Of a stretch of 62,976 nt of DNA, positions 1-62,976 are shown piece by piece. Where the stretch lies: the NCBI GenBank assembly GCA_964393535.1, contig CAYMUC010000002.1, positions 1-62,976 on the forward strand, given 5' to 3'. Position 1 is the stretch's first letter; every line of letters begins with the position of its first letter. The notes below the pieces were generated by a model, which worked only from the letters and a program-made list of their open reading frames with translations, was not told where the DNA came from and ran no database searches. Source of the stretch: an uncultured Ilumatobacteraceae bacterium (GTDB lineage: Bacteria > Actinomycetota > Acidimicrobiia > Acidimicrobiales > Ilumatobacteraceae). Both the position numbers and the translations under genes were made by a program.

Positions 1-604
1 CGCCGGGTTTGGAGAACTTCCACAGGGCGAAATCGGCCGGATGCCGCTTCTCGGCAGCCCCAAGCACCTCGCGGTCACCGCCGCCCGCCATCATGTCGTC
101 CAGACTCTGATGTGCCAGCAAGCCGTAGTCGGGTACGGCCTCCACCGCCAGGTACACGCCGTCGCTGGTGGCGTACGCCGCATCGCGGGCCACCAACTCG
201 CCGATCATGGCGACCATCTGGTCGACGTACTCGGTGGCGTGAGGCACATCATTGGGGCGCTGTACCCCCAGGCCCTCCATGGCCTTGAACCACACCCGCT
301 CACAGCGGTCGGTGATGTCGGTCCACGGACGCTCCTCACGACTTGCCCGGTCGATGATCTTGTCGTCGATGTCGGTGATATTCGACACCAGGCGCACCTC
401 GAGGCCCGTCCATTCCAGGTAGCGGCGCAGGATGTCGTACACCAGCGTCGCTCGCCCATGGCCCAGGTGAGGGGGCCCGTACACCGTGGGCCCGCACAGG
501 TAGATGCCCACCTTGCCGGGTTCGCGCATGGCGAGGGGACGGACCTGCTGGGTGGCACTGTCGTACAGGTGGAGCACGACGAGCAAGCCTACGCGCGCAC
601 CCAT
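1..604 (-). CDS. cysS: Cysteine--tRNA ligase, N-terminal part (gene runs off the window)
   Basis: Not in the ORF track. Minus-strand translation from ATG 604 (alternative GTG 577) reads ...LYDSATQQVRPL..IYLCGPTVYGPPHLGHGRATLVYDILRRYLEWTGLEVRLVSNITDIDDKII...ADFALWKFSKPG. It has the class-I HIGH motif (HLGH). The NITDIDDKII and DFALWK blocks are typical of CysRS rather than MshC. Confidence 0.9.
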   Translation of the reverse strand, partial: MGARVGLLVVLHLYDSATQQVRPLAMREPGKVGIYLCGPTVYGPPHLGHGRATLVYDILRRYLEWTGLEVRLVSNITDIDDKIIDRASREERPWTDITDRCERVWFKAMEGLGVQRPNDVPHATEYVDQMVAMIGELVARDAAYATSDGVYLAVEAVPDYGLLAHQSLDDMMAGGGDREVLGAAEKRHPADFALWKFSKPG

Positions 605-623
605 TGCGTAGCCTGACGGACCT

Positions 624-3200
624 ATGGCGAACGTCCCCGACAAGCCCACGCTCGATGGTCTGGAACCCCGTTGGATCGAGGCGTGGGAGGCCGACGGCGT
701 GTACCACTTCGACGCCACCGCCACCCGGGACCAGGTGTTCGCCATCGACACCCCGCCTCCCACGGTGTCGGGCTCGCTGCACATGGGGCACGTGTTCTCC
801 TACACCCACACCGACACCCTGGCCCGCTTCTGGCGTATGCGCGGCAAGGCCGTGTTCTACCCCATGGGCTGGGACGACAACGGTCTGCCCACCGAGCGCC
901 GGGTGCAGAACTACTTCGGAGTGCGCTGCGATCCGCACGTCGCCTACCAGCCCGGCTTCGAGCCGCCGTTCCGGGGTGCGCCGCCCAAGGACCATCAACC
1001 GGTGCCCATCTCGCGACCCAACTTCATCGAGTTGTGTGAGGAGCTCACCGCCGAAGACGAAAAGGTGTTCGAGGATCTGTTCCGGCGCCTCGGTCTGTCG
1101 GTCGACTGGCGCCTGCTCTACACCACCATCGAAGACCGCGCCCGCCGAGTGAGCCAGCGAATGTTCTTGGAGAACCTGGCCGCCGGGCAGGCCTACAGCC
1201 AGGAAGCCCCCACCCTGTGGGACGTCGACTTCCGCACGGCCGTGGCCCAGGCCGAACTCGAAGACCGCGAGCGCCCGGGCGCCTATCACCAGTTGGCGTT
1301 CCACCGCACCGACGGCGGCGGCGACATCCTCATCGACACCACCCGGCCCGAGTTGTTGGCGGCCTGTGTGGCCCTGGTGTGCCATCCCGAGGACGAGCGC
1401 TACAGCGCGCTGGTGGGTTCCACGGTACGCACTGCGCTGTACGGGGTGGAGGTGCCGGTGGTGGCCCATCCGTTGGCTCAGCCCGACAAGGGCACCGGCG
1501 TGGCGATGATCTGTACCTTCGGCGACCTCACCGACGTGATCTGGTGGCGCGAGTTGAACCTGCCCACTCGGGCGATCATCGGCCGCGATGGACGCATGCT
1601 GGCGGACCCGCCCCAGGGTCTGGACAACGAGGCGGGCATGGCTGCCTATGCCGCCATCGCTGGGTTGTATGTGAACCAGGCCCAACGCAAGGTCGTCGAG
1701 CAACTCACCGAATCTGGCGAAATGCTGGGCGAGCGCCGCCCCCTCGTACATCCTGTGAAGTTCTTCGAAAAGGGCGATCGCCCTCTCGAGATCGTCACCA
1801 GTCGCCAGTGGTACATCCGCAACGGTGGCCGCGACGGCGAGCTGCGAGCCGAGCTTGTAGCCCGGGGCAACGACATCACCTGGCACCCAGAGCACATGCG
1901 TCACCGCTATGTGAACTGGGTCGAGGGCCTCAACGGCGACTGGCTGATCAGCCGTCAGCGGTACTTCGGCGTGCCCATCCCGGTGTGGTACCCCCTCGAC
2001 GCCGAGGGGCAGCCCATCCACAGCCAGCCGCTGGTGCCAAGTCTCGACCGACTGCCCATCGACCCGTCCACCGACGTGCCCCACGGCTACACGGCCGACC
2101 AGCGTGACGTGCCCGGTGGGTTCACCGGCGACCCCGACGTCATGGACACATGGGCCACGTCGTCGCTGACCCCACAGATCGCCGGCCATTTCGACGACGA
2201 TCCCGAGCTGTTCGCCCGCGTGTTCCCCATGGATGTGCGACCACAGGGTCACGACATCATTCGCACCTGGCTCTTCTCGACCGTGGTGCGCAGCCACTTC
2301 GCCCACGACACCGTGCCGTGGCGCCATGCGGCGTTGTCAGGGTGGATCCTCGACCCCGACCGCAAGAAGATGTCGAAGTCCAAGGGCAACGTGGTCACCC
2401 CCATCGACCTGTTCGATGCCCATGGCTCCGACGCCGTGCGGTACTGGGCCAGCAGTGCCCGACCCGGCGTCGACACCGCCTTCAGCGAAGACCAGATGAA
2501 GGTGGGCCGCAAACTGGCCAACAAAGTGTTGAACGTGACGAAGTTCGTTCTGGGGTTCGGCGCGCAGCCCACCGACGCCAACCTCGGGTCGGTCGTCACC
2601 GATGCCGTCGACCGGGCCATGCTGGCACGCGTCGCGGCCACCGTCGCCGAAGCCACCGAAGCCTTCGAAGCCTTCGACTACGCCCGCGCACTCGAGCGCA
2701 CCGAGGCGACGTTCTGGTGGTTCTGCGACGACTACGTCGAGTTGGTGAAGGGCCGTGCCTACGGGTCGCAAGGACCCGAGCGGACCGCCTCGGCTCTGGC
2801 CGCCCTGGGTGCGGCACTCAGCGCCTTCCACCGACTGTTCGCCCCGTTCATGCCCTTCACCACCGCCGAGGTGTGGAGTTGGTGGCAGACCGGGTCGGTG
2901 CACCTGGCTACCTGGCCCACCGCAGCCGAGTTCGGGGCTGCGCTCGACAAGGCTGACGCAGGCGTGCTGGACCCCGTGTGTGAGGTGATGGCACAGGTGC
3001 GCCGCGCCAAGACCGAGGCCAAACTCTCCCAGCGTGCCGGTGTGGAGATGCTGGTGGTGAGGGGACCTCAGGCGGTCCTGGACCAGGTACGTCTGGGCCT
3101 GCCCGATCTGCGGGATGTCGGCAGTATCGCCGCCGAGCGTTTCGAGGTGGCCGACGAACTGCGCTGCGAGGTCACCCTGGCCCCCGCCGAGGCTCAGTGA
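624..3200 (+). CDS. valS: Valine--tRNA ligase
   Basis: 858-aa ORF with a HIGH-type motif (HMGHVFSYTHTD) and KMSKS (KMSKSKGN). Length and architecture fit the actinobacterial-type ValRS. Confidence 0.95.
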   Translation: MANVPDKPTLDGLEPRWIEAWEADGVYHFDATATRDQVFAIDTPPPTVSGSLHMGHVFSYTHTDTLARFWRMRGKAVFYPMGWDDNGLPTERRVQNYFGVRCDPHVAYQPGFEPPFRGAPPKDHQPVPISRPNFIELCEELTAEDEKVFEDLFRRLGLSVDWRLLYTTIEDRARRVSQRMFLENLAAGQAYSQEAPTLWDVDFRTAVAQAELEDRERPGAYHQLAFHRTDGGGDILIDTTRPELLAACVALVCHPEDERYSALVGSTVRTALYGVEVPVVAHPLAQPDKGTGVAMICTFGDLTDVIWWRELNLPTRAIIGRDGRMLADPPQGLDNEAGMAAYAAIAGLYVNQAQRKVVEQLTESGEMLGERRPLVHPVKFFEKGDRPLEIVTSRQWYIRNGGRDGELRAELVARGNDITWHPEHMRHRYVNWVEGLNGDWLISRQRYFGVPIPVWYPLDAEGQPIHSQPLVPSLDRLPIDPSTDVPHGYTADQRDVPGGFTGDPDVMDTWATSSLTPQIAGHFDDDPELFARVFPMDVRPQGHDIIRTWLFSTVVRSHFAHDTVPWRHAALSGWILDPDRKKMSKSKGNVVTPIDLFDAHGSDAVRYWASSARPGVDTAFSEDQMKVGRKLANKVLNVTKFVLGFGAQPTDANLGSVVTDAVDRAMLARVAATVAEATEAFEAFDYARALERTEATFWWFCDDYVELVKGRAYGSQGPERTASALAALGAALSAFHRLFAPFMPFTTAEVWSWWQTGSVHLATWPTAAEFGAALDKADAGVLDPVCEVMAQVRRAKTEAKLSQRAGVEMLVVRGPQAVLDQVRLGLPDLRDVGSIAAERFEVADELRCEVTLAPAEAQ

Positions 3201-3234
3201 CCGAACCCAGTCGAGGCACACGGACCACTAGGGT

Positions 3235-4518
3235 TTGCTCTCCGTGAGCCGGCGATCCTCCCTTCGCCGCACCTGGCCGCAACGCCTGGTGCTGGCCTTG
3301 AACGTGGTGGTGGCGCTGACCTGCTTCGGAACAGCCGCACTGGTGGCCATGGCCAACGAGAGGGTCAGCGATCGCCAAGTGGTGACCGTCACCCGCTCAC
3401 AGCCCGACGACCTCTTGGCGGGCCTGGCCGAGTTGACCGGGTCATCGGTGCCCGATGCGTCGAGCGAGTCGGGACCGCTTCCCGACCTGGAAGTGGTGGA
3501 CGGCGCAGCCCAGAACTGGCTGGTGACCGGTATCGACAACGGTGACTGCGTGGACGAGGGCGACCTGCCCGACGCAGACATCGGCGACCGGTCGCAGTTG
3601 GGCGAGCGCACCGACACGATCATGATCATCCGGGTGGATCCGGGTAACAACCAGGCCGCCATCTTGTCGTTCCCTCGAGATCTCTGGGTGAAGTTGGCCG
3701 GCACCAACCGGGAGGGCCGCATCAACACGGCATGGCAGGGCAAGGATCCCAGCCGCCTGGTGCAAACCATCGAGCAGACCTTCCTCATCCCCGTCGATCA
3801 CATCGTGAGTGTGGACTTCTGCGCGTTCAAGGCCATCGTCGCCGCCGTAGACGGCGTGAAGGTGGCCTTCGATGCACCGGTTCGCGACCGGGCGGTCGGC
3901 TTTCAGATTCCCGCCGCCGGTTGCTACGCACTCGGCCCCGACGAGGCGCTCGACTACGTCCGTAGCCGCAAGTACCAGACCCAGGACGCGTCGGGGAAGT
4001 GGGTCGAAGATCCGGCGTCGGACCTCGGACGCATCTCGCGCCAGCAGGACTTCATCCGCCGCACGGTGCAGCGCGCCTTCGACAAAGGGGCCCGTGATCC
4101 TCGCGTGGCATGGGATCTGCTGAATGCGGCCATCGACTACGTGATCACCGACGACGCCACCACCCCGCGGGGACTGCTGAGCCTGGGCCAGGCCATGCGC
4201 AACCTCGACCCCGCACAGATCGCCACCTACACCGTGGAGTGGAGGTCCATGGAGGTGTCGGGCAACCTGGTGCTGGAGCCCCGGCTGAAGACCGACTCGA
4301 TGAAGCAGATCCTGGCGCTGTTCCGCGGTCAGGCCCTGTTGGCCAACGCCCCCGAGCAGGCACCCGACGCCGTGGGCGAGGACGGCACGCCGAGCACCAC
4401 CACCGCCCCGGAGACCACCTCGAGCACGCCAGCGGCCACCGACTCGACCCTGCCCACCGTGGCGCCGGAACAACGTCAGTACGGCGTGGTTCCCGTGGAC
4501 GATCCCGACTGCCGCTGA
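3235..4518 (+). CDS. LytR-CpsA-Psr (LCP) family cell-envelope phosphotransferase
   Basis: N-terminal TM anchor (LVLALNVVVALTCFGTAALVAMA). LCP core blocks RTDTIMIIRVDP and ILSFPRDLWV. Ser/Thr/Pro-rich tail. Start is TTG 3235 or GTG 3244. Confidence 0.85.
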   Translation: MLSVSRRSSLRRTWPQRLVLALNVVVALTCFGTAALVAMANERVSDRQVVTVTRSQPDDLLAGLAELTGSSVPDASSESGPLPDLEVVDGAAQNWLVTGIDNGDCVDEGDLPDADIGDRSQLGERTDTIMIIRVDPGNNQAAILSFPRDLWVKLAGTNREGRINTAWQGKDPSRLVQTIEQTFLIPVDHIVSVDFCAFKAIVAAVDGVKVAFDAPVRDRAVGFQIPAAGCYALGPDEALDYVRSRKYQTQDASGKWVEDPASDLGRISRQQDFIRRTVQRAFDKGARDPRVAWDLLNAAIDYVITDDATTPRGLLSLGQAMRNLDPAQIATYTVEWRSMEVSGNLVLEPRLKTDSMKQILALFRGQALLANAPEQAPDAVGEDGTPSTTTAPETTSSTPAATDSTLPTVAPEQRQYGVVPVDDPDCR

Positions 4519-4528
4519 GCCGCCGCTG

Positions 4529-4945
4529 TCACGCCACGATTCGGACGTCGTCGGCACGCTCGACGAACCGAATGAGGTCGTCCGGATCGGTGGTGAACAC
4601 CACCGAGGGAGTCCGCCGAGCCGCCTCGGCGACCACGACGGCGTCGATCGTGTCCGAGCGTCCTGCAATGGCCAATCGCCGTCCAGCATCGCGTGCGACC
4701 GCTTCTGCAAGGGGCACGACCTGATCGACGGACGCAAGCACATGATTCACCGGTGCATCGCGAGGACCCTTCCCTCGGACGGTCTCGGCAACCACCACTG
4801 CTGGCACCACGATCTGCGCTCCCTTGCTGCGCATGACGCGCAGTCGATTACGCCAGCGTTCGTCGCCTCGGGCGATGCTGATCACGACTCCCGCATCGAG
4901 GACGACCGTCAGCTCGGCCAATCTTTCGTCAGGTCGGCGAACCAC
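4529..4945 (-). CDS. vapC: PIN-domain toxin (VapC-like)
   Basis: 138-aa ORF with PIN acidic residues in the expected order (VVLDAGVV, VVAET, DAVVVAEA, TTDPDD). It overlaps the upstream antitoxin stop. Start is GTG 4945 or TTG 4921. Confidence 0.7.
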   Translation of the reverse strand: MVRRPDERLAELTVVLDAGVVISIARGDERWRNRLRVMRSKGAQIVVPAVVVAETVRGKGPRDAPVNHVLASVDQVVPLAEAVARDAGRRLAIAGRSDTIDAVVVAEAARRTPSVVFTTDPDDLIRFVERADDVRIVA

Positions 4946-5148
4946 TCGTCAGCCTCCCTCTGGCTCGCTTCGCTGGTCTGTCCGAATCGCTCATCGAGCT
5001 CGTCCAACATCTCCATGACGGCATCACGACGAAGGCGGCGTCGCAATGCCTCGACGACGTAGGACGACACCTCGCCGCTCGGGACCTGTTTCCGGAGGTC
5101 CTCGAGGACGTCGGGATCGATCGTGATGGTGATTCGCTGCTGCGCCAC
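4909..5148 (-). CDS. Ribbon-helix-helix (CopG/VapB-like) antitoxin
   Basis: The track ORF 4909..5268 is trimmed to GTG 5148 because the long form runs into the VWA gene. The N-terminus VAQQRITITIDPDVLEDLRKQV is RHH-like. It sits directly upstream of, and overlaps, the PIN gene. Confidence 0.6.
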   Translation of the reverse strand: MAQQRITITIDPDVLEDLRKQVPSGEVSSYVVEALRRRLRRDAVMEMLDELDERFGQTSEASQREADEWFADLTKDWPS

Positions 5149-5176
5149 AGAACGATCATACCCAGAGTATGACCGC

Positions 5177-6115
5177 TCAGCCGGAGGGGTCGAAGAGCAG
5201 TGCCAGTCGTTCGGGCACCGTCGACGGGGCGTCGGGATCGAGCGTGACGAGCCGGGCTCCCACCGCATCGGCCAACTGCCGGGCCTCGGCGTCGTCGGTG
5301 GCGGGTGCCAGGATCAGCAACTCGTCCAGGTCCCGAGCCGCGGTGACGACATCACCAGGGACGTTGGCACGGCAGTCAGACATGAGCACGGTGACCTTGC
5401 GAGTCGCCGTGCTGCGACGCAACTGCTCGGCCGCCGCTCGTAACACCCCGGCCACATCGGTGGTGCCGTGGCCGCGCAGTGCCAGCACGTCACTCACCAC
5501 CGACTCCACCGGACGGGCCACGTCCTGTGAGCGCACCACGATGACTTCGGAACTGAACGCCAACACACTGGCGTCGTCGGGCGCCCTCCACGTCACCGCC
5601 GCTGCCGCCAATGCCGAGGCCGCCAACGGCGCACCGCCCATGGAGCCACTGCGGTCCACACACATGGCGACTGCCAGCGTCGGTCGAGCCCAGGTGCGCA
5701 CCTTCAAGTCGTGCGGATCCAATGCCCGATTGCCAGCACGGGCTTCCACCACGGCCTCCAGGCTGGCCTCGAGGTCCAAGTCGCCGCCGGCATCGCGCCA
5801 GGGGCGGGTGGCCAACCGGCCCACGGCTCGACGCGGCGCAGCGCCACCTACGCGAATGAGGTCGAGAGCCAGTCGTCCGGCCAGGCGTCGCGCCAACTCG
5901 GCGAGGCGGCGATCCGTCGCCGAGGACATCTCTGCCAGCAACGCCAACAGTGCATCAGGGTCGTCACCGAAGGCCTCCTCGACGGTGGCCTCGTCGATCT
6001 CCCCCACTTCGGGAGAGATCTGCTCGAACCCTTCGTGACGGGCGAGTTCCCGCCGCGACACCGTGCGCTTGGAGGCCTCGGCCACCGCCTGTTCGGCGGC
6101 AGCACCTTCCTTCAC
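5177..6115 (-). CDS. von Willebrand factor A (VWA) domain protein
   Basis: 312 aa with a MIDAS-type motif (CVDRSGSMGG, later GHGTTD). Its start overlaps the upstream AAA+ gene stop by 4 nt. Confidence 0.8.
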   Translation of the reverse strand: MKEGAAAEQAVAEASKRTVSRRELARHEGFEQISPEVGEIDEATVEEAFGDDPDALLALLAEMSSATDRRLAELARRLAGRLALDLIRVGGAAPRRAVGRLATRPWRDAGGDLDLEASLEAVVEARAGNRALDPHDLKVRTWARPTLAVAMCVDRSGSMGGAPLAASALAAAAVTWRAPDDASVLAFSSEVIVVRSQDVARPVESVVSDVLALRGHGTTDVAGVLRAAAEQLRRSTATRKVTVLMSDCRANVPGDVVTAARDLDELLILAPATDDAEARQLADAVGARLVTLDPDAPSTVPERLALLFDPSG

Positions 6116-7089
6116 GACGGGTGGTGGGCCAGCCCCTTCGGGGCGAGGGCTTTTCCCGCCCCACCCCCCTGGTCGTTGCGCTGCGCATCGGCATCAGCAT
6201 CGTTCGCGTCATCAGGCACGCGGAACACATCGGTCCAGAGTTCGGTGATGATGTCCTCGGCCGTTCGCGACGTTCCCTCCCGCACCCGCACCCGCCCCGA
6301 CAACGCCACCAGCGCAGCGTCCAGGCACACGTCGCCGTGCTGCGGCGGCAGGTCACGCAGGTCGGCCAGCGACGCCGCCATGGCCGCCATGTCGATGGCT
6401 CCTCGCACCGAGGACCCGATGCGCAGGTCGGGGTGGTGGCGAGTACGGCGCACCAACTCCACCGCGCAGTCGAGCCACCGACCGTCCACCGCCACGTCGG
6501 TGAGGCGGTCACCCACCTCACGCTGCACGATGGCGCATTCCTCGGCCGCCGACTGGTACCCCACCGACAGCCGACACACCCGGTCGTACACGGCGCCCGA
6601 GATACGGGCCGTTCCGACGGCATCGAACGGGTTCATGGCCGCCACCAGGCGAAAGCCCGGCTCGGCAGTCACGCGACCCAGTCGCGGCACGTTGAGTTCG
6701 CCTTCGCTCATCACCGTGATGAGCACATTGAGGGTCTCTTCAGGGATGCGGTTGATCTCCTCGACGTACAGCAGCGAACCCGCTCGAAGTGCCGCCACCA
6801 ACGGTCCGTCCACGAAGACGTCGGGGTCGTACCCACTGGTGAGCACCCGCGCCGGGTCGAACGTGCCGATGAGTCGGGCGGGGGTCAACTCGGCGTTGCC
6901 CTCCACCAGTTCGAACCCGATGCCCAACTCGCGCGCCACGGCCCGCAGCAGGGTGCTCTTGCCCGTACCGGGCGGACCTTCGATGAGCACGTGGCGCCCG
7001 GCGGTGATGGCCGCCACCACGAGTTCCAACTCGCGGCGGCGACCCACCACCTGACGTTCGAGGCGGGCGACCAGATCTCGGTCGGTCAC
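6112..7089 (-). CDS. MoxR-like AAA+ ATPase (AAA_5 type)
   Basis: Walker A (LIEGPPGTGKST) and Walker B (LLYVEEINR). Track ORF trimmed to GTG 7089 (VTDRDLVARLERQVVGRRRELE), 7 nt after the ADH stop. Confidence 0.85.
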   Translation of the reverse strand: MTDRDLVARLERQVVGRRRELELVVAAITAGRHVLIEGPPGTGKSTLLRAVARELGIGFELVEGNAELTPARLIGTFDPARVLTSGYDPDVFVDGPLVAALRAGSLLYVEEINRIPEETLNVLITVMSEGELNVPRLGRVTAEPGFRLVAAMNPFDAVGTARISGAVYDRVCRLSVGYQSAAEECAIVQREVGDRLTDVAVDGRWLDCAVELVRRTRHHPDLRIGSSVRGAIDMAAMAASLADLRDLPPQHGDVCLDAALVALSGRVRVREGTSRTAEDIITELWTDVFRVPDDANDADADAQRNDQGGGAGKALAPKGLAHHPS

Positions 7090-7096
7090 GAAACGA

Positions 7097-8209
7097 TCAG
7101 TCGTAGACCAACACGCCGCGGATGTTCTCACCGTTGCGCATGGCCTCGTAGCCGTCGTTGACGCCTTCCAGTGGATAGGTGCGGGTGACGAGACCATCGA
7201 GGTCCAACTGGCCCTCGCGGTACAGACCGAGCAACTTGGGGATGTCGGCGCGAGGGTTGCCCGAACCGAACAGCGAACCCACCACCTGCTTCTCCATGAG
7301 CGTGAGATCCAGCAGGCTCACGTTGGCCGACATCTCCATGGCGGGATGAATGTTCGTCACCACCACACGGCCCCGCTTGGCGGCGAGCGCCAGTGCCTCG
7401 GCCATGACCGAACCCGAACCCACACCCATGGTCATGATGACCTTGTTGGCCATGGTGCCCCACGTGATCTCCTGCAACAGCGGCAGGGCCTCGGCCATGG
7501 AGGCCGCCGTGTGCGTGGCGCCGAACTCCATGGCCTTCTCACGCTTGAACTCCACGGGGTCGACGGCCACGATGCGCTTGGCGCCGGCGAGGCGGGCACC
7601 CTGGATGGCGTTGGCGCCGATACCGCCGATACCCACCACGACCACGGTGTCGCCAGGAGTCACCTCGGCGGCGTACACCGACGAACCCCAACCCGTCACC
7701 ACACCGCAACCCAGCAGGCAGGCGCGATCGAGAGGAACGTCGTTCTCGATCTTGATGCACGAGGCTTCGTTCACCACGGTGTGATGCGAGAACGTGCCCA
7801 ACAGACACATGAGACCCAGGTCCTTGCCCTGTGCGTGGTGGCGCGAGGTGCCATCGGTGAGCTGCAGGCCAAGGCCCATGAGCGCACCGAGGTCGCACAG
7901 GTTCTGATGACCGGTGGAGCAACTGGGGCAACGGCCACACGACGGGATGAACCCGAACACCACGTGATCACCAGGGGCCAACCACGACACACCGGGGCCC
8001 ACCTCCTGCACAACGCCGGCACCCTCGTGCCCACCGATGATGGGCAGAGCGAAGGGGAGATCGCCAGTGACGAGGTGCTCGTCGCTGTGGCACATGCCAG
8101 AGGCGGCAAGTTTCACCAGCACCTCGCCGGGACCGGGGGGATCGAGTTCGATCTCCTCGACGCTCCACGGAGCGTTCAGTTCCCACAACACGGCAGCCTT
8201 CGTCTTCAT
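7097..8209 (-). CDS. Zn-dependent alcohol dehydrogenase, NDMA-dependent/nicotinoprotein-like (typical mycofactocin-locus ADH)
   Basis: Trimmed to ATG 8209 (MKTKAAVLWELNAPWSVEEIELDPP), which is preceded by GAGGGGG. Zn-ADH motifs GMCHSDEH and GHEGAGVV. Divergent from mftA. Confidence 0.9.
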   Translation of the reverse strand: MKTKAAVLWELNAPWSVEEIELDPPGPGEVLVKLAASGMCHSDEHLVTGDLPFALPIIGGHEGAGVVQEVGPGVSWLAPGDHVVFGFIPSCGRCPSCSTGHQNLCDLGALMGLGLQLTDGTSRHHAQGKDLGLMCLLGTFSHHTVVNEASCIKIENDVPLDRACLLGCGVVTGWGSSVYAAEVTPGDTVVVVGIGGIGANAIQGARLAGAKRIVAVDPVEFKREKAMEFGATHTAASMAEALPLLQEITWGTMANKVIMTMGVGSGSVMAEALALAAKRGRVVVTNIHPAMEMSANVSLLDLTLMEKQVVGSLFGSGNPRADIPKLLGLYREGQLDLDGLVTRTYPLEGVNDGYEAMRNGENIRGVLVYD

Positions 8210-8285
8210 ACCGGTACCCCCTCGGTCGGTCGAGATCCTGCGAGCACTGTAACCCTGATGCCGTCGTCGTGGGTACGCTCGTGGC

Positions 8286-8399
8286 ATGGAGACCGCAGCC
8301 GCCACCGAACACGACACCACCACCGCCGACGAGGTGCTGGTGGAAGAAGAACTGCTGATCGAGGAGATCTCGATCGACGGGATGTGCGGCGTCTACTGA
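8286..8399 (+). CDS. mftA: Mycofactocin precursor peptide MftA (37 aa)
   Basis: Too short for the ORF track. I translated it directly: METAAATEHDTTTADEVLVEEELLIEEISIDGMCGVY*. It has the canonical C-terminal IDGMCGVY and ends 1 nt before mftB. Confidence 0.95.
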   Translation: METAAATEHDTTTADEVLVEEELLIEEISIDGMCGVY

Positions 8400-8400
8400 G

Positions 8401-8679
8401 ATGGCCGTGGCACTGGACACGGCGCTCGAGTTGCACCCGCAAGTGGCGCTGCGACCCGAGCCGTTCGGAGCGCTCGCCTATCACTACGAGAACCGCCGTC
8501 TGGTGTTCCTGAAGCACCCCGACGTGGTCGCCGTGGTGTCGGCACTGGCCGATCACCGCGACGTCGCCGCCACCCTCGCCGCCTGCGAAGTCGCCCCCCA
8601 ACGGTGGCCTTCGTTCCTCACCGCCCTGTCGTCCCTCGAATCATCGGAGATCCTGCGTGAGCGTCCCCGCCCTGACTGA
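8401..8679 (+). CDS. mftB: Mycofactocin chaperone MftB (PqqD-like RiPP recognition element)
   Basis: 92 aa, lying between mftA and the radical-SAM gene. PqqD-like block: RPEPFGALAYHYENRRLVFLKHPDVVAVV. Confidence 0.9.
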   Translation: MAVALDTALELHPQVALRPEPFGALAYHYENRRLVFLKHPDVVAVVSALADHRDVAATLAACEVAPQRWPSFLTALSSLESSEILRERPRPD

Positions 8680-9790
8680 ACAGTTGAAAGGCGGTCTGGA
8701 TGCCCCGATCTGCCTCACCTGGGAACTGACCTACGCCTGCAACCTGCAGTGCGTCCACTGCCTGTCGTCGAGCGGTCGACGCGACCCTCGCGAACTGACC
8801 ACCGTCGAGGCCAAGGCCCTGCTCGACGAGTTGGCCCGCCTCCAGGTGTTCTACATCAATATCGGTGGCGGCGAGCCGATGGTGCGACGCGACTTCTTCG
8901 AGATCATCGAACACTCCATCGGCGTGGGGGTGGGGGTGAAGTTCTCCACGAACGGAGCCTTCATCGACGCTGCGGCCGCCGCTCGTCTCACGGCCATGGA
9001 CTACCTCGACATCCAGATCAGCCTGGACGGACTCGATGCCGCCACCAATGACGCCGTGCGTGGGACAGGGTCCTACGACACCGCTCGTCGAGCCATGGAC
9101 CACCTCGCCGAGGCCGGCTTCGGCCCGTTCAAGATCTCGGTGGTGGTCACCCGCCACAACGTCGATCAACTCGACGGGTTCAAGGCCTTGGCCGATCACT
9201 ACGGCGCACAGTTACGGGTGACCCGCCTGCGGCCATCGGGCCGCGGTGCCGACAGTTGGCACGAACTGCACCCCACCAACGCACAGCAGCGCCAGATCTA
9301 CCACTGGCTGCTGGCCCACGGTGAGCAGGTCCTCACCGGCGACTCGTTCTTCCACCTGAACGCCCTGGGTGAAGCCCTGCCGGGGTTGAACATGTGCGGT
9401 GCAGGCCGCGTGGTGTGCCTCATCGACCCGTTGGGCGACGTGTACGCCTGCCCGTTCGTGATCCATGAACAGTTCAAGGCTGGTTCGGTGCGCGACACCG
9501 GAGGCTTCACCCAGGTGTGGCGCCACAGCGATCTGTTCCGTTCCCTGCGTGAACCGCAGTCGGCGGGGGCCTGCGCTTCCTGCGGCAGTTACGACGCCTG
9601 CCAAGGCGGTTGTATGGCGGCGAAGTTCTTCACCGGCCTTCCCCTCGATGGCCCCGACCCCGAATGCGTCGGCGGCGAAGGCGAACTGCAGTTGACGGCG
9701 GTGGCACCCGGTTCGGTTCCCCGACCCGACCAGGATCACTCGCGCCCGGTGACCCTGCTGCGCCGCCGCCCGGCGGTCGCTCAGGCGTGA
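8657..9790 (+). CDS. mftC: Mycofactocin radical SAM maturase MftC (SPASM domain)
   Basis: CxxxCxxC motif (YACNLQCVHC) and SPASM cysteines (CGAGRVVCLIDPLGDVYACPF, CASCGSYDACQGGCMA). GTG start overlaps mftB by 23 nt. Confidence 0.95.
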   Translation: MSVPALTEQLKGGLDAPICLTWELTYACNLQCVHCLSSSGRRDPRELTTVEAKALLDELARLQVFYINIGGGEPMVRRDFFEIIEHSIGVGVGVKFSTNGAFIDAAAAARLTAMDYLDIQISLDGLDAATNDAVRGTGSYDTARRAMDHLAEAGFGPFKISVVVTRHNVDQLDGFKALADHYGAQLRVTRLRPSGRGADSWHELHPTNAQQRQIYHWLLAHGEQVLTGDSFFHLNALGEALPGLNMCGAGRVVCLIDPLGDVYACPFVIHEQFKAGSVRDTGGFTQVWRHSDLFRSLREPQSAGACASCGSYDACQGGCMAAKFFTGLPLDGPDPECVGGEGELQLTAVAPGSVPRPDQDHSRPVTLLRRRPAVAQA

Positions 9791-9791
9791 C

Positions 9792-11732
9792 ATGACCGCA
9801 TCGTCGGCGATCGCTCTCAGCAGTCCCTGGCAGGTGCGCGGTCGCACGGCACCCAGCCGGGTGGTGTTCGGGCCCATCGTCACCAATCTGGGCGACGACG
9901 ACCGGCAGTTCACACCGCGCCATGTGGCCTTCTACGAACGGCGCGCCCAGGGCGGTTGTGGGCTGATCGTGACCGAGGGTGCCAGCGTGCATCCCAGCGA
10001 CTGGCCCTACGAACGAGCACCCCTGGCATCCCGATGTGCCGAGGGATGGCAGCGCATCGCCACGGCGGTCCATCGTCACGGCGCACTGGTGTTGGCATCG
10101 CTGGATCACACCGGCGGCCAAGGCTCGAGCGCGTACAGCCAGGCGCCGCTGTGGGCACCGTCTCGGGTGCCCGAGGTGAACAGCCGCGAAGTCCCCAAGT
10201 GGATGGAACCCGAGGACATCGCTGCGGTGGTGGCGGGCTTCGGCGACGCAGCGGCCATGGCAATGGCGGCCGGATGCGACGGCGTGGAGGTCAATGCCGG
10301 CCAGCACAGCCTGGTGCGCCAGTTCATGTCGGGACTGACCAACCACCGGGACGACCCCTGGGGCGGCGACAAACTCAAGTTCGCTCGTGACGTGATCGCC
10401 GCCGTGCGCGCAGCAGTGGGCGACACCGGCATCGTGTCGCTGAGGTTGTCGTGTGACGAATTGGCACCGTGGGCCGGGATCACCCCCGAGATGGCCACCG
10501 GTCTGGCGGCTGAGTTGGTCGGCGGTGGAGTGGACGTGGTGGTGGTGACCCGCGGGTCGATCTTCTCGGCGTCCATGACCCGACCCGACTTCCATCAGCC
10601 ACCGATGTTCAACCGAGACGTGTGCGCCGCCGTGCGCGCTGGCGTGCCCGCCCAGGTGCAGGTGGTGTTGCAGGGTTCGGTGGTGGACCCCGACGCAGCC
10701 GAGGCAGCCCTGAGCGAGGGCGTCTGCGACGCCGTGGAGATGACTCGGGCGCAGTTGGCCGACGCTGACCTGGTGAACAAGGTTCGCGCCGAGCAGCGCA
10801 CACGGGTGCGTTCGTGCCTGTTGTGCAATCAGACCTGCCAGGTACGCGACCCTCGCAACCCCATCATCACCTGCGTGGTGGAACCCTCTGCCGGCCACGA
10901 GACCTCGGACCCGGTGTGGACCACCCCCACCGCTCAGCCGCGTCGGGTGCTGGTGGTGGGTGGCGGACCCACCGGTCTCGAGGCCGCACGGGTGGCGGCC
11001 CTACGTGGCCACCACGTGACTGTGGTGGAGGCCACCGACCGCGTGGGCGGCTTGGCGGCGGTGACCGGACCGGGTGGCCCACTGGTGGCATGGCAGGCCC
11101 AGGAACTGGAGCACCTGGGTGTAAGCGTGCAGGTGGGTCGCACCGCCAGTGACGATGACCTGGCGGCTGCCGATGTGGTCGTGCAGTGCACGGGTTCGCG
11201 CGCCGGGCGACGCAGTTTCGACGTGGCGCACAACGTCCCACCCACCGCCGTTCCCGATGTGGCCGATGTGCGCCGGGGCATCGTGACCCTGCCCGACGAG
11301 GGTGATGTGCTGGTGCACGACCCGATCGGTGGCCCCATCGCCGTGGCCTTGGCCGAGGAGTTGGGCGATCGGGCCATCCTGGTGACGCCGGATCAGATCG
11401 CCGGTAACGAACTGGCCCGCACGGGCGACCTGGCTCCGGCCAACGTGCGCCTGGCACAACGGGGTGTTCGCATCGAGCGACGGGCACTCCTGCGTCGGGT
11501 GGAGCGTGATCCCTTCGGCAACCCCGACCAGGTGGTGGCGGTGGTGCAGGACCGCTTCTCGGGGGAACGCCGCGAGTTCACCGTGAGCGCCGTGGTCGAC
11601 TGCGGCTTCCGCCTGCCTACGCCAGCTCTGGAGGGAGCTCACCTTCAGGCCGGAGACTGTGTGGCACCCCGGACCTTGCTGGAAGCGATCCTCGAGGGTC
11701 GTCGGGTGGCGTTGGCCGTGGACGGCGTATGA
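9792..11732 (+). CDS. FadH/Old-Yellow-Enzyme family flavoprotein (FMN TIM barrel + 4Fe-4S + FAD/NAD domain), mycofactocin-locus paralogue 1
   Basis: 646 aa. OYE N-terminus (FYERRAQGGCGLIVTEGASVHP), Cys cluster (CLLCNQTCQVR...CVVEP) and Rossmann motif (VLVVGGGPTGLEAA). Starts 1 nt after the mftC stop. Confidence 0.85.
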   Translation: MTASSAIALSSPWQVRGRTAPSRVVFGPIVTNLGDDDRQFTPRHVAFYERRAQGGCGLIVTEGASVHPSDWPYERAPLASRCAEGWQRIATAVHRHGALVLASLDHTGGQGSSAYSQAPLWAPSRVPEVNSREVPKWMEPEDIAAVVAGFGDAAAMAMAAGCDGVEVNAGQHSLVRQFMSGLTNHRDDPWGGDKLKFARDVIAAVRAAVGDTGIVSLRLSCDELAPWAGITPEMATGLAAELVGGGVDVVVVTRGSIFSASMTRPDFHQPPMFNRDVCAAVRAGVPAQVQVVLQGSVVDPDAAEAALSEGVCDAVEMTRAQLADADLVNKVRAEQRTRVRSCLLCNQTCQVRDPRNPIITCVVEPSAGHETSDPVWTTPTAQPRRVLVVGGGPTGLEAARVAALRGHHVTVVEATDRVGGLAAVTGPGGPLVAWQAQELEHLGVSVQVGRTASDDDLAAADVVVQCTGSRAGRRSFDVAHNVPPTAVPDVADVRRGIVTLPDEGDVLVHDPIGGPIAVALAEELGDRAILVTPDQIAGNELARTGDLAPANVRLAQRGVRIERRALLRRVERDPFGNPDQVVAVVQDRFSGERREFTVSAVVDCGFRLPTPALEGAHLQAGDCVAPRTLLEAILEGRRVALAVDGV

Positions 11733-12603
11733 GCCGCAATCGTTCGGGCAATCGCTCGACGGCGAACAACGGCGCGTAGGCGATGCCGCTCAGCGGGTAG
11801 GGAAAAGCGATGGCCATGAGCGCCACCGTGCCCACGTGGAAACCCCATGCCGCAAGCACCCATCCCGTTCGTAGCCGGCCGCCCAACAGTGCCAGGGGAG
11901 CACCCAGTTCCACCGCAACGGTGGCCAGCGCTATGGGCGGGAAGACGGCGTCGAAGCGCACCGCCCAACCACCCAGGGGTGAGTAGATGTCTCCCAGGAG
12001 CACCTTGCGCAGATTGTCGAAGGCGACCTGATTCCGAAGGACGTCTCCCACCAACCAGTCAGCCCCGCCGTAGCGGACCTTGGCGACGCCGGCCACCACG
12101 TACCCCACGACGCTCGCCACGGCCATGGCCCTGATCGGCCAGCCGAAGTCGGCGTGGCTCGAGGGCGCGGTGCACGTACCGCGACGGGCGTCGAGCGACC
12201 ACACCACGGCAGCCGGGGTGAGGGCCAGGATGAGGACGTGGATGACCACCAGATGCTCGGTGTGCAACACATGACCCCACGACAGGCGGTGTGTGGTGAC
12301 GAGCAGGAACCCCGTGGCGAACAACGGCCCGGTGAGGCGGTATCGCCACCCGACGGTCGCCGCCACGCCCAGGACCAACGTGACACCGAACAGTGCCTGC
12401 ACGACACCGGGTGACGGTGCCGAGGTCAGCGGCGACAGCACACCCACGGGCCGCCACTGCCAGGCCGGACGATGGGTGGCGCTCCAGAACGAGGCCACGC
12501 GAGCCACGAGGAACAGCGTGGCGTAGCCCATGATCAACCACCGCAACGCCGCCAGGCGAGTGGCGGGCGCCGGCGCCATGAGCCACCAGTGCACCCGGTT
12601 CAC
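11617..12603 (-). CDS. Polytopic membrane protein, HTTM (vitamin-K carboxylase-like)/SdpB-like
   Basis: Track ORF trimmed to GTG 12603, a GTGA overlap with the upstream small gene (alternative ATG 12579). About 328 aa with roughly 8 hydrophobic segments, rich in Trp and Arg (RLAALRWLIMGYATLFLV...). The family call is pattern recognition only. The 3' end overlaps the convergent OYE-1 gene by 116 nt. Confidence 0.5.
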   Translation of the reverse strand: MNRVHWWLMAPAPATRLAALRWLIMGYATLFLVARVASFWSATHRPAWQWRPVGVLSPLTSAPSPGVVQALFGVTLVLGVAATVGWRYRLTGPLFATGFLLVTTHRLSWGHVLHTEHLVVIHVLILALTPAAVVWSLDARRGTCTAPSSHADFGWPIRAMAVASVVGYVVAGVAKVRYGGADWLVGDVLRNQVAFDNLRKVLLGDIYSPLGGWAVRFDAVFPPIALATVAVELGAPLALLGGRLRTGWVLAAWGFHVGTVALMAIAFPYPLSGIAYAPLFAVERLPERLRLIRRPRPTPPDDPRGSLPARSGVPHSLRPEGELPPELA

Positions 12604-13064
12604 GGCGTCACACCGGGGAGGTCGCAGCGATGGTGGACCACCCGCTCCAGTGGCGTGCGCCGACCCTGAAACCAGTCCACGGCGTCGAAGCGTTCGGTGA
12701 CGATCTCGATACGCTCCGCCGCCGCAAGCCCCGACCGGGCCACCCGGAGAGCGATCTCGTCGCACAGGACCGCAGTGGTGCCCTCGGCCACGGCTCGCCG
12801 CAGTGTGGCAGCTGCCGAGATCACCTCGTCGGTGCCGGCAAGGCGGCGCGGACCCAGTCGCCACACCTGCATGTCCTCGCCTTGGCCACGGGCCGCCACC
12901 GCTGTGACCACCGCCTCGGTACTGCTGCGCGGAGAGGCGAACATGGGCAGGTTCGACACCGGGTAACTGTCGCGTTCGGCGAGGACGGGCCACACACCTA
13001 GGCCGATCACGATGGCGACGAGGACCGACCACGCCCGCCACGACCTGCGCATCGTCCCGAACAT
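12600..13064 (-). CDS. Small N-terminally anchored protein (SdpA-like by size and position)
   Basis: 154 aa with a single N-terminal TM (WSVLVAIVIGLGVWPVL). Translationally coupled (GTGA) to the HTTM-like gene. I recognised no motif. Confidence 0.4.
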   Translation of the reverse strand: MFGTMRRSWRAWSVLVAIVIGLGVWPVLAERDSYPVSNLPMFASPRSSTEAVVTAVAARGQGEDMQVWRLGPRRLAGTDEVISAAATLRRAVAEGTTAVLCDEIALRVARSGLAAAERIEIVTERFDAVDWFQGRRTPLERVVHHRCDLPGVTP

Positions 13065-13105
13065 AACCGCCCGGTGTCGCCTCGCTGGACCCTAAGGTTC
13101 GCCCG

Positions 13106-14914
13106 ATGACGTCCCTCAGGCCTGCCGGACCCGTCCGAGTAGTGCTGGTGTGGCTGCTGGTGACCCTGGGTGTGCTGGCGGTGGCCCGCACCGTGGTGGC
13201 CCTGCCCGAACGCTGTGGATCCCCCACCGCCGAGACCGTCGATGCCGCCATTGCCGACACCGTCGCGTGGTACGTGCGCAACCAACGACCCGATGGTCGG
13301 TGGTTGTACCGCTATGACGGCGTCGCCGACGTGGACCTGGGTGACTACAACTGGGTGCGACACGCAGGCGTGTTGCTGTCGTTGGAGCAGGCGGCCCGAT
13401 TCCTCGACGGCCCGGTGGCCGAGGCGGCGGCCACCACCGCCGACCGAGGGTGGGAGGCCGCGGAGCGTGAGGCGATCACCGTGCCGACCGCGGCGGGCCC
13501 CGGGCGACTGCTGGCCACCACCGGAGGTTCGGCACTGGCGGGTGTGGCCTGGGCCGAGCGCCGTGAACGCACCGGCGACTCGACCCTCGACGACGACTTG
13601 GCCCAGTGGGTGCGCCTGGTGGCCTCGCAGGTACAGAGCGACGGGTCGGTGCTGAATCAGGTGGACCGCACCACCGGGGAGGGCCTGCCCGGCTCAACCG
13701 GACCGTTCTCCACCGGGCAGGCACTGTTCCTGCTGTACCGAACCGCCCGCCTGGTGGCGCAACAGGGTGTGGACGTGGGCGCTGACCTCTCCAGCACACT
13801 GGAACCCACGGGCCGTCGCATCGGCCAGTACATCGCGCGCGACCGGGCGGCTGCTGAGGGTTTCGTCCCCGACACCTCGGACCACTGGGGGGCCTACGGT
13901 TTCGCCGACCTCATGACCACCCCGGGCGGGTCCGCCTTCCTCACCCACGACGAGTTGTCGTTCGCCCGAGAGCAGATCGGCATCGGTGGTGTGCAGGTGC
14001 GCTACGAGTCGCAGCGCACCAACGGTGGCCTCGACCGCTGGCTACGCGGCCGCCAGACCCTGCCCGCCGGTCTGGGCACGGTGGGCGAACTGCTGGGTGG
14101 CTGGTGGACCGTCACCACCGTTCACCCCGCCCTGACCCAGTACCGACCGGCGGTGGAGAGCCGTCTGGCCTGTACCGCTGGCATGTTGGTGGACCGTCAG
14201 ACCCGAGGTGCCGACGCCGATGCCGCCGCCGATCCCGATCGCTCACGCGGAGCGTGGTTCCAGTTCGGCATCACCCAGATGGACGACCAGCAACACGCGC
14301 TGTCGGCACTGCTGCTGGCCCGGGTGACGGGGGCCGTTCCCGACCAGGGCCGTCTCGAACTCATCCCCCGGCGACCTGTGGTGCCCGAATCGGCTGTCGT
14401 GGTGATCCTGGCGGCGGTGGCGCTGTTGAACCCGGTGCGCCTGGCACGGCGAGGCAGGGGCTGCGCCGTGGCTCGGCCGGCTGCGGCGTCGTTGGCGGTG
14501 TTGGCCGCCGTCACGGCGGTGGGTGGCCCCGTGCTGCGGGCGCTCGACATCTCGGCTGCCACCGCCGTGGTGGCCGCCGGGCTGATCGCGGTCATCGCTG
14601 GGGGGTTGGGCATGGTGACTGCCGAGCGGGATGCACGCCCGGGGGATGCCGGCCCAGTGGACCTGGCGACCACGGCACTGCTGCGACCCGAACTCCTCGT
14701 CGCCAGTCTGGCCGTGGGAGCGGGCGGCCAGGGATGGACCTGGATCGCCACCCTGGCCGTCGCCGTCGTGGCCGGTGCCGCACTGGCCAGTCGCCGACCG
14801 GACCCAGCGCGTTCCGACCGGACACGCGTGTGGGCCTGGGCGGTTCGGCTGATCGCCGTGGGTGCTGTCGTCGCTGGCGTGGCGTTGCTGGTGGAGGGCA
14901 TCTACGCCGTGTGA
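13106..14914 (+). CDS. Membrane protein: N-terminal anchor, alpha/alpha-toroid (prenyltransferase/terpene-cyclase-like) domain, C-terminal multi-TM domain
   Basis: 602 aa. N-terminal TM (VVLVWLLVTLGVLAV), a QW-like repeat (AWYVRNQRPDGRWLY), and 5-6 C-terminal hydrophobic helices. Function unknown. Confidence 0.55.
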   Translation: MTSLRPAGPVRVVLVWLLVTLGVLAVARTVVALPERCGSPTAETVDAAIADTVAWYVRNQRPDGRWLYRYDGVADVDLGDYNWVRHAGVLLSLEQAARFLDGPVAEAAATTADRGWEAAEREAITVPTAAGPGRLLATTGGSALAGVAWAERRERTGDSTLDDDLAQWVRLVASQVQSDGSVLNQVDRTTGEGLPGSTGPFSTGQALFLLYRTARLVAQQGVDVGADLSSTLEPTGRRIGQYIARDRAAAEGFVPDTSDHWGAYGFADLMTTPGGSAFLTHDELSFAREQIGIGGVQVRYESQRTNGGLDRWLRGRQTLPAGLGTVGELLGGWWTVTTVHPALTQYRPAVESRLACTAGMLVDRQTRGADADAAADPDRSRGAWFQFGITQMDDQQHALSALLLARVTGAVPDQGRLELIPRRPVVPESAVVVILAAVALLNPVRLARRGRGCAVARPAAASLAVLAAVTAVGGPVLRALDISAATAVVAAGLIAVIAGGLGMVTAERDARPGDAGPVDLATTALLRPELLVASLAVGAGGQGWTWIATLAVAVVAGAALASRRPDPARSDRTRVWAWAVRLIAVGAVVAGVALLVEGIYAV

Positions 14915-14954
14915 ACCGCAGCAGGGACCCGTCGATGTGCCACGCTGACCGACC

Positions 14955-15557
14955 GTGACTGTGACCGTCGCCCTGCTGGTGCCGCTCGCCTACCTGCTGG
15001 GCACGTTCCCCAGCGCCCAGTTGGTGGCCCGGCGACGCGGCGTCGATGTGACCGCATCGGGATCGGGCAACCCAGGTGCCAGCAATGTCGGCCGACTCTT
15101 GGGGCGCAAGGCTGGAGTGGCGGTGTTTGTGCTGGACGCCGCCAAGGGCGCCATTCCCGCAGTGGTGGGGGCGATGCTGACCGGACGCGGTGGCGGCCTG
15201 GTGTTGGGCGCAGCCGCCCTCCTGGGCCACGTGTATCCGGCCACCCGCCAGTGGCGCGGCGGCAAGGGGGTGGCGACCGCCGGTGGGGTGTGCGTGGCGC
15301 TGTACACCGTGGTGGCGGTCGTGGCCATCGGCCTGTGGGTGGTGCTGGCCAAGGCCAGCGGCAAGGCCTCGCTGGCATCGCTGCTGGCCACCCTCACCGT
15401 TCCGTTGGGGTTGGTGGCGATGGGTCGACCCTGGGGCGAGTTGCTCGGCGTGGCAGCGATGGCCGGCCTCATCGTGGTGCGGCACCGGGTGAACCTGCGC
15501 CGTCTGGTGCGTGGTGACGAGTTGGCCGTGACACAACGGGGAACCCGGTCGGGCTGA
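14955..15557 (+). CDS. plsY: Glycerol-3-phosphate acyltransferase PlsY
   Basis: 200 aa. PlsY blocks: GSGNPGASNVGRLLG, DAAKGAIP, GGKGVATAGG. Confidence 0.9.
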   Translation: MTVTVALLVPLAYLLGTFPSAQLVARRRGVDVTASGSGNPGASNVGRLLGRKAGVAVFVLDAAKGAIPAVVGAMLTGRGGGLVLGAAALLGHVYPATRQWRGGKGVATAGGVCVALYTVVAVVAIGLWVVLAKASGKASLASLLATLTVPLGLVAMGRPWGELLGVAAMAGLIVVRHRVNLRRLVRGDELAVTQRGTRSG

Positions 15558-15585
15558 GCCCGTGCCGGACACGTATCGTGGGGCC

Positions 15586-17571
15586 ATGGCGTACCGGTAC
15601 CTGTGGTCTCCCCTGGCGCTGGGGCCTGTCACGGTGCGAAACCGCATCGTGTTCAGCGCTCACCTCACCAACTACGCCCGTGATGGTCTCCCCACCGAAC
15701 AGCACGCCGCCTACTACGCCGCTCGGGCTGCTGGCGGGGCGGGCTTGATCATCACCGAGGAACACTCCACGCACCCCACCGACTGGCCGTACGAGAAGCT
15801 CATCCACGGCTTCCACCGCGACGTCATCCCCGGCTACCGGCGCATCACCGAGGCCGTGCACCGCCACCGTGTTCCCATCTTCGCCCAGATCAATCACAAC
15901 GGTGGCCAGGCCTCTTCCATGTACAGCCGCCTACCCGTGTGGGCTCCCTCGCCGGTGGCCGACCCATTGTTCCGCGAAGTCCCCAAAGCCGTGACCCTGG
16001 CCGAGATCGACGAGATCGTCGCCGGCTACGCCCAAGTGGCCGAGCACTGTGCCGAGGGCGGGTTCGACGGCATCGAGTTGCAGTGCAGCCACTCGTCCAT
16101 CGTGCGCGGCTTCCTGTCGCCGGCCACCAACCACCGCACCGACCAGTACGGCGGTTCGGTGGCCAACCGCACCCGTCTTCTGCTGCAGATCGTGGACGCC
16201 GTGCGCGCCGTGGTGGGCAACCGGCTGACCCTGGGTGTGCGCCTGTGCGGCGACGAATTGATCGAGGGTGGCACCACCATCGACGAAGCCGTCGAGGTGG
16301 CGCAGTTGGTGGAGGCCCACGGCAAGGTCGACTACCTCAACACCTCCATCGGCGTGGCGACGGCCAGCCTGCACATGATCGAGGCCAGCATGCATGTGCC
16401 CCCGGGCTACGCGCTGTACATCCCCAGTGCGCTGCGCAAGGCGGTGGACCTTCCCGTGGTGGGCGTGGGACGATTCAAGGACCCCTTGCAAGCCGAACGG
16501 GCTCTGGCCGAGGGGCACTGTGACCTGGTCGGGGTGGTACGGGGCCAGATCGCCGACCCCGACTTCGCCGCCAAGGCCCGAGCAGGCGCCACCGACGACA
16601 TCCGCCTGTGCCTGAGCTGCAATCAGGAATGTGTGGGACGCATGGGCCTGAACCGATGGCTGGGATGCATCGAGAACCCCCGCACGGGCCGCGAGCACCA
16701 GTGGGTGACCCTCGGCCACGGTCGCCCGGCCACCACCCGACGCCGGGTGCTCGTCATCGGGGCCGGACCCGCCGGCCTCCAGGCCGCCATCGCCGCCGCC
16801 AGGGCCGGACATGAGGTCACGGTGCTGGAACGCGACCGGCAGGCCGGCGGCCAGGTGCGCTGGGCTGCCTCGGTACCCAATCGCGCCGAGTTCGGCGACA
16901 TCATCCGCAACCAACTCGCCGAGGCACGCCGCCTGGGTGTGACCATCGAGTTCGGGGTGTCGGCCTGGCCGGGCCTGGTGGAGGAGCGCCACCCCGATCA
17001 CGTCATCGTGGCAACCGGCGCCGAACCGCAGCGCCCGTGGTGGGTCCCCGCAGACGCCTGCGATGCCGCGAGCGGCTGGGTGTGCGACGTGCGCGAGGTG
17101 CTGGACGGGACCGCTCCCCGTGGCGGGCCGGCCTCGGGAGAGTCGGTGGTCATCGTCGACGAGCTCGGCTTCCATCACGCCACCTCGGTGGCCGAGTTGC
17201 TGGCCGACCGGGGGTGCTCGGTGGAGATCGTCACACCAGGCATGGTGGTGGGTCAGGACTTGGGGATCACCCTCGACATGGAGGGCTGGTGGATGCGGGC
17301 CCACGCCAAGGGCATCGTGCAATCGACCGACCTCGTACCCATGGGCATGGCGGGTCGGGAACTCACCCTGCTGCATCACCCCACCGGCGTGAACCACTCC
17401 CGAACCGTCGACTGGGTCGTGTTGGCTGTGCCGCCGTCACCCGTGGAGTGGCTGTACCACGATCTGCGAACGGCCGGGTTCAGCGTGGAGCGCGTCGGCG
17501 ACTGCGTGGCACCGCGCCGCGCACACGCGGCGGTGGTCGAGGGCGAGCGAGCCGGAGCGTCGGTGGCCTGA
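15586..17571 (+). CDS. FadH/Old-Yellow-Enzyme family flavoprotein, mycofactocin-locus paralogue 2
   Basis: Start chosen at ATG 15586 (MAYRYLWSPL); the track start is 15562. OYE barrel (AYYAARAAGGAGLIITEEHSTHP), Cys cluster (CLSCNQECVGR...CIENP) and Rossmann motif (VLVIGAGPAGLQAA). Confidence 0.85.
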   Translation: MAYRYLWSPLALGPVTVRNRIVFSAHLTNYARDGLPTEQHAAYYAARAAGGAGLIITEEHSTHPTDWPYEKLIHGFHRDVIPGYRRITEAVHRHRVPIFAQINHNGGQASSMYSRLPVWAPSPVADPLFREVPKAVTLAEIDEIVAGYAQVAEHCAEGGFDGIELQCSHSSIVRGFLSPATNHRTDQYGGSVANRTRLLLQIVDAVRAVVGNRLTLGVRLCGDELIEGGTTIDEAVEVAQLVEAHGKVDYLNTSIGVATASLHMIEASMHVPPGYALYIPSALRKAVDLPVVGVGRFKDPLQAERALAEGHCDLVGVVRGQIADPDFAAKARAGATDDIRLCLSCNQECVGRMGLNRWLGCIENPRTGREHQWVTLGHGRPATTRRRVLVIGAGPAGLQAAIAAARAGHEVTVLERDRQAGGQVRWAASVPNRAEFGDIIRNQLAEARRLGVTIEFGVSAWPGLVEERHPDHVIVATGAEPQRPWWVPADACDAASGWVCDVREVLDGTAPRGGPASGESVVIVDELGFHHATSVAELLADRGCSVEIVTPGMVVGQDLGITLDMEGWWMRAHAKGIVQSTDLVPMGMAGRELTLLHHPTGVNHSRTVDWVVLAVPPSPVEWLYHDLRTAGFSVERVGDCVAPRRAHAAVVEGERAGASVA

Positions 17572-18203
17572 TGGAGTGGGCGACCGATGCGCTCGAAGCG
17601 CTGAAAGATCTGTCGGGATCTCCGTGGTTCTACCTGGTGATCCTGCTGGGGACCCTGTTCGACTCGGTGCTACCCATCGCCCCCAGCGAGACCTTGGTCA
17701 TCGCCGGTGGCGTCGCAGCGGGGTTGGGGGATCTGAACCTGGGACTCGTGGTGTTGTCGGCATGGATGGGCGCCGTTGCAGGCGACCACGTGTCGTACCT
17801 CGTGGGGCGACGCGCCAGTGGTTGGTTCATCAGGCGGGCCGATCGCAAGGAGAAGACCGCCAACCGACTCGCCTGGGCCAGCAACCAGATCAAGGTGCGC
17901 GGCGGTCTGCTGCTGATCACGGCACGGTTCGTACCTGCTGGACGAACCGTGCTGACCCTGGCGGCGGGGATCACCCGGCAACGCACCGCATGGTTCACCG
18001 GTTGGGTGCTGGTGGCCGTGACGATCTGGTCCAGCTACGCCTCGATGCTCGGCTACATCGGTGGGCAGGCCTTCGAGGAGAACGAGAACGCTGCGTTCCT
18101 CACCGCCTTCGGTTTCGCATTCGGTGTGACCGGTGTGGCCGAAGTGGTGCGTTTCATCCGAAACCGCCGCCTCGCCCGTCGCCTGAAGGGAGCCACCACA
18201 TGA
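17571..18203 (+). CDS. DedA/SNARE-associated family membrane protein
   Basis: Trimmed to ATG 17571, a TGATG overlap with the OYE-2 stop. DedA-like blocks: FDSVLPIAPSETLVIAGG, ITARFVPAGRT. Confidence 0.8.
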   Translation: MEWATDALEALKDLSGSPWFYLVILLGTLFDSVLPIAPSETLVIAGGVAAGLGDLNLGLVVLSAWMGAVAGDHVSYLVGRRASGWFIRRADRKEKTANRLAWASNQIKVRGGLLLITARFVPAGRTVLTLAAGITRQRTAWFTGWVLVAVTIWSSYASMLGYIGGQAFEENENAAFLTAFGFAFGVTGVAEVVRFIRNRRLARRLKGATT

Positions 18204-19117
18204 TCGCCGTGATTCCCGTTCGTGAGGGTGTGCTGCCATCGGGGGCGTGGGACTGCGTGGCCGAGTGTTCGGGTCGGGTACTCGTGATCGGTTCGGGCAC
18301 CGAGACCGCCGCCGCCACCCTGCACGGACACATCGCACAAGGGTGGCGTTACGAGGCCGGTACCTGGGCACCCGGCGCTTGGGCATCGTCGCTGGCCGAC
18401 TGGCTGCGAGGCGAGCCGGTGGTGGTGCTGCCGGCGTCACCTGACGGCCGTGACCTGGCACCCCGACTGGCGCATGTGACCGGACGCCCACTGTACGCAG
18501 GTGCCGTGGAGTTACGAGCCGACCGGGTGACGGTGAGTCGGTGGGGCGGCCAGGTGCTCGAGGACATCACTCCCACGGGGTCGTACGTGGCCACTGTTCA
18601 GCCTGGTGTGCGAGGCGATGCTCCGGGCTCGGGCACTCTCGAGGGCGTGTGGACCACCCTGGAACCCACCGTCGGAACCCCCCAGGGGCCGGACGCCACG
18701 GTGATCGAGGTGCTCCCCCCCGATGCCACCACCATGGATCTGGCCGAGGCACCCCACATCTGGGCCGGTGGCGCCGGACTGGACAGTGTCGAACGCTTCG
18801 ATCAACTCGCAGCGCTGGGGGCTCGGCTGGGTGCCTCGGTGGGTGCCACCCGCGTGATCACCGACCGGGGATGGATCGGCCACGAGCGCCAGATCGGCAC
18901 CACCGGCGTGGTGGTGCGGCCGCGCTGGTACGTGGCACTGGGCATCAGCGGTGCGGTGCAGCACACCAGCGGCCTGGGGCACCCCGACCACATCATCAGC
19001 GTGAACACCGACCCTCACTGCCCCATGATGCAGTTGGCCGACGTGGCGATCGTGGCCGACGCCAACGCCGTGCTGGACGCCCTGATGACCCTCACCGAGG
19101 CGGCGACCCATGAGTGA
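18200..19117 (+). CDS. Electron transfer flavoprotein alpha-subunit-like protein
   Basis: Trimmed to ATG 18200, an ATGA overlap with the dedA stop. C-terminal ETF-alpha FAD-binding block: VGATRVITDRGW...QIGTTGVVVRPRWYVALGISGAVQHTSG. The N-terminal domain is divergent. Confidence 0.8.
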   Translation: MIAVIPVREGVLPSGAWDCVAECSGRVLVIGSGTETAAATLHGHIAQGWRYEAGTWAPGAWASSLADWLRGEPVVVLPASPDGRDLAPRLAHVTGRPLYAGAVELRADRVTVSRWGGQVLEDITPTGSYVATVQPGVRGDAPGSGTLEGVWTTLEPTVGTPQGPDATVIEVLPPDATTMDLAEAPHIWAGGAGLDSVERFDQLAALGARLGASVGATRVITDRGWIGHERQIGTTGVVVRPRWYVALGISGAVQHTSGLGHPDHIISVNTDPHCPMMQLADVAIVADANAVLDALMTLTEAATHE

Positions 19118-20423
19118 CGCCACGACCACCTTCGACGCCATCGTGGTGGGAGCAGGCCCGGCCGGTTCGTGCGCAGCCATCGAACTGGCCCGTGCCGGCA
19201 AGCGGGTGGTGCTGGTGGAGCGGGGCCCCTTCCCCGGTTCGAAGAACATGTACGGCGGGGTGGTGTACCCGCGCATCCTCGACGATCTCGTTCCCCGGTG
19301 GTGGGAGGAAGCACCTGTTCAACGGTGGGTGACCCGACGCAGCACCATGATTCTCACCGACACCCAGGCCCTCACCGTCGACTTCCGCAGCCAGGCCTGG
19401 GGCCAACCGCCGTACAACGGGGCCACCGCCTACCGACCCGACTTCGATCACTGGTTGGCTGGCGTCGCCGAGCGTTCCGGCGCCCTCTTGGTGTGCTCCA
19501 CCACGGTCACCGGTCTGCTGCGCAACGACACCGGGCGCGTGATCGGGGTACGCACCGACCGTCCCGATGGGGACCTGCTGGCACCGGTGGTCATCGCCTG
19601 CGACGGGGTGAACAGTTTCCTCGCCAAGGAGGCGGGCCTGTACGGCGAGGTGGACGCCTCGCACTACACCTTGGGGGTGAAAGAGACCTTGGCACTCCCC
19701 CGCGAGGTGATCGACGAGCGCTTCGGCGTGAGGGGGCGCGACGGGGTGGACATCGAGATCCTGGGTGGGACCTCGGGCATCAACGGTGGGGGCTTCGTCT
19801 ACACGAACCTCGACACGCTGTCGGTGGGCGCCGTGTTGAAACTGCCCGCCCTGGCCGCTCAGCAGCGTCGTCCTGAAGAGGTGATCGCTCGTCTCAAGGC
19901 ACATCCGGCCATTGCACCATTGGTGGAAGGCGCCGAACTGAAGGAGTACTCGGCCCATGTGATCCCCGAGGCCGGATGGTCCATGTTGCCCACGTTGGCC
20001 GGTGACGGACTGCTGGTGGCCGGCGATGCCGCAGCACTGTGTCTGGCAGCGGGAATCTGGCTGGAGGGCGTCAATTTCGCCATGGCCTCGGGCCGTGCCG
20101 CCGGCCGCGTGGCATCGAAGGCCCTGGACCGGGGCGACCTCACCGAACGGGGTCTGGCCGGCTATCGAAAGGTGTTGGAGAGCACCTTCGTGCTGGCCGA
20201 TCACAAGAAGTTGCGGCGGGTACCCGAACTGGTGCTGTCGGACCGTGTGCAGCATCAGTACCCCGACCTCATCGCCAACCTGGTGCAACGGGTGTTCCAG
20301 GTGGACAACCCCAAGCCGAAGCCGGGACTGGGGCGCATTCTGCGCGAGGAGCGCAAGCGCGCCGGCGTACGGTGGCGCGATCTGGCGCGCGATGCCTGGA
20401 CCGGGATGCGCAGCTTCGGCTGA
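19110..20423 (+). CDS. fixC: FixC-like FAD-dependent ETF:quinone oxidoreductase
   Basis: 437 aa. FAD motif (FDAIVVGAGPAGSCAAIELARAGKRVVLVERG) and FixC-like length. Overlaps the ETF-alpha-like end by 8 nt. Confidence 0.85.
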   Translation: MSDATTTFDAIVVGAGPAGSCAAIELARAGKRVVLVERGPFPGSKNMYGGVVYPRILDDLVPRWWEEAPVQRWVTRRSTMILTDTQALTVDFRSQAWGQPPYNGATAYRPDFDHWLAGVAERSGALLVCSTTVTGLLRNDTGRVIGVRTDRPDGDLLAPVVIACDGVNSFLAKEAGLYGEVDASHYTLGVKETLALPREVIDERFGVRGRDGVDIEILGGTSGINGGGFVYTNLDTLSVGAVLKLPALAAQQRRPEEVIARLKAHPAIAPLVEGAELKEYSAHVIPEAGWSMLPTLAGDGLLVAGDAAALCLAAGIWLEGVNFAMASGRAAGRVASKALDRGDLTERGLAGYRKVLESTFVLADHKKLRRVPELVLSDRVQHQYPDLIANLVQRVFQVDNPKPKPGLGRILREERKRAGVRWRDLARDAWTGMRSFG

Positions 20424-20435
20424 GATGGAGGCACC

Positions 20436-20747
20436 ATGACGGTGATCGAACGTGACCCCACCTGGCCCGAGCAGTCCTTCGAGGACCGTATCGGCACCGC
20501 TGAGTTCCGAGTGCATGAACGGGCGCACATCGTGGTGGACGGAGACGTGTGTCGCGGGTGCACCACCAGGGCGTGCGTCGTGGCCTGCCCGGCCCGCCTG
20601 TTCGTGCCCACCAGCGACGGTGGCATCCTGTTCAACTACGAACAGTGCTTCGAATGCGGCACCTGTTATCTCGTGTGCAACGAAGAAGGTGCCATTTCCT
20701 GGACCTACCCCGAGGGCGGGCACGGCATCGTGTTCCGCCGCACCTGA
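20436..20747 (+). CDS. fixX: FixX-like ferredoxin
   Basis: 103 aa. Cys motifs CRGCTTRACVVACP and CFECGTCYLVC. C-terminal ISWTYPEGGHGIVFR is typical of FixX. Confidence 0.85.
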   Translation: MTVIERDPTWPEQSFEDRIGTAEFRVHERAHIVVDGDVCRGCTTRACVVACPARLFVPTSDGGILFNYEQCFECGTCYLVCNEEGAISWTYPEGGHGIVFRRT

Positions 20748-20762
20748 GACGGCGAGGTCGCC

Positions 20763-21608
20763 ATGGCGACACCGGTCGTGGCCGTGTGCTGGAAGTGGGT
20801 GGATCGGCGCCCCGACATCGACCCACTCACCGGTTCCGTTCAGCATGGTGATGCCCGGTTCGGCGGCGTGAGCGAGGCCGATGCCGCCGCATTGGAAGTG
20901 GCCCTACGTGTGGCCGACACCTGGAACGCCCGGGTGCGCGTGGTCAGCGCCGGTGGGGCCGATGCCGACCGCGCCTTACGGCAGGCATTGGCATCTGGCG
21001 CTCATGAGGTGCACCGCATCGACATGAACCCTCAGGCCGCCAGTGCCGCCGTGGCAGCCGCGCTCGCCGATGCCGTCGCCGATGCCGTCGTGGTGTGGTG
21101 TGGTGATTACTCACCCGACCGTGGATCGGGTTCGGTCCCGGCGTTTCTCGCTGCTCGCCTCGGTGCCGCAAGCGCCCTGGGTGCCGTGCAGGTGACCGCC
21201 GAGGACGCCGTGGGAACCCTGCGGGTGGTGCGACGCCTCGACGGTGGCCGACGCGAGGTGTCGGCGGTGACGGCACCCGCCGTCGTGTCGGTGGAGGGCT
21301 CTGTGGCGACGCTTCGGCGAGGTCCTCTGGCGGCCACGCTGCAGGCCGAGCGCGCCGACATCTGCGTCACCGCCGGGCCGGCCGTGCCCGAGACCCTTCA
21401 CCGGCCGATGCGACCCTTCCGGCCTCGGCCTCGGACCCTGCCACCGCCCAGCGGCGACAGTGCCTTGGAACGGGTGCGCATCCTGACCGGATCCACCGGT
21501 GCCACATCGTCCAACCGCACCGAGGTCGTCGAACTGGAACCCGTCGAGGCTGCGCAGCGCATCCTGCGGGCCGTTGCTTCGTGGGGTTCGGGTGGCGACA
21601 CCGCCTGA
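20763..21608 (+). CDS. Electron transfer flavoprotein beta-subunit-like protein
   Basis: 281 aa. ETF-beta/FixA-like N-terminus (VVAVCWKWVDRRPDIDPLTGSV...SEADAAALEVALRV). Confidence 0.75.
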   Translation: MATPVVAVCWKWVDRRPDIDPLTGSVQHGDARFGGVSEADAAALEVALRVADTWNARVRVVSAGGADADRALRQALASGAHEVHRIDMNPQAASAAVAAALADAVADAVVVWCGDYSPDRGSGSVPAFLAARLGAASALGAVQVTAEDAVGTLRVVRRLDGGRREVSAVTAPAVVSVEGSVATLRRGPLAATLQAERADICVTAGPAVPETLHRPMRPFRPRPRTLPPPSGDSALERVRILTGSTGATSSNRTEVVELEPVEAAQRILRAVASWGSGGDTA

Positions 21609-22287
21609 ACTCGGTTCCTGCACCTGGACCGAGATCGATCGACGACCGCCCACACTGCTGGTGCTGCCCTTGGGGGCCTGTGAGCAGCACGGGCCGCACC
21701 TCCCATTGGACACCGACACCTGCGTGGCGGTGGCCCTCGCCCAGCGACTGGTCGAGACCCGAAGCGACGCCGTGATGGGGCCGGCGGTGGGTATCGGTGC
21801 CAGCGGCGAGCACGACGGCTTTGCCGGGACGCTGTCGCTGGGGACCGAGGTGCTCACGATGATGCTGGTGGAACTGGTGCGCTCGGCCACATGGGCCACC
21901 GGGGTGGTGGTGGTGAACGGCCATGGCGGCAATACCGATGCGGTGACGGCGGCCCGGGCCATCTGGAAAGCCGAGCAGCGGCGCGTGCTGGCGTGGACAC
22001 CGTCGCTTCCCGCAGGCGGGGACGCCCATGCCGGCCGTGTGGAGACGTCGGTGATGCTGGCTCTGCGCCCACATCTGGTGGGCGACGAACGACCGGTGGG
22101 CAGCACCGAACCCTTGGCGTCCCTGCTCCCCTCGCTCCGCCAACACGGTGTGAAAGCCGTGAGCCACACCGGTGTGCTCGGCGACGCCAGGGGTGCGTCG
22201 GCCACCGAGGGCCGAGCCGTGTTGGACCAGTGGGTGGACGACCTGGTGACGACCGTCGCTCGATGGCACCCTCCGGTGCCATCGTGA
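21592..22287 (+). CDS. mftE: Mycofactocin peptidase MftE (creatininase family)
   Basis: Trimmed to GTG 21592, 17 nt inside the ETF-beta-like gene. Creatininase block LLVLPLGACEQHGPHLPLDTD and later NGHGGN. Confidence 0.85.
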   Translation: MATPPELGSCTWTEIDRRPPTLLVLPLGACEQHGPHLPLDTDTCVAVALAQRLVETRSDAVMGPAVGIGASGEHDGFAGTLSLGTEVLTMMLVELVRSATWATGVVVVNGHGGNTDAVTAARAIWKAEQRRVLAWTPSLPAGGDAHAGRVETSVMLALRPHLVGDERPVGSTEPLASLLPSLRQHGVKAVSHTGVLGDARGASATEGRAVLDQWVDDLVTTVARWHPPVPS

Positions 22288-23702
22288 CCGGGCCCTGGAC
22301 CACCGACGCCACGTGGTGCCGACCGGGCGACGGGGCGTGGGTCGCCGGTGGCACGCCCCGACGGCTGTGGCGGCTGGGACCTGGCGGTCGGCGAGTCGCC
22401 GACGCCGTCGAACGGTGTGAGGTGCCGCCCGATGGCCACGAGGCCCTCACCCGTCGCCTGGTAGCGGCTGGCGCCCTGCATCCCACACCACGGGCCCCAC
22501 AGGCTTGCGGCGCGGCGACCGTGGCGGTGGTGATTCCCACTCGGAATCCCGACCAGCAGGCTCTGGCGACTCTGGTAGGCGCGGTGCGTACAGAGTTGGG
22601 TGACACCGCCGACATCGTGGTGGTGGACGATGCCTCGAACACTGCAGTGACCGAGCCGTCGGGTGCACGAGTGATCCGGACCGAGATCAACCTCGGTCCC
22701 GGTGCTGCCCGCAACCTGGGGGTGCAGCACACCGACGCCGACATCGTGGTGTTCCTCGACGACGACGTGATGCCCGAGCCCGGCTGGTGGGGTGCACTGG
22801 TCGGTCACCTCGGCGATGCGGCGGTGGTGGCGGTGGCACCCCGTGTGACCGGACCTGCACCCGAGCGCCACACGCCGTGGTGGGCGCGCAGCGAACAGAT
22901 CCGCTCACCTCTGGACCTCGGATGGGCACCGGCTCCGGTGTTCCCCGGCGGACGCGTTCCCTACGTGCCCGCTGCAGCATTCGCAGTACGGCGTGAGGCG
23001 TTCCTGGCCGCCGGCGGCTTCGACCCGGACTTGCGGTACGGCGAGGACGTGGACCTGGTGTGGCGCCTCGCCTCCGACGAGGTGCAGGTCCGCTACGAAC
23101 CGGCGAGCGTGGTGCGTCACCGAACCCGGGACTCCGTGGGCGCATGGCTGCAGCAGCGATTCCACTACGGCACCTCGGCGGCGTCGCTGGCCTTGCGGCA
23201 TCCCGGCACGGTCGTGGCGTTGCGGCTCTCGCGTCGCCAGGCAGTCTTCACGGCGCTGGCCCTGCTGTGTCGTCCTGCGAGCCTGGGGGCTGCGGCAGGC
23301 GTCGCCGGGTGGTCGATGCGTGATCTCGCCCGGATGCTGCGGGAGCGCGACCTCCCCGACGCCACCCGATGGGCCCTGGTCTGGGCGACCGATGCCCACG
23401 TCTCGAGCGTGCGGCTTGCGGCCTCTGCGGTGTGGCGAACGTGGTGGCCGGTAGCGCTCGTACTGGGTGCGGCCAGTCGCGCCACTCGCCGACCGCTTGC
23501 CGCCATGCTCGTCATCACCGTCGCCAGCGACCTGCGCTGGTGGCGACGGACGCCCGTGATGAACCCGGTGCAGTTCCTTGCGGCCAGGCGCCTCGACGAC
23601 GTCGCCTACGGTGCCGGTGTGTGGTGGGGATGCCTCCGTCAGCGCTCGTGGGAACCTCTCCGGCTCCACTGGACCGCGCCCGATAGGGTCACACAGCCAT
23701 GA
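22284..23702 (+). CDS. mftF: Mycofactocin glycosyltransferase MftF (GT2)
   Basis: Trimmed to GTG 22284, a GTGA overlap with the mftE stop (alternative ATG 22263). About 472 aa. GT2 core: VAVVIPTRNP...VVVDDAS...GPGAARNLG...VFLDDDV. C-terminal membrane-like region. Confidence 0.85.
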   Translation: MTGPWTTDATWCRPGDGAWVAGGTPRRLWRLGPGGRRVADAVERCEVPPDGHEALTRRLVAAGALHPTPRAPQACGAATVAVVIPTRNPDQQALATLVGAVRTELGDTADIVVVDDASNTAVTEPSGARVIRTEINLGPGAARNLGVQHTDADIVVFLDDDVMPEPGWWGALVGHLGDAAVVAVAPRVTGPAPERHTPWWARSEQIRSPLDLGWAPAPVFPGGRVPYVPAAAFAVRREAFLAAGGFDPDLRYGEDVDLVWRLASDEVQVRYEPASVVRHRTRDSVGAWLQQRFHYGTSAASLALRHPGTVVALRLSRRQAVFTALALLCRPASLGAAAGVAGWSMRDLARMLRERDLPDATRWALVWATDAHVSSVRLAASAVWRTWWPVALVLGAASRATRRPLAAMLVITVASDLRWWRRTPVMNPVQFLAARRLDDVAYGAGVWWGCLRQRSWEPLRLHWTAPDRVTQP

Positions 23703-24730
23703 GCCTGGTCCTGACGGTCCAACGCACCGCCTGGTACCAGCACGTCCTCACCACACTGGCCAGTTTCGGTGGACCCGAGGCGGTGATTCCCGTGGTGAAG
23801 GGCAACGGCTACGGCTTCGGGCGCAGTGCCCTCATGCGACGAGCACGCGAGACCGGTGGCGACACGGTAGGTGGTCGGTTCGGTCCTGCCGTGGGCACGG
23901 TGCACGAAGCTGCGGGTTTCGCCGGTGCCGTCTCACCGCTCATGGTCCTCACCCCCGAGATCGGTCCCCTTCCCCCGCACCTCCCGGCCGACACCGTGCT
24001 CACCGTCGGGAGCGCAGCACACGTGGCAAACCTCGCCCGACAGGGCTGGGAGGGCCCCGTCGTGGTGAAACTCCGGTCGTCGATGCGCCGTTACGGTGTC
24101 GATCCCCAGGGACTCCACGCCCTCATGTCGGCGGTGGCTCGCGCCCGGTGCGAGGTCATCGGTTTCTCGGTTCACCTGCCACTCGCCGGCGACGAAGCAG
24201 ACCGGGTGGCCGAGATCGAGGCGTGGCTTGCGCACCTCGACCCGCACCTCCCCCTGGCGGTCAGCCATGTGAGTCCGACCACCTTTGGGAACCTGCGTGA
24301 ACGGTATGCGACACACCAGTGGATGGTGCGCCTCGGCACGGGGTTGTGGCACGGCGACAAGTCGATGCTGTACCTGGGTGCCACCGTCGCCGACCGCCAC
24401 CGTGTGGCAGCTGGTGACCGGGTGGGCTACCACGGCTCCACCTGCGCGGCGAGCGGGGAGCTGGTCGTGGTGGCGGCCGGGTCGGCACATGGCGTCATGC
24501 CACGCAGCGACGGGGCCAGCCCGCTGCACTACGGCAGGCGACGCATGTCCCTGGTGGAGCCACCCCACATGCACACCACGTTGGCGCTGGTTCGCCACGG
24601 CGATCCGTGCCCCGAGATCGGCGAACAGGTCGACGTGCAGTGCCCCCTCACGAGAGTGGACGTCGACGAGGTCATCTGGCTCGGCGAGCCCGACGAAGAC
24701 CGCGCCAACCCACTGCACCCGCTCCGATGA
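23699..24730 (+). CDS. Alanine-racemase-fold (fold-type III PLP) protein
   Basis: 343 aa. VIPVVKGNGYGFG resembles the racemase PLP-Lys block VVKANAYGHG. Later blocks: KLRSSMRRYG, FSVHLP. ATGA overlap with the mftF stop. Confidence 0.65.
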   Translation: MSLVLTVQRTAWYQHVLTTLASFGGPEAVIPVVKGNGYGFGRSALMRRARETGGDTVGGRFGPAVGTVHEAAGFAGAVSPLMVLTPEIGPLPPHLPADTVLTVGSAAHVANLARQGWEGPVVVKLRSSMRRYGVDPQGLHALMSAVARARCEVIGFSVHLPLAGDEADRVAEIEAWLAHLDPHLPLAVSHVSPTTFGNLRERYATHQWMVRLGTGLWHGDKSMLYLGATVADRHRVAAGDRVGYHGSTCAASGELVVVAAGSAHGVMPRSDGASPLHYGRRRMSLVEPPHMHTTLALVRHGDPCPEIGEQVDVQCPLTRVDVDEVIWLGEPDEDRANPLHPLR

Positions 24731-25583
24731 GCGGTCCCTGATCGCCCAGTCGTACCGGGGTGATGCGGGCCGATCGGCTGAAGGCCAACTGACAGTGTTC
24801 GTGCAGGACGGCTTCGGCGGCGAGGAACATGGGGGCCCCAAAACCCAACGCCACCGACCCACCTACCACCACCAGGTCCAGGTCCAGCAGGTTGCACACC
24901 GACGCTGCGGCCAACCCCACCAGTCGCCCGGTGCGCTGCATGATCTCGTAGGTGGGTTCGCTGGGTGGTCGCCCGGTGATGGCTTCGATGGCCGGCCCCG
25001 AGGCCTCGGCTTCCAGACACCCCCGACCGCCGCAGGTGCAGCGGCGCCCATTGGGTTCCACCACGATGTGGCCCACGTGACCGGCGTTCCCCGAGTCGCC
25101 GTCGAGCAACTGCCCGTCGAGCACGATGCCCCCACCCACACCCGTCGACACCACCATGGCCATGAAGTTCTGACGACCCCGAGCGGCACCCAGCCATCCC
25201 TCGGCGAGGGCCAACGCCTTCACGTCGCCCATGCCGAACACCGGCAGACCGCTGACCTCGGCCAACCGTGAACGCAACGGGAACGCCTCCCAGGCCGGGA
25301 TGTTCAACGGCGAGACGGTTTCCACATCGGGGGTGATGGGCCCTGCCGACCCCACCCCCACCACGGCGGGACTGAGGCGGTGATGGGTGACCGCCCGTCG
25401 TTGCAGCCCCACCACAGCCTCGGCAACCTGGCCGAACAGGGTGTCGGCGCTCCACTGATGATCGATCTTCACCTGATGCCGGTCGATGAGGCGACCCTCG
25501 ACGGTCACCAACCCCACGGCGATCTTGGTCCCCCCCACATCGACAGCGAGGGCCACGTCACCCCCGTGGTGCGACGACACCAT
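24672..25583 (-). CDS. ROK-family sugar kinase
   Basis: 303 aa. ATP-binding N-terminus (LAVDVGGTKIAVGLV) and ROK Zn motif (GHVGHIVVEPNGRRCTCGGRGCLEAEASG). Confidence 0.85.
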   Translation of the reverse strand: MVSSHHGGDVALAVDVGGTKIAVGLVTVEGRLIDRHQVKIDHQWSADTLFGQVAEAVVGLQRRAVTHHRLSPAVVGVGSAGPITPDVETVSPLNIPAWEAFPLRSRLAEVSGLPVFGMGDVKALALAEGWLGAARGRQNFMAMVVSTGVGGGIVLDGQLLDGDSGNAGHVGHIVVEPNGRRCTCGGRGCLEAEASGPAIEAITGRPPSEPTYEIMQRTGRLVGLAAASVCNLLDLDLVVVGGSVALGFGAPMFLAAEAVLHEHCQLAFSRSARITPVRLGDQGPLIGAGAVGWRGLRRARRAR

Positions 25584-25587
25584 CGGG

Positions 25588-26559
25588 TCAGTCGCCCACT
25601 CGGCGGGCGTCCTCGATCAGGTTGATCTGGTAGAGAACCTCGTCGAGTGCGTCGGCGGCCGAGATGGCCCCGAAACGCTGTGGATGCTCAGGCGTGATGC
25701 ACGACGGAACCGGCTGCAGAATGGTCCACGGCCGGGGGTGACAGAACTGCACCACGCTGAAACGCTCCTGCGTCGCACCCTCGGGGGCCACCACACGGTG
25801 CCATCCGATGGGGATGATGCCGTTGGTGAGGCGCTCCAACATGATGCCGGTGTTGATGATGGAGTGGCCCTCCGGCGGTGCGGCGTCCACCCACGTGTCG
25901 CCCACTTTCACCTGCAACCCAGCGGCGGTCGCCCGCGGGAGGGCGGTGATGAGGTTGATGTCGCCGTGTTCCGCAGCCCACACATGGCCACCGGCGGGTG
26001 CCTCGGGCATGGGTGGGTAGCGGATCGCCCGGTTCAGGGTGGGGCCGTCACCCACCATCTCGTCGAAGAAGCGCTCGTGGCAGCCGATACCCACGGCGAT
26101 GATGCGAAGGAAGCGCAGTTGCAGATCGGCCAGTGCCTCGTCGAAGGCCAGCAACACGTCGGTGATGCCGCGGACCGCCCCCTCGGGCATCATCTGCTCG
26201 GGATAGGCCGTCGGGTACTTGCGGCGCAACGGGTGACCGGCGGGAATGGGCCGCGACCAGTTGAGCATCTCTTTCCAGTCGGGCTTGTCGTAGGACGCCG
26301 CGGTCTCCACCAACACCCCGGTGTACCCGGTCTGGCCGTGGGCACCAGGTGCCACGAACCGTTCCTTCACCTCGGTCGGGAGGTGGAAGAACTCGGCGAG
26401 CATGCCGTAGGCCGTGTCCAACAGGTCGTCGCTGAGGTCGTGGCTGGTGTAGACGAAGCCGGTGGCCAGGCTGCGCATGACGCCGTCGACCACGGCTCGG
26501 CGTTGCGCCTCGCTGCCGCGTTCGAACGCCAGCAGGTCGACGTCGAGGATGTCACTCAC
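25588..26559 (-). CDS. 2-oxoglutarate/Fe(II)-dependent oxygenase (isopenicillin-N-synthase family)
   Basis: 323 aa. DIOX_N-like N-terminus (FERGSEAQRRAVVDGVMRSLATGFVY..HDL) and a His/Asp...His context (AAEHGDINLITAL..., WHRV). GTGA overlap with the upstream PLP gene. Confidence 0.8.
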   Translation of the reverse strand: MSDILDVDLLAFERGSEAQRRAVVDGVMRSLATGFVYTSHDLSDDLLDTAYGMLAEFFHLPTEVKERFVAPGAHGQTGYTGVLVETAASYDKPDWKEMLNWSRPIPAGHPLRRKYPTAYPEQMMPEGAVRGITDVLLAFDEALADLQLRFLRIIAVGIGCHERFFDEMVGDGPTLNRAIRYPPMPEAPAGGHVWAAEHGDINLITALPRATAAGLQVKVGDTWVDAAPPEGHSIINTGIMLERLTNGIIPIGWHRVVAPEGATQERFSVVQFCHPRPWTILQPVPSCITPEHPQRFGAISAADALDEVLYQINLIEDARRVGD

Positions 26560-27614
26560 GCTGTCACGTTAGCGAGCGCCTGGGCCAGGTCGCCCCACAG
26601 GTCCTCGGGGTCCTCGATGCCCACGCTGAGACGGATCAGTCCCGGGTCCACTCCCGCATCGCCGGGGTATTTCTGGCGCCGCTCGAGCGTGGTCTCCACC
26701 CCACCCAGGCTGGTGGCGTGGACCGCCAGGCGCACTGCGGCGCACACGGCGTCTGCCGCCGGTGCCCCGCCGTGCATGATGACCGCCAGCATGGCACCGT
26801 GGCCCGGGTCGCGCACCTCGCGCACCGCCGGATGTGCAGCCAGGCGCTGCGACAGCAACCGAGCGGTGGCCGATGCGGCGACCAGTCGCAGTGGCAACGT
26901 GCGCAAGCCACGCAGAGCCAGGTACGCCTCCAAGGCTCCCGGAGTGGCGCCGTTCAGCGTGCGGGCCTTCACGAGGCGCTCGGCGATGTCGTCGTGGCGT
27001 GTGGTGGCCAACCCGGCCAACAGGTCGCTGTGACCACCGATCATCTTGGTGGCGGCATGGATCACCACGTCGGCGCCCTCCCGCAAGGGTTGACAACCCA
27101 ACGGCGTGGCGAACGTGGCGTCCACCACCACCTTGGTGGCGGCGGGGCGCTGGGCGACGATGGCCGCCAGATCGGCCTCGTCGAGGGTGGGATTGGTGGG
27201 GGTTTCCACCCACACGACGTCGGCTCCCTCGGCCGCTTCGAGCACCGCCGCGGTGTCGGTGATGTCCACGGTTCGCACCGTCACGTGTCCCAGCCGTTCG
27301 GATTCGGCCAACAACGCCCGTACACCGAGGTAACTCACATCGGGCAGTACCACCACCCTGGGCGCCAGGGCCCACAGCACCGCCGAGGCCGCCGCCATGC
27401 CACTGGCATACGACACGCAACGGCCACCCTCGAGATCGCCGATGGCAGTTTCGAGCGCCGCCCAGGTGGGGGTGCCATGAGTACGCGTGTAGTCACCCTC
27501 GGCGCTGCGGTAGTTCGAGGCCAACACCACGGGGGTGTTCAGCGGCTCACCGGCAGCGGTGGGACGACCCGCCACCACGGCACGAGTGCGAAGGGTCCAG
27601 GTGGGTTCGGTCAC
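26556..27614 (-). CDS. Cys/Met-metabolism PLP enzyme (cystathionine gamma-synthase/lyase family)
   Basis: Trimmed to GTG 27614, a GTGA overlap with the upstream gene. About 352 aa. Blocks: YTRTHGTPTWAALETAIGDLEGG, VVVDATFATP, ATKMIGGHSD (PLP Lys), LGGVETTLE. Confidence 0.85.
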   Translation of the reverse strand: MTEPTWTLRTRAVVAGRPTAAGEPLNTPVVLASNYRSAEGDYTRTHGTPTWAALETAIGDLEGGRCVSYASGMAAASAVLWALAPRVVVLPDVSYLGVRALLAESERLGHVTVRTVDITDTAAVLEAAEGADVVWVETPTNPTLDEADLAAIVAQRPAATKVVVDATFATPLGCQPLREGADVVIHAATKMIGGHSDLLAGLATTRHDDIAERLVKARTLNGATPGALEAYLALRGLRTLPLRLVAASATARLLSQRLAAHPAVREVRDPGHGAMLAVIMHGGAPAADAVCAAVRLAVHATSLGGVETTLERRQKYPGDAGVDPGLIRLSVGIEDPEDLWGDLAQALANVTA

Positions 27615-28630
27615 GATGGCCAGCCTCCGTGGGTGAAGACCGACGGTAGACCACCGGTGTGGATCCACACGATGTCGCGGCCCGGACCGTGGCGCGCACC
27701 GTGTTCTGCGGCGATGGTCAACAGCCCGGCGAACCCTTTGCCCGTGTACACACGGTCCAACACCCAACCACCATGACGGGCCGCCCAGGCGATCGCTTCG
27801 TCGCCGGCAGGCGACGGCATCCCGTACTCGTCGCCCAGGAAACGGTCGTCCACCCGAGGTGCGGGGATGGGGTGGCCGGTGGCGCCCAGGCGATCCAGTC
27901 CGCCACATGCCAGGTCCAGCACCGCATCGCTGTGGTGCACGACGCCGCGGGCCACCGCGACGGCCACCACGTCGGGCACGTGGTGCCCCGAACCTCGAAG
28001 TAGGGCCTGGCCCGCCAGCAAACCTGCGTGGGTGCCGCCGCTGGACGTGGTCACCACCACCAGATCGGGGGCGATGCCTGCGGCGTCGCACTGATCGGCC
28101 AACTCCACCATGGCGAGGGCGTAGCCCAGCGCTCCCACCGGTGTGGAACCGCCGATGGGAATGGACACCGGACGACGCCCCTGCGCCACAAGCGCCTCGG
28201 TGAGTTCCTCACGGGCGATCTCCAGCGCCCCCCATTCGTGGTCGCCGGCACCGGTGAAATGCATCTGGGCACCGAAACCACGGGCCAGCAGCTGATTGCC
28301 GGTGTACGCCCCCGGGGCAGGAGCCTCGCCCGACAACACCAGGTGCACCTCGAGACCCAGCACGGCGCCTGCTGCAGCCGTCATACGGCAGTGATTCGAC
28401 TGGGCGGCGCCCACGGTGACGAGCGTGTCGGCGCCAGACGCCAATGCCTCCCCGCACAGGAAGTCGAGTTTGCGCACCTTGTTGCCACCGGCGCCCAGAC
28501 CCGTGAGGTCATCGCGTTTCACCCAGAGCCGGGACCCACCCGGCAACTGCGGGCCGCGCTCCAACGGGGTGGGCAACAGCGCCAGGTGGGCGCGAGGCAC
28601 CCTGTGGAACAGGTCGTTCAGCGGCGACAC
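27611..28630 (-). CDS. D-cysteine desulfhydrase / ACC-deaminase family PLP enzyme
   Basis: Trimmed to GTG 28630. Blocks: LLPTPLERGPQL, LWVKRDDLTGLGAGGNKVRKLDF, GAAQSNHCR. Confidence 0.8.
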   Translation of the reverse strand: MSPLNDLFHRVPRAHLALLPTPLERGPQLPGGSRLWVKRDDLTGLGAGGNKVRKLDFLCGEALASGADTLVTVGAAQSNHCRMTAAAGAVLGLEVHLVLSGEAPAPGAYTGNQLLARGFGAQMHFTGAGDHEWGALEIAREELTEALVAQGRRPVSIPIGGSTPVGALGYALAMVELADQCDAAGIAPDLVVVTTSSGGTHAGLLAGQALLRGSGHHVPDVVAVAVARGVVHHSDAVLDLACGGLDRLGATGHPIPAPRVDDRFLGDEYGMPSPAGDEAIAWAARHGGWVLDRVYTGKGFAGLLTIAAEHGARHGPGRDIVWIHTGGLPSVFTHGGWPS

Positions 28631-28683
28631 GTCCGTGACTGTAGGGCGCAGTGCCGTGCCCTCGACGCCTAACGTGCGTACCG

Positions 28684-29346
28684 ATGCCCCGAACCGACTG
28701 GAACCCGGTGCTGGCCCCCGAACTCGCGCAGCCCTATTGGGCTGACCTGCAGGATTTCGTGGCTGGCGAACGGGCTGCCGGTCCGGTGTATCCGCCACCC
28801 GACGAGGTCTTTGCCGCACTCCACCTCACCCCGTATGCCGACACCCGGGTGATGATCCTGGGCCAGGACCCCTACCACGGGCCTGGCCAGGCGCATGGCC
28901 TGTGCTTCTCGGTGCGGCGCGGCGTTCCGGTGCCGCCGTCGCTGGGGAACATCTTCAAGGAGTTACGCAGCGACCTGGGGGTGGACCCGCCAGGGCACGG
29001 CTGTCTGGAGGTATGGGCCCGCCAAGGGGTGTTGTTGCTGAACGCCACGCTGACCGTACGTGGCGGTGCGGCCGCCTCGCATCAGGGCAAGGGATGGGAA
29101 CGCTTCACCGATCAGGTGATCCGGGCGGTGAACGCCAAGGACACCCCCGTGGTGTTCGTGTTGTGGGGGGCCTCGGCGCGTCGCAAGCGCGAGCTCATCG
29201 ACACCAGTCGCCACACCGTCATCGAGTCGGCCCACCCGTCCCCGCTGTCGGCCTCGAACGGCTTCTTCGGCTCGCGCCCGTTCTCACGTATCAACGCCGC
29301 GCTCGAGGCGGCCGGGCATGCGCCCATCGACTGGCGACTGGACTGA
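28684..29346 (+). CDS. ung: Uracil-DNA glycosylase (family 1)
   Basis: Trimmed to ATG 28684. Blocks: VMILGQDPYHGPGQAHGLCFSV, GVLLLNATLTV, HPSPLSA. Confidence 0.92.
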   Translation: MPRTDWNPVLAPELAQPYWADLQDFVAGERAAGPVYPPPDEVFAALHLTPYADTRVMILGQDPYHGPGQAHGLCFSVRRGVPVPPSLGNIFKELRSDLGVDPPGHGCLEVWARQGVLLLNATLTVRGGAAASHQGKGWERFTDQVIRAVNAKDTPVVFVLWGASARRKRELIDTSRHTVIESAHPSPLSASNGFFGSRPFSRINAALEAAGHAPIDWRLD

Positions 29347-29358
29347 GGCGTCGCCCGG

Positions 29359-29919
29359 TCAGCTCCGTGATCGACCAGCAAGACAACTCAGGCTCACGTG
29401 GTGGCTGCGCTCCTCAGGGCGAGCGATGCACTGGTGCCCAGTGGGATCACCCGCAGCGGCCGCCGCCGCATGGGCGACCTTCACCGCCTCGGCCTCGGGC
29501 AGGCAGTACCGAGTCGTGACTTGGGTCTCGGCGTCGGGGAACGTGCAGTGCACCACACTCAGCACACAGTGCATATCGTCCGCCAGACAGACATCAGGCG
29601 GGTCGACGAAAACATCGGTGGGGCCGAGGTAGATGTGGCCAGGCTTGAAGTGCTTGGCCGCCATGACCATCACGTTCTCGTCACCGTCGGGGCAGGCCGT
29701 GTCGGCGGTGGTGCAGAGGTGTGCCAGCACCGCAACCGTTTCGAAGCCGTCATGGTCGATCTCGTCGACCACCACATGCTGCATGCGGTTGAAGAGGTCG
29801 CCCGATGGTGTCTGCGGGGCCGGGGCCGACGTGGGGGTGGTGGTCGCATCGTCGGAGCAGGCTGCGGCCACCAACACCACGGTGGCCGCCAGCGCGGTGA
29901 AGCGGGCGAGACGGCTCAC
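29359..29919 (-). CDS. Cys/His-rich lipoprotein of unknown function
   Basis: The 3' part of track ORF 29359..30441, starting at GTG 29919 (GTGA overlap with the upstream gene). Lipobox LVAAAC/SDD, then a Thr/Pro linker and a domain with about 8 Cys and many His/Asp. Confidence 0.55.
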   Translation of the reverse strand: MSRLARFTALAATVVLVAAACSDDATTTPTSAPAPQTPSGDLFNRMQHVVVDEIDHDGFETVAVLAHLCTTADTACPDGDENVMVMAAKHFKPGHIYLGPTDVFVDPPDVCLADDMHCVLSVVHCTFPDAETQVTTRYCLPEAEAVKVAHAAAAAAGDPTGHQCIARPEERSHHVSLSCLAGRSRS

Positions 29920-30731
29920 GGTGCGATCACCAACATGATGAACGCGAACTCGATCCCGGCCTGCAAGAAGTCGCCCCCGATCTCGGTGAGGCTGTGCATC
30001 ATCCCCTCCTCGAACTCTTCCCAGTCGTTCTTGTCCTGTTCGGACAGGACGGTCTGCGACATCGCGTTTCCGTAGCCCGCTGCACCCATGGCGGTTCCCT
30101 GGCCGTTGGTGTTCACGCTGTAGCCGTCCCAGTACAGGGGGCCGTTGGCGATGTAGAACGACAGCAGTCGGTACTCGAGGGACTGGTGGTCCATGTCCCG
30201 GATGTGCAGGCTGTTGTCGCTCCACAACTGCAGAGGGGTGTAGTACGCCAACGACGCGGCCTGACAGCGCCCAGAGCACTGCTGCTGCATGAGGCGCAGA
30301 TGGCTGGCGAACGACGGGTCGCTCTGCAACGGGAAACTGTCCCACAGGCTGGGATGCGTGTAGGTGATGACGTTTGACATGCCTGCCGTGCCATTGCACA
30401 CGTTGCCCACGTAGCCGGAGTTGCCCCCGGTGGTGTTCCACGTGTCACCCCAGGGGGTCATGATCACCCCGACCGCGCCAGGGGGCAGCCCCCCGAACCC
30501 ACCGAAGCTTTGGGTATCGGTACCCACGCAGGCGAAGAAGCCGATGATGCATTCCTGCTGGTTCGAGTGGTTGCTGTAGATGCCCACGGAACCGGTGCTG
30601 TGGCAGGCGTTCACGTCCTGGGTGTAGGTGTCGGGCTGCGCCGCCACCGGAGCGGGCTCGGCATCGGCAAGGAACACCGTCGAGGCGGCAGCTACCAGAC
30701 CGACTGCCAGGAGTGCGGTTCGTCGTCGCAT
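29916..30731 (-). CDS. Secreted protein of unknown function, compositionally atypical
   Basis: Trimmed to ATG 30731 (MRRRTALLAVGLVAAASTVFLADA signal peptide). Rich in N/Q/S/Y/W/G with several Cys and a hydrophobic C-terminus (FAFIMLVIAP). I recognised no family. Confidence 0.55.
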   Translation of the reverse strand: MRRRTALLAVGLVAAASTVFLADAEPAPVAAQPDTYTQDVNACHSTGSVGIYSNHSNQQECIIGFFACVGTDTQSFGGFGGLPPGAVGVIMTPWGDTWNTTGGNSGYVGNVCNGTAGMSNVITYTHPSLWDSFPLQSDPSFASHLRLMQQQCSGRCQAASLAYYTPLQLWSDNSLHIRDMDHQSLEYRLLSFYIANGPLYWDGYSVNTNGQGTAMGAAGYGNAMSQTVLSEQDKNDWEEFEEGMMHSLTEIGGDFLQAGIEFAFIMLVIAP

Positions 30732-30780
30732 GGGAGCGAACCTAGGAACCCGGTGAGCACCGCAACGATGGGTCGCCGGA

Positions 30781-33657
30781 TCATTTGGACGATGTGGCCG
30801 GTTTCTTGGACGGTGCCACCAGACCCCGCCACTCGGCCTCGGCCACGGCATCGTGGCGGCTGTCGGCACCCAGCCGGTCGTAGATGATCGTCACCTCGCC
30901 CCGTACGGTTCCGTGGCTGTAGCCGATACGGTCGGCGATCTGCTGGTAGGTAGCGCCGTCGGCCAGACCCTGCAGAACAGCTCGTTGCCGCAACGACAGC
31001 GGCACATCCCTGAGCCCCACACCCAGACGACGAGCCCGGCTGGAGACGAAGTGCAGTCCCCGCTCGTCGGCCTGGCCGGCGAGGTCCTGAGCCTGGCGGC
31101 GCAGATCGACCTCGTCGAGCGCATGTCGCCGCGCCTCCAGCAAGGCCAGTCGGGCCGTGAGTGCAGCCCGCACGAAGCCGGCACGGTCGTTCCACCGAGA
31201 CGCCGCCTCCAGCGATGCCATCCCCGCCTCCGAGTCACCCACCAGCACCTGCAACATGCCCACGAACATGGCCTGGTGCCCCAAACAGATGATGCCGCTG
31301 CTTTCGCGCGCCACATGGTGGCGTACTTCGTGGGCGTGGACCAGCAGTCGTTCCGCCAACGCCACATCGCCCACGGCAGCCACCGCCGACGCCGCGAAGG
31401 CCACGGTGATGGACCAGTTCTGCTCACGTGACTCCCGACTGCCCAGGTGGCTCACCAGGTCCGCCAACACCCGCCGGTCGACAACTGCACCGGTCACGTT
31501 GCCCCGCTGCAGTTCCCCGAGGAGGTACAGCACGCCAGCCAGCAGCGGTGGGTGGCTCACGCTGTCCAGACGATCGCGCAACGCCAGCACGGTGGCGATG
31601 TCATCCAGACGGTCCAGCGCGAACAGGGTGCGCTGCTCCAGGCGCACGATGACAGCAGTGGGCTCGCCGGCCATCACCCCGTAACGGCCGGCGGTGTCGC
31701 TGGCCACCTCGGCTGACGCCGGCAGACCCGCCACGGCATCGAGCGTGGCGGTGGTGTAGGCGTAGCGCCAGCGCACCGACGGGTCACCGGTGGTGGCGGC
31801 CAGATCGGCCAGTTCGCCCAGCGCGATGCGCATGTCCGCCAGTGCTCCCGCCTCCAGCGCATCGAGTACTGCGGCGTGCACGGCCCGAGCGTGTGGTGAT
31901 CGACCGATCAGGGTTCGCCGGGCCCGTTCGGCGCGATCGCGCCGCTCGCTGGTGTGGTCGGGAGCCATGTGGGTGGCGCGCCACACCAGACCGCTCAACG
32001 CCTGCAGCACGGGATCGCCCACCTGACGGGCCAGGCGTTCGGCCTCCACAGCACGGGTCTGGGCCACCTCAGGTCGGGTCACCCAGTGCCATCGGACCGC
32101 GTCGACCACCTCGAGTTGCTGGGCGTCCAGGGGCACCGGTGGACGAGGACCGGTCACCGGCATGGTCATCTCGAGCGTGGCCAGAGCTGCCAGCACCTCC
32201 ACCAGCCGACGCCGACCGGCATCGGTGTCGAGAGGCTCCAGCACTTCACGCGCCCGGTGCAGCAAGGCCACGGCGCCCGACGCTTCGCCGTGGAAATCGG
32301 CCCCATCGGCTGCGATCAACGCTGCGCGCGCCAGGGTGTCCGCATCGCCGGTGGCGCCTTCGTCGACCACTTTCCATGCCAGCGCCCGGGCCCGCTGCCT
32401 GTCACCGGCACGATGCCACGCCTCTGCGGCGTGCAAGGCGTCGACAGCCGACCCTGCACCCTCGGCCAGCACGATGTCCCAGGCTTCGGCGGCCGCACGG
32501 ATGTCGCCTCGGCGCTCGGCCCGGTCGACGACCTGCAGCGCTGTCCGACGTCGCTGGTCAGGAGGGAACACCACCCCCGCGCGCACCATGTGGGTGAGGA
32601 CGGTTCGAGGGTCGGCACCAGCCGCCGCCAGGCAACGAGCCAGACGTTCCTGCATGAACGGATCAAGCGGCCCGTCCAGGGCCAGGCGTGCCTCGGCAAG
32701 CGCCGGATGCGTCACGCTCACCTCACCGGTGTCGGCCGACCACGCCACGAACCCGTGTGCTGCCAGACGATCAAAGGCCCCCCACGGAAGCTCGCTGCCC
32801 AACACCTCAGCGATCAACGCCGTGGTGGCTCGCGTGCCGAGTTCGATGGTCATGGCCAGGACCGCACGATCCTGTGGCGACAGGGCCTCGAGTTCGCGTC
32901 TCCAACGGTCCACGACCGAGGCACCGGTAGATGCCTCCTCCACCGACGACACATCGGGCGGTGGCGATCCCACGGGCCAGCACTCGTTCAGCAGTCGCTC
33001 CAGCAACAGTGGGGTGCCGCCCGACTCGTGCGCAAACGCATCGACCAGCGCCTCGGGAATCACCACACCGCCGGCCTGCTGGGTCAGCCGGAGGCGCACC
33101 TCATGGCGGTCGAACGACTTCAACACATGCACATGAGCCTGCGACTCGATGGCCCTGTGCGCCGCCCGACCCAGTTCGTCGGCCACAGCATCGGCACCAC
33201 GGCTGGTGGCGATCAGCGTGGCGCCCGTGGCCGACAACATGGGCGCCACGTGGGCCAGCAGCGTCAACGAGTCGGGATCGGCTGCGTGGAGGTCGTCGAA
33301 CACCACGGGCGTGGCACCCTGCGCAGCGAGGCCACGCAGCAGGCGGACCACGGTGGCCAACCGTTCGTTGGCGGTCAGATGGCGAGGTTCTCCGAGGTCA
33401 TCGTTGACCGCAAGTGCCGCCAAACGTGACCACAGGCCCAGTGGCGGTTCCAGATCGGGGTGGGTGGCCCGCACCATGAGGCCACCGGTGGGCAGCAGTC
33501 GTTGCCGCAGCACACGCGCCAGCGTCGACTTGCCGATGCCCGAGGGCCCCACGAGCAGCAACACACCCCCGCCAGCGGCGGCGAGCGAACGGATGATGGC
33601 CGTGCATTCACTGATGTCACCGCGCTCGACCACGGGGGTCGACGACTGAGGTCGCAT
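30781..33657 (-). CDS. LAL/MalT-type LuxR-family regulator (N-terminal AAA ATPase, TPR-like middle, C-terminal LuxR HTH)
   Basis: Trimmed to ATG 33657, a TGATG overlap with the aguA stop. Walker A (LLLVGPSGIGKSTLARVL). C-terminal HTH: LSLRQRAVLQGLADGATYQQIADRIGYSHGTVRGEV. Confidence 0.85.
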   Translation of the reverse strand: MRPQSSTPVVERGDISECTAIIRSLAAAGGGVLLLVGPSGIGKSTLARVLRQRLLPTGGLMVRATHPDLEPPLGLWSRLAALAVNDDLGEPRHLTANERLATVVRLLRGLAAQGATPVVFDDLHAADPDSLTLLAHVAPMLSATGATLIATSRGADAVADELGRAAHRAIESQAHVHVLKSFDRHEVRLRLTQQAGGVVIPEALVDAFAHESGGTPLLLERLLNECWPVGSPPPDVSSVEEASTGASVVDRWRRELEALSPQDRAVLAMTIELGTRATTALIAEVLGSELPWGAFDRLAAHGFVAWSADTGEVSVTHPALAEARLALDGPLDPFMQERLARCLAAAGADPRTVLTHMVRAGVVFPPDQRRRTALQVVDRAERRGDIRAAAEAWDIVLAEGAGSAVDALHAAEAWHRAGDRQRARALAWKVVDEGATGDADTLARAALIAADGADFHGEASGAVALLHRAREVLEPLDTDAGRRRLVEVLAALATLEMTMPVTGPRPPVPLDAQQLEVVDAVRWHWVTRPEVAQTRAVEAERLARQVGDPVLQALSGLVWRATHMAPDHTSERRDRAERARRTLIGRSPHARAVHAAVLDALEAGALADMRIALGELADLAATTGDPSVRWRYAYTTATLDAVAGLPASAEVASDTAGRYGVMAGEPTAVIVRLEQRTLFALDRLDDIATVLALRDRLDSVSHPPLLAGVLYLLGELQRGNVTGAVVDRRVLADLVSHLGSRESREQNWSITVAFAASAVAAVGDVALAERLLVHAHEVRHHVARESSGIICLGHQAMFVGMLQVLVGDSEAGMASLEAASRWNDRAGFVRAALTARLALLEARRHALDEVDLRRQAQDLAGQADERGLHFVSSRARRLGVGLRDVPLSLRQRAVLQGLADGATYQQIADRIGYSHGTVRGEVTIIYDRLGADSRHDAVAEAEWRGLVAPSKKPATSSK

Positions 33658-34675
33658 CACACCGCTGGTACCTGCTGGGTGATGCAATGGATTCCCCCGC
33701 CTCCGTGCGCCAGCACACCGCCCACGTCCAGTCCCACCACCTCTCTGTCGGGGAACTCCTCGGCCAGCATCTCGAGAATGTCGTCATCGGCCTCGTGGCC
33801 GGTCACGGGCACCAGCACGGCCCCGTTCAACACGTAGAAGTTGAGGTAGGGCACCGGACGACGGAAGCCACCGACCTCCACGAAGGGCAGCACCGGGATC
33901 TCGATGGCCTCCACGGGCACACCACGGGCGTCACGCCACCGCTCCGCCATACGCCGGTTCACGTCCAGTCGCACGGTGTCGGGTTCGTCGGGATCACCAC
34001 ATCCCTGCAGCAACAGTCGACCCGGTTCGCAGAAGGCCGCCACGTTGTCCACATGGCCGTCGGTGTCGTCGTCGTCGACGAGACCATGAGGCAGCCACAG
34101 CACGGCATCGGCGCCGAGGTACTCGAGGAACAGTGCCTCGAGATCCACCCGCGTGAGGGCCGGGTTGCGGTTCGGGTGCATGAGGCACTGCACGGTCGTC
34201 ACCATGCTGCCCTCGCCGTCCACGTTGATCGACCCGCCCTCCAGCACCACGTCCACCGCCACACACGGCTCGTTGCGATGCTGCACCCACCGGCGCGTCA
34301 GTGCCGCATCGTCGGCGTAGGGCAGGTACTTGCCGCCCCAACTGTTGAACCGCCAATCGGCGACCACACGGCGCTGGTCGTCGAACACGTAGAGGGGTCC
34401 GTTGTCGCGCACCCACGAGTCGTCCACGGGAAGTTCCACGACGTCGATGGGATAGGGGGTGGAACCCTGGCCCGCGTCGCAGTAGGCGGCGGCTCGTTCT
34501 GCCAGTTCACCCGGACGGGCGATGACCGTGCACGGCTCGAACTGCGCCACCGCGAGGATCACCTCGCGGTACGCGGCCTCGGCATCGGCGCGAAATGGTC
34601 CCCACAGATCGTCTCGACAGGGCCAGGTGACCAAGGTCCGTTCGTGGGGCGCCCACTCGGCCGGCATACGCATAC

Positions 34676-34679
<4 letters not shown>
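33657..34679 (-). CDS. aguA: Agmatine deiminase
   Basis: Trimmed to ATG 34679, an ATGA overlap with the aguB stop. MPAEWAPHERTLVTWP at the N-terminus and GGGGIHCITQQVP at the C-terminus. Confidence 0.9.
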
Positions 34680-35572
<893 letters not shown>

Positions 35573-35631
35573 GACCTGAAATGGTAGGCGAGCCGCCGAT
35601 GAGGTCGGGGCGTAGCCCTGTCGCACCTGTC

Positions 35632-35949
35632 ATGGCCGACTACGGTGACGGCGTCATGAGCGACGACGCCACCCTCGCCGGCTACCGGGCCAGTATCGAC
35701 AACATCGACGCCGCCTTGGTGCATCTGTTGGCCGAGCGTTTCAAGATCACCCAGGCGGTGGGGCGCTACAAGGCGCAGGCCGGACTCCCGGCAGCCGACC
35801 CCTCGCGGGAGTCCCAGCAGGTAGAACGACTCAGGTCACTGGCCGAGTCGGCAGGCCTCGACCCCGGGTTCACCGAGAAGTTCCTGCGCTTCATCGTGGC
35901 CGAGGTGATCCAGCACCATCAGCAACTGGCCGACGAAGCCAAGCGCTGA
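35632..35949 (+). CDS. Chorismate mutase (AroQ class)
   Basis: LAGYRASIDNIDAALVHLLAERFKITQAVGRYK...REQQV-like block. Start is ATG 35632 or 35656. Confidence 0.85.
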   Translation: MADYGDGVMSDDATLAGYRASIDNIDAALVHLLAERFKITQAVGRYKAQAGLPAADPSRESQQVERLRSLAESAGLDPGFTEKFLRFIVAEVIQHHQQLADEAKR

Positions 35950-36479
35950 ACCGTCCAGCCCGTGGGTCGACCCTGGGAGTAGGGCATGACCCCGTGGAAC
36001 GCTCGTGGGTCCCCATCGAACACGAGGGGCACGAACCACCGGTCTCCCTCCCACATGGGTAACGCAGCCGCATGCCGCTGTTGATCGTCGGGTGAACACG
36101 CCTCGAGCAGCCTCGAACGATCGATCCAGTCGAGCGTGCCCTCGGGGTTCGACGACGGTGGCTTCCCAGTCCACCCGTCGACCAGGAACACGAACCCGAA
36201 CCAGTCCTCGCCATTGGCACCGAACCCCGGCCAGCTGATGGTGCCACGCAGCACCATCGACGTGACCTCGAGGTCGGCCTCTTCGCGGATCTCGCGTCGG
36301 ATGCCTTCGACGATGTCCTCGTGGGGCTCCAACTTCCCGCCCAGGCCGTTGTACTTCCCCAGGTGCTCGTCGTCGGGTCGGGCGTTGCGCAGCACCATCA
36401 ACACCTGGTCACGCTGACGGTCCCACAGGTAGGCCAGGGTGCCGAGTATGGGGGTGTAGGGGGTTCCCACACGGGTCAC
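35919..36479 (-). CDS. NUDIX hydrolase
   Basis: Trimmed to GTG 36479. Nudix box: GGKLEPHEDIVEGIRREIREEADL. Confidence 0.8.
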   Translation of the reverse strand: MTRVGTPYTPILGTLAYLWDRQRDQVLMVLRNARPDDEHLGKYNGLGGKLEPHEDIVEGIRREIREEADLEVTSMVLRGTISWPGFGANGEDWFGFVFLVDGWTGKPPSSNPEGTLDWIDRSRLLEACSPDDQQRHAAALPMWEGDRWFVPLVFDGDPRAFHGVMPYSQGRPTGWTVQRLASSASC

Positions 36480-36506
36480 CGTACCGGTCGGGTACCGTGC
36501 GCAGCG

Positions 36507-37364
36507 ATGTTGGGTTGTGTGGGTGACTTGCTCGATGATGTGGTGGTGCGCCGACTGGCTCCGCTGCGCCACGGTGCTGACACACCATCGCTCATCGCGC
36601 GGCGTCGGGGTGGCAGTGCGGCCAATGTGGCAGCCGCCGCTGCGCTGGCCGGCTACCGGTCGCGGTTCATCGGTCAGGTGGGCGACGATGCTGCCGGACG
36701 CATGTTGGTGACGGAGTTGGCAGCCCTGGGCGTGGACGTACGAGTGCGTCACCGTGGCCGCACCGGAACCGTGGTGGCACTGGTGGACGAGCGCGGCGAG
36801 CGGACCATGCTGACCGATCGCGGCACCGCCACCGACCTGGCGCTGGTCGAGGCAGCGTGGGCCACCGGCCTACACACCCTCCATGTCCCTCTGTACTCGT
36901 TGGCGGCGGAGCCACTGGCGACGTCGGCGCAGTCATTGGCCGAGATCGCCCGCCGGAGCGGGGCGATGATCTCGGTGGACCTCTCGTCGGTCACCGTGCT
37001 GGACGACCTGGGTGTGGACACCGTGGTGGAACTCCTGACGGCGTGGGTACCCGACATCGTGTTGGCGAACGACGACGAAGCGCAGCACCTCGGCGCGGCA
37101 GCACTGGCCCGCATCGCGCCGGGGATCCTGGTGGTGAAGCAGGGTGCAGCACCCGCCTTGGTGACCGTGCGCGATGAGGCGACCGCAGAAGTGCCGGTGC
37201 CCGAGGTGCTGGAACCGGGCGACACCACCGGTGCGGGTGACGCCTTCGCCGGCGGGTTCCTCCCCGCACTGGCGGGTGGTGTGTCGCCGGTGGAAGCGGC
37301 AGTGCGGGGCCACCGAGTAGCCGCCGCCCATCTGGCCAGGGTGACCGACGTTCACACCCCTTGA
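36507..37364 (+). CDS. PfkB-family carbohydrate/nucleoside kinase
   Basis: Trimmed to ATG 36507 (MLGCVGDLLDDVVV). GGSAANVA near the N-terminus and the PfkB signature DTTGAGDAFAGGFL near the C-terminus. Confidence 0.8.
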   Translation: MLGCVGDLLDDVVVRRLAPLRHGADTPSLIARRRGGSAANVAAAAALAGYRSRFIGQVGDDAAGRMLVTELAALGVDVRVRHRGRTGTVVALVDERGERTMLTDRGTATDLALVEAAWATGLHTLHVPLYSLAAEPLATSAQSLAEIARRSGAMISVDLSSVTVLDDLGVDTVVELLTAWVPDIVLANDDEAQHLGAAALARIAPGILVVKQGAAPALVTVRDEATAEVPVPEVLEPGDTTGAGDAFAGGFLPALAGGVSPVEAAVRGHRVAAAHLARVTDVHTP

Positions 37365-38361
37365 GGGTGATCCAACACTCGGCGCACGAGATTCTCGGCC
37401 GCCGTGGTCGCCGTCAGGGCACCTGAACGAACCTCGTTTTCGAGGCGCCGGGCCTCGGCCCTCACCGCCGGGTCGGCGTGAACGAGGGCCATGAGCCGGT
37501 CGTGCACCATCGACCACATCCAGTCGATCTGCTGCTGCGCCCGTTTCTGGGCCAGTTCACCGGTGGCGCTGAGTGCCGCTCGGTGCGCTTCTACTGTGGC
37601 CCACACCCGGTCCACGCCAGCACCTTCCAAGCCGCTACAGGTGAGCACCGGTGGATGCCAGGTGGGGGTGATGGGATCGAACAGGTGCAGGGCGTCGGCG
37701 AGTTCGCGCGCCGCCCGTTCGGCCTCTACCACATGGCTGCCATCGGCCTTGTTCACCGCCAAGATGTCGGCCAACTCGAGCACCCCGCGCTTGATGCCCT
37801 GCAGCGAGTCGCCGGTGCGCGCCACCATCAGCACGACAAAGCAGTCGACCATCTGGGCCACGGCGGTTTCCGACTGACCCACGCCCACGGTCTCCACGAT
37901 GACGACGTCGAAGCCGGCGGCCTCCATGATCACCATGGCTTCACGGGTGGACCTGGTGACGCCTCCCAGCGACCCCGACGACGGGGACGGCCGGATGAAG
38001 GCCGCCGGTTCGATGGACAGTCGGGCCATGCGGGTCTTGTCGCCCAGGATGCTGCCGCCATGACGGGTGGACGAGGGGTCCACGGCCAGTACCGCCACCC
38101 GATGCCCACGGCCGGTGAGCAGCGTGCCCAACTCGTCGATGAAGGTGGACTTCCCCGCCCCGGGCACGCCGGTGATCCCCACCCGGTGCGCTCCCCCGGC
38201 ATGGGGCAGTAAGCGAGCGAGCAACTCCTGGGCGCGCTGTTGGTGGTCGGCCCGGGTGGACTCCACAAGCGTGATGGCCCGGGCCACCGCCGCCCGTTCG
38301 CCGGCGAGGATGCGCTGCGCCCACTCCTCGACGTCGGGGCCCCCGGCGGCGCCGGGCGTGG

Positions 38362-38365
<4 letters not shown>
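37352..38365 (-). CDS. meaB: Methylmalonyl-CoA mutase-associated G-protein chaperone MeaB/ArgK
   Basis: 337 aa. P-loop ([14 protein letters not shown]), [12 protein letters not shown] and NKAD. Directly downstream of, and overlapping, mutB. Confidence 0.9.
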
Positions 38366-40586
<2,221 letters not shown>

Positions 40587-40590
<4 letters not shown>

Positions 40591-42479
40591 CGGTCGACTC
40601 CTGCATGGGTGAGGGCTCGGCCCAGAACATCGAGGGCGTCGACGCCCAGGGCCACGAACTCGTCGACGCCGGCCTGCTGCAGCGTCTCGATCTGATCGGC
40701 GGGGCGTCCCGCCAGGTACACGCGGGTGGCGCCCGCAGCCTTGAGGGCTCGGGTTGCGTCTGCGGCCAGTTCGCCGTATCGGGCATCCGACGAGCACAGG
40801 CACACGAGGTGGCCCGAGACGTCGCTGTCGATGCTCTCGACGAAGCGGGTGACGAGGCCACCCGCCTCGAACAGGTTCTTGGCGAAGGTGGCCCGTGCCG
40901 TGGAGTCGGCGGGGGTCCCCAGGCCCACCAGCACGACCTCGGGGCGTCGGCCCGTGCGACGCCGGTGGTCGTCAGCCGCTTGGCGAAGAGCCTCGAAGCC
41001 GTCCGCGTAACGACGCCGAGGCAGTGGTGCCAGTCCATTCGCCGTGGTGCTCGACTCGGCGGTTGCGGCGGATGCGGCGGGGATGTCGTCGTCGATGTTG
41101 GGAAACTCGCTCACGCCGGTGATGGCCACCTTGCGGGTGGCGATGTCGGCGCGGCGCTGTTCCCAGGTGGCATCCACTCGGGAGTGCACCCAGCCCGACT
41201 CGAACGCTTCGAGCAGGCCGCCGGCACGTTCGATGTCCTGGAACGCCGTCCAGGCGACCTCGGCGAGGGCCTGGGTGAGGTGCTCCACGTACCACGAACC
41301 GCCGGCAGGATCGATGACTCGGCCCAGGTTGGACTCGTCGAGCAGCACCGCCTGGGTGTTGCGGGCCATGCGCCGGCCCAAGTCGCTGGGCGTCGACGAG
41401 TCGAGGAGGTGATCGTAGGGGCTGACGGTGACCGCATCGGCACCACCCACACCCGCCGCGAAGCACGCCACGGTGGTGCGCAGCAGGTTCACCCAGGGGT
41501 CGTAGCGGGTGGCCATGGCCCGCGAGGTGACGGCGTGGATGCGTGCGGCGCGGGCGTCGGGGGCGGCACCGGCCGCCTCGGCCACCCGGTGCCACAACAG
41601 ACGCAGTGCCCGCATCTTGGCGATGGTGAGGAACTGGTCCGAGGTCGCCGCCACCCGCAACTCCAGTTGGGCCAGGGCGGTGGCCAGGTCCACACCGGCG
41701 TCGGTGAGCCAACGCAGGTAGGTGACCCCGGCAGCCAGCGCCCCGGCCAATTCGTCGGCGTCACTGGCACCGGCGTCGTGCCACGGCGTGGCATCGGCCA
41801 CCAGCGTGCGTACCTGTGGGGTGTCGCTGGCGACGCGCTGTACCAGCGACACGACCTCGGCGATGTCGGCTCGGACGTCGGCGAGCGTGCCACCACGGCT
41901 CATGAGAGCGCCGATGGGATCGACCCCCAGACAGCCACGGGCTTCGTCGGCGCCGTGACCGCGCCGCTGCCACAACTGCAGCAATGCCTCGGCCGGCGCA
42001 CGGCGACCGCCGCTGTCGAGGGTGACGGGCACCAGTTCGAGGAAGATGCCGGTGAGGGCTCGATCGAGCGTGTCGACGGTGTCGCCCTCGCCACGTGCCG
42101 TGACGTCGAGCCACAGCCCAGTGGTCCCACGCTCCAGTTCGCTCAGCGCCAGGGCCGCCGTTTCAGACCCGTCGTCATGCACCGCAACCCGTTGACGGAC
42201 CTCCCAGCCGTTGGGCACTGCGCCCGCCGCCGTGGATGCCCGGGTGAAGGGGGGTTGGCCCGGGAGTGTCTCGCCCTGGACGGTGACGTCGCCCGCTGTG
42301 TAGAGGGGCTGGATGTCGAGACCGTCGTAGGTACGGCTGACCAACTGGCGCTGGAACCGCTGAGCGAGTTGCTCGGCGGTGAGTTCGGCGCCTTTGGCCA
42401 GCACCCCGTCGACAGCGAGCCGCCATTGTTCGGCGGTCGCGGCGTCGAAGGGGGCGAGGGAGGTGGGATCGACCGTCAT
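40587..42479 (-). CDS. mutA: Methylmalonyl-CoA mutase small subunit
   Basis: Trimmed to ATG 42479 ([23 protein letters not shown]). About 630 aa, MCM-like but lacking the catalytic-subunit signatures. Immediately upstream of mutB. Confidence 0.88.
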
Positions 42480-42513
42480 CGTGCAGTGACTTTCGTTCGA
42501 CCGATAGGACACT

Positions 42514-44334
42514 TCAGGGTACTTCGCGGGGCGGGTTCGGTGCCTGGTCGACCCCGCCGGCCAAGCGTTCGGCCAGGCCACCGATTCGATATGTACGGCG
42601 CCGCACCGACTGCTCCACCGAGGCCCGGTCGCCCACGACCGTGAGGCGATGAGTCGCCCTGGTGATGGCGGTGTACAGCAGGTCACGCGACGCCAGACGT
42701 GACTCGGGTGGGGGCAGCACCACCACGACGTGGCCGAACTCGGACCCCTGACTCTTGTGGATGGTCATGGCATGAACCGTCTCGACCTCGTCCAGTCGCG
42801 CCGGCGACATGAGGCGCACGTCGTCCACCCCGCCGAGACCATCGAAGGCCACCATGGGTCGACCACCGCTCAGCACCACCACACCCACGTCACCGTTGTA
42901 CAGACCCATGGAAGCGTCGTTCCTGGTGACCATGACGGGGCGGCCCGGATACCACGATGGGTCCACGGCACCGAGAGAGACCATGCGCTCGCGGATCCAG
43001 TGATTCCAGGTGTCGACCCCGAAGGCCCCTCGCCGGTGGGCGCACAGCAGGCGCACGCGCCCTAGGACCTCGAGTGCTCGGGCACCATCACCGACCCGGG
43101 CGCGCTCGACCAACTCGTGGAGCAACGGATCGACCGCGCCCACCAGCAGTCGTCGTACCTCGGGGTCAGACCCCGGTTGCTCGATCCAGGTGATGCTGCC
43201 CTGCTGCTCGCTGGTCGTCGGCGGTGTACGAAGCGCCGCCACGGCTCCGTCGACATCGCCACTTCGAATGGACCGAGCCAGGAGATCCAACGGTGAGTCC
43301 GGAGGGAATCGCCGGCTGACCACGAGTTCGGTGATGCACCCGGCCAAGGGTCCACCCTGCGCGCCGGTCACCAGGTCGGACAGCACCGTGCCGGCTTCGA
43401 CGCTGGCGAGTTGTCCGGGGTCGCCCACGAGAACGAGACGAGCATCAGGACGAACGGCATCGAGCACACGGGCCATGAGTGGCAACGAAACCATGGACGT
43501 CTCGTCGACGATGACCAAGTCGTAGGGCAAGGGGTTCGCTCGGTGGAACCGAGGGGTGTCGCGGGTGGACCATCCGATCAACCGGTGCAGCGTGCTGCAC
43601 GGCGCCTCGGCCACCACAGCTGCTGCCTGGGTGGGAAGTCTGGTCGCTGCATGGCGCAACGCTTCCCCCAGGCGTGCTGCCGCTTTGCCGGTGGGTGCCG
43701 CCAACGCCACGCGTGGTCGGGGGCCGTGGGCGCCAGCGCGCGAGACGACTTCGGCCAACAGTGCAGCGACCGTGGTGGTCTTGCCCGTGCCCGGACCACC
43801 CACGATGATGCTCAACGCCCGAGCGAGGCCCTGACGTACAGCGGCGAGTTGCTCGTGCGAACCGTCACCGGTGAGAAGATCAGGGGCTACTCGTAGCGAA
43901 TCGGTGGTGCCGCCAGAAGCGAGCACCGAACGCTGCGAGACGTCGCCAGCCACTCGCCGCTCGTAGTCGTCGTAGCGGTCCAAGTAGACGAGCGAACCCC
44001 TCAACACCAGCGCTGGAGAGGGTCCCTCGACGAGTGGGCAGGTGTGCACCGCCTCGATCCACTCGTCGGGCTCCGGCCAGGGCAACGCATCCACCTGCTC
44101 GGCATCCACATCGTCGGAGTGCACATCGGCTCGTACTCGCCGCAGGTCCACGGCGACGTCGCCCCTCGATGGCGCCTGGGCGGCATAGGCCACCGCCAGG
44201 CTTGCCTCGGGGGTCAGGCCTCCTGCCAACCGCGCCAGAGTCCTCGCGAGATGGACCGAACTGGCGGACAGCAGGCGTGCGATCCGATGCGCGTCCACGA
44301 TGTCGCCGGGGTGTCGTGACTGCGACTCGGTCAT
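42514..44334 (-). CDS. recD: Exodeoxyribonuclease V alpha subunit RecD
   Basis: Trimmed to ATG 44334, an ATGA overlap with the recB stop. SF1 helicase motifs: IVGGPGTGKTTT, VIVDETSMV, TIHKSQGSEF. Confidence 0.9.
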   Translation of the reverse strand: MTESQSRHPGDIVDAHRIARLLSASSVHLARTLARLAGGLTPEASLAVAYAAQAPSRGDVAVDLRRVRADVHSDDVDAEQVDALPWPEPDEWIEAVHTCPLVEGPSPALVLRGSLVYLDRYDDYERRVAGDVSQRSVLASGGTTDSLRVAPDLLTGDGSHEQLAAVRQGLARALSIIVGGPGTGKTTTVAALLAEVVSRAGAHGPRPRVALAAPTGKAAARLGEALRHAATRLPTQAAAVVAEAPCSTLHRLIGWSTRDTPRFHRANPLPYDLVIVDETSMVSLPLMARVLDAVRPDARLVLVGDPGQLASVEAGTVLSDLVTGAQGGPLAGCITELVVSRRFPPDSPLDLLARSIRSGDVDGAVAALRTPPTTSEQQGSITWIEQPGSDPEVRRLLVGAVDPLLHELVERARVGDGARALEVLGRVRLLCAHRRGAFGVDTWNHWIRERMVSLGAVDPSWYPGRPVMVTRNDASMGLYNGDVGVVVLSGGRPMVAFDGLGGVDDVRLMSPARLDEVETVHAMTIHKSQGSEFGHVVVVLPPPESRLASRDLLYTAITRATHRLTVVGDRASVEQSVRRRTYRIGGLAERLAGGVDQAPNPPREVP

Positions 44335-47300
44335 GCGACACCCCCCGTACCCAGCACCCGGTCGACCGCCTCGATGGCAGCGGTCGGCGGACGCCACCAG
44401 ACGACGCCGGCTCCGGGAACATCGGGTGTCATGGCTCGGACGAACAGATAGGCCGCTCCGATGAGGTGGCGGTCGGGCACGTAATCGGAGCGACGCCACC
44501 GCAGGTAGCGGTGCATGGCCACCAGGTACAGCGTGGCTTGCAGCCAGTAATGAGAGTGATTCATCACGTCGAGCAACTCGGTCTGGTCGGCACCGTTGGT
44601 GGGGCCAAGGCGGTTCGTCTTGTAGTCGGCGATCCACACCTGCTGGGCCGTGCCGCACCGGGCCACGAGGTCGATGGAGCCGGTGAGCCGTCCGTCGATG
44701 TCTGCGGGGAGGGCTCCGGCCGCCACTGCTGACGCCCAGGTCTGGGCCGGGTCCTCGGGTGAAAGGTGCTCCACCAGTGCACGTGCCACCATCTGGGAAC
44801 TGACGCCGGCCAGAGGGAGATGAAAATCGAGTTCGTCGAGTCGGTCGGGACGGGCGAGGTGCCGCAGTGACGGAAGGTCGGCCGGACCACCCAGTGGCGT
44901 CTCGAGCACGTCGATCAACCCCGCTGCCAACTGCTGAGGGCTGATGTCGAGGCCACGGTGGGCCAACTCGATCTGACAGCGATCGGTGAGCTCGCCGACG
45001 AGATCGGCGTGAGCGAAGTCGCATCGCTCGAGGATGCGGTGCACCGTGGTGCCGAACCGGGTGCCGCCCGGAGCGGCGAGGAGTCTGGTCGCCACTGCAG
45101 TCGGAGTGGGTTCGTCGGAACCGACTGCACCCTCGACATCATGGGCATCGGCCGTGGCGTCGACCTCGTCGGCACCTCCGATGACGGGGACGTCGAGCGC
45201 GTCGTCGGCGGCAGCCTTGATGGCCGTGAACGACCAGATCCGCCAGCGTCGATCGAGTTCGCGGGTGGCGACGGCGGGCTCGGGCAACTCGTCGATCTCG
45301 GTGGCATGGGATGTGGTGTACGAAGGGGTGCCGGTGCCCGCCGCAACGGCGTCGACGGCGCCTTCGGACCGGGCGGCGAGAGCGACCGGCCCACCTTGGG
45401 CGTCGATGATGGCACGGAACTCCGACACCTTCTTCGGCTCTGCCCACCACACGATGCAGCGGTGCTTTGCCCGAGTGAGGGCCACGTAGGCGAGCCGACG
45501 ATCCTCTGCCCTTCGTTCCTCCTCGTCGGCAGTTTTCACGTCGTGGGGAACCAAGTGGCGCCGGATGGCCTCGGTGGCTTTCTCACCGTAGATGTGCAAG
45601 GTGTCGATGAGGCGCGTGTCGTGGACCGATGCATGGGGCAACCCCTGGCGAGGCGGCGACGACTTCCAGAGGTACGGACACAGCACCACGGGAAACTCGA
45701 GGCCTTTGGCTTTGTGGATGGTGACGACTTGGACAGCATCGTCGTCACGGTCGATGCGCCGAGCCAGGAGCGTGGCCGTGACCCGTTCCTCGGCTGCTGC
45801 CTCGAGCGCATCGAAGCTTTCGAGCGCGGCGGCTGCCGACACGGGGCGGCCAGCGGTGGCTGCCTGCAGCAATTCGGCGATGTGATCGATATCGGTGAGG
45901 TGCCGTTCACCGTCGACCCGGCTCAGCAGTCGCGCCTGCCAACCAGCGGCACCGAGGGAACGCAGGAGCAGTGGTACACCACCACGCTCGAGGTCCTGCG
46001 CCCACTGGTGCAAGCGGTCGACCACGTCGACACCGTCGGCCATGACGAATCGCTGGTCGTCGACCAAGTGCTCCAGTCCCACGCCGACAAACCAGCCGAC
46101 GGCTGCGGCACGGGCCGTCGGCAGATGTCCGGGCCGGGCGAGCGCGGCGAGCAGGACGCGCCATTGCTGGCCGGCGGCGCTCTCGAGCACGCTGTTCGAC
46201 GACGCAGTGGCTGCAGGAACACCTACCGCCGACAGATCGAGAGCCGTCGACGTCGCATCGTCGTTGGATCTGGTCAGGACGGCGATGTCGGCGGGACGCA
46301 GTCGTCGACGGCCGTTCTCGGCACCAGGATCGTCGAGGTACACCTCCGAGCCGAGGAGGTGTTGAACCGTGGCCACGACGTCGTTGCGGACCGCACGCCG
46401 TAAGGACGAACTGTCGGTGGGGACGTCGGAGATCAGACGCATCTGCACCGACGCCACACCCACGCCCCCCAGACGGGACCATGGCGTGCCTTCGGGCGCT
46501 CGCACCGACTCGAAACGCACGGCGTCGTCGCCATAGGTGGTGTCGCGCAGGAGGTGCTCCACGCCCGCGAGAAGCGACGGATCGGAGCGACGATTCACCC
46601 GAAGGGTTCGGACCTGATCACCCGCCACACGGCGCGCAGCGAGGTAGGCCGAGAGTTCTGCTGCCCGGAAGCGATAGATCGACTGTTTGGGATCGCCCAC
46701 CACGACCAGGCGGCGAATGGGGGCTTCGGCAACATCGGTCAGTGGCTCGTGAAAAGCCTGACGGAAGATGTCCCATTGGATCTGGTCGGTGTCTTGGAAC
46801 TCGTCGATGAGGACCACCTCGAAACGCCGCCGCAGCGTCTCCACCAGGTCGCGCTGGACCGGGTCGAACAGCAGGCGCCGCGTCTCCACGAGCAAACCGT
46901 CGAAGGTCTGCTGGCCTCGTCGGTGACGACGCGTCACCACCTCGGTGACCACGTCGTCGACCAACTGCACGATCTCGTCGAGGCGGTGTGCCAGTGCCAA
47001 GCCCTCTGCCTGCTTGCGTTGCTTCGCCACCGTTGCCTCCGACAGATCGGCGGGGTCGAGACACTGCATGACTGCCAATGGCATGGACAGTCGCAACCGG
47101 ACGGCCTTGGCGATGTCGGAAACCTTCGCCGGCAGATCACCTGAGACGGCGTACCGCGCCACGACGACATCGTGGAGGGCTTCGGTGACGTCGCCGTCGT
47201 CGTGCACCATGGTCCCCGCCGCGCTCTGCCACACCCCGGCCGACCCCAGCACCCGGGCGCACCAACCGTGGATCGTGGTGATCCACGCCGTATCGAGTTC

Positions 47301-47630
47301 GGCGAGCGCACGCTCCAGGCGAGCGGCGTACACCGCCCGCTTCGCCCGGTCACGGCCGAGCGCGTCGACGACGGTGTCGTGGTGCTCGGCGTCGTCACTG
47401 GTGAGGTGAGCCAATGCCTGGGTGAGCGAGGCACGAAGTCGCCCTCGCATCTCGGCTGTGGCAGCTTCGGTGAAGGTCACCAGGCACAGCGATGACACAG
47501 CGATGTCGTCCTCGGCGATGCTGCGCACCGCCAGCGCAGTCAGGGTGTAGGTCTTCCCGGTGCCGGCACTGGCCTCGATCATCATGAGGCCTTGGGGTAG
47601 GGGTCCGGTGACATCGAACTCGATACTCAT
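44331..47630 (-). CDS. recB: Exodeoxyribonuclease V beta subunit RecB (UvrD-like helicase + PD-(D/E)xK nuclease)
   Basis: 1099 aa. IEASAGTGKTYTL, VLIDEFQDTD, TIHKAKGLEF. C-terminal nuclease block: GSIDLV...WIADYKTN. Confidence 0.9.
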   Translation of the reverse strand: MSIEFDVTGPLPQGLMMIEASAGTGKTYTLTALAVRSIAEDDIAVSSLCLVTFTEAATAEMRGRLRASLTQALAHLTSDDAEHHDTVVDALGRDRAKRAVYAARLERALAELDTAWITTIHGWCARVLGSAGVWQSAAGTMVHDDGDVTEALHDVVVARYAVSGDLPAKVSDIAKAVRLRLSMPLAVMQCLDPADLSEATVAKQRKQAEGLALAHRLDEIVQLVDDVVTEVVTRRHRRGQQTFDGLLVETRRLLFDPVQRDLVETLRRRFEVVLIDEFQDTDQIQWDIFRQAFHEPLTDVAEAPIRRLVVVGDPKQSIYRFRAAELSAYLAARRVAGDQVRTLRVNRRSDPSLLAGVEHLLRDTTYGDDAVRFESVRAPEGTPWSRLGGVGVASVQMRLISDVPTDSSSLRRAVRNDVVATVQHLLGSEVYLDDPGAENGRRRLRPADIAVLTRSNDDATSTALDLSAVGVPAATASSNSVLESAAGQQWRVLLAALARPGHLPTARAAAVGWFVGVGLEHLVDDQRFVMADGVDVVDRLHQWAQDLERGGVPLLLRSLGAAGWQARLLSRVDGERHLTDIDHIAELLQAATAGRPVSAAAALESFDALEAAAEERVTATLLARRIDRDDDAVQVVTIHKAKGLEFPVVLCPYLWKSSPPRQGLPHASVHDTRLIDTLHIYGEKATEAIRRHLVPHDVKTADEEERRAEDRRLAYVALTRAKHRCIVWWAEPKKVSEFRAIIDAQGGPVALAARSEGAVDAVAAGTGTPSYTTSHATEIDELPEPAVATRELDRRWRIWSFTAIKAAADDALDVPVIGGADEVDATADAHDVEGAVGSDEPTPTAVATRLLAAPGGTRFGTTVHRILERCDFAHADLVGELTDRCQIELAHRGLDISPQQLAAGLIDVLETPLGGPADLPSLRHLARPDRLDELDFHLPLAGVSSQMVARALVEHLSPEDPAQTWASAVAAGALPADIDGRLTGSIDLVARCGTAQQVWIADYKTNRLGPTNGADQTELLDVMNHSHYWLQATLYLVAMHRYLRWRRSDYVPDRHLIGAAYLFVRAMTPDVPGAGVVWWRPPTAAIEAVDRVLGTGGVA

Positions 47631-47631
47631 C

Positions 47632-50600
47632 TCAGTCGTCCTCCGATCTCACGGTGGCGTCGAACGCGCTCCAGAGGCGGTGGGCCCACTGCTCGAGTCG
47701 ACCACCTCCACCCCAGGACTCGTCGGTGGCATCGGGCCATGCGGGTGCCTCGAGCAAGGTCTCCAGTTCGGTGTCGGCAAGCGCCCACGCGATCCACCGC
47801 CTTGCGCTTGCGCCTCTGCCCGCACCCCACGACGTGAGCAACGTGTCAAGTCCTGAGCGGTACAGCGCGTCGGACAGGTCCACATCGAAGGGGATCACTT
47901 CACATCGAGCCCGATCGACAAGGTCGACGACCACGGACAGGGCCTCTTGTGCGGCCTCGACCGAGGTCAGTGCCAGGGTGCGCCCCTTGGCCCCGGCCTT
48001 GGTGGTGTCGCGTCCCACCACCACAGCACTCCACGTTCGATCCGGTAGAGCAACGGTGAGCAACACCAGTTCAACCCAAGCCGACAACACCTGCTCGAGT
48101 CGGAACTGACTCGCAGACAGGCGGACGAGTTGCGTTCCGTGAATCTGCGGGATGCGCCCGGTCACTCGGCGTGGGGACAGATCGTCGAGCACGATGTCGA
48201 CATCGATCACCTCGCCTGGAAGGTCCAATTGCGCTCCCAGCGACCGGGCAATGGCGACGAGGTTGGAGATGTCGGTGCGGAGCCCGTCGGCCACCGCATC
48301 GCCCAGGGCCAAGGGAGGAAGAAGGCCGCGGCGACGGAGCAGGTCGAGTTGGAGAGTCATCGCTGCCTCGGCCTCAGCGGGGTCACGCGCCGACACGACC
48401 GTGGACACCATGCGGTCTCTCATGGTCCACGCCTCCAACGCGTCGAGGTCCAGGGGCAGCACCGTGGGACTGTCGTCGCCGGCCGAAGGCAGCGCCATGC
48501 CGCACCGGTCGCGCAGCAAGGCCTCGACCGGACGGGTGACGCCCCGGATGAGTTCGCTCAGGGTCAAGTCGCCTGTCTCCCGGGTGAGCGATCCTGTGAG
48601 CACCGCCCCGACGATCCGCGGCAGGCGTGCAGAGGCCGAGAGGGCGGCTGCACCGCGATGAAAGGTCCACGCACCCGGTTCGCCCAGGGCACCCGGCTGA
48701 AGCGCACGGGGATTCCACGGCTGACGCGGATGGTCGATGACCCATGTGCGGCCGTGTGAACCGCCCTCGACCAGGGCATCGACCGCCTCGACGAGTTCGG
48801 CCAGCGCTACGGCGGGGGCCACGACCTCGTTGGTACGAACCTCGAACCCGGTGGACACCAGCACGAGGTGGTCCCGCGCCGCGAGAACGGCATCGAGCAG
48901 TTGGGCGCGCCACTCGGCCCGAGGATCGGGGTCACCGACCAGTGGGGCGGCAGCGACCATGTCGTCGCTGGCGGCCACGCCACTCCCCATGAGCCCCTCG
49001 TCGAGACCCACGAGGACCACGACACGGCGTGGCACGCCTCGTTGGCCGGCGAGGCTGGACACGGTGACAGCCCCGGTGTCGAAGCGAGCTCGCCCGGGGC
49101 GAGCACCCAGCCGGGCAACGACCAGTTGCGCCAGTTGGATCGCGTCGACGACGGGGTCGGTGTGCGACGGGTCGGCGAGCCGAGCCGTCTCGCTGAACAC
49201 GGCGAGTTCGCGGTCCAGCGAACCCCATTGCCACGCTTCTCCGTCCGCGAGCCGAGCGAGATCGCTGACCGCCGCCCGCAGTCGCGTGATCCACGTCGGC
49301 ACCGTGGTGGACTCGGACAGGACCCGAACATGGGCTCCCACGAGTTCGACGAACGCGGCGAAGGTCCCCAACAGTGCGAGATCGTCGCCTTCGAGGTCGC
49401 CGGTCGGGGCTACCCCGCCCGGGCCGTGCGTGACGCCCGACCTCATGGCAGCACCGACGAACAACTGATCCAGGCCGCTCTGCACGGTGTTGGACCTCAG
49501 GTCCTCTGGCAGTCCGACCCGGTGATGGTCCTCGGGGGTGAGACCCCAGCGGACACCGGTGGAGAGCAACCACTGTTCGACGAGTCCGAGATCGCCCGCC
49601 GAGAAGCCGAATCGACGCCGTACCGCTGGGAGTCGGGCCAGGTCGAGCAGATCGTCGCGTCGCCAGCGTTGCTCCAAGAGGCCGACAAGACCCGAAGCCA
49701 CGTCGAACAGAGGAGCCTCGCCGCCGAGGGTGCGGTCGGCCACTCGGACCGGTATGGGAGGGACGCCGTCTTCGGGAGCGCCGGCAAAGGCCGCCTCCAG
49801 TAGCGGGGCAAAGGTGGCGACGTCAGTGCACAGCACGGCGACGTCCCGAGGTTCGAAACTCGGAGTGCCGTCGGAGTGACGGCGCTCGAAGAGGTGCAGC
49901 AATGCGTCGCGCACGACATCGGCCTGGCGCGCTGGCCCGTGGCAGCGATGCCAACGAACACTGTCATCGGCCTCCACACGGACGGTCGGCTCGTCCAGGT
50001 CCGCCCGAAGGCCAGCCTGAAGGTGGTCGAGCAACGTGATCGGGGGTTCCGGGCGGTCGGCTCGCGGAGCAGCGGCGACGGAATGCTCACCGCCCAACAC
50101 ACCCAGCACATTGCACTGCGCCTCCCGGGTGGCCCGGCCCCACGACCTCATCAGCTGATGCCGAGGGACGTGCGCCGTGGGATCGTCGGCTCGGGAGAAC
50201 TCGACGGGTCGGCCGCCAATGCGTTGGCGTCGTATCACCTCGGCTATCCGTTGCCACATGTCCACCGACGGCACGGGGGCCAGCAGATGGACCTCACGAT
50301 GCAGAGCCAGTGCGCTGAGCACCTCGAGTTGGAACCACGCCAAGCCCGTGACACCAGCAACGACGAACCGATCGGGAACGTGGCCGACCGGCCCCTCGTC
50401 TCGCAACCGCGCCAGACGATCGAACGCCAGGGCCGCCGAACTGGGTTGACCGAAGTGCTGCGCCAACGCACGCCACAGCACGGGTTGCCAGCGGTGCGCC
50501 TCGGGTAGCGGCCGCCCCAGCGCATCGACGTCGTGGCCGCGCTCCCACGCCAGCACCATGCCAGGTCGCCGCAGGCCATAGCGATCGAACAGGTCGGCGA

Positions 50601-50958
50601 TGGCACGAGCCCTGCCGAGTTCGACCTCGTGCGAGCGGATCTCGGGAAGGGCACCGTCACGCAGCACGGTGGCCACGGCCCAGGTGAGGGTGTCGACACC
50701 CCAGAGGTCATGGCGATCGGTGAGGCCCAACGCCCGACGACCGATGGTGGCAGGAAACACCCACTCGATGTTGGCGACGATGCCGTGGGGACCACCGAGG
50801 CGTTGCGACAACTGCCAGGTGAGCCACGATCGCACGCCTTCGCCTGGAACGGCGACCACATCGGGCGCGAACAGGTCGCCAGACACGTCGGACAACACCG
50901 CTGCCAGTGGGTCGACAAGGGTGGTCAGTCCTGCCCCGACGGTGAGGTGTAGCGCCAT
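47632..50958 (-). CDS. recC: Exodeoxyribonuclease V gamma subunit RecC
   Basis: Trimmed to ATG 50958 (MALHLTVGAG). About 1108 aa. Its stop lies 1 nt before the recB start, and the RecC-like N-terminus is present. The call rests mainly on size and operon position. Confidence 0.85.
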   Translation of the reverse strand: MALHLTVGAGLTTLVDPLAAVLSDVSGDLFAPDVVAVPGEGVRSWLTWQLSQRLGGPHGIVANIEWVFPATIGRRALGLTDRHDLWGVDTLTWAVATVLRDGALPEIRSHEVELGRARAIADLFDRYGLRRPGMVLAWERGHDVDALGRPLPEAHRWQPVLWRALAQHFGQPSSAALAFDRLARLRDEGPVGHVPDRFVVAGVTGLAWFQLEVLSALALHREVHLLAPVPSVDMWQRIAEVIRRQRIGGRPVEFSRADDPTAHVPRHQLMRSWGRATREAQCNVLGVLGGEHSVAAAPRADRPEPPITLLDHLQAGLRADLDEPTVRVEADDSVRWHRCHGPARQADVVRDALLHLFERRHSDGTPSFEPRDVAVLCTDVATFAPLLEAAFAGAPEDGVPPIPVRVADRTLGGEAPLFDVASGLVGLLEQRWRRDDLLDLARLPAVRRRFGFSAGDLGLVEQWLLSTGVRWGLTPEDHHRVGLPEDLRSNTVQSGLDQLFVGAAMRSGVTHGPGGVAPTGDLEGDDLALLGTFAAFVELVGAHVRVLSESTTVPTWITRLRAAVSDLARLADGEAWQWGSLDRELAVFSETARLADPSHTDPVVDAIQLAQLVVARLGARPGRARFDTGAVTVSSLAGQRGVPRRVVVLVGLDEGLMGSGVAASDDMVAAAPLVGDPDPRAEWRAQLLDAVLAARDHLVLVSTGFEVRTNEVVAPAVALAELVEAVDALVEGGSHGRTWVIDHPRQPWNPRALQPGALGEPGAWTFHRGAAALSASARLPRIVGAVLTGSLTRETGDLTLSELIRGVTRPVEALLRDRCGMALPSAGDDSPTVLPLDLDALEAWTMRDRMVSTVVSARDPAEAEAAMTLQLDLLRRRGLLPPLALGDAVADGLRTDISNLVAIARSLGAQLDLPGEVIDVDIVLDDLSPRRVTGRIPQIHGTQLVRLSASQFRLEQVLSAWVELVLLTVALPDRTWSAVVVGRDTTKAGAKGRTLALTSVEAAQEALSVVVDLVDRARCEVIPFDVDLSDALYRSGLDTLLTSWGAGRGASARRWIAWALADTELETLLEAPAWPDATDESWGGGGRLEQWAHRLWSAFDATVRSEDD

Positions 50959-51045
50959 GTGGAGCACGGTACTCAAGGGGTGTGGCACGCCTTTACGGGC
51001 CAGAGATCACGAGGCTCGACGCATGCAACGCCGTAGGGTGGGTGG

Positions 51046-52869
51046 GTGAATGTAGAGACATCCCCCGCGGCAGAAGGGTTCGCCGCACTGGGACTCCGAG
51101 CCGAACTGCTCGAAGCCCTCGCCGATCTGGGCCACGCCGAGCCCACCCCCATTCAGAAAGCGGCCATACCCGCTCTGCTCGAAGGACGAGATGTGCTGGG
51201 CCAGGCTGCAACCGGCACCGGCAAGACCGCAGCCTTCGCCCTCCCACTGCTGCAGCGTCTGGGTGACCTCAACCAACCTCGCCGTGCTGTGGAACCCATG
51301 GCCCTGGTGCTGGTGCCCACCCGTGAACTCGCCATGCAGGTCTCGGTGGCCATCGAGAGCTACGGCGCCCAACTCGGTGTGCGCGTCATCGCCGTGTACG
51401 GAGGCCAACACCCCGGTGTGCAGCTGAACGCACTTCGGCGCGGCGTGGACGTGGTGGTGGCCACACCTGGTCGTGCGCTGGATCACCTGCGACGCGGCGC
51501 CCTCGACCTCAGCGGTGTGGAGGTGGTAGTGCTGGACGAAGCCGACGAGATGTTGGACATGGGCTTCGCCGAGGATCTCGAAGCCCTGCTCGGAGCGACA
51601 CCGTCCGATCGCCAGACCATGTTGTTGTCGGCCACCATGCCGCAGCGACTGGTGGCCATCGCCTCGAGCAATCTGCGCGATCCACTGCAGATCCGCCTCA
51701 CTCCGAAGGCCACTCCCACCGGCGAACTCCCTCGCATCAGCCAGCGGGCCTATGTGGTTCCCCGTGGGCTGAAGGCCGTGGCGCTGGCCCGCCTGCTCGA
51801 GTTCGAGGCACCGGCGGCCGCCATCGTGTTCTGCCGCACCCGCACCGACGTCGACGAGGTGACCGCCGCATTGATCACCCGTGGCGAGCGGGCCGAAGCC
51901 CTGCACGGCGGTATGGATCAGGCCCAGCGCGATCGCGTGATGTCCCGCCTGCGATCGGGAGCCGCCCGCCTGTTGGTGGCCACCGATGTTGCGGCCCGAG
52001 GCCTCGACATCGATCACCTCACCCACGTGGTGAACCACGACGTTCCCACTGCCGCCGAGTCGTACGTGCACCGCATCGGCCGTGTGGGACGCGCCGGTCG
52101 TCAAGGGGTGGCACTCACCCTGGTGGAACCCCGCGAGGTGCACCGCCTCAAGCAGGTGGAACGCCTCACCCGTCAACCCGTCGAGGTACTGGCCATCCCC
52201 TCCGCGGAGGAGGTTCGCGCCCGTCAGTTGGCACGCACCGTGGAGGAGATCCGCCGCACCACCGTGGAAGTGCAGGTCGAGCCATACCGAGGTGCCCTCG
52301 CCGAGTTGATCGGTGAAGTCGGCCTCGAGGCCGTCGCGCTGGCCGCTGCTCGTCTGGTCCACGAAGACCGCACCGCCTCGGTGGACGACACCGACATCCC
52401 CGACCTCCGGCCTTCAGAACCCAAAGAGCGCGGGCCTCGCGCCGTACGCGTCGACGAGCGCGGCGCAAAGCGGCGCAACGACGGCGGTGATGGATCGCGC
52501 GGTGGTGAACGTCAAATGCTGTCGGACCGCACCCGCACCGCCCATGTATGGGTAGGCCTCGGCCGTGACGCCGGTGTTCGCCCGGGAGACCTGGTGGGTG
52601 CCATCGCAAATGAAACCGGCCTGACGGGGCGCGATATCGGCACCGTGCGAATCCAGGACCACTACTCGGTGGTCGAGGTGCCCGCATCGGCAGAGGACGA
52701 AGTGATCGTGTCGCTGGGTCGCACGCTGATCCGCGGCCGCAAGGCCACGGTGCGACGCTTCGATGCGTCGCGATCGCCGCAGGGGCCCAACTCGGCACGC
52801 GCGCCCAAGGCGCGACCAGACTTCCGGGATGGCAAACCGAAAAAGCCCCGACCGCGCCGAGGCGACTGA
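51046..52869 (+). CDS. DEAD-box ATP-dependent RNA helicase (DeaD/CsdA-like, C-terminal DbpA-type RNA-binding domain)
   Basis: 607 aa. Q motif (GFAALGL..PTPIQ), AATGTGKTAAF, VLDEADEML, SAT, HRIGRVGRAGR. Basic C-terminal tail. Confidence 0.92.
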   Translation: MNVETSPAAEGFAALGLRAELLEALADLGHAEPTPIQKAAIPALLEGRDVLGQAATGTGKTAAFALPLLQRLGDLNQPRRAVEPMALVLVPTRELAMQVSVAIESYGAQLGVRVIAVYGGQHPGVQLNALRRGVDVVVATPGRALDHLRRGALDLSGVEVVVLDEADEMLDMGFAEDLEALLGATPSDRQTMLLSATMPQRLVAIASSNLRDPLQIRLTPKATPTGELPRISQRAYVVPRGLKAVALARLLEFEAPAAAIVFCRTRTDVDEVTAALITRGERAEALHGGMDQAQRDRVMSRLRSGAARLLVATDVAARGLDIDHLTHVVNHDVPTAAESYVHRIGRVGRAGRQGVALTLVEPREVHRLKQVERLTRQPVEVLAIPSAEEVRARQLARTVEEIRRTTVEVQVEPYRGALAELIGEVGLEAVALAAARLVHEDRTASVDDTDIPDLRPSEPKERGPRAVRVDERGAKRRNDGGDGSRGGERQMLSDRTRTAHVWVGLGRDAGVRPGDLVGAIANETGLTGRDIGTVRIQDHYSVVEVPASAEDEVIVSLGRTLIRGRKATVRRFDASRSPQGPNSARAPKARPDFRDGKPKKPRPRRGD

Positions 52870-52894
52870 ACTTTCACGTCCTGCGGGCAGCGAG

Positions 52895-53611
52895 GTGCCC
52901 GTGGGCGTGGATGCGCCCCTGTTGGATGTCATGGCCACCATGCGGGCCATGCGACGCCTGAAGCCCGATCCGGTCCCGCGTGAGGTCTTGACCGACATCG
53001 TGCGCGCTGCCACGTGGGCACCCAGCGGATCCGACGCCCAGCACTACGGCTTCGTGGTGGTGACCGACCGAGCGGCGATGGCGCAGTTGGCCGACCTGTG
53101 GCGTGACTGCGTGCACACCTACACGACCCTGATGGGCACCGTGGTGCCCGACGCCTCCGACGACCGTCACGCCCGCATGGCCGACGCACTTCGTTACCAG
53201 GCCGAGCACTTCCACGAGACGCCAGCCGTGATCGCTGCCTGCTATCGCCGCTCGGGCCCCGGGATGAAGCAGTTGCTCGATGTGCGCAACAACGTGGCCC
53301 TTGCTCGCCAACTCGGCGCCGCACGCCTGCGGCGGCTGGCTGCAGGGGGTCGGGCGGCCACCAATCTCGCCGAAGCCTCCAGTATCTACCCCGCAGTGCA
53401 GAACCTGTTGCTGGCTGCCCGCGCCCATGGACTCGGGGCGACGCTCACCATCTGGCATCTGTTTCGCGAGGCCGACTTCCGGCGTGTGCTGGGCATACCC
53501 GATGACCACGGCCTCTACGCCCTGGTGCCGGTCGGCTACCCGGTGGGGCGCTTCGGCCCAGTACGCCGACGCCCCGTGAACGACGTGCTGCACTGGGACC
53601 GCTGGTCCTGA
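52895..53611 (+). CDS. Nitroreductase-family flavoprotein
   Basis: MRAMRRLKPDPVPREVLTDIVRAATWAPSGSDAQHYGFVVV. The start is uncertain: GTG 52895 avoids overlap, while ATG 52829 would overlap the helicase gene by 41 nt. Confidence 0.8.
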   Translation: MPVGVDAPLLDVMATMRAMRRLKPDPVPREVLTDIVRAATWAPSGSDAQHYGFVVVTDRAAMAQLADLWRDCVHTYTTLMGTVVPDASDDRHARMADALRYQAEHFHETPAVIAACYRRSGPGMKQLLDVRNNVALARQLGAARLRRLAAGGRAATNLAEASSIYPAVQNLLLAARAHGLGATLTIWHLFREADFRRVLGIPDDHGLYALVPVGYPVGRFGPVRRRPVNDVLHWDRWS

Positions 53612-53630
53612 GAATTTTTCGCCGATCAGG

Positions 53631-54908
53631 TTGCCATGCGAACACCTGTTCGTTATCGTGCGTTGCGTGCCTGAGTCGACCGATCCACTCATCGCCATCC
53701 GAGCCGCGGTCGACGCCTTGGCTCGCCTCGACCAGTCGCAACTCTGCACGGCCGAGATCGCCGAGTTGGCCGTGGGGTTGCAGCAACAGCAGCAGCGACT
53801 GGATGCGCTCGCAGCGCAACTGCTGGACCGATGGCAGGACGGTGGCCTGTGGGCCGCCGACGGGTCTCGCAGCGCAGCAACCCATCTGGCACGAGAACTC
53901 CGCGCCGGTGTCGCCACGTGCCGACGCGAACTGCGCCGGGCGAGGGCCACCAGGGAACTTCCCCTGGTGGCCAAGGCCATCATCGCTGGTGACCTCTCCC
54001 TGGATCACCTCGACCTGTTCGCTGCCACTCGCACCGACGCTCGCGCTGCGGCCATGGATCGTGATCAGCCGTTCCTGGTCGATCACTGTCGAGGCATGAA
54101 CTACGCCGAGGCTCGCAAGCTCCTGGCCTACTGGGCGAACGCCCACGACGCCACCTTGCCCTTGGCTGACGCCAACGGCCATGTGGACTCATCGCAGGTG
54201 TTCCTGTCGGAGACGCTCGACGGGACATGGCGCCTCGACGGCACACTCGACCCGCTGGCCGGTGGCATCGTGTCGACCGAGCTTCAACGGCTGGAGCGAC
54301 TGATCCAGGAACGCGACGCCGCCGCAGGAAGGGAGCGCACACCCTCTCAGCGTCGTGCGGCGGCCCTGCTCGAGATGGCCCAGCGTTCGTCATCCCACGA
54401 CCACGCACGACTGCCAGCTCGACCACTGTTCACCGTGCTGGTGGGTCAAGACGCACTGAAGAACCTGTGCGAACTCGCCGACGGCACCGTCATCGCGCCC
54501 GGTCAACTCATGCCGTGGCTCAGCACCGCCGACTACGAATCCATCCTGTTCGACGGACCCCACACCGTGATCTCGGTGTCGCACCGCCGCCGCTTCACCG
54601 GCGCTCTACGCCGGGCCATCGAGGTGCGCGACCGGCGCTGCACCCACCCATCCGACTGCGATATCCCGGCCAGCCGCTGCGATGTCGACCACATCGTGCC
54701 GCACTCCCAGCACGGACCCACCAGCCAGTTCAACGGTCGCCTGCAGTGCGCAACGCACAACCGCAACCGCGAGCGGCACGCCAGCTCGCCGATGAGACCC
54801 ATGCCCCACCGGTCCATCACCGAACTCGACCACATCCGGGGCCGACTGCGCTACCAGTACCTTAGCGAGTCCTCCGACGACCCCGAATCCGAAACGGTCA
54901 GCCGATGA
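53631..54908 (+). CDS. DUF222 + HNH endonuclease protein (REP13E12-type)
   Basis: 425 aa (alternative start GTG 53667). C-terminal HNH block: RDRRCTHPSDCDIPASRCDVDHIVPHSQHGPTSQFNGRLQCATHNR. The N-terminal helical region is typical of actinobacterial DUF222 proteins. Confidence 0.8.
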   Translation: MPCEHLFVIVRCVPESTDPLIAIRAAVDALARLDQSQLCTAEIAELAVGLQQQQQRLDALAAQLLDRWQDGGLWAADGSRSAATHLARELRAGVATCRRELRRARATRELPLVAKAIIAGDLSLDHLDLFAATRTDARAAAMDRDQPFLVDHCRGMNYAEARKLLAYWANAHDATLPLADANGHVDSSQVFLSETLDGTWRLDGTLDPLAGGIVSTELQRLERLIQERDAAAGRERTPSQRRAAALLEMAQRSSSHDHARLPARPLFTVLVGQDALKNLCELADGTVIAPGQLMPWLSTADYESILFDGPHTVISVSHRRRFTGALRRAIEVRDRRCTHPSDCDIPASRCDVDHIVPHSQHGPTSQFNGRLQCATHNRNRERHASSPMRPMPHRSITELDHIRGRLRYQYLSESSDDPESETVSR

Positions 54909-55848
54909 GCGGTGCCAGCGTCGCACCCAACAGGGCCACGCGCTCGGGAACATGGCCGTTGGCGGGCATGTTCACCGTGAACCCATCCACGCCCAAGGCG
55001 AGATCGGCGGCGAACTGCTCACCCACGGTGTCGGGATCGCCCACGACGAACCGATGCATCGCTTCGGGGCCCAAGCCCCGGCGGTCGAGCATCTCCTGCA
55101 ACTCCGCCCGAGCCTGCTCCATGGTCGGCGCGATGCAGGCCGATCGCTGCCACGACACCGTGATCTCGGAACGGTCCCGGCCCAGTCGATCACAGTGGTC
55201 GGCCAGCACCTCGAGCTTGCGGGCCACATCACGGCGGTCGCAGATCAGGTTCGACTCATCGGCGTACTGGGCCACCATCCGCAACGTCTTTCTCTCACCG
55301 CCGCCACCGATCATCACCGGAATGTGCCCCACCTGTGCGGGCGAACAGAAGGCCTCATGCATCTGGTAGTGCGCCCCCTCGAAGCTCACCCGTTCACCTC
55401 GCAACATGGGCCGAATGATCTGCAGTGCTTCTTCCAGTTTCTCGAACCGTTCCGTGAACGTGCCGAACGGAATGCCGAAGGCCTCATGCTCGAGTTCGAA
55501 CCAGCCGGCGCCGATTCCCAGTTGTGCCCGCCCCTGCGACACCACGTCGAGAGTGGTCACCGCCTTGGCCAACACGGCCGGGTTCCGGTAGGTGTTGCCG
55601 GTGACGAGCACCCCCAGGCGCACCGTGGTGGTGACCCCGGCCAGGGCACCCAGCAGCGTGTAGCACTCCAGCATGAACTCGTCGGGCGCACCCAGCATGG
55701 GCAACTGGTAGAAGTGGTCCATCACCAGCACGGTGTCGAACCCCGACTGGTCAGCTTCTCGGGCCTGACGAGCGATCACCGGGTACACAGTGGCCTGGTC
55801 GGTGTCGGGGTAGGTGAAGGACGGAATCTGGTAGCCGAGGCGGGTCAT
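54898..55848 (-). CDS. Luciferase-like monooxygenase family, probable F420-dependent oxidoreductase
   Basis: The 3' part of track ORF 54898..57102, starting at ATG 55848 (MTRLGYQIPSFTYPD). LLM blocks: FDTVLVMDHFYQ, LGIGAGWFELEHEAFGIPF. Confidence 0.85.
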   Translation of the reverse strand: MTRLGYQIPSFTYPDTDQATVYPVIARQAREADQSGFDTVLVMDHFYQLPMLGAPDEFMLECYTLLGALAGVTTTVRLGVLVTGNTYRNPAVLAKAVTTLDVVSQGRAQLGIGAGWFELEHEAFGIPFGTFTERFEKLEEALQIIRPMLRGERVSFEGAHYQMHEAFCSPAQVGHIPVMIGGGGERKTLRMVAQYADESNLICDRRDVARKLEVLADHCDRLGRDRSEITVSWQRSACIAPTMEQARAELQEMLDRRGLGPEAMHRFVVGDPDTVGEQFAADLALGVDGFTVNMPANGHVPERVALLGATLAPLIG

Positions 55849-55872
55849 GGCTGGGCAACGTACCCTGTAGCG

Positions 55873-58380
55873 ATGACGCTGGCCGATCGGCTTCCCACTC
55901 GCGGGTCGGATCCACTGGACGTGGTGGAGGCATTCGCTGCCTGGGCGGCCGACGGTGGCCGACCGTTGTACCGGCATCAGGACGATGCCACCATGGCCCT
56001 CGCTGCGGGTGAGCATGTAGTACTCGCCACACCCACGGGTTCGGGCAAGAGCCTCGTGGCTACTGCCGGTGTGGCACTCGCGTTGAACCGGGGCGAACGG
56101 GCGGTGTGGACCGCTCCCATCAAGGCACTGGTGGCCGAGAAGTTCTTCGAGTTGGTGAACCTGTTGGGCGCCGAGCGCGTGGGCCTGGCCACCGGAGACG
56201 CTTCCATCAACGCCGACGCCGAGGTGCTGGTGTGCACTGCCGAGGTGTTGGCCAACCACGCCCTGGCCACCGGCGCCAACAGCCCGTTCGGGTTCGCCTG
56301 CCTGGACGAGTTCCACTACTACGGCGAGGCCGACCGGGGTTGGGCGTGGCAGGTGCCGTTGCTGGAGATGACCCACTGCCAGATGCTGCTGGCCTCGGCC
56401 ACCTTGGGCGACGTGACGGCCCTGGTGCACGACCTCGAGGAGCGCTCGGGGCGAGCCGTTGCCGAGGTGACCTCGGTGCAACGCCCCACACCCCTGCATC
56501 ATCAGTGGCGCACCACGGCGGTGGCCGACAGCGTGCGCGATGCCATCGAAGAGGGCCTCAGCCCGGTGTACGTGGTGCACAGCACCCAGGCCGCCGCCAT
56601 CGAACGCGCCCAGGCACTCGCCAGCCTGCCCTTCACCACCCGAGCCCAGCGCGAGGCCATCGCCGAGGCCCTCCGCGGCGTCAAGGCCACACCGGGGTTC
56701 GGTGTGGTGCTGCACCGGTTGCTCGGCCACGGCGTCGGGGTGCATCACGCTGGCATGCTGCCCAAGCACCGTCGCCTGGTGGAACGCCTGGCCAGCGATG
56801 GCCTGTTGCCGGTGGTGTGTGGTACCGACACTCTGGGGGTGGGGGTCAACCTGCCCCTGCGCACCGTCATCATGTCGGCCCTCACCAAGTTCGACGGCCG
56901 TCGGGTGCGCACCTACACCGCCCGGGAGTTCCATCAGTTGGCCGGTCGCGCCGGCCGCCCCGGCTTCGATCCCGACGGCCACGTGTGGGCGCAGGCACCC
57001 GACCATGTCATCGAGAACCTCCGGTCCTTGGCCAAGGCCGGCGACGACCCGAAACTGCGCAAGAAGGCCGCCAAGGCCAAGCCACCCGAAGGCTTCGTGC
57101 ACTACGACGAGACCACGTTCCAGCGCCTCATCGCCGCCACCCCCGAGCCCCTGGTGTCACGGTTCCGCGTCACCGCCGACCTGGTGGCCACGGTGTTGAC
57201 CCGACCCGACGGACCCACGGCACTGAAGCATCTCCTGCGCACCAACCATGACCCCGAACCCCGCCGACGTCAGCACCGGCGTCGCGCCCTGGCGGTGTAC
57301 CGCAGTCTGGAAGCCGCTGGCGTGGCGGCTCGGCGCCGTGACGCTCAGGGACGCTGCATCGGTGTGGACGTCGGGTCGCTCATCGACGACTCCACCGACC
57401 GTGCCGCACTGCGGTTCTCGTCGCCGCTGCTGCCCTTCGCCCTCGAAGTGATCGCCACCTTCGATTCCGAGGATCCCACCTACGTGGTGGACGTGATCAG
57501 TGTGATCGAGTCGGTACTCGACGAACCCCGCCAGATCGTGGCCGCTCAACTGAATGCTGCTCGCGCACAGGCCGTTGCCACCATGAAGGCCGACGGCGTC
57601 CCCTACGAGGAACGCATGGCGCGCCTCGACGAGGTGACCGCTCCCCGGCCCTTGGCCGAGTTGTTGAGCGCCTGCTTCACCACCTACTCCGAGCGACATC
57701 CTTGGGTGGACGCCGTCCCCGCCCCCAAGTCGGTGCTGCGCGAGATGCTCGAATCGGGTGACACCTTTGCCACGTTCGTACGCCGCTACCGCCTGGATCG
57801 CAGCGAAGGACTGGTCCTTCGCTACCTCAGCGATGCCTGGCGCACGCTCGACCGATCGCTGCCAGACGCAGTGTTCACCGACCAACTCGAAGACGTGGTG
57901 ACGTGGCTCGGGCAGTTGATCCGCGCCACCGATGCCACCCTGCTGGAGGAGTGGGAACGCCTGGCTGGCGCGTCGCATCACGAACATCTCGAACCCGCGG
58001 CACCCGTGCTGGGTCCACCCGGTCCCCCACCTGCCTGGCGTACGGCGGTGCGAACGGCGGCGTTCGGATGGGTGGACCTGCTGGCACGCCGGGCCTACGA
58101 CGCACTGGCCGAACGCTGCGGCTGGACCCCCGAGCAACTCCACGCCGCCATGGCACCGTATTGGGCCGAGCACGCAGCCCTGTACACCGACGCCGACGCT
58201 CGATCGACCACCATGTTCGAACTCAGGGAGGAATCCGACCGGTGGGTGATCACCCAACGCCTCTCCGACCCCGAGGGCAGCGGCGAATGGCGGTTCGTAG
58301 CGCATGTCCCTCTGGCCGAGTCACTCGACCAGGGAGCACCCCTGCTGGTGATGCAGTCGCTGAGTCATCTGGCATCATGA
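55873..58380 (+). CDS. DEAD/DEAH-box (Ski2-like) helicase with a long C-terminal DUF3516-like domain
   Basis: Trimmed to ATG 55873. About 835 aa. Motifs: VLATPTGSGKSLVA, LDEFHYYG, SATLG, QLAGRAGRPGFD. Confidence 0.85.
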   Translation: MTLADRLPTRGSDPLDVVEAFAAWAADGGRPLYRHQDDATMALAAGEHVVLATPTGSGKSLVATAGVALALNRGERAVWTAPIKALVAEKFFELVNLLGAERVGLATGDASINADAEVLVCTAEVLANHALATGANSPFGFACLDEFHYYGEADRGWAWQVPLLEMTHCQMLLASATLGDVTALVHDLEERSGRAVAEVTSVQRPTPLHHQWRTTAVADSVRDAIEEGLSPVYVVHSTQAAAIERAQALASLPFTTRAQREAIAEALRGVKATPGFGVVLHRLLGHGVGVHHAGMLPKHRRLVERLASDGLLPVVCGTDTLGVGVNLPLRTVIMSALTKFDGRRVRTYTAREFHQLAGRAGRPGFDPDGHVWAQAPDHVIENLRSLAKAGDDPKLRKKAAKAKPPEGFVHYDETTFQRLIAATPEPLVSRFRVTADLVATVLTRPDGPTALKHLLRTNHDPEPRRRQHRRRALAVYRSLEAAGVAARRRDAQGRCIGVDVGSLIDDSTDRAALRFSSPLLPFALEVIATFDSEDPTYVVDVISVIESVLDEPRQIVAAQLNAARAQAVATMKADGVPYEERMARLDEVTAPRPLAELLSACFTTYSERHPWVDAVPAPKSVLREMLESGDTFATFVRRYRLDRSEGLVLRYLSDAWRTLDRSLPDAVFTDQLEDVVTWLGQLIRATDATLLEEWERLAGASHHEHLEPAAPVLGPPGPPPAWRTAVRTAAFGWVDLLARRAYDALAERCGWTPEQLHAAMAPYWAEHAALYTDADARSTTMFELREESDRWVITQRLSDPEGSGEWRFVAHVPLAESLDQGAPLLVMQSLSHLAS

Positions 58381-58386
58381 ACGACG

Positions 58387-58863
58387 ATGCCGTTTCGTGA
58401 TGGTGATGGATGGGTGGCCTGCCTGTGCGGTCGGCCCCACTGGGGTCTGTATGGGGCCGCCGGCCTGTTGCTCGTTCGCCGCGACTTGAACGAACCCCAT
58501 GTGCTGCTGCAACTCCGAGCGGCGTGGACGCACGGGGGCGGCACCTGGGCGCTACCCGGCGGAGCGCTCGACTCACATGAGGATCCGGTGGCGGCCGCCG
58601 CCCGCGAAGCTCACGAGGAAGCAGGCATCGACCCTGCACATATCGAGGTGAAGAGCATCTTCACCGACGATCACGGCAACTGGGGCTACCACACGGTGAT
58701 CGCCCACTGCACCGGTGACGCCGGAGCGTTCGAGGCCAACGCCGAGTCCGACGAGGTGCGCTGGGTGCCGTTGCACCAGGTGGCCGACTACGCCTTGCAC
58801 CCCGGCTTTGCCGCCTCGTGGACCCAGGTGCGGGGCCACGTGGACACATCGCTCATGGCGTGA
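58387..58863 (+). CDS. NUDIX hydrolase
   Basis: 158 aa. Nudix box: GGALDSHEDPVAAAAREAHEEAGI. Confidence 0.8.
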   Translation: MPFRDGDGWVACLCGRPHWGLYGAAGLLLVRRDLNEPHVLLQLRAAWTHGGGTWALPGGALDSHEDPVAAAAREAHEEAGIDPAHIEVKSIFTDDHGNWGYHTVIAHCTGDAGAFEANAESDEVRWVPLHQVADYALHPGFAASWTQVRGHVDTSLMA

Positions 58864-59911
58864 GGGGTTCCACCTCGAAGTCCTCGGCCGTGGTGGCGGT
58901 GTCGGACAACGGCACGTAGTACGTGTTCCCCTTCGACACCCAGTCGCCCACCATCTGGAAGAACGCCGGCCCAGCAGCATCGATTCCTCGGATGGGCATG
59001 GAGCCGCGCCGGATGGTGAAGTCGTGAGGAGCCAGTTCGCCAGCCCGCACGAACCACCGTTCGGCAGCCTCGGTACGTCCCTGCTGCGTAAGCCACCACG
59101 CCACGGCGAAACAGGCTCGGGCCTCCTGGTCGGCGGCCGTGGGAACCTTGGTATCGGCGAGCACGTCGCCCGAGTACGCCGGGGCCTCGCCCCGCACCCA
59201 CGCCCGCAGTGCCGCCAACGGCTTGCGGGGATGGAACTTCGTGACCGCCGAATACTCGGCCGACACGTAGTGCACGTCCTGGGGACGCACGATGCGGAAC
59301 TGCTCGTCGATCCACACCACCGTAGGCACATTGACCATGTTGTAGAGGTCTGCGGCACGGTGTTCGGTGTCGACCAGGCTGGGATGCGTGGCACCCGCCC
59401 GTTCCACCCAGGGTCGAGCGTCGTCCAGTGAGCGGTCGATGGCGACCGTGATCACCGACAGGCCTTCGGGGCCGAGTTCTTCGTTGATCGCCTGCCACAC
59501 GGGCAGGTCAGCGCGACACCCTCACCAACTGGCGTAGGCGTACAGCACGATCTTGCGACCCTGATGATCGCTGAGGCGGTGCAGCACCCCGTTCACATCG
59601 GGCAACTCGAAGTCGGGGGCCAGACCCGATCGCAACGCCTCGGCACGCTCGTGAGCCGACGCCCCCAGCGCCGCCACCCGCTCCTGCGGATCCACCACCA
59701 CGGGTCGACCCAAGAGCGCCCCCAGTCGATCGAGTGGAAGCGGACCCGAGGCCACGCCAGCAGGTACGGGAATGCAGACGTCCCCACGACACAGTCCCTC
59801 GGGTTTGCGCTCCCAACCCACCAGGGCGGCATCGATCAACGGCATTCCCTCGATGTCGTCGGCCTGCACGGTGTGCACGGCCTGTTCGTCGATCACGGTC
59901 CACGTGTTCAT
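58853..59911 (-). CDS. ResA/TlpA-like thioredoxin-fold protein with an in-frame TGA at the active-site position (candidate selenoprotein; alternatively a pseudogene)
   Basis: Track ORFs 59522..59911 and 58853..59500 share one frame and are separated only by TGA (59524-59522) and 7 sense codons. Read through, the junction is FELPDVNGVLHRLSDHQGRKIVLYAYASW-U-GCRADLPVWQAINEELGPEGLSVITVAID, which matches the TlpA/ResA block FWASWCGPCR. Total about 352 codons. Confidence 0.6.
59487..59517 (-). promoter_or_regulatory. SECIS-like stem-loop downstream of the in-frame UGA
   Basis: Minus-strand RNA: UGA GGGU-GUCG-CGCUGA-CCUGCC-CGUGU-GGCAGG-CGAU. There is a perfect 6-bp upper stem (59507-59502 with 59496-59491), a 5-nt loop containing GU, and a 4-bp lower stem including one G-U pair. 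The loop lies 24-28 nt from the U of UGA. Confidence 0.4.
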
Positions 59912-59930
59912 GAGTGCGACCTCCCCTGGG

Positions 59931-60236
59931 TCAGAGCAGCATGTTACGCACCAGCGCGGTGACCGCTGCGCCCGACACGATGATGACGATGAGCGGTGCC
60001 CGCCGCCAGGCCAGCACGGCAGCCACGCCCACGCCTACTGCACGGGCGTCGACCACCAGTTCCTGACCACTCGCGAACGTGTCCTTCACGATGAGCGCCG
60101 CCACGAGTGCGGCAGGAATGAGCGCCAGGCAACGGTCCACGACTGCAGGCAGTTGCCGTCCGCCAAGCACCACGAGACCGGTGACCTTGAACGCGTAGGC
60201 CACCGCCGCCAGCACCAACACCAGCGTCCAGGTCAC
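59931..60236 (-). CDS. azlD: AzlD-family branched-chain amino acid exporter small subunit
   Basis: The 3' 101 codons of track ORF 59931..61610, starting at GTG 60236 (GTGA overlap with the azlC stop). Very hydrophobic: VTWTLVLVLAAVAYAFKVTGLVVLG... Confidence 0.75.
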   Translation of the reverse strand: MTWTLVLVLAAVAYAFKVTGLVVLGGRQLPAVVDRCLALIPAALVAALIVKDTFASGQELVVDARAVGVGVAAVLAWRRAPLIVIIVSGAAVTALVRNMLL

Positions 60237-60895
60237 GGTCGCCGCACCCCCACCAGCACCGCCGTGGCAGCGGCCAGGATGGGCAACCCGACGGGCAGCA
60301 CAGGAATGGTCACCAAGCAGATACCAGCCCCCAGCAACGCCGCAAGGCGGTCCCGCCGCCGGCTGAGCAACGGGGCGATCATGCCCACGAACGCGGCGGG
60401 AAAGGCCGCGTCGAGGCCGAAGCGTTGGGGGTCCACGGCCGAGCCGGCAAGCGCCCCGATGAGCGTGCCCAGGTTCCAGAACACGTACACCGAGGCTCCG
60501 GTCACCCAGAACGCCCGCTGAGCATCGTCGGAATGTGACTGGGCGGCAGCCATGGCGGTGGACTCGTCGATGGTGATCTGCGCCGCCACGAGACGACGAG
60601 CCAGCGAGCCACCCAACACCCCCGACATGGCCAAGCCGTAGACGCCGTTGCGAGCCGCCAACAACACTGCGCCACCCAATGCCGCACCCAACGAACCACC
60701 GGCCGCGATGACGCTGACCGCCGACAACTGGGATGCCCCGGTGAAAACGAGCAGCGACATGGCACAGGTCTGCCACACGCTGGCGCCCGCGGCGACAGCC
60801 CCCACACCGAACGACAACCCGATGATGCCGACAGCGATGCCCAGCGTGATGCCGGCACCGGTGACGGCCGAACGGGTGGAGGCCTGCCGGCTCAT
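60233..60895 (-). CDS. azlC: AzlC-family branched-chain amino acid exporter subunit
   Basis: Trimmed to ATG 60895, an ATGA overlap with the glgB stop. About 220 aa, polytopic. AzlC-like blocks: FTGASQLSAV, LLAARNGVYG. Confidence 0.8.
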   Translation of the reverse strand: MSRQASTRSAVTGAGITLGIAVGIIGLSFGVGAVAAGASVWQTCAMSLLVFTGASQLSAVSVIAAGGSLGAALGGAVLLAARNGVYGLAMSGVLGGSLARRLVAAQITIDESTAMAAAQSHSDDAQRAFWVTGASVYVFWNLGTLIGALAGSAVDPQRFGLDAAFPAAFVGMIAPLLSRRRDRLAALLGAGICLVTIPVLPVGLPILAAATAVLVGVRRP

Positions 60896-62778
60896 GGGCG
60901 GCGAGCGGCCAACCACAGCACCGCCAGCGGAGGTATGTCCAGCACCACCGACGCCGGCTGACCTTGCCAGGGCACGGTCGTGGACTCGAGCCAACGGGGT
61001 GACGACGAGCGGTACCCGCTCCCCGCCCACTCGACATCGTCGGTGTCGACGACGATCTGCCACGTGGCGGCCCATGGCACCCCCACCCGGTAGCCGTGCC
61101 GTGGCACCGGCGTGAGGTTCGCCACGCACACGATGGCATCGCCGCCACCCTCACCCGAGGCGATGCCCCATCGCACGAAGGCGTACGCCGAATGTTCGGC
61201 GTCGTCGGCATCGAGCCAGGCGAACGCGGCGGGGTCGTGTTCGCGGGCCGATACCGCCGACCATTCCTCGGCGAGGTGACCGAGATGCGCCAACAGGGCG
61301 TGCACACCGGCGTGGGGAGCGTGTTCCAGCAGGTGCCAGGGCAGGGCTTGGGTCTCGGACCACTCGGTCCACGGCGCCAACTCGGCACCCATGAACAGCA
61401 GGGCATCGCCGGGGTGAGCCAGCATCCAGGCGTACAACGCCCTGAGGTTGGCGAACCGCTGCCAGTCATCGCCAGGCATCTTCGCCAGCAACGAGGCTTT
61501 GCCGTGGACGACCTCGTCGTGGCTGAGCGGCAGCACGAAGGTCTCGCTGAAGCCGTACAACAGCCCGAAGGTGAGCTGATGATGATGCCAGCGCCGGTGC
61601 ACGGGCTCACGAGAGAAGTACGACAAGGTGTCGTTCATCCACCCCATGTTCCACTTGTGGGTGAAGCCCAACCCACCCGCTTCGGGGGGCAGCGTGACCC
61701 CGGGCCACGCCGTGGACTCCTCGGCTGCCATCACGGCACCGGGATGGGCGGCGAGGACCGAGACGTTCACCTGCTGCAGCAGCGACATGGCCTCCAGGTT
61801 CTCCCGGCCGCCGTGGCGATTGGGCAACCATTCGCCCTCGGCACGGCTGTAGTCGAGGTACAGCATGGACGCCACCGCGTCGACGCGCAGCCCGTCCACG
61901 TGGAACTCGTGGAACCAGTAGTGGGCGTTCGACAGCAGGAAACTGCGCACCTCGTTGCGGCCATAGTTGAACACGTAGGTACCCCAATCGGGGTGCTCGC
62001 CCCGGCGAGGGTCGAGGTGCTCGTACAGGGCGCTGCCATCGAAGCGGCCCAGCGCCCAGTCGTCTTTGGGGAAGTGGGCGGGCACCCAGTCCAGCACCAC
62101 ACCCACCCCGTGCGCATGAAGCACGTTCACGAAGGTGCGCAGATCGTCGGGGGTGCCGTAGCGGGCAGTGGGGGCGAAATAGCCCGACACCTGATACCCC
62201 CACGACCCGCCGTAGGGGTGTTCGGCCACGGGCATGAGTTCAACGTGGGTGAACCCGAGGTGGCGAACGTGGCGGGCCAGGGGTTCGGCCAACTCCACGA
62301 AGGTGTGTCCCGGCGTGCTGGGCCGCCACGATCCGAGGTGCACCTCGTAGATGCGCATGGGTCGCTCGCCGGCGCGACGACGATCGCGTTCGACCAACCA
62401 TGCGCTGTCGGACCAGGCGAACGCCGACTCGCCCACCACGATGCTGGCATCCGATGGTGGTAGTTCAGCACGCCGGGCCATCGGGTCGGCTTTCCAGCGC
62501 TCTAGGCCGTCGGCCCCGATGACGACGTACTTGTAGCGCTGATCGGGCATCGCCTCGGGCACGTGTACCACCCACACACCCGACGAACCCTGTGGCGTCA
62601 TGGGGTGACGACCGGCGTCCCAGTCGTCGAAGTCACCGACCACCGCCACTCGGCGGGCTCCCGGTGCCCACACGGCGAAGCGGACACCTCCCTCGGGTAC
62701 CACATGCGCCCCGAGCACCTGCCACAACCGTCGATGCGTGCCCTCGTTGAACAGGTGGAGGTCCACGTCGCCCGGCAC
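60892..62778 (-). CDS. glgB: 1,4-alpha-glucan branching enzyme
   Basis: 628 aa. FAVWAPGARRVAVVGDFDDWD (CBM48). GH13 catalytic blocks: GVVLDWVPAHFPKD, GLRVDAVASMLY, AEESTAWPGV, LSHDEVVHGK. Confidence 0.92.
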   Translation of the reverse strand: MPGDVDLHLFNEGTHRRLWQVLGAHVVPEGGVRFAVWAPGARRVAVVGDFDDWDAGRHPMTPQGSSGVWVVHVPEAMPDQRYKYVVIGADGLERWKADPMARRAELPPSDASIVVGESAFAWSDSAWLVERDRRRAGERPMRIYEVHLGSWRPSTPGHTFVELAEPLARHVRHLGFTHVELMPVAEHPYGGSWGYQVSGYFAPTARYGTPDDLRTFVNVLHAHGVGVVLDWVPAHFPKDDWALGRFDGSALYEHLDPRRGEHPDWGTYVFNYGRNEVRSFLLSNAHYWFHEFHVDGLRVDAVASMLYLDYSRAEGEWLPNRHGGRENLEAMSLLQQVNVSVLAAHPGAVMAAEESTAWPGVTLPPEAGGLGFTHKWNMGWMNDTLSYFSREPVHRRWHHHQLTFGLLYGFSETFVLPLSHDEVVHGKASLLAKMPGDDWQRFANLRALYAWMLAHPGDALLFMGAELAPWTEWSETQALPWHLLEHAPHAGVHALLAHLGHLAEEWSAVSAREHDPAAFAWLDADDAEHSAYAFVRWGIASGEGGGDAIVCVANLTPVPRHGYRVGVPWAATWQIVVDTDDVEWAGSGYRSSSPRWLESTTVPWQGQPASVVLDIPPLAVLWLAARRP

Positions 62779-62820
62779 GGGGCTGAAGCGTAGGTGGTCC
62801 CAGGCGCTACCGTCCCCCGA

Positions 62821-62976
62821 GTGCGCGTGCTGATGCTGTCATGGGAGTATCCGCCGTTGGTGGTGGGAGGTATCGCCGCCCATGCCGAGGGCTTGGCCAC
62901 GGCCATGGTGCGTGCCGGTCACGACGTCACGGTGCTCACGCTTCACCATCCGGATGCCCCCGAGGACGCGGTGGTG
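62821..62976 (+). CDS. GT4-family glycosyltransferase (glycogen-synthase-like), N-terminal 52 codons; runs off the window
   Basis: Not in the ORF track. Translation from GTG 62821: VRVLMLSWEYPPLVVGGIAAHAEGLATAMVRAGHDVTVLTLHHPDAPEDAVV. It has the EYPP..GG...H N-terminus typical of GT4 enzymes and is divergent from glgB. Confidence 0.7.
   Translation, partial: MRVLMLSWEYPPLVVGGIAAHAEGLATAMVRAGHDVTVLTLHHPDAPEDAVV

What the first reader, a model, noticed from the sequence alone, without database searches (positions are those of the whole stretch)
58853..59911. In-frame UGA at the active-site position of a ResA/TlpA-like thioredoxin-fold protein (YASW-U-GC): candidate selenoprotein
The 129-aa ORF (59522..59911) and the 215-aa ORF (58853..59500) are in the same minus-strand frame. 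Only TGA (59524-59522) and 7 sense codons separate them. Read through, the junction is ...GRKIVLYAYASW-[TGA]-GCRADLPVWQAINEELGPEGLSVITVAID.... The TGA therefore sits where TlpA/ResA-type proteins carry the first redox Cys (generic block FWASWCGPCR).

Cutting here would split the thioredoxin fold between strand beta-1 and the active-site helix, so two independent proteins seem unlikely. The motif is U-G-C with one spacer residue, not C-x-x-C, which is unusual in its own right.

I have an unverified recollection of a RefSeq family name along the lines of 'ResA-like WAxxUGC motif'. If that is correct, the family has been catalogued but, as far as I know, not characterised experimentally. Selenoproteins other than formate dehydrogenase are rare in high-GC actinobacteria. 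The protein also has an N-terminal ~75-aa domain containing CRGDVC and a ~120-aa C-terminal extension.
Basis: partly seen in the sequence, partly recalled or inferred. Interest (0 to 1): 0.8.

Follow-up and report, generated by a model that had tools for sequence, protein, structure and literature searches.

The report
Selenocysteine gene split by annotation
The in-frame TGA is almost certainly a selenocysteine codon in one 352-residue thioredoxin-fold redox protein, but this U-G-C selenoprotein family has been catalogued computationally since 2008, so this is a correct call on a known, experimentally uncharacterised family.

Summary
TGA at 59524..59522 (minus strand) joins a 129-aa ORF and a 215-aa ORF in one frame, giving ...YAYASW-U-GCRADLPVWQ... 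(352 aa).

The selenoprotein reading is strongly supported:
- The same column is TGA in 83 sequences (81 non-redundant) from about 75 species of many phyla, and TGC/TGT in 14 Cys forms.
- Both halves are under purifying selection (dN/dS about 0.1-0.4).
- TGA is the normal stop in this contig (25 of 26 confident ORFs, including this gene).
- A 5-6 bp hairpin with a GU-containing 5-nt loop starts 15 nt after the UGA. It is intact in 83/83 Sec forms but in only 3/14 Cys forms, with compensatory changes at synonymous sites.
- A related Acidimicrobiales chromosome carries selA-selB about 10 kb from its copy.

The Sec machinery of this genome could not be checked, because the window is a whole 62,976-nt contig without it.

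[quoted passage not shown] The window protein scores 237.8 bits against NF041054, below its cutoff of 300.

The protein is cytoplasmic. It has an N-terminal Cx4C domain with no solved relative, a ResA-like fold with a one-residue deletion in CxxC, and a TPR-like tail.

The parts
58853..59911 (-). Complete recoded coding sequence of a 352-residue selenoprotein (ATG 59911; Sec-UGA 59524..59522; true stop TGA 58855..58853).
   Evidence: Searches show a single frame. dN/dS is 0.16-0.46 upstream and 0.10-0.44 downstream of the TGA against 15 relatives. Full-length Cys homologues of 340-350 aa align end to end.
59920..59926 (-). Shine-Dalgarno-like GGGGAGG 8 nt upstream of the ATG. No comparable site lies close to the GTG at 59500.
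   Evidence: Read directly from the sequence.
59627..59911 (-). N-terminal beta-rich domain (about residues 1-95) that carries the conserved Cx4C pair.
   Evidence: AF2 model of the window's 129-aa ORF has pLDDT 85.6, and the full Cys-form model has pLDDT 92.5. Foldseek against the PDB gives no match better than E 0.86, and Pfam has no hit.
59774..59791 (-). Codons for C41-R-G-D-V-C46, the Cx4C pair.
   Evidence: Invariant in alignments A1 and A3. Present in 83 of 88 family genes and absent from five Rokubacteria Sec forms.
59237..59626 (-). ResA/TlpA-like thioredoxin-fold domain (about residues 96-225).
   Evidence: Pfam AhpC-TSA E 4e-15 and Redoxin E 5e-10. PDB profile hits to ResA, TlpA, DsbE and StoA at E 1e-19 to 1e-20. 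Foldseek TM 0.82-0.86 to ResA, normalised to the target.
59522..59524 (-). UGA read as selenocysteine (residue 130), at the position of the first (nucleophilic) Cys of the thioredoxin-fold CxxC motif.
   Evidence: TGA in 83 sequences and TGC/TGT in 14 in the same column. Aligned to ResA Cys74. TGA is the ordinary stop of 25/26 confident ORFs in the window.
59516..59518 (-). TGT codon for Cys132, the predicted resolving cysteine of the U-G-C motif.
   Evidence: Invariant column in all alignments. Its role is an inference.
59491..59507 (-). Predicted bacterial SECIS-like hairpin. The 5' arm is 59507..59502 (CCUGCC), the loop 59501..59497 (CGUGU) and the 3' arm 59496..59491 (GGCAGG). It starts 15 nt after the UGA and overlaps codons D-L-P-V-W-Q-A.
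   Evidence: Energy is -10.4 kcal/mol, with pair probabilities 0.89-0.94 in a 90-nt context. RNAalifold recovers it from 79 sequences. Cells paired are 97.9% against 25-61% in slid controls, and two pairs show C-G to U-A compensation. It is intact with a GU loop in 83/83 Sec forms against 3/14 Cys forms. The Leu wobble base in the stem is G in 83/83 Sec forms, against 47% at other Leu codons of the same genes.
58856..59236 (-). C-terminal all-helical, TPR-like domain (about residues 226-330) followed by an acidic tail.
   Evidence: AF2 places helices at 230-337 of the homologue. Weak TPR_2/TPR_14 Pfam hits cover residues 264-302, and consensus-TPR PDB hits cover 262-304.

Best explanation
Positions 58853..59911 (minus strand) are one gene for a 352-residue cytoplasmic selenoprotein of the 'UGC-containing Prx-like/TlpA-like' family.

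Decoding: UGA at 59524..59522 is decoded as selenocysteine. A short mRNA hairpin 15 nt downstream (CCUGCC-CGUGU-GGCAGG, with GU in the loop) is read as a bacterial SECIS element by SelB bound to GTP and Sec-tRNASec. This delivers Sec to the ribosome in competition with release factor 2.

Product: the protein has three domains. The first is an N-terminal beta-rich domain with a Cx4C pair. The second is a ResA-like thioredoxin fold. Its active site is U130-G-C132, a CxxC shortened by one residue, with Sec in the nucleophile position at the N-terminus of helix alpha-1. The third is a C-terminal TPR-like helical domain.

Inferred chemistry: the Sec130 selenolate attacks an oxidised substrate, such as a protein disulfide, sulfenate or peroxide. 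Cys132 resolves the intermediate into an 11-membered selenenylsulfide ring, which is re-reduced by a cellular thiol system. The TPR-like domain probably selects a protein partner.

What is shown: the conserved recoded UGA, the Cys/Sec pairing, coding constraint on both sides, the Sec-specific hairpin, the fold, and the cytoplasmic location.

What is inferred: actual Sec insertion in this organism, the catalytic cycle, the substrate, and any role of the Cx4C pair.
For: - Frame and junction.
- The NF041054 'WAxxUGC' family is the top NCBIfam hit.
- Full-length homologues have Cys in the UGA column, and S-W-[U/C]-G-C-R is invariant.
- TGA in 83 sequences and Cys codons in 5 among species-representative genomes of Actinomycetota, Chloroflexota, Methylomirabilota, Binatia, Proteobacteria, Planctomycetota and Spirochaetota.
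- dN/dS well below 1 on both sides of the TGA.
- TGA is the stop of 25/26 confident ORFs in the window and of 60/88 family genes, so the code is not reassigned.
- Hairpin evidence: Fisher p = 3.7e-12 for Sec against Cys forms, not corrected for phylogeny.
- selA and selB lie about 10 kb from the orthologue on a 3.31-Mb Acidimicrobiales chromosome, and SelB is abundant in Acidimicrobiia MAGs.
- A good SD precedes the ATG and none lies near the internal GTG.
- Structure: pLDDT 92.5, pTM 0.89, ResA-like core.
- No hydrophobic segment: maximum Kyte-Doolittle mean 0.98 over 19 aa.
- The literature lists the family as a predicted selenoprotein (PMC2398784; PMC13188914).
Against: - The Sec machinery and tRNA-Sec of this genome could not be examined. 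The window has no SelA/B/D homologue, no tRNA and no Rfam hit, and it is a whole contig.
- The hairpin is short (5-6 bp), and its arms lie on codons for the conserved peptide L-P-x-W-Q, so part of its conservation comes from protein constraint. The 76-nt region does not fold better than shuffles (z = +0.7).
- tRNA-Sec and selD were not found in the related chromosome segment either. The ARAGORN call inside selA is not supported by Rfam.
- No experiment on any family member was found.
- Five Rokubacteria members lack the Cx4C pair, so that pair cannot be essential to the core chemistry.
- There is no conserved gene neighbour to indicate a substrate.
Confidence: 0.88

Rival explanations
1. The TGA is a genuine stop. 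The locus holds two independent genes, or a gene broken by a nonsense mutation (a pseudogene), giving a 129-aa product and perhaps a 215-aa product re-initiated at GTG 59500.
For: Public gene callers annotate it this way. All close relatives in the protein database are 215-240-aa fragments starting at M/VWQ, with a separate ORF of about 129 aa upstream. TGA is the usual stop in this contig.
Against: The split would cut a thioredoxin fold between strand beta-1 and the active-site helix. The identical split occurs in 81 non-redundant sequences across many phyla, with purifying selection on both parts. Cys-form homologues are single proteins of 340-350 aa. No SD lies near the GTG. A nonsense pseudogene would not persist with dS near saturation.
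Confidence: 0.03
2. The UGA is read through in this organism, but not as selenocysteine. Decoding would be near-cognate as Trp or Cys, or inefficient readthrough in a lineage that has lost the Sec pathway, leaving the gene a relic on its way to a Cys codon or to decay.
For: Sec machinery was not demonstrable for this genome. Sec-to-Cys conversions do occur in the family, as the Cys forms are scattered among Sec forms.
Against: The SECIS-like hairpin, including its synonymous-site constraint, is fully intact in the window. The closest relatives (87-88% identity, syntenic locus L002) keep TGA. SelB is common in Acidimicrobiia, and selA-selB co-occur with the gene in a relative. Loss of the pathway would quickly select for TGC/TGT.
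Confidence: 0.06
3. The TGA is a sequencing or assembly error for TGC/TGT, or the organism uses a code in which TGA is a sense codon.
For: None specific. These are generic possibilities for a single MAG contig.
Against: The same TGA appears in about 75 independently assembled genomes and several metagenomes. TGA terminates 25/26 confident ORFs in the window, including this gene.
Confidence: 0.01

Closest known systems
[quoted passage not shown]
   Same: It shares the thioredoxin-fold protein hitting pfam00578/TlpA-like models, a single Sec in a U-G-C motif, and many Cys homologues. The 2008 paper reports it as more abundant in non-marine samples, which fits the freshwater/soil Acidimicrobiia, Rokubacteria and Chloroflexota hosts seen here.
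   Different: I could not retrieve the published example (MDE0950781.1) to confirm it is the same three-domain 'long' form. In the passages I searched, the papers give only a table entry. I found no description there of the SECIS element, the N-terminal Cx4C domain, the TPR-like tail or the cytoplasmic location.
NCBIfam NF041054.1 WAxxUGC_long, 'ResA-like WAxxUGC motif-containing protein' (equivalog)
   Same: It is the best NCBIfam hit (E 2e-70). The aligned region covers profile positions 16-319 of 354, and the length (352 against 354) and U-G-C motif match.
   Different: The score of 237.8 bits is below the curated cutoff of 300, as are all tested relatives of this clade, Sec and Cys forms alike (236-275 bits). 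The motif here is Y-A-S-W-U-G-C, with Tyr in place of the first Trp. In several relatives the best-scoring stretch ends near profile position 203-205, so the C-terminal region may be more divergent. This looks like a sister clade to the model's seed sequences.
ResA / TlpA / CcmG(DsbE) / StoA extracytoplasmic thiol-disulfide oxidoreductases
   Same: The thioredoxin-fold core is shared (Foldseek TM 0.82-0.86; profile E about 1e-19). So are the APDF...LxD entry motif, the W-C active-site context at the start of helix alpha-1, and the cis-Pro loop (NVPT).
   Different: Those proteins are membrane-anchored or secreted, have C-x-x-C, are single-domain, and sit in cytochrome c maturation or sporulation contexts. 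This protein has no signal or anchor, has U-x-C through a one-residue deletion, carries two extra domains, and has no conserved neighbours.
Engineered and natural C-x-C redox motifs (the CGC motif studied as a protein disulfide isomerase mimic; Mia40 CPC). This comparison rests on my own knowledge and was not tested here.
   Same: Two redox-active chalcogen residues are separated by one residue, closing an 11-membered ring on oxidation. That ring is less stable than the CxxC ring and so favours exchange or isomerase-type chemistry.
   Different: Here the first position is Sec and the motif is embedded in a native thioredoxin fold. No redox potential or activity is known.

Membership tests
Bacterial selenoprotein gene (general criteria) | In-frame UGA conserved among orthologues, with coding constraint on both sides | tested here: met
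   TGA in 83 sequences (81 non-redundant) in the same column. dN/dS is 0.10-0.46 on both sides.
Bacterial selenoprotein gene (general criteria) | Homologues with Cys aligned to the UGA | tested here: met
   Full-length Cys forms P0056, P0059, P0066, P0068, P0085 and P0092, plus 14 Cys-form loci with TGC/TGT.
Bacterial selenoprotein gene (general criteria) | SECIS stem-loop immediately downstream of the UGA, with a conserved G/GU in the apical loop | tested here: met
   A hairpin of 5-6 bp starts 15 nt after the UGA, with GU in the loop in 83/83 Sec forms. RNAalifold recovers it, compensatory changes are present, and it is lost in 11/14 Cys forms. No dedicated bSECIS program was available. The hairpin is short and overlaps conserved codons.
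Bacterial selenoprotein gene (general criteria) | selA, selB, selD and tRNA-Sec present in the same genome | not testable with these tools
   The window is a whole 62,976-nt contig with none of them. In a related Acidimicrobiales chromosome, selA and selB lie about 10 kb from the orthologue. tRNA-Sec and selD were not located.
NCBIfam NF041054 WAxxUGC_long | HMM score at or above the curated cutoff (300 bits) | tested here: not met
   237.8 bits with Cys substituted for Sec. Eight relatives of the clade score 236-275 bits.
NCBIfam NF041054 WAxxUGC_long | W-A-x-x-U-G-C motif | tested here: inconclusive
   The window has Y-A-S-W-U-G-C. A-x-x-U-G-C is met, but Tyr replaces the first Trp. Rokubacteria relatives have W-A-S-W-U-G-C.
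NCBIfam NF041054 WAxxUGC_long | 'Long' architecture of about 354 residues | tested here: met
   352 residues, with the match spanning profile positions 16-319 of 354.
UGC-containing Prx-like/TlpA-like selenoprotein family (PMC2398784, PMC13188914) | Thioredoxin-fold protein matching pfam00578/cd02966-type models, with one Sec in a U-G-C motif | tested here: met
   PF00578 E 4e-15 and PF08534 E 5e-10, U-G-C at 130-132, and the table entries read. cd02966 itself was not searchable here.
ResA/TlpA/CcmG extracytoplasmic thiol-disulfide oxidoreductases | C-x-x-C active site | tested here: not met
   U-G-C / C-G-C. The profile alignment shows a one-residue gap against ResA CEPC.
ResA/TlpA/CcmG extracytoplasmic thiol-disulfide oxidoreductases | N-terminal membrane anchor or signal peptide (exported protein) | tested here: not met
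   No hydrophobic segment; the maximum 19-residue Kyte-Doolittle mean is 0.98. The N-terminus is a folded beta domain.
ResA/TlpA/CcmG extracytoplasmic thiol-disulfide oxidoreductases | Thioredoxin fold with the TlpA/ResA-type insertions | tested here: met
   Foldseek TM 0.82-0.86 (normalised to the target) to ResA 1st9, 2f9s and 3c73.
Peroxiredoxin (AhpC/TSA, PxxxTxxC) | Thr/Ser three residues before the peroxidatic Cys/Sec (TxxC/TxxU) | tested here: not met
   The sequence reads Y-A-S-W-U, so residue -3 is Ala. The NCBIfam PrxQ and Bcp equivalog models score far below their cutoffs.

The most novel reading that the evidence does not exclude
The family may not be a generic TlpA-like reductase. 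It may be a distinct cytoplasmic three-domain selenoenzyme in which the N-terminal beta domain forms a second redox or metal/metalloid-binding centre. That domain has no solved structural relative and carries a Cx4C pair conserved in 83/88 members. It would communicate with the strained U-G-C selenenylsulfide site, while the TPR-like tail recruits a specific protein client. This would be a new kind of Sec-dependent relay with an unknown substrate.
Probability: 0.2. Interest if true: 0.5.

Novelty: new member of a known kind. Interest (0 to 1): 0.3.

Why it matters
Practically, this gene and its dozens of orthologues in Acidimicrobiia, Chloroflexota, Rokubacteria and other MAGs are stored in public protein databases as two fragments, about 129 aa and 215-240 aa. 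The closest NCBIfam model does not reach its cutoff for this clade. A whole clade of selenoproteins is therefore mis-annotated and under-counted in freshwater and soil bacteria.

Biologically, the family is widespread, overwhelmingly in the Sec form (83 of 88 copies in the genome-collection sample), cytoplasmic, and of unknown function. It has an unusual one-spacer U-x-C site and an N-terminal domain with no solved relative.

The clean contrast between Sec and Cys forms at synonymous sites gives a compact, testable SECIS element of 17 nt placed 15 nt after the UGA. That could be useful for studying SelB recognition outside the model organisms.

None of this overturns current understanding. It fills in a known but uncharacterised entry of the prokaryotic selenoproteome.

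Tried and rejected
- Folding 76 nt downstream of the UGA as one piece gave an MFE no better than shuffles (z = +0.7), and its long-range pairing is not conserved in relatives. The short hairpin was found only by comparison.
- tblastn of E. coli SelA, SelB and SelD against the window gave no hits. ARAGORN and Rfam on the window found nothing.
- ARAGORN called a tRNA-SeC at L086:9059-9144, but it lies inside the selA coding region. Rfam finds nothing there even at E <= 1, so I rejected it as a false positive.
- No tRNA-Sec was found in the flanks of about 85 loci.
- An exact look-up of the window's 129-aa and 215-aa ORFs in the contig collection found nothing on record. A cluster look-up then showed that the window is a whole NCBI contig.
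I modelled the closest Cys form and the window's N-terminal ORF instead.
- Foldseek of the N-terminal domain against the PDB gave no significant match.
- Clustering ORFs within +/-7 kb of the gene in about 80 loci found no partner conserved across phyla. The best cluster is lineage-specific synteny in 16 Rokubacteria loci, an HpcH/HpaI-aldolase-like gene judged by eye.
- A scan of the window for other in-frame TGAs with coding signal on both sides found only ordinary gene junctions.
- The metagenome DNA-pattern scan for W-C-G-C-R-x-D returned mostly chance matches. Only 9 of 120 were family members.
- I considered a peroxiredoxin reading because AhpC-TSA is the top Pfam hit. I rejected it as a membership claim because the TxxC/TxxU signature is absent.
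Full report
**1. Observation.**
On the minus strand an ATG at 59911 opens a 129-codon ORF that ends at TGA 59524..59522. Seven sense codons later a GTG at 59500 opens a 215-codon ORF in the same frame, ending at TGA 58855..58853. Reading through gives 352 residues with the junction ...GRKIVLYAYASW-U-GCRADLPVWQ.... The CRGDVC motif is at residues 41-46.

**2. What the protein is.**
- Pfam finds AhpC-TSA (E 4e-15) and Redoxin over residues 98-208, and weak TPR hits at 264-302.
The score of 237.8 bits is below the curated cutoff of 300, however.
- Eight relatives of this clade, Sec and Cys forms alike, also score only 236-275 bits. The clade therefore looks like a sister group to the model's seed sequences.
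- A profile of the family against PDB sequences hits ResA, TlpA, DsbE and StoA (E about 1e-19 to 1e-20). The alignment reads WASWCG.CRED against ResA WGTWCEPCKKE. The UGA column is thus the first, nucleophilic Cys of CxxC, and the family has lost one spacer residue.
- An AlphaFold2 model of the closest full-length Cys form (P0056, 51% identical) has pLDDT 92.5 and pTM 0.89. It shows three domains: an N-terminal beta-rich domain, a thioredoxin fold and a C-terminal helical bundle.
- Foldseek matches the core to ResA with TM 0.82-0.86.
- The window's own 129-aa ORF models well (pLDDT 85.6), but its fold has no significant PDB match (best E 0.86).
- There is no hydrophobic segment. Unlike ResA and TlpA, the protein is cytoplasmic.

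**3. Is the UGA a selenocysteine codon?**

*(a) Homologues.*
- In the protein database every close relative (65-88% identity) is a 215-240-aa fragment beginning at M/VWQ. The more distant full-length relatives (340-350 aa) read ...AYASW-C-GCR....
- DNA of three such relatives shows the same in-frame TGA.
- A scan of species-representative genomes returned 80 loci. The nearest are Acidimicrobiia/Ilumatobacteraceae MAGs. More distant ones come from Chloroflexota, Methylomirabilota/Rokubacteria, Binatia, Alpha-, Gamma- and Deltaproteobacteria, Planctomycetia, Spirochaetales and Dormiibacterota.
- Together with the window and three loci fetched earlier, the column is TGA in 83 gene copies (81 non-redundant) and TGC/TGT in 5.

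*(b) Coding constraint.*
- dN/dS against 15 relatives is 0.16-0.46 upstream and 0.10-0.44 downstream of the TGA, with synonymous sites near saturation.

*(c) Genetic code.*
- TGA terminates 25 of 26 confident ORFs in the window, including this gene, and 60 of 88 family genes. The internal UGA must therefore be recoded by context.

*(d) Translation start.*
- A GGGGAGG Shine-Dalgarno sequence sits 8 nt before the ATG. Nothing comparable lies near the internal GTG.

*(e) SECIS element.*
- Fifteen nucleotides after the UGA lies the hairpin CCUGCC-CGUGU-GGCAGG (59507..59491). Its energy is -10.4 kcal/mol and its pair probabilities are 0.89-0.94.
- All 83 Sec forms keep the five core pairs and a GU in the 5-nt loop.
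- RNAalifold recovers the helix from 79 distinct sequences.
- 97.9% of cells are paired, against 25-61% when the partner is slid. Two pairs show C-G to U-A compensation at synonymous sites: CTG...CAG to TTG...CAA, and GAC...G to GAT...A.
- The arms lie on the conserved peptide L-P-x-W-Q, so I made two checks that separate RNA constraint from protein constraint. First, the Leu wobble base that pairs in the stem is G in 83/83 Sec forms, but in only 47% of other Leu codons in the same genes. Second, among 14 Cys-form genes only 3 have an intact stem plus a GU loop. These 14 are the 5 from the genome scan and 9 from a metagenome pattern scan whose pattern ends before the stem. Their Leu codon is CTC, CTG or CTT. 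Fisher p is 3.7e-12, uncorrected for phylogeny.

*(f) Sec machinery.*
- The window has no SelA/B/D homologue, no tRNA and no Rfam hit. It turns out to be an entire 62,976-nt NCBI contig, so this genome cannot be assessed from here.
- On a 3.31-Mb Acidimicrobiales chromosome (OZ243889.1), the TGA-bearing orthologue lies about 10 kb from a selA-selB pair.
- SelB homologues named as the Sec-specific elongation factor are abundant in Acidimicrobiia MAGs.
- A tRNA-SeC call by ARAGORN inside selA is not supported by Rfam and is discounted.

**4. Mechanism.**
- Shown: a conserved recoded UGA with a Sec-specific downstream hairpin; Sec at the nucleophile position of a ResA-like fold; an invariant Cys two residues later; a cytoplasmic three-domain architecture.
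- Inferred: SelB-dependent insertion of Sec130. The selenolate then attacks an oxidised substrate, and Cys132 resolves the intermediate to an 11-membered selenenylsulfide. From general knowledge of C-x-C motifs, that ring should be less stable than a CxxC ring and favour exchange chemistry. A cellular thiol system then re-reduces it. The TPR-like tail probably binds a protein client.
- The Cx4C pair is present in 83 of 88 members but missing from five Rokubacteria Sec forms. It may be an accessory redox or metal site, but it is not essential.
- No neighbouring gene is conserved across phyla, so the substrate remains unknown.

**5. Comparison with what is known.**
- A full-text search for 'WAxxUGC' found no paper.
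[quoted passage not shown] It cites Zhang & Gladyshev 2008 and Peng et al. 2016.
- The 2008 GOS paper lists 'Prx-like (UGC-containing)' with pfam00578, 46 Sec sequences and 855 Cys homologues, more abundant in non-marine samples (PMC2398784).
- The 2005 Sargasso Sea paper already recorded one Prx-like sequence with UXC (PMC1088965).
- I found no experimental characterisation.
- The window gene is therefore a new member, in a clade below the NCBIfam cutoff, of a catalogued predicted selenoprotein family. It works like a ResA/TlpA-type oxidoreductase in fold, but fails three defining features of that group: the CxxC motif, export, and the single-domain, cytochrome c maturation context.

**6. Verdict.**
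The finding is real, but it is neither new in kind nor very surprising to a selenoprotein specialist. Its residual interest lies in four points:
- systematic mis-annotation of this clade as two ORFs;
- the compact SECIS element with a clean Sec-versus-Cys contrast;
- the U-x-C active site;
- the uncharacterised N-terminal domain.

Interest is 0.3.

Noticed in passing
window 1..62976: The window is a complete contig. A 215-aa member of the closest protein cluster (P0244, source NCBI) sits on a contig of exactly 62,976 bases. This is why the rest of the genome, including any sel genes, is out of reach.
   Followed up: partly
window 58853..58863: The 3' ends of the selenoprotein gene (minus strand, stop 58853-58855) and the convergent NUDIX-family gene (58387..58863, plus strand) overlap by 11 nt.
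   Followed up: no
L033, L034, L036, L037, L055 (about 9100-10310 in each locus): Chloroflexota MAGs (Tepidiformaceae, Dehalococcoidia, Anaerolineaceae) carry two tandem copies of the gene about 1.1 kb apart. Both have the in-frame TGA and the hairpin, but lack the optional sixth base pair.
   Followed up: partly
L061, L070, L071, L072, L074 (N-terminal region of the homologue): Five Rokubacteria/Methylomirabilota Sec forms lack the N-terminal Cx4C segment that 83 of 88 family members have. The cysteine pair is therefore dispensable in some lineages.
   Followed up: partly
L110, L125, L197: Soil and other metagenomes hold a more divergent, apparently Cys-only subgroup with ...WASWCGCRSDLSGWRKLREEL.... 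Its codons do not form the hairpin (3 of 5 pairs).
   Followed up: no
L086:9059-9144: ARAGORN calls a tRNA-SeC inside the selA coding sequence of an Acidimicrobiales chromosome. Rfam finds nothing there even at E <= 1, so this is probably a false positive in GC-rich coding DNA.
   Followed up: yes
L023 (about 10379-10425): One Actinomycetota relative has CGG (Arg) instead of CAG (Gln) in the 3' arm of the hairpin. This amino-acid change still preserves pairing (U-A becomes U-G).
   Followed up: no
window 54952..58380 (+): The mechanical 1142-aa ORF is about 300 residues longer than the DEAD/DUF3516 helicase called at the syntenic position in L002 (818-837 aa). The true start is therefore probably well downstream of 54952.
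   Followed up: no
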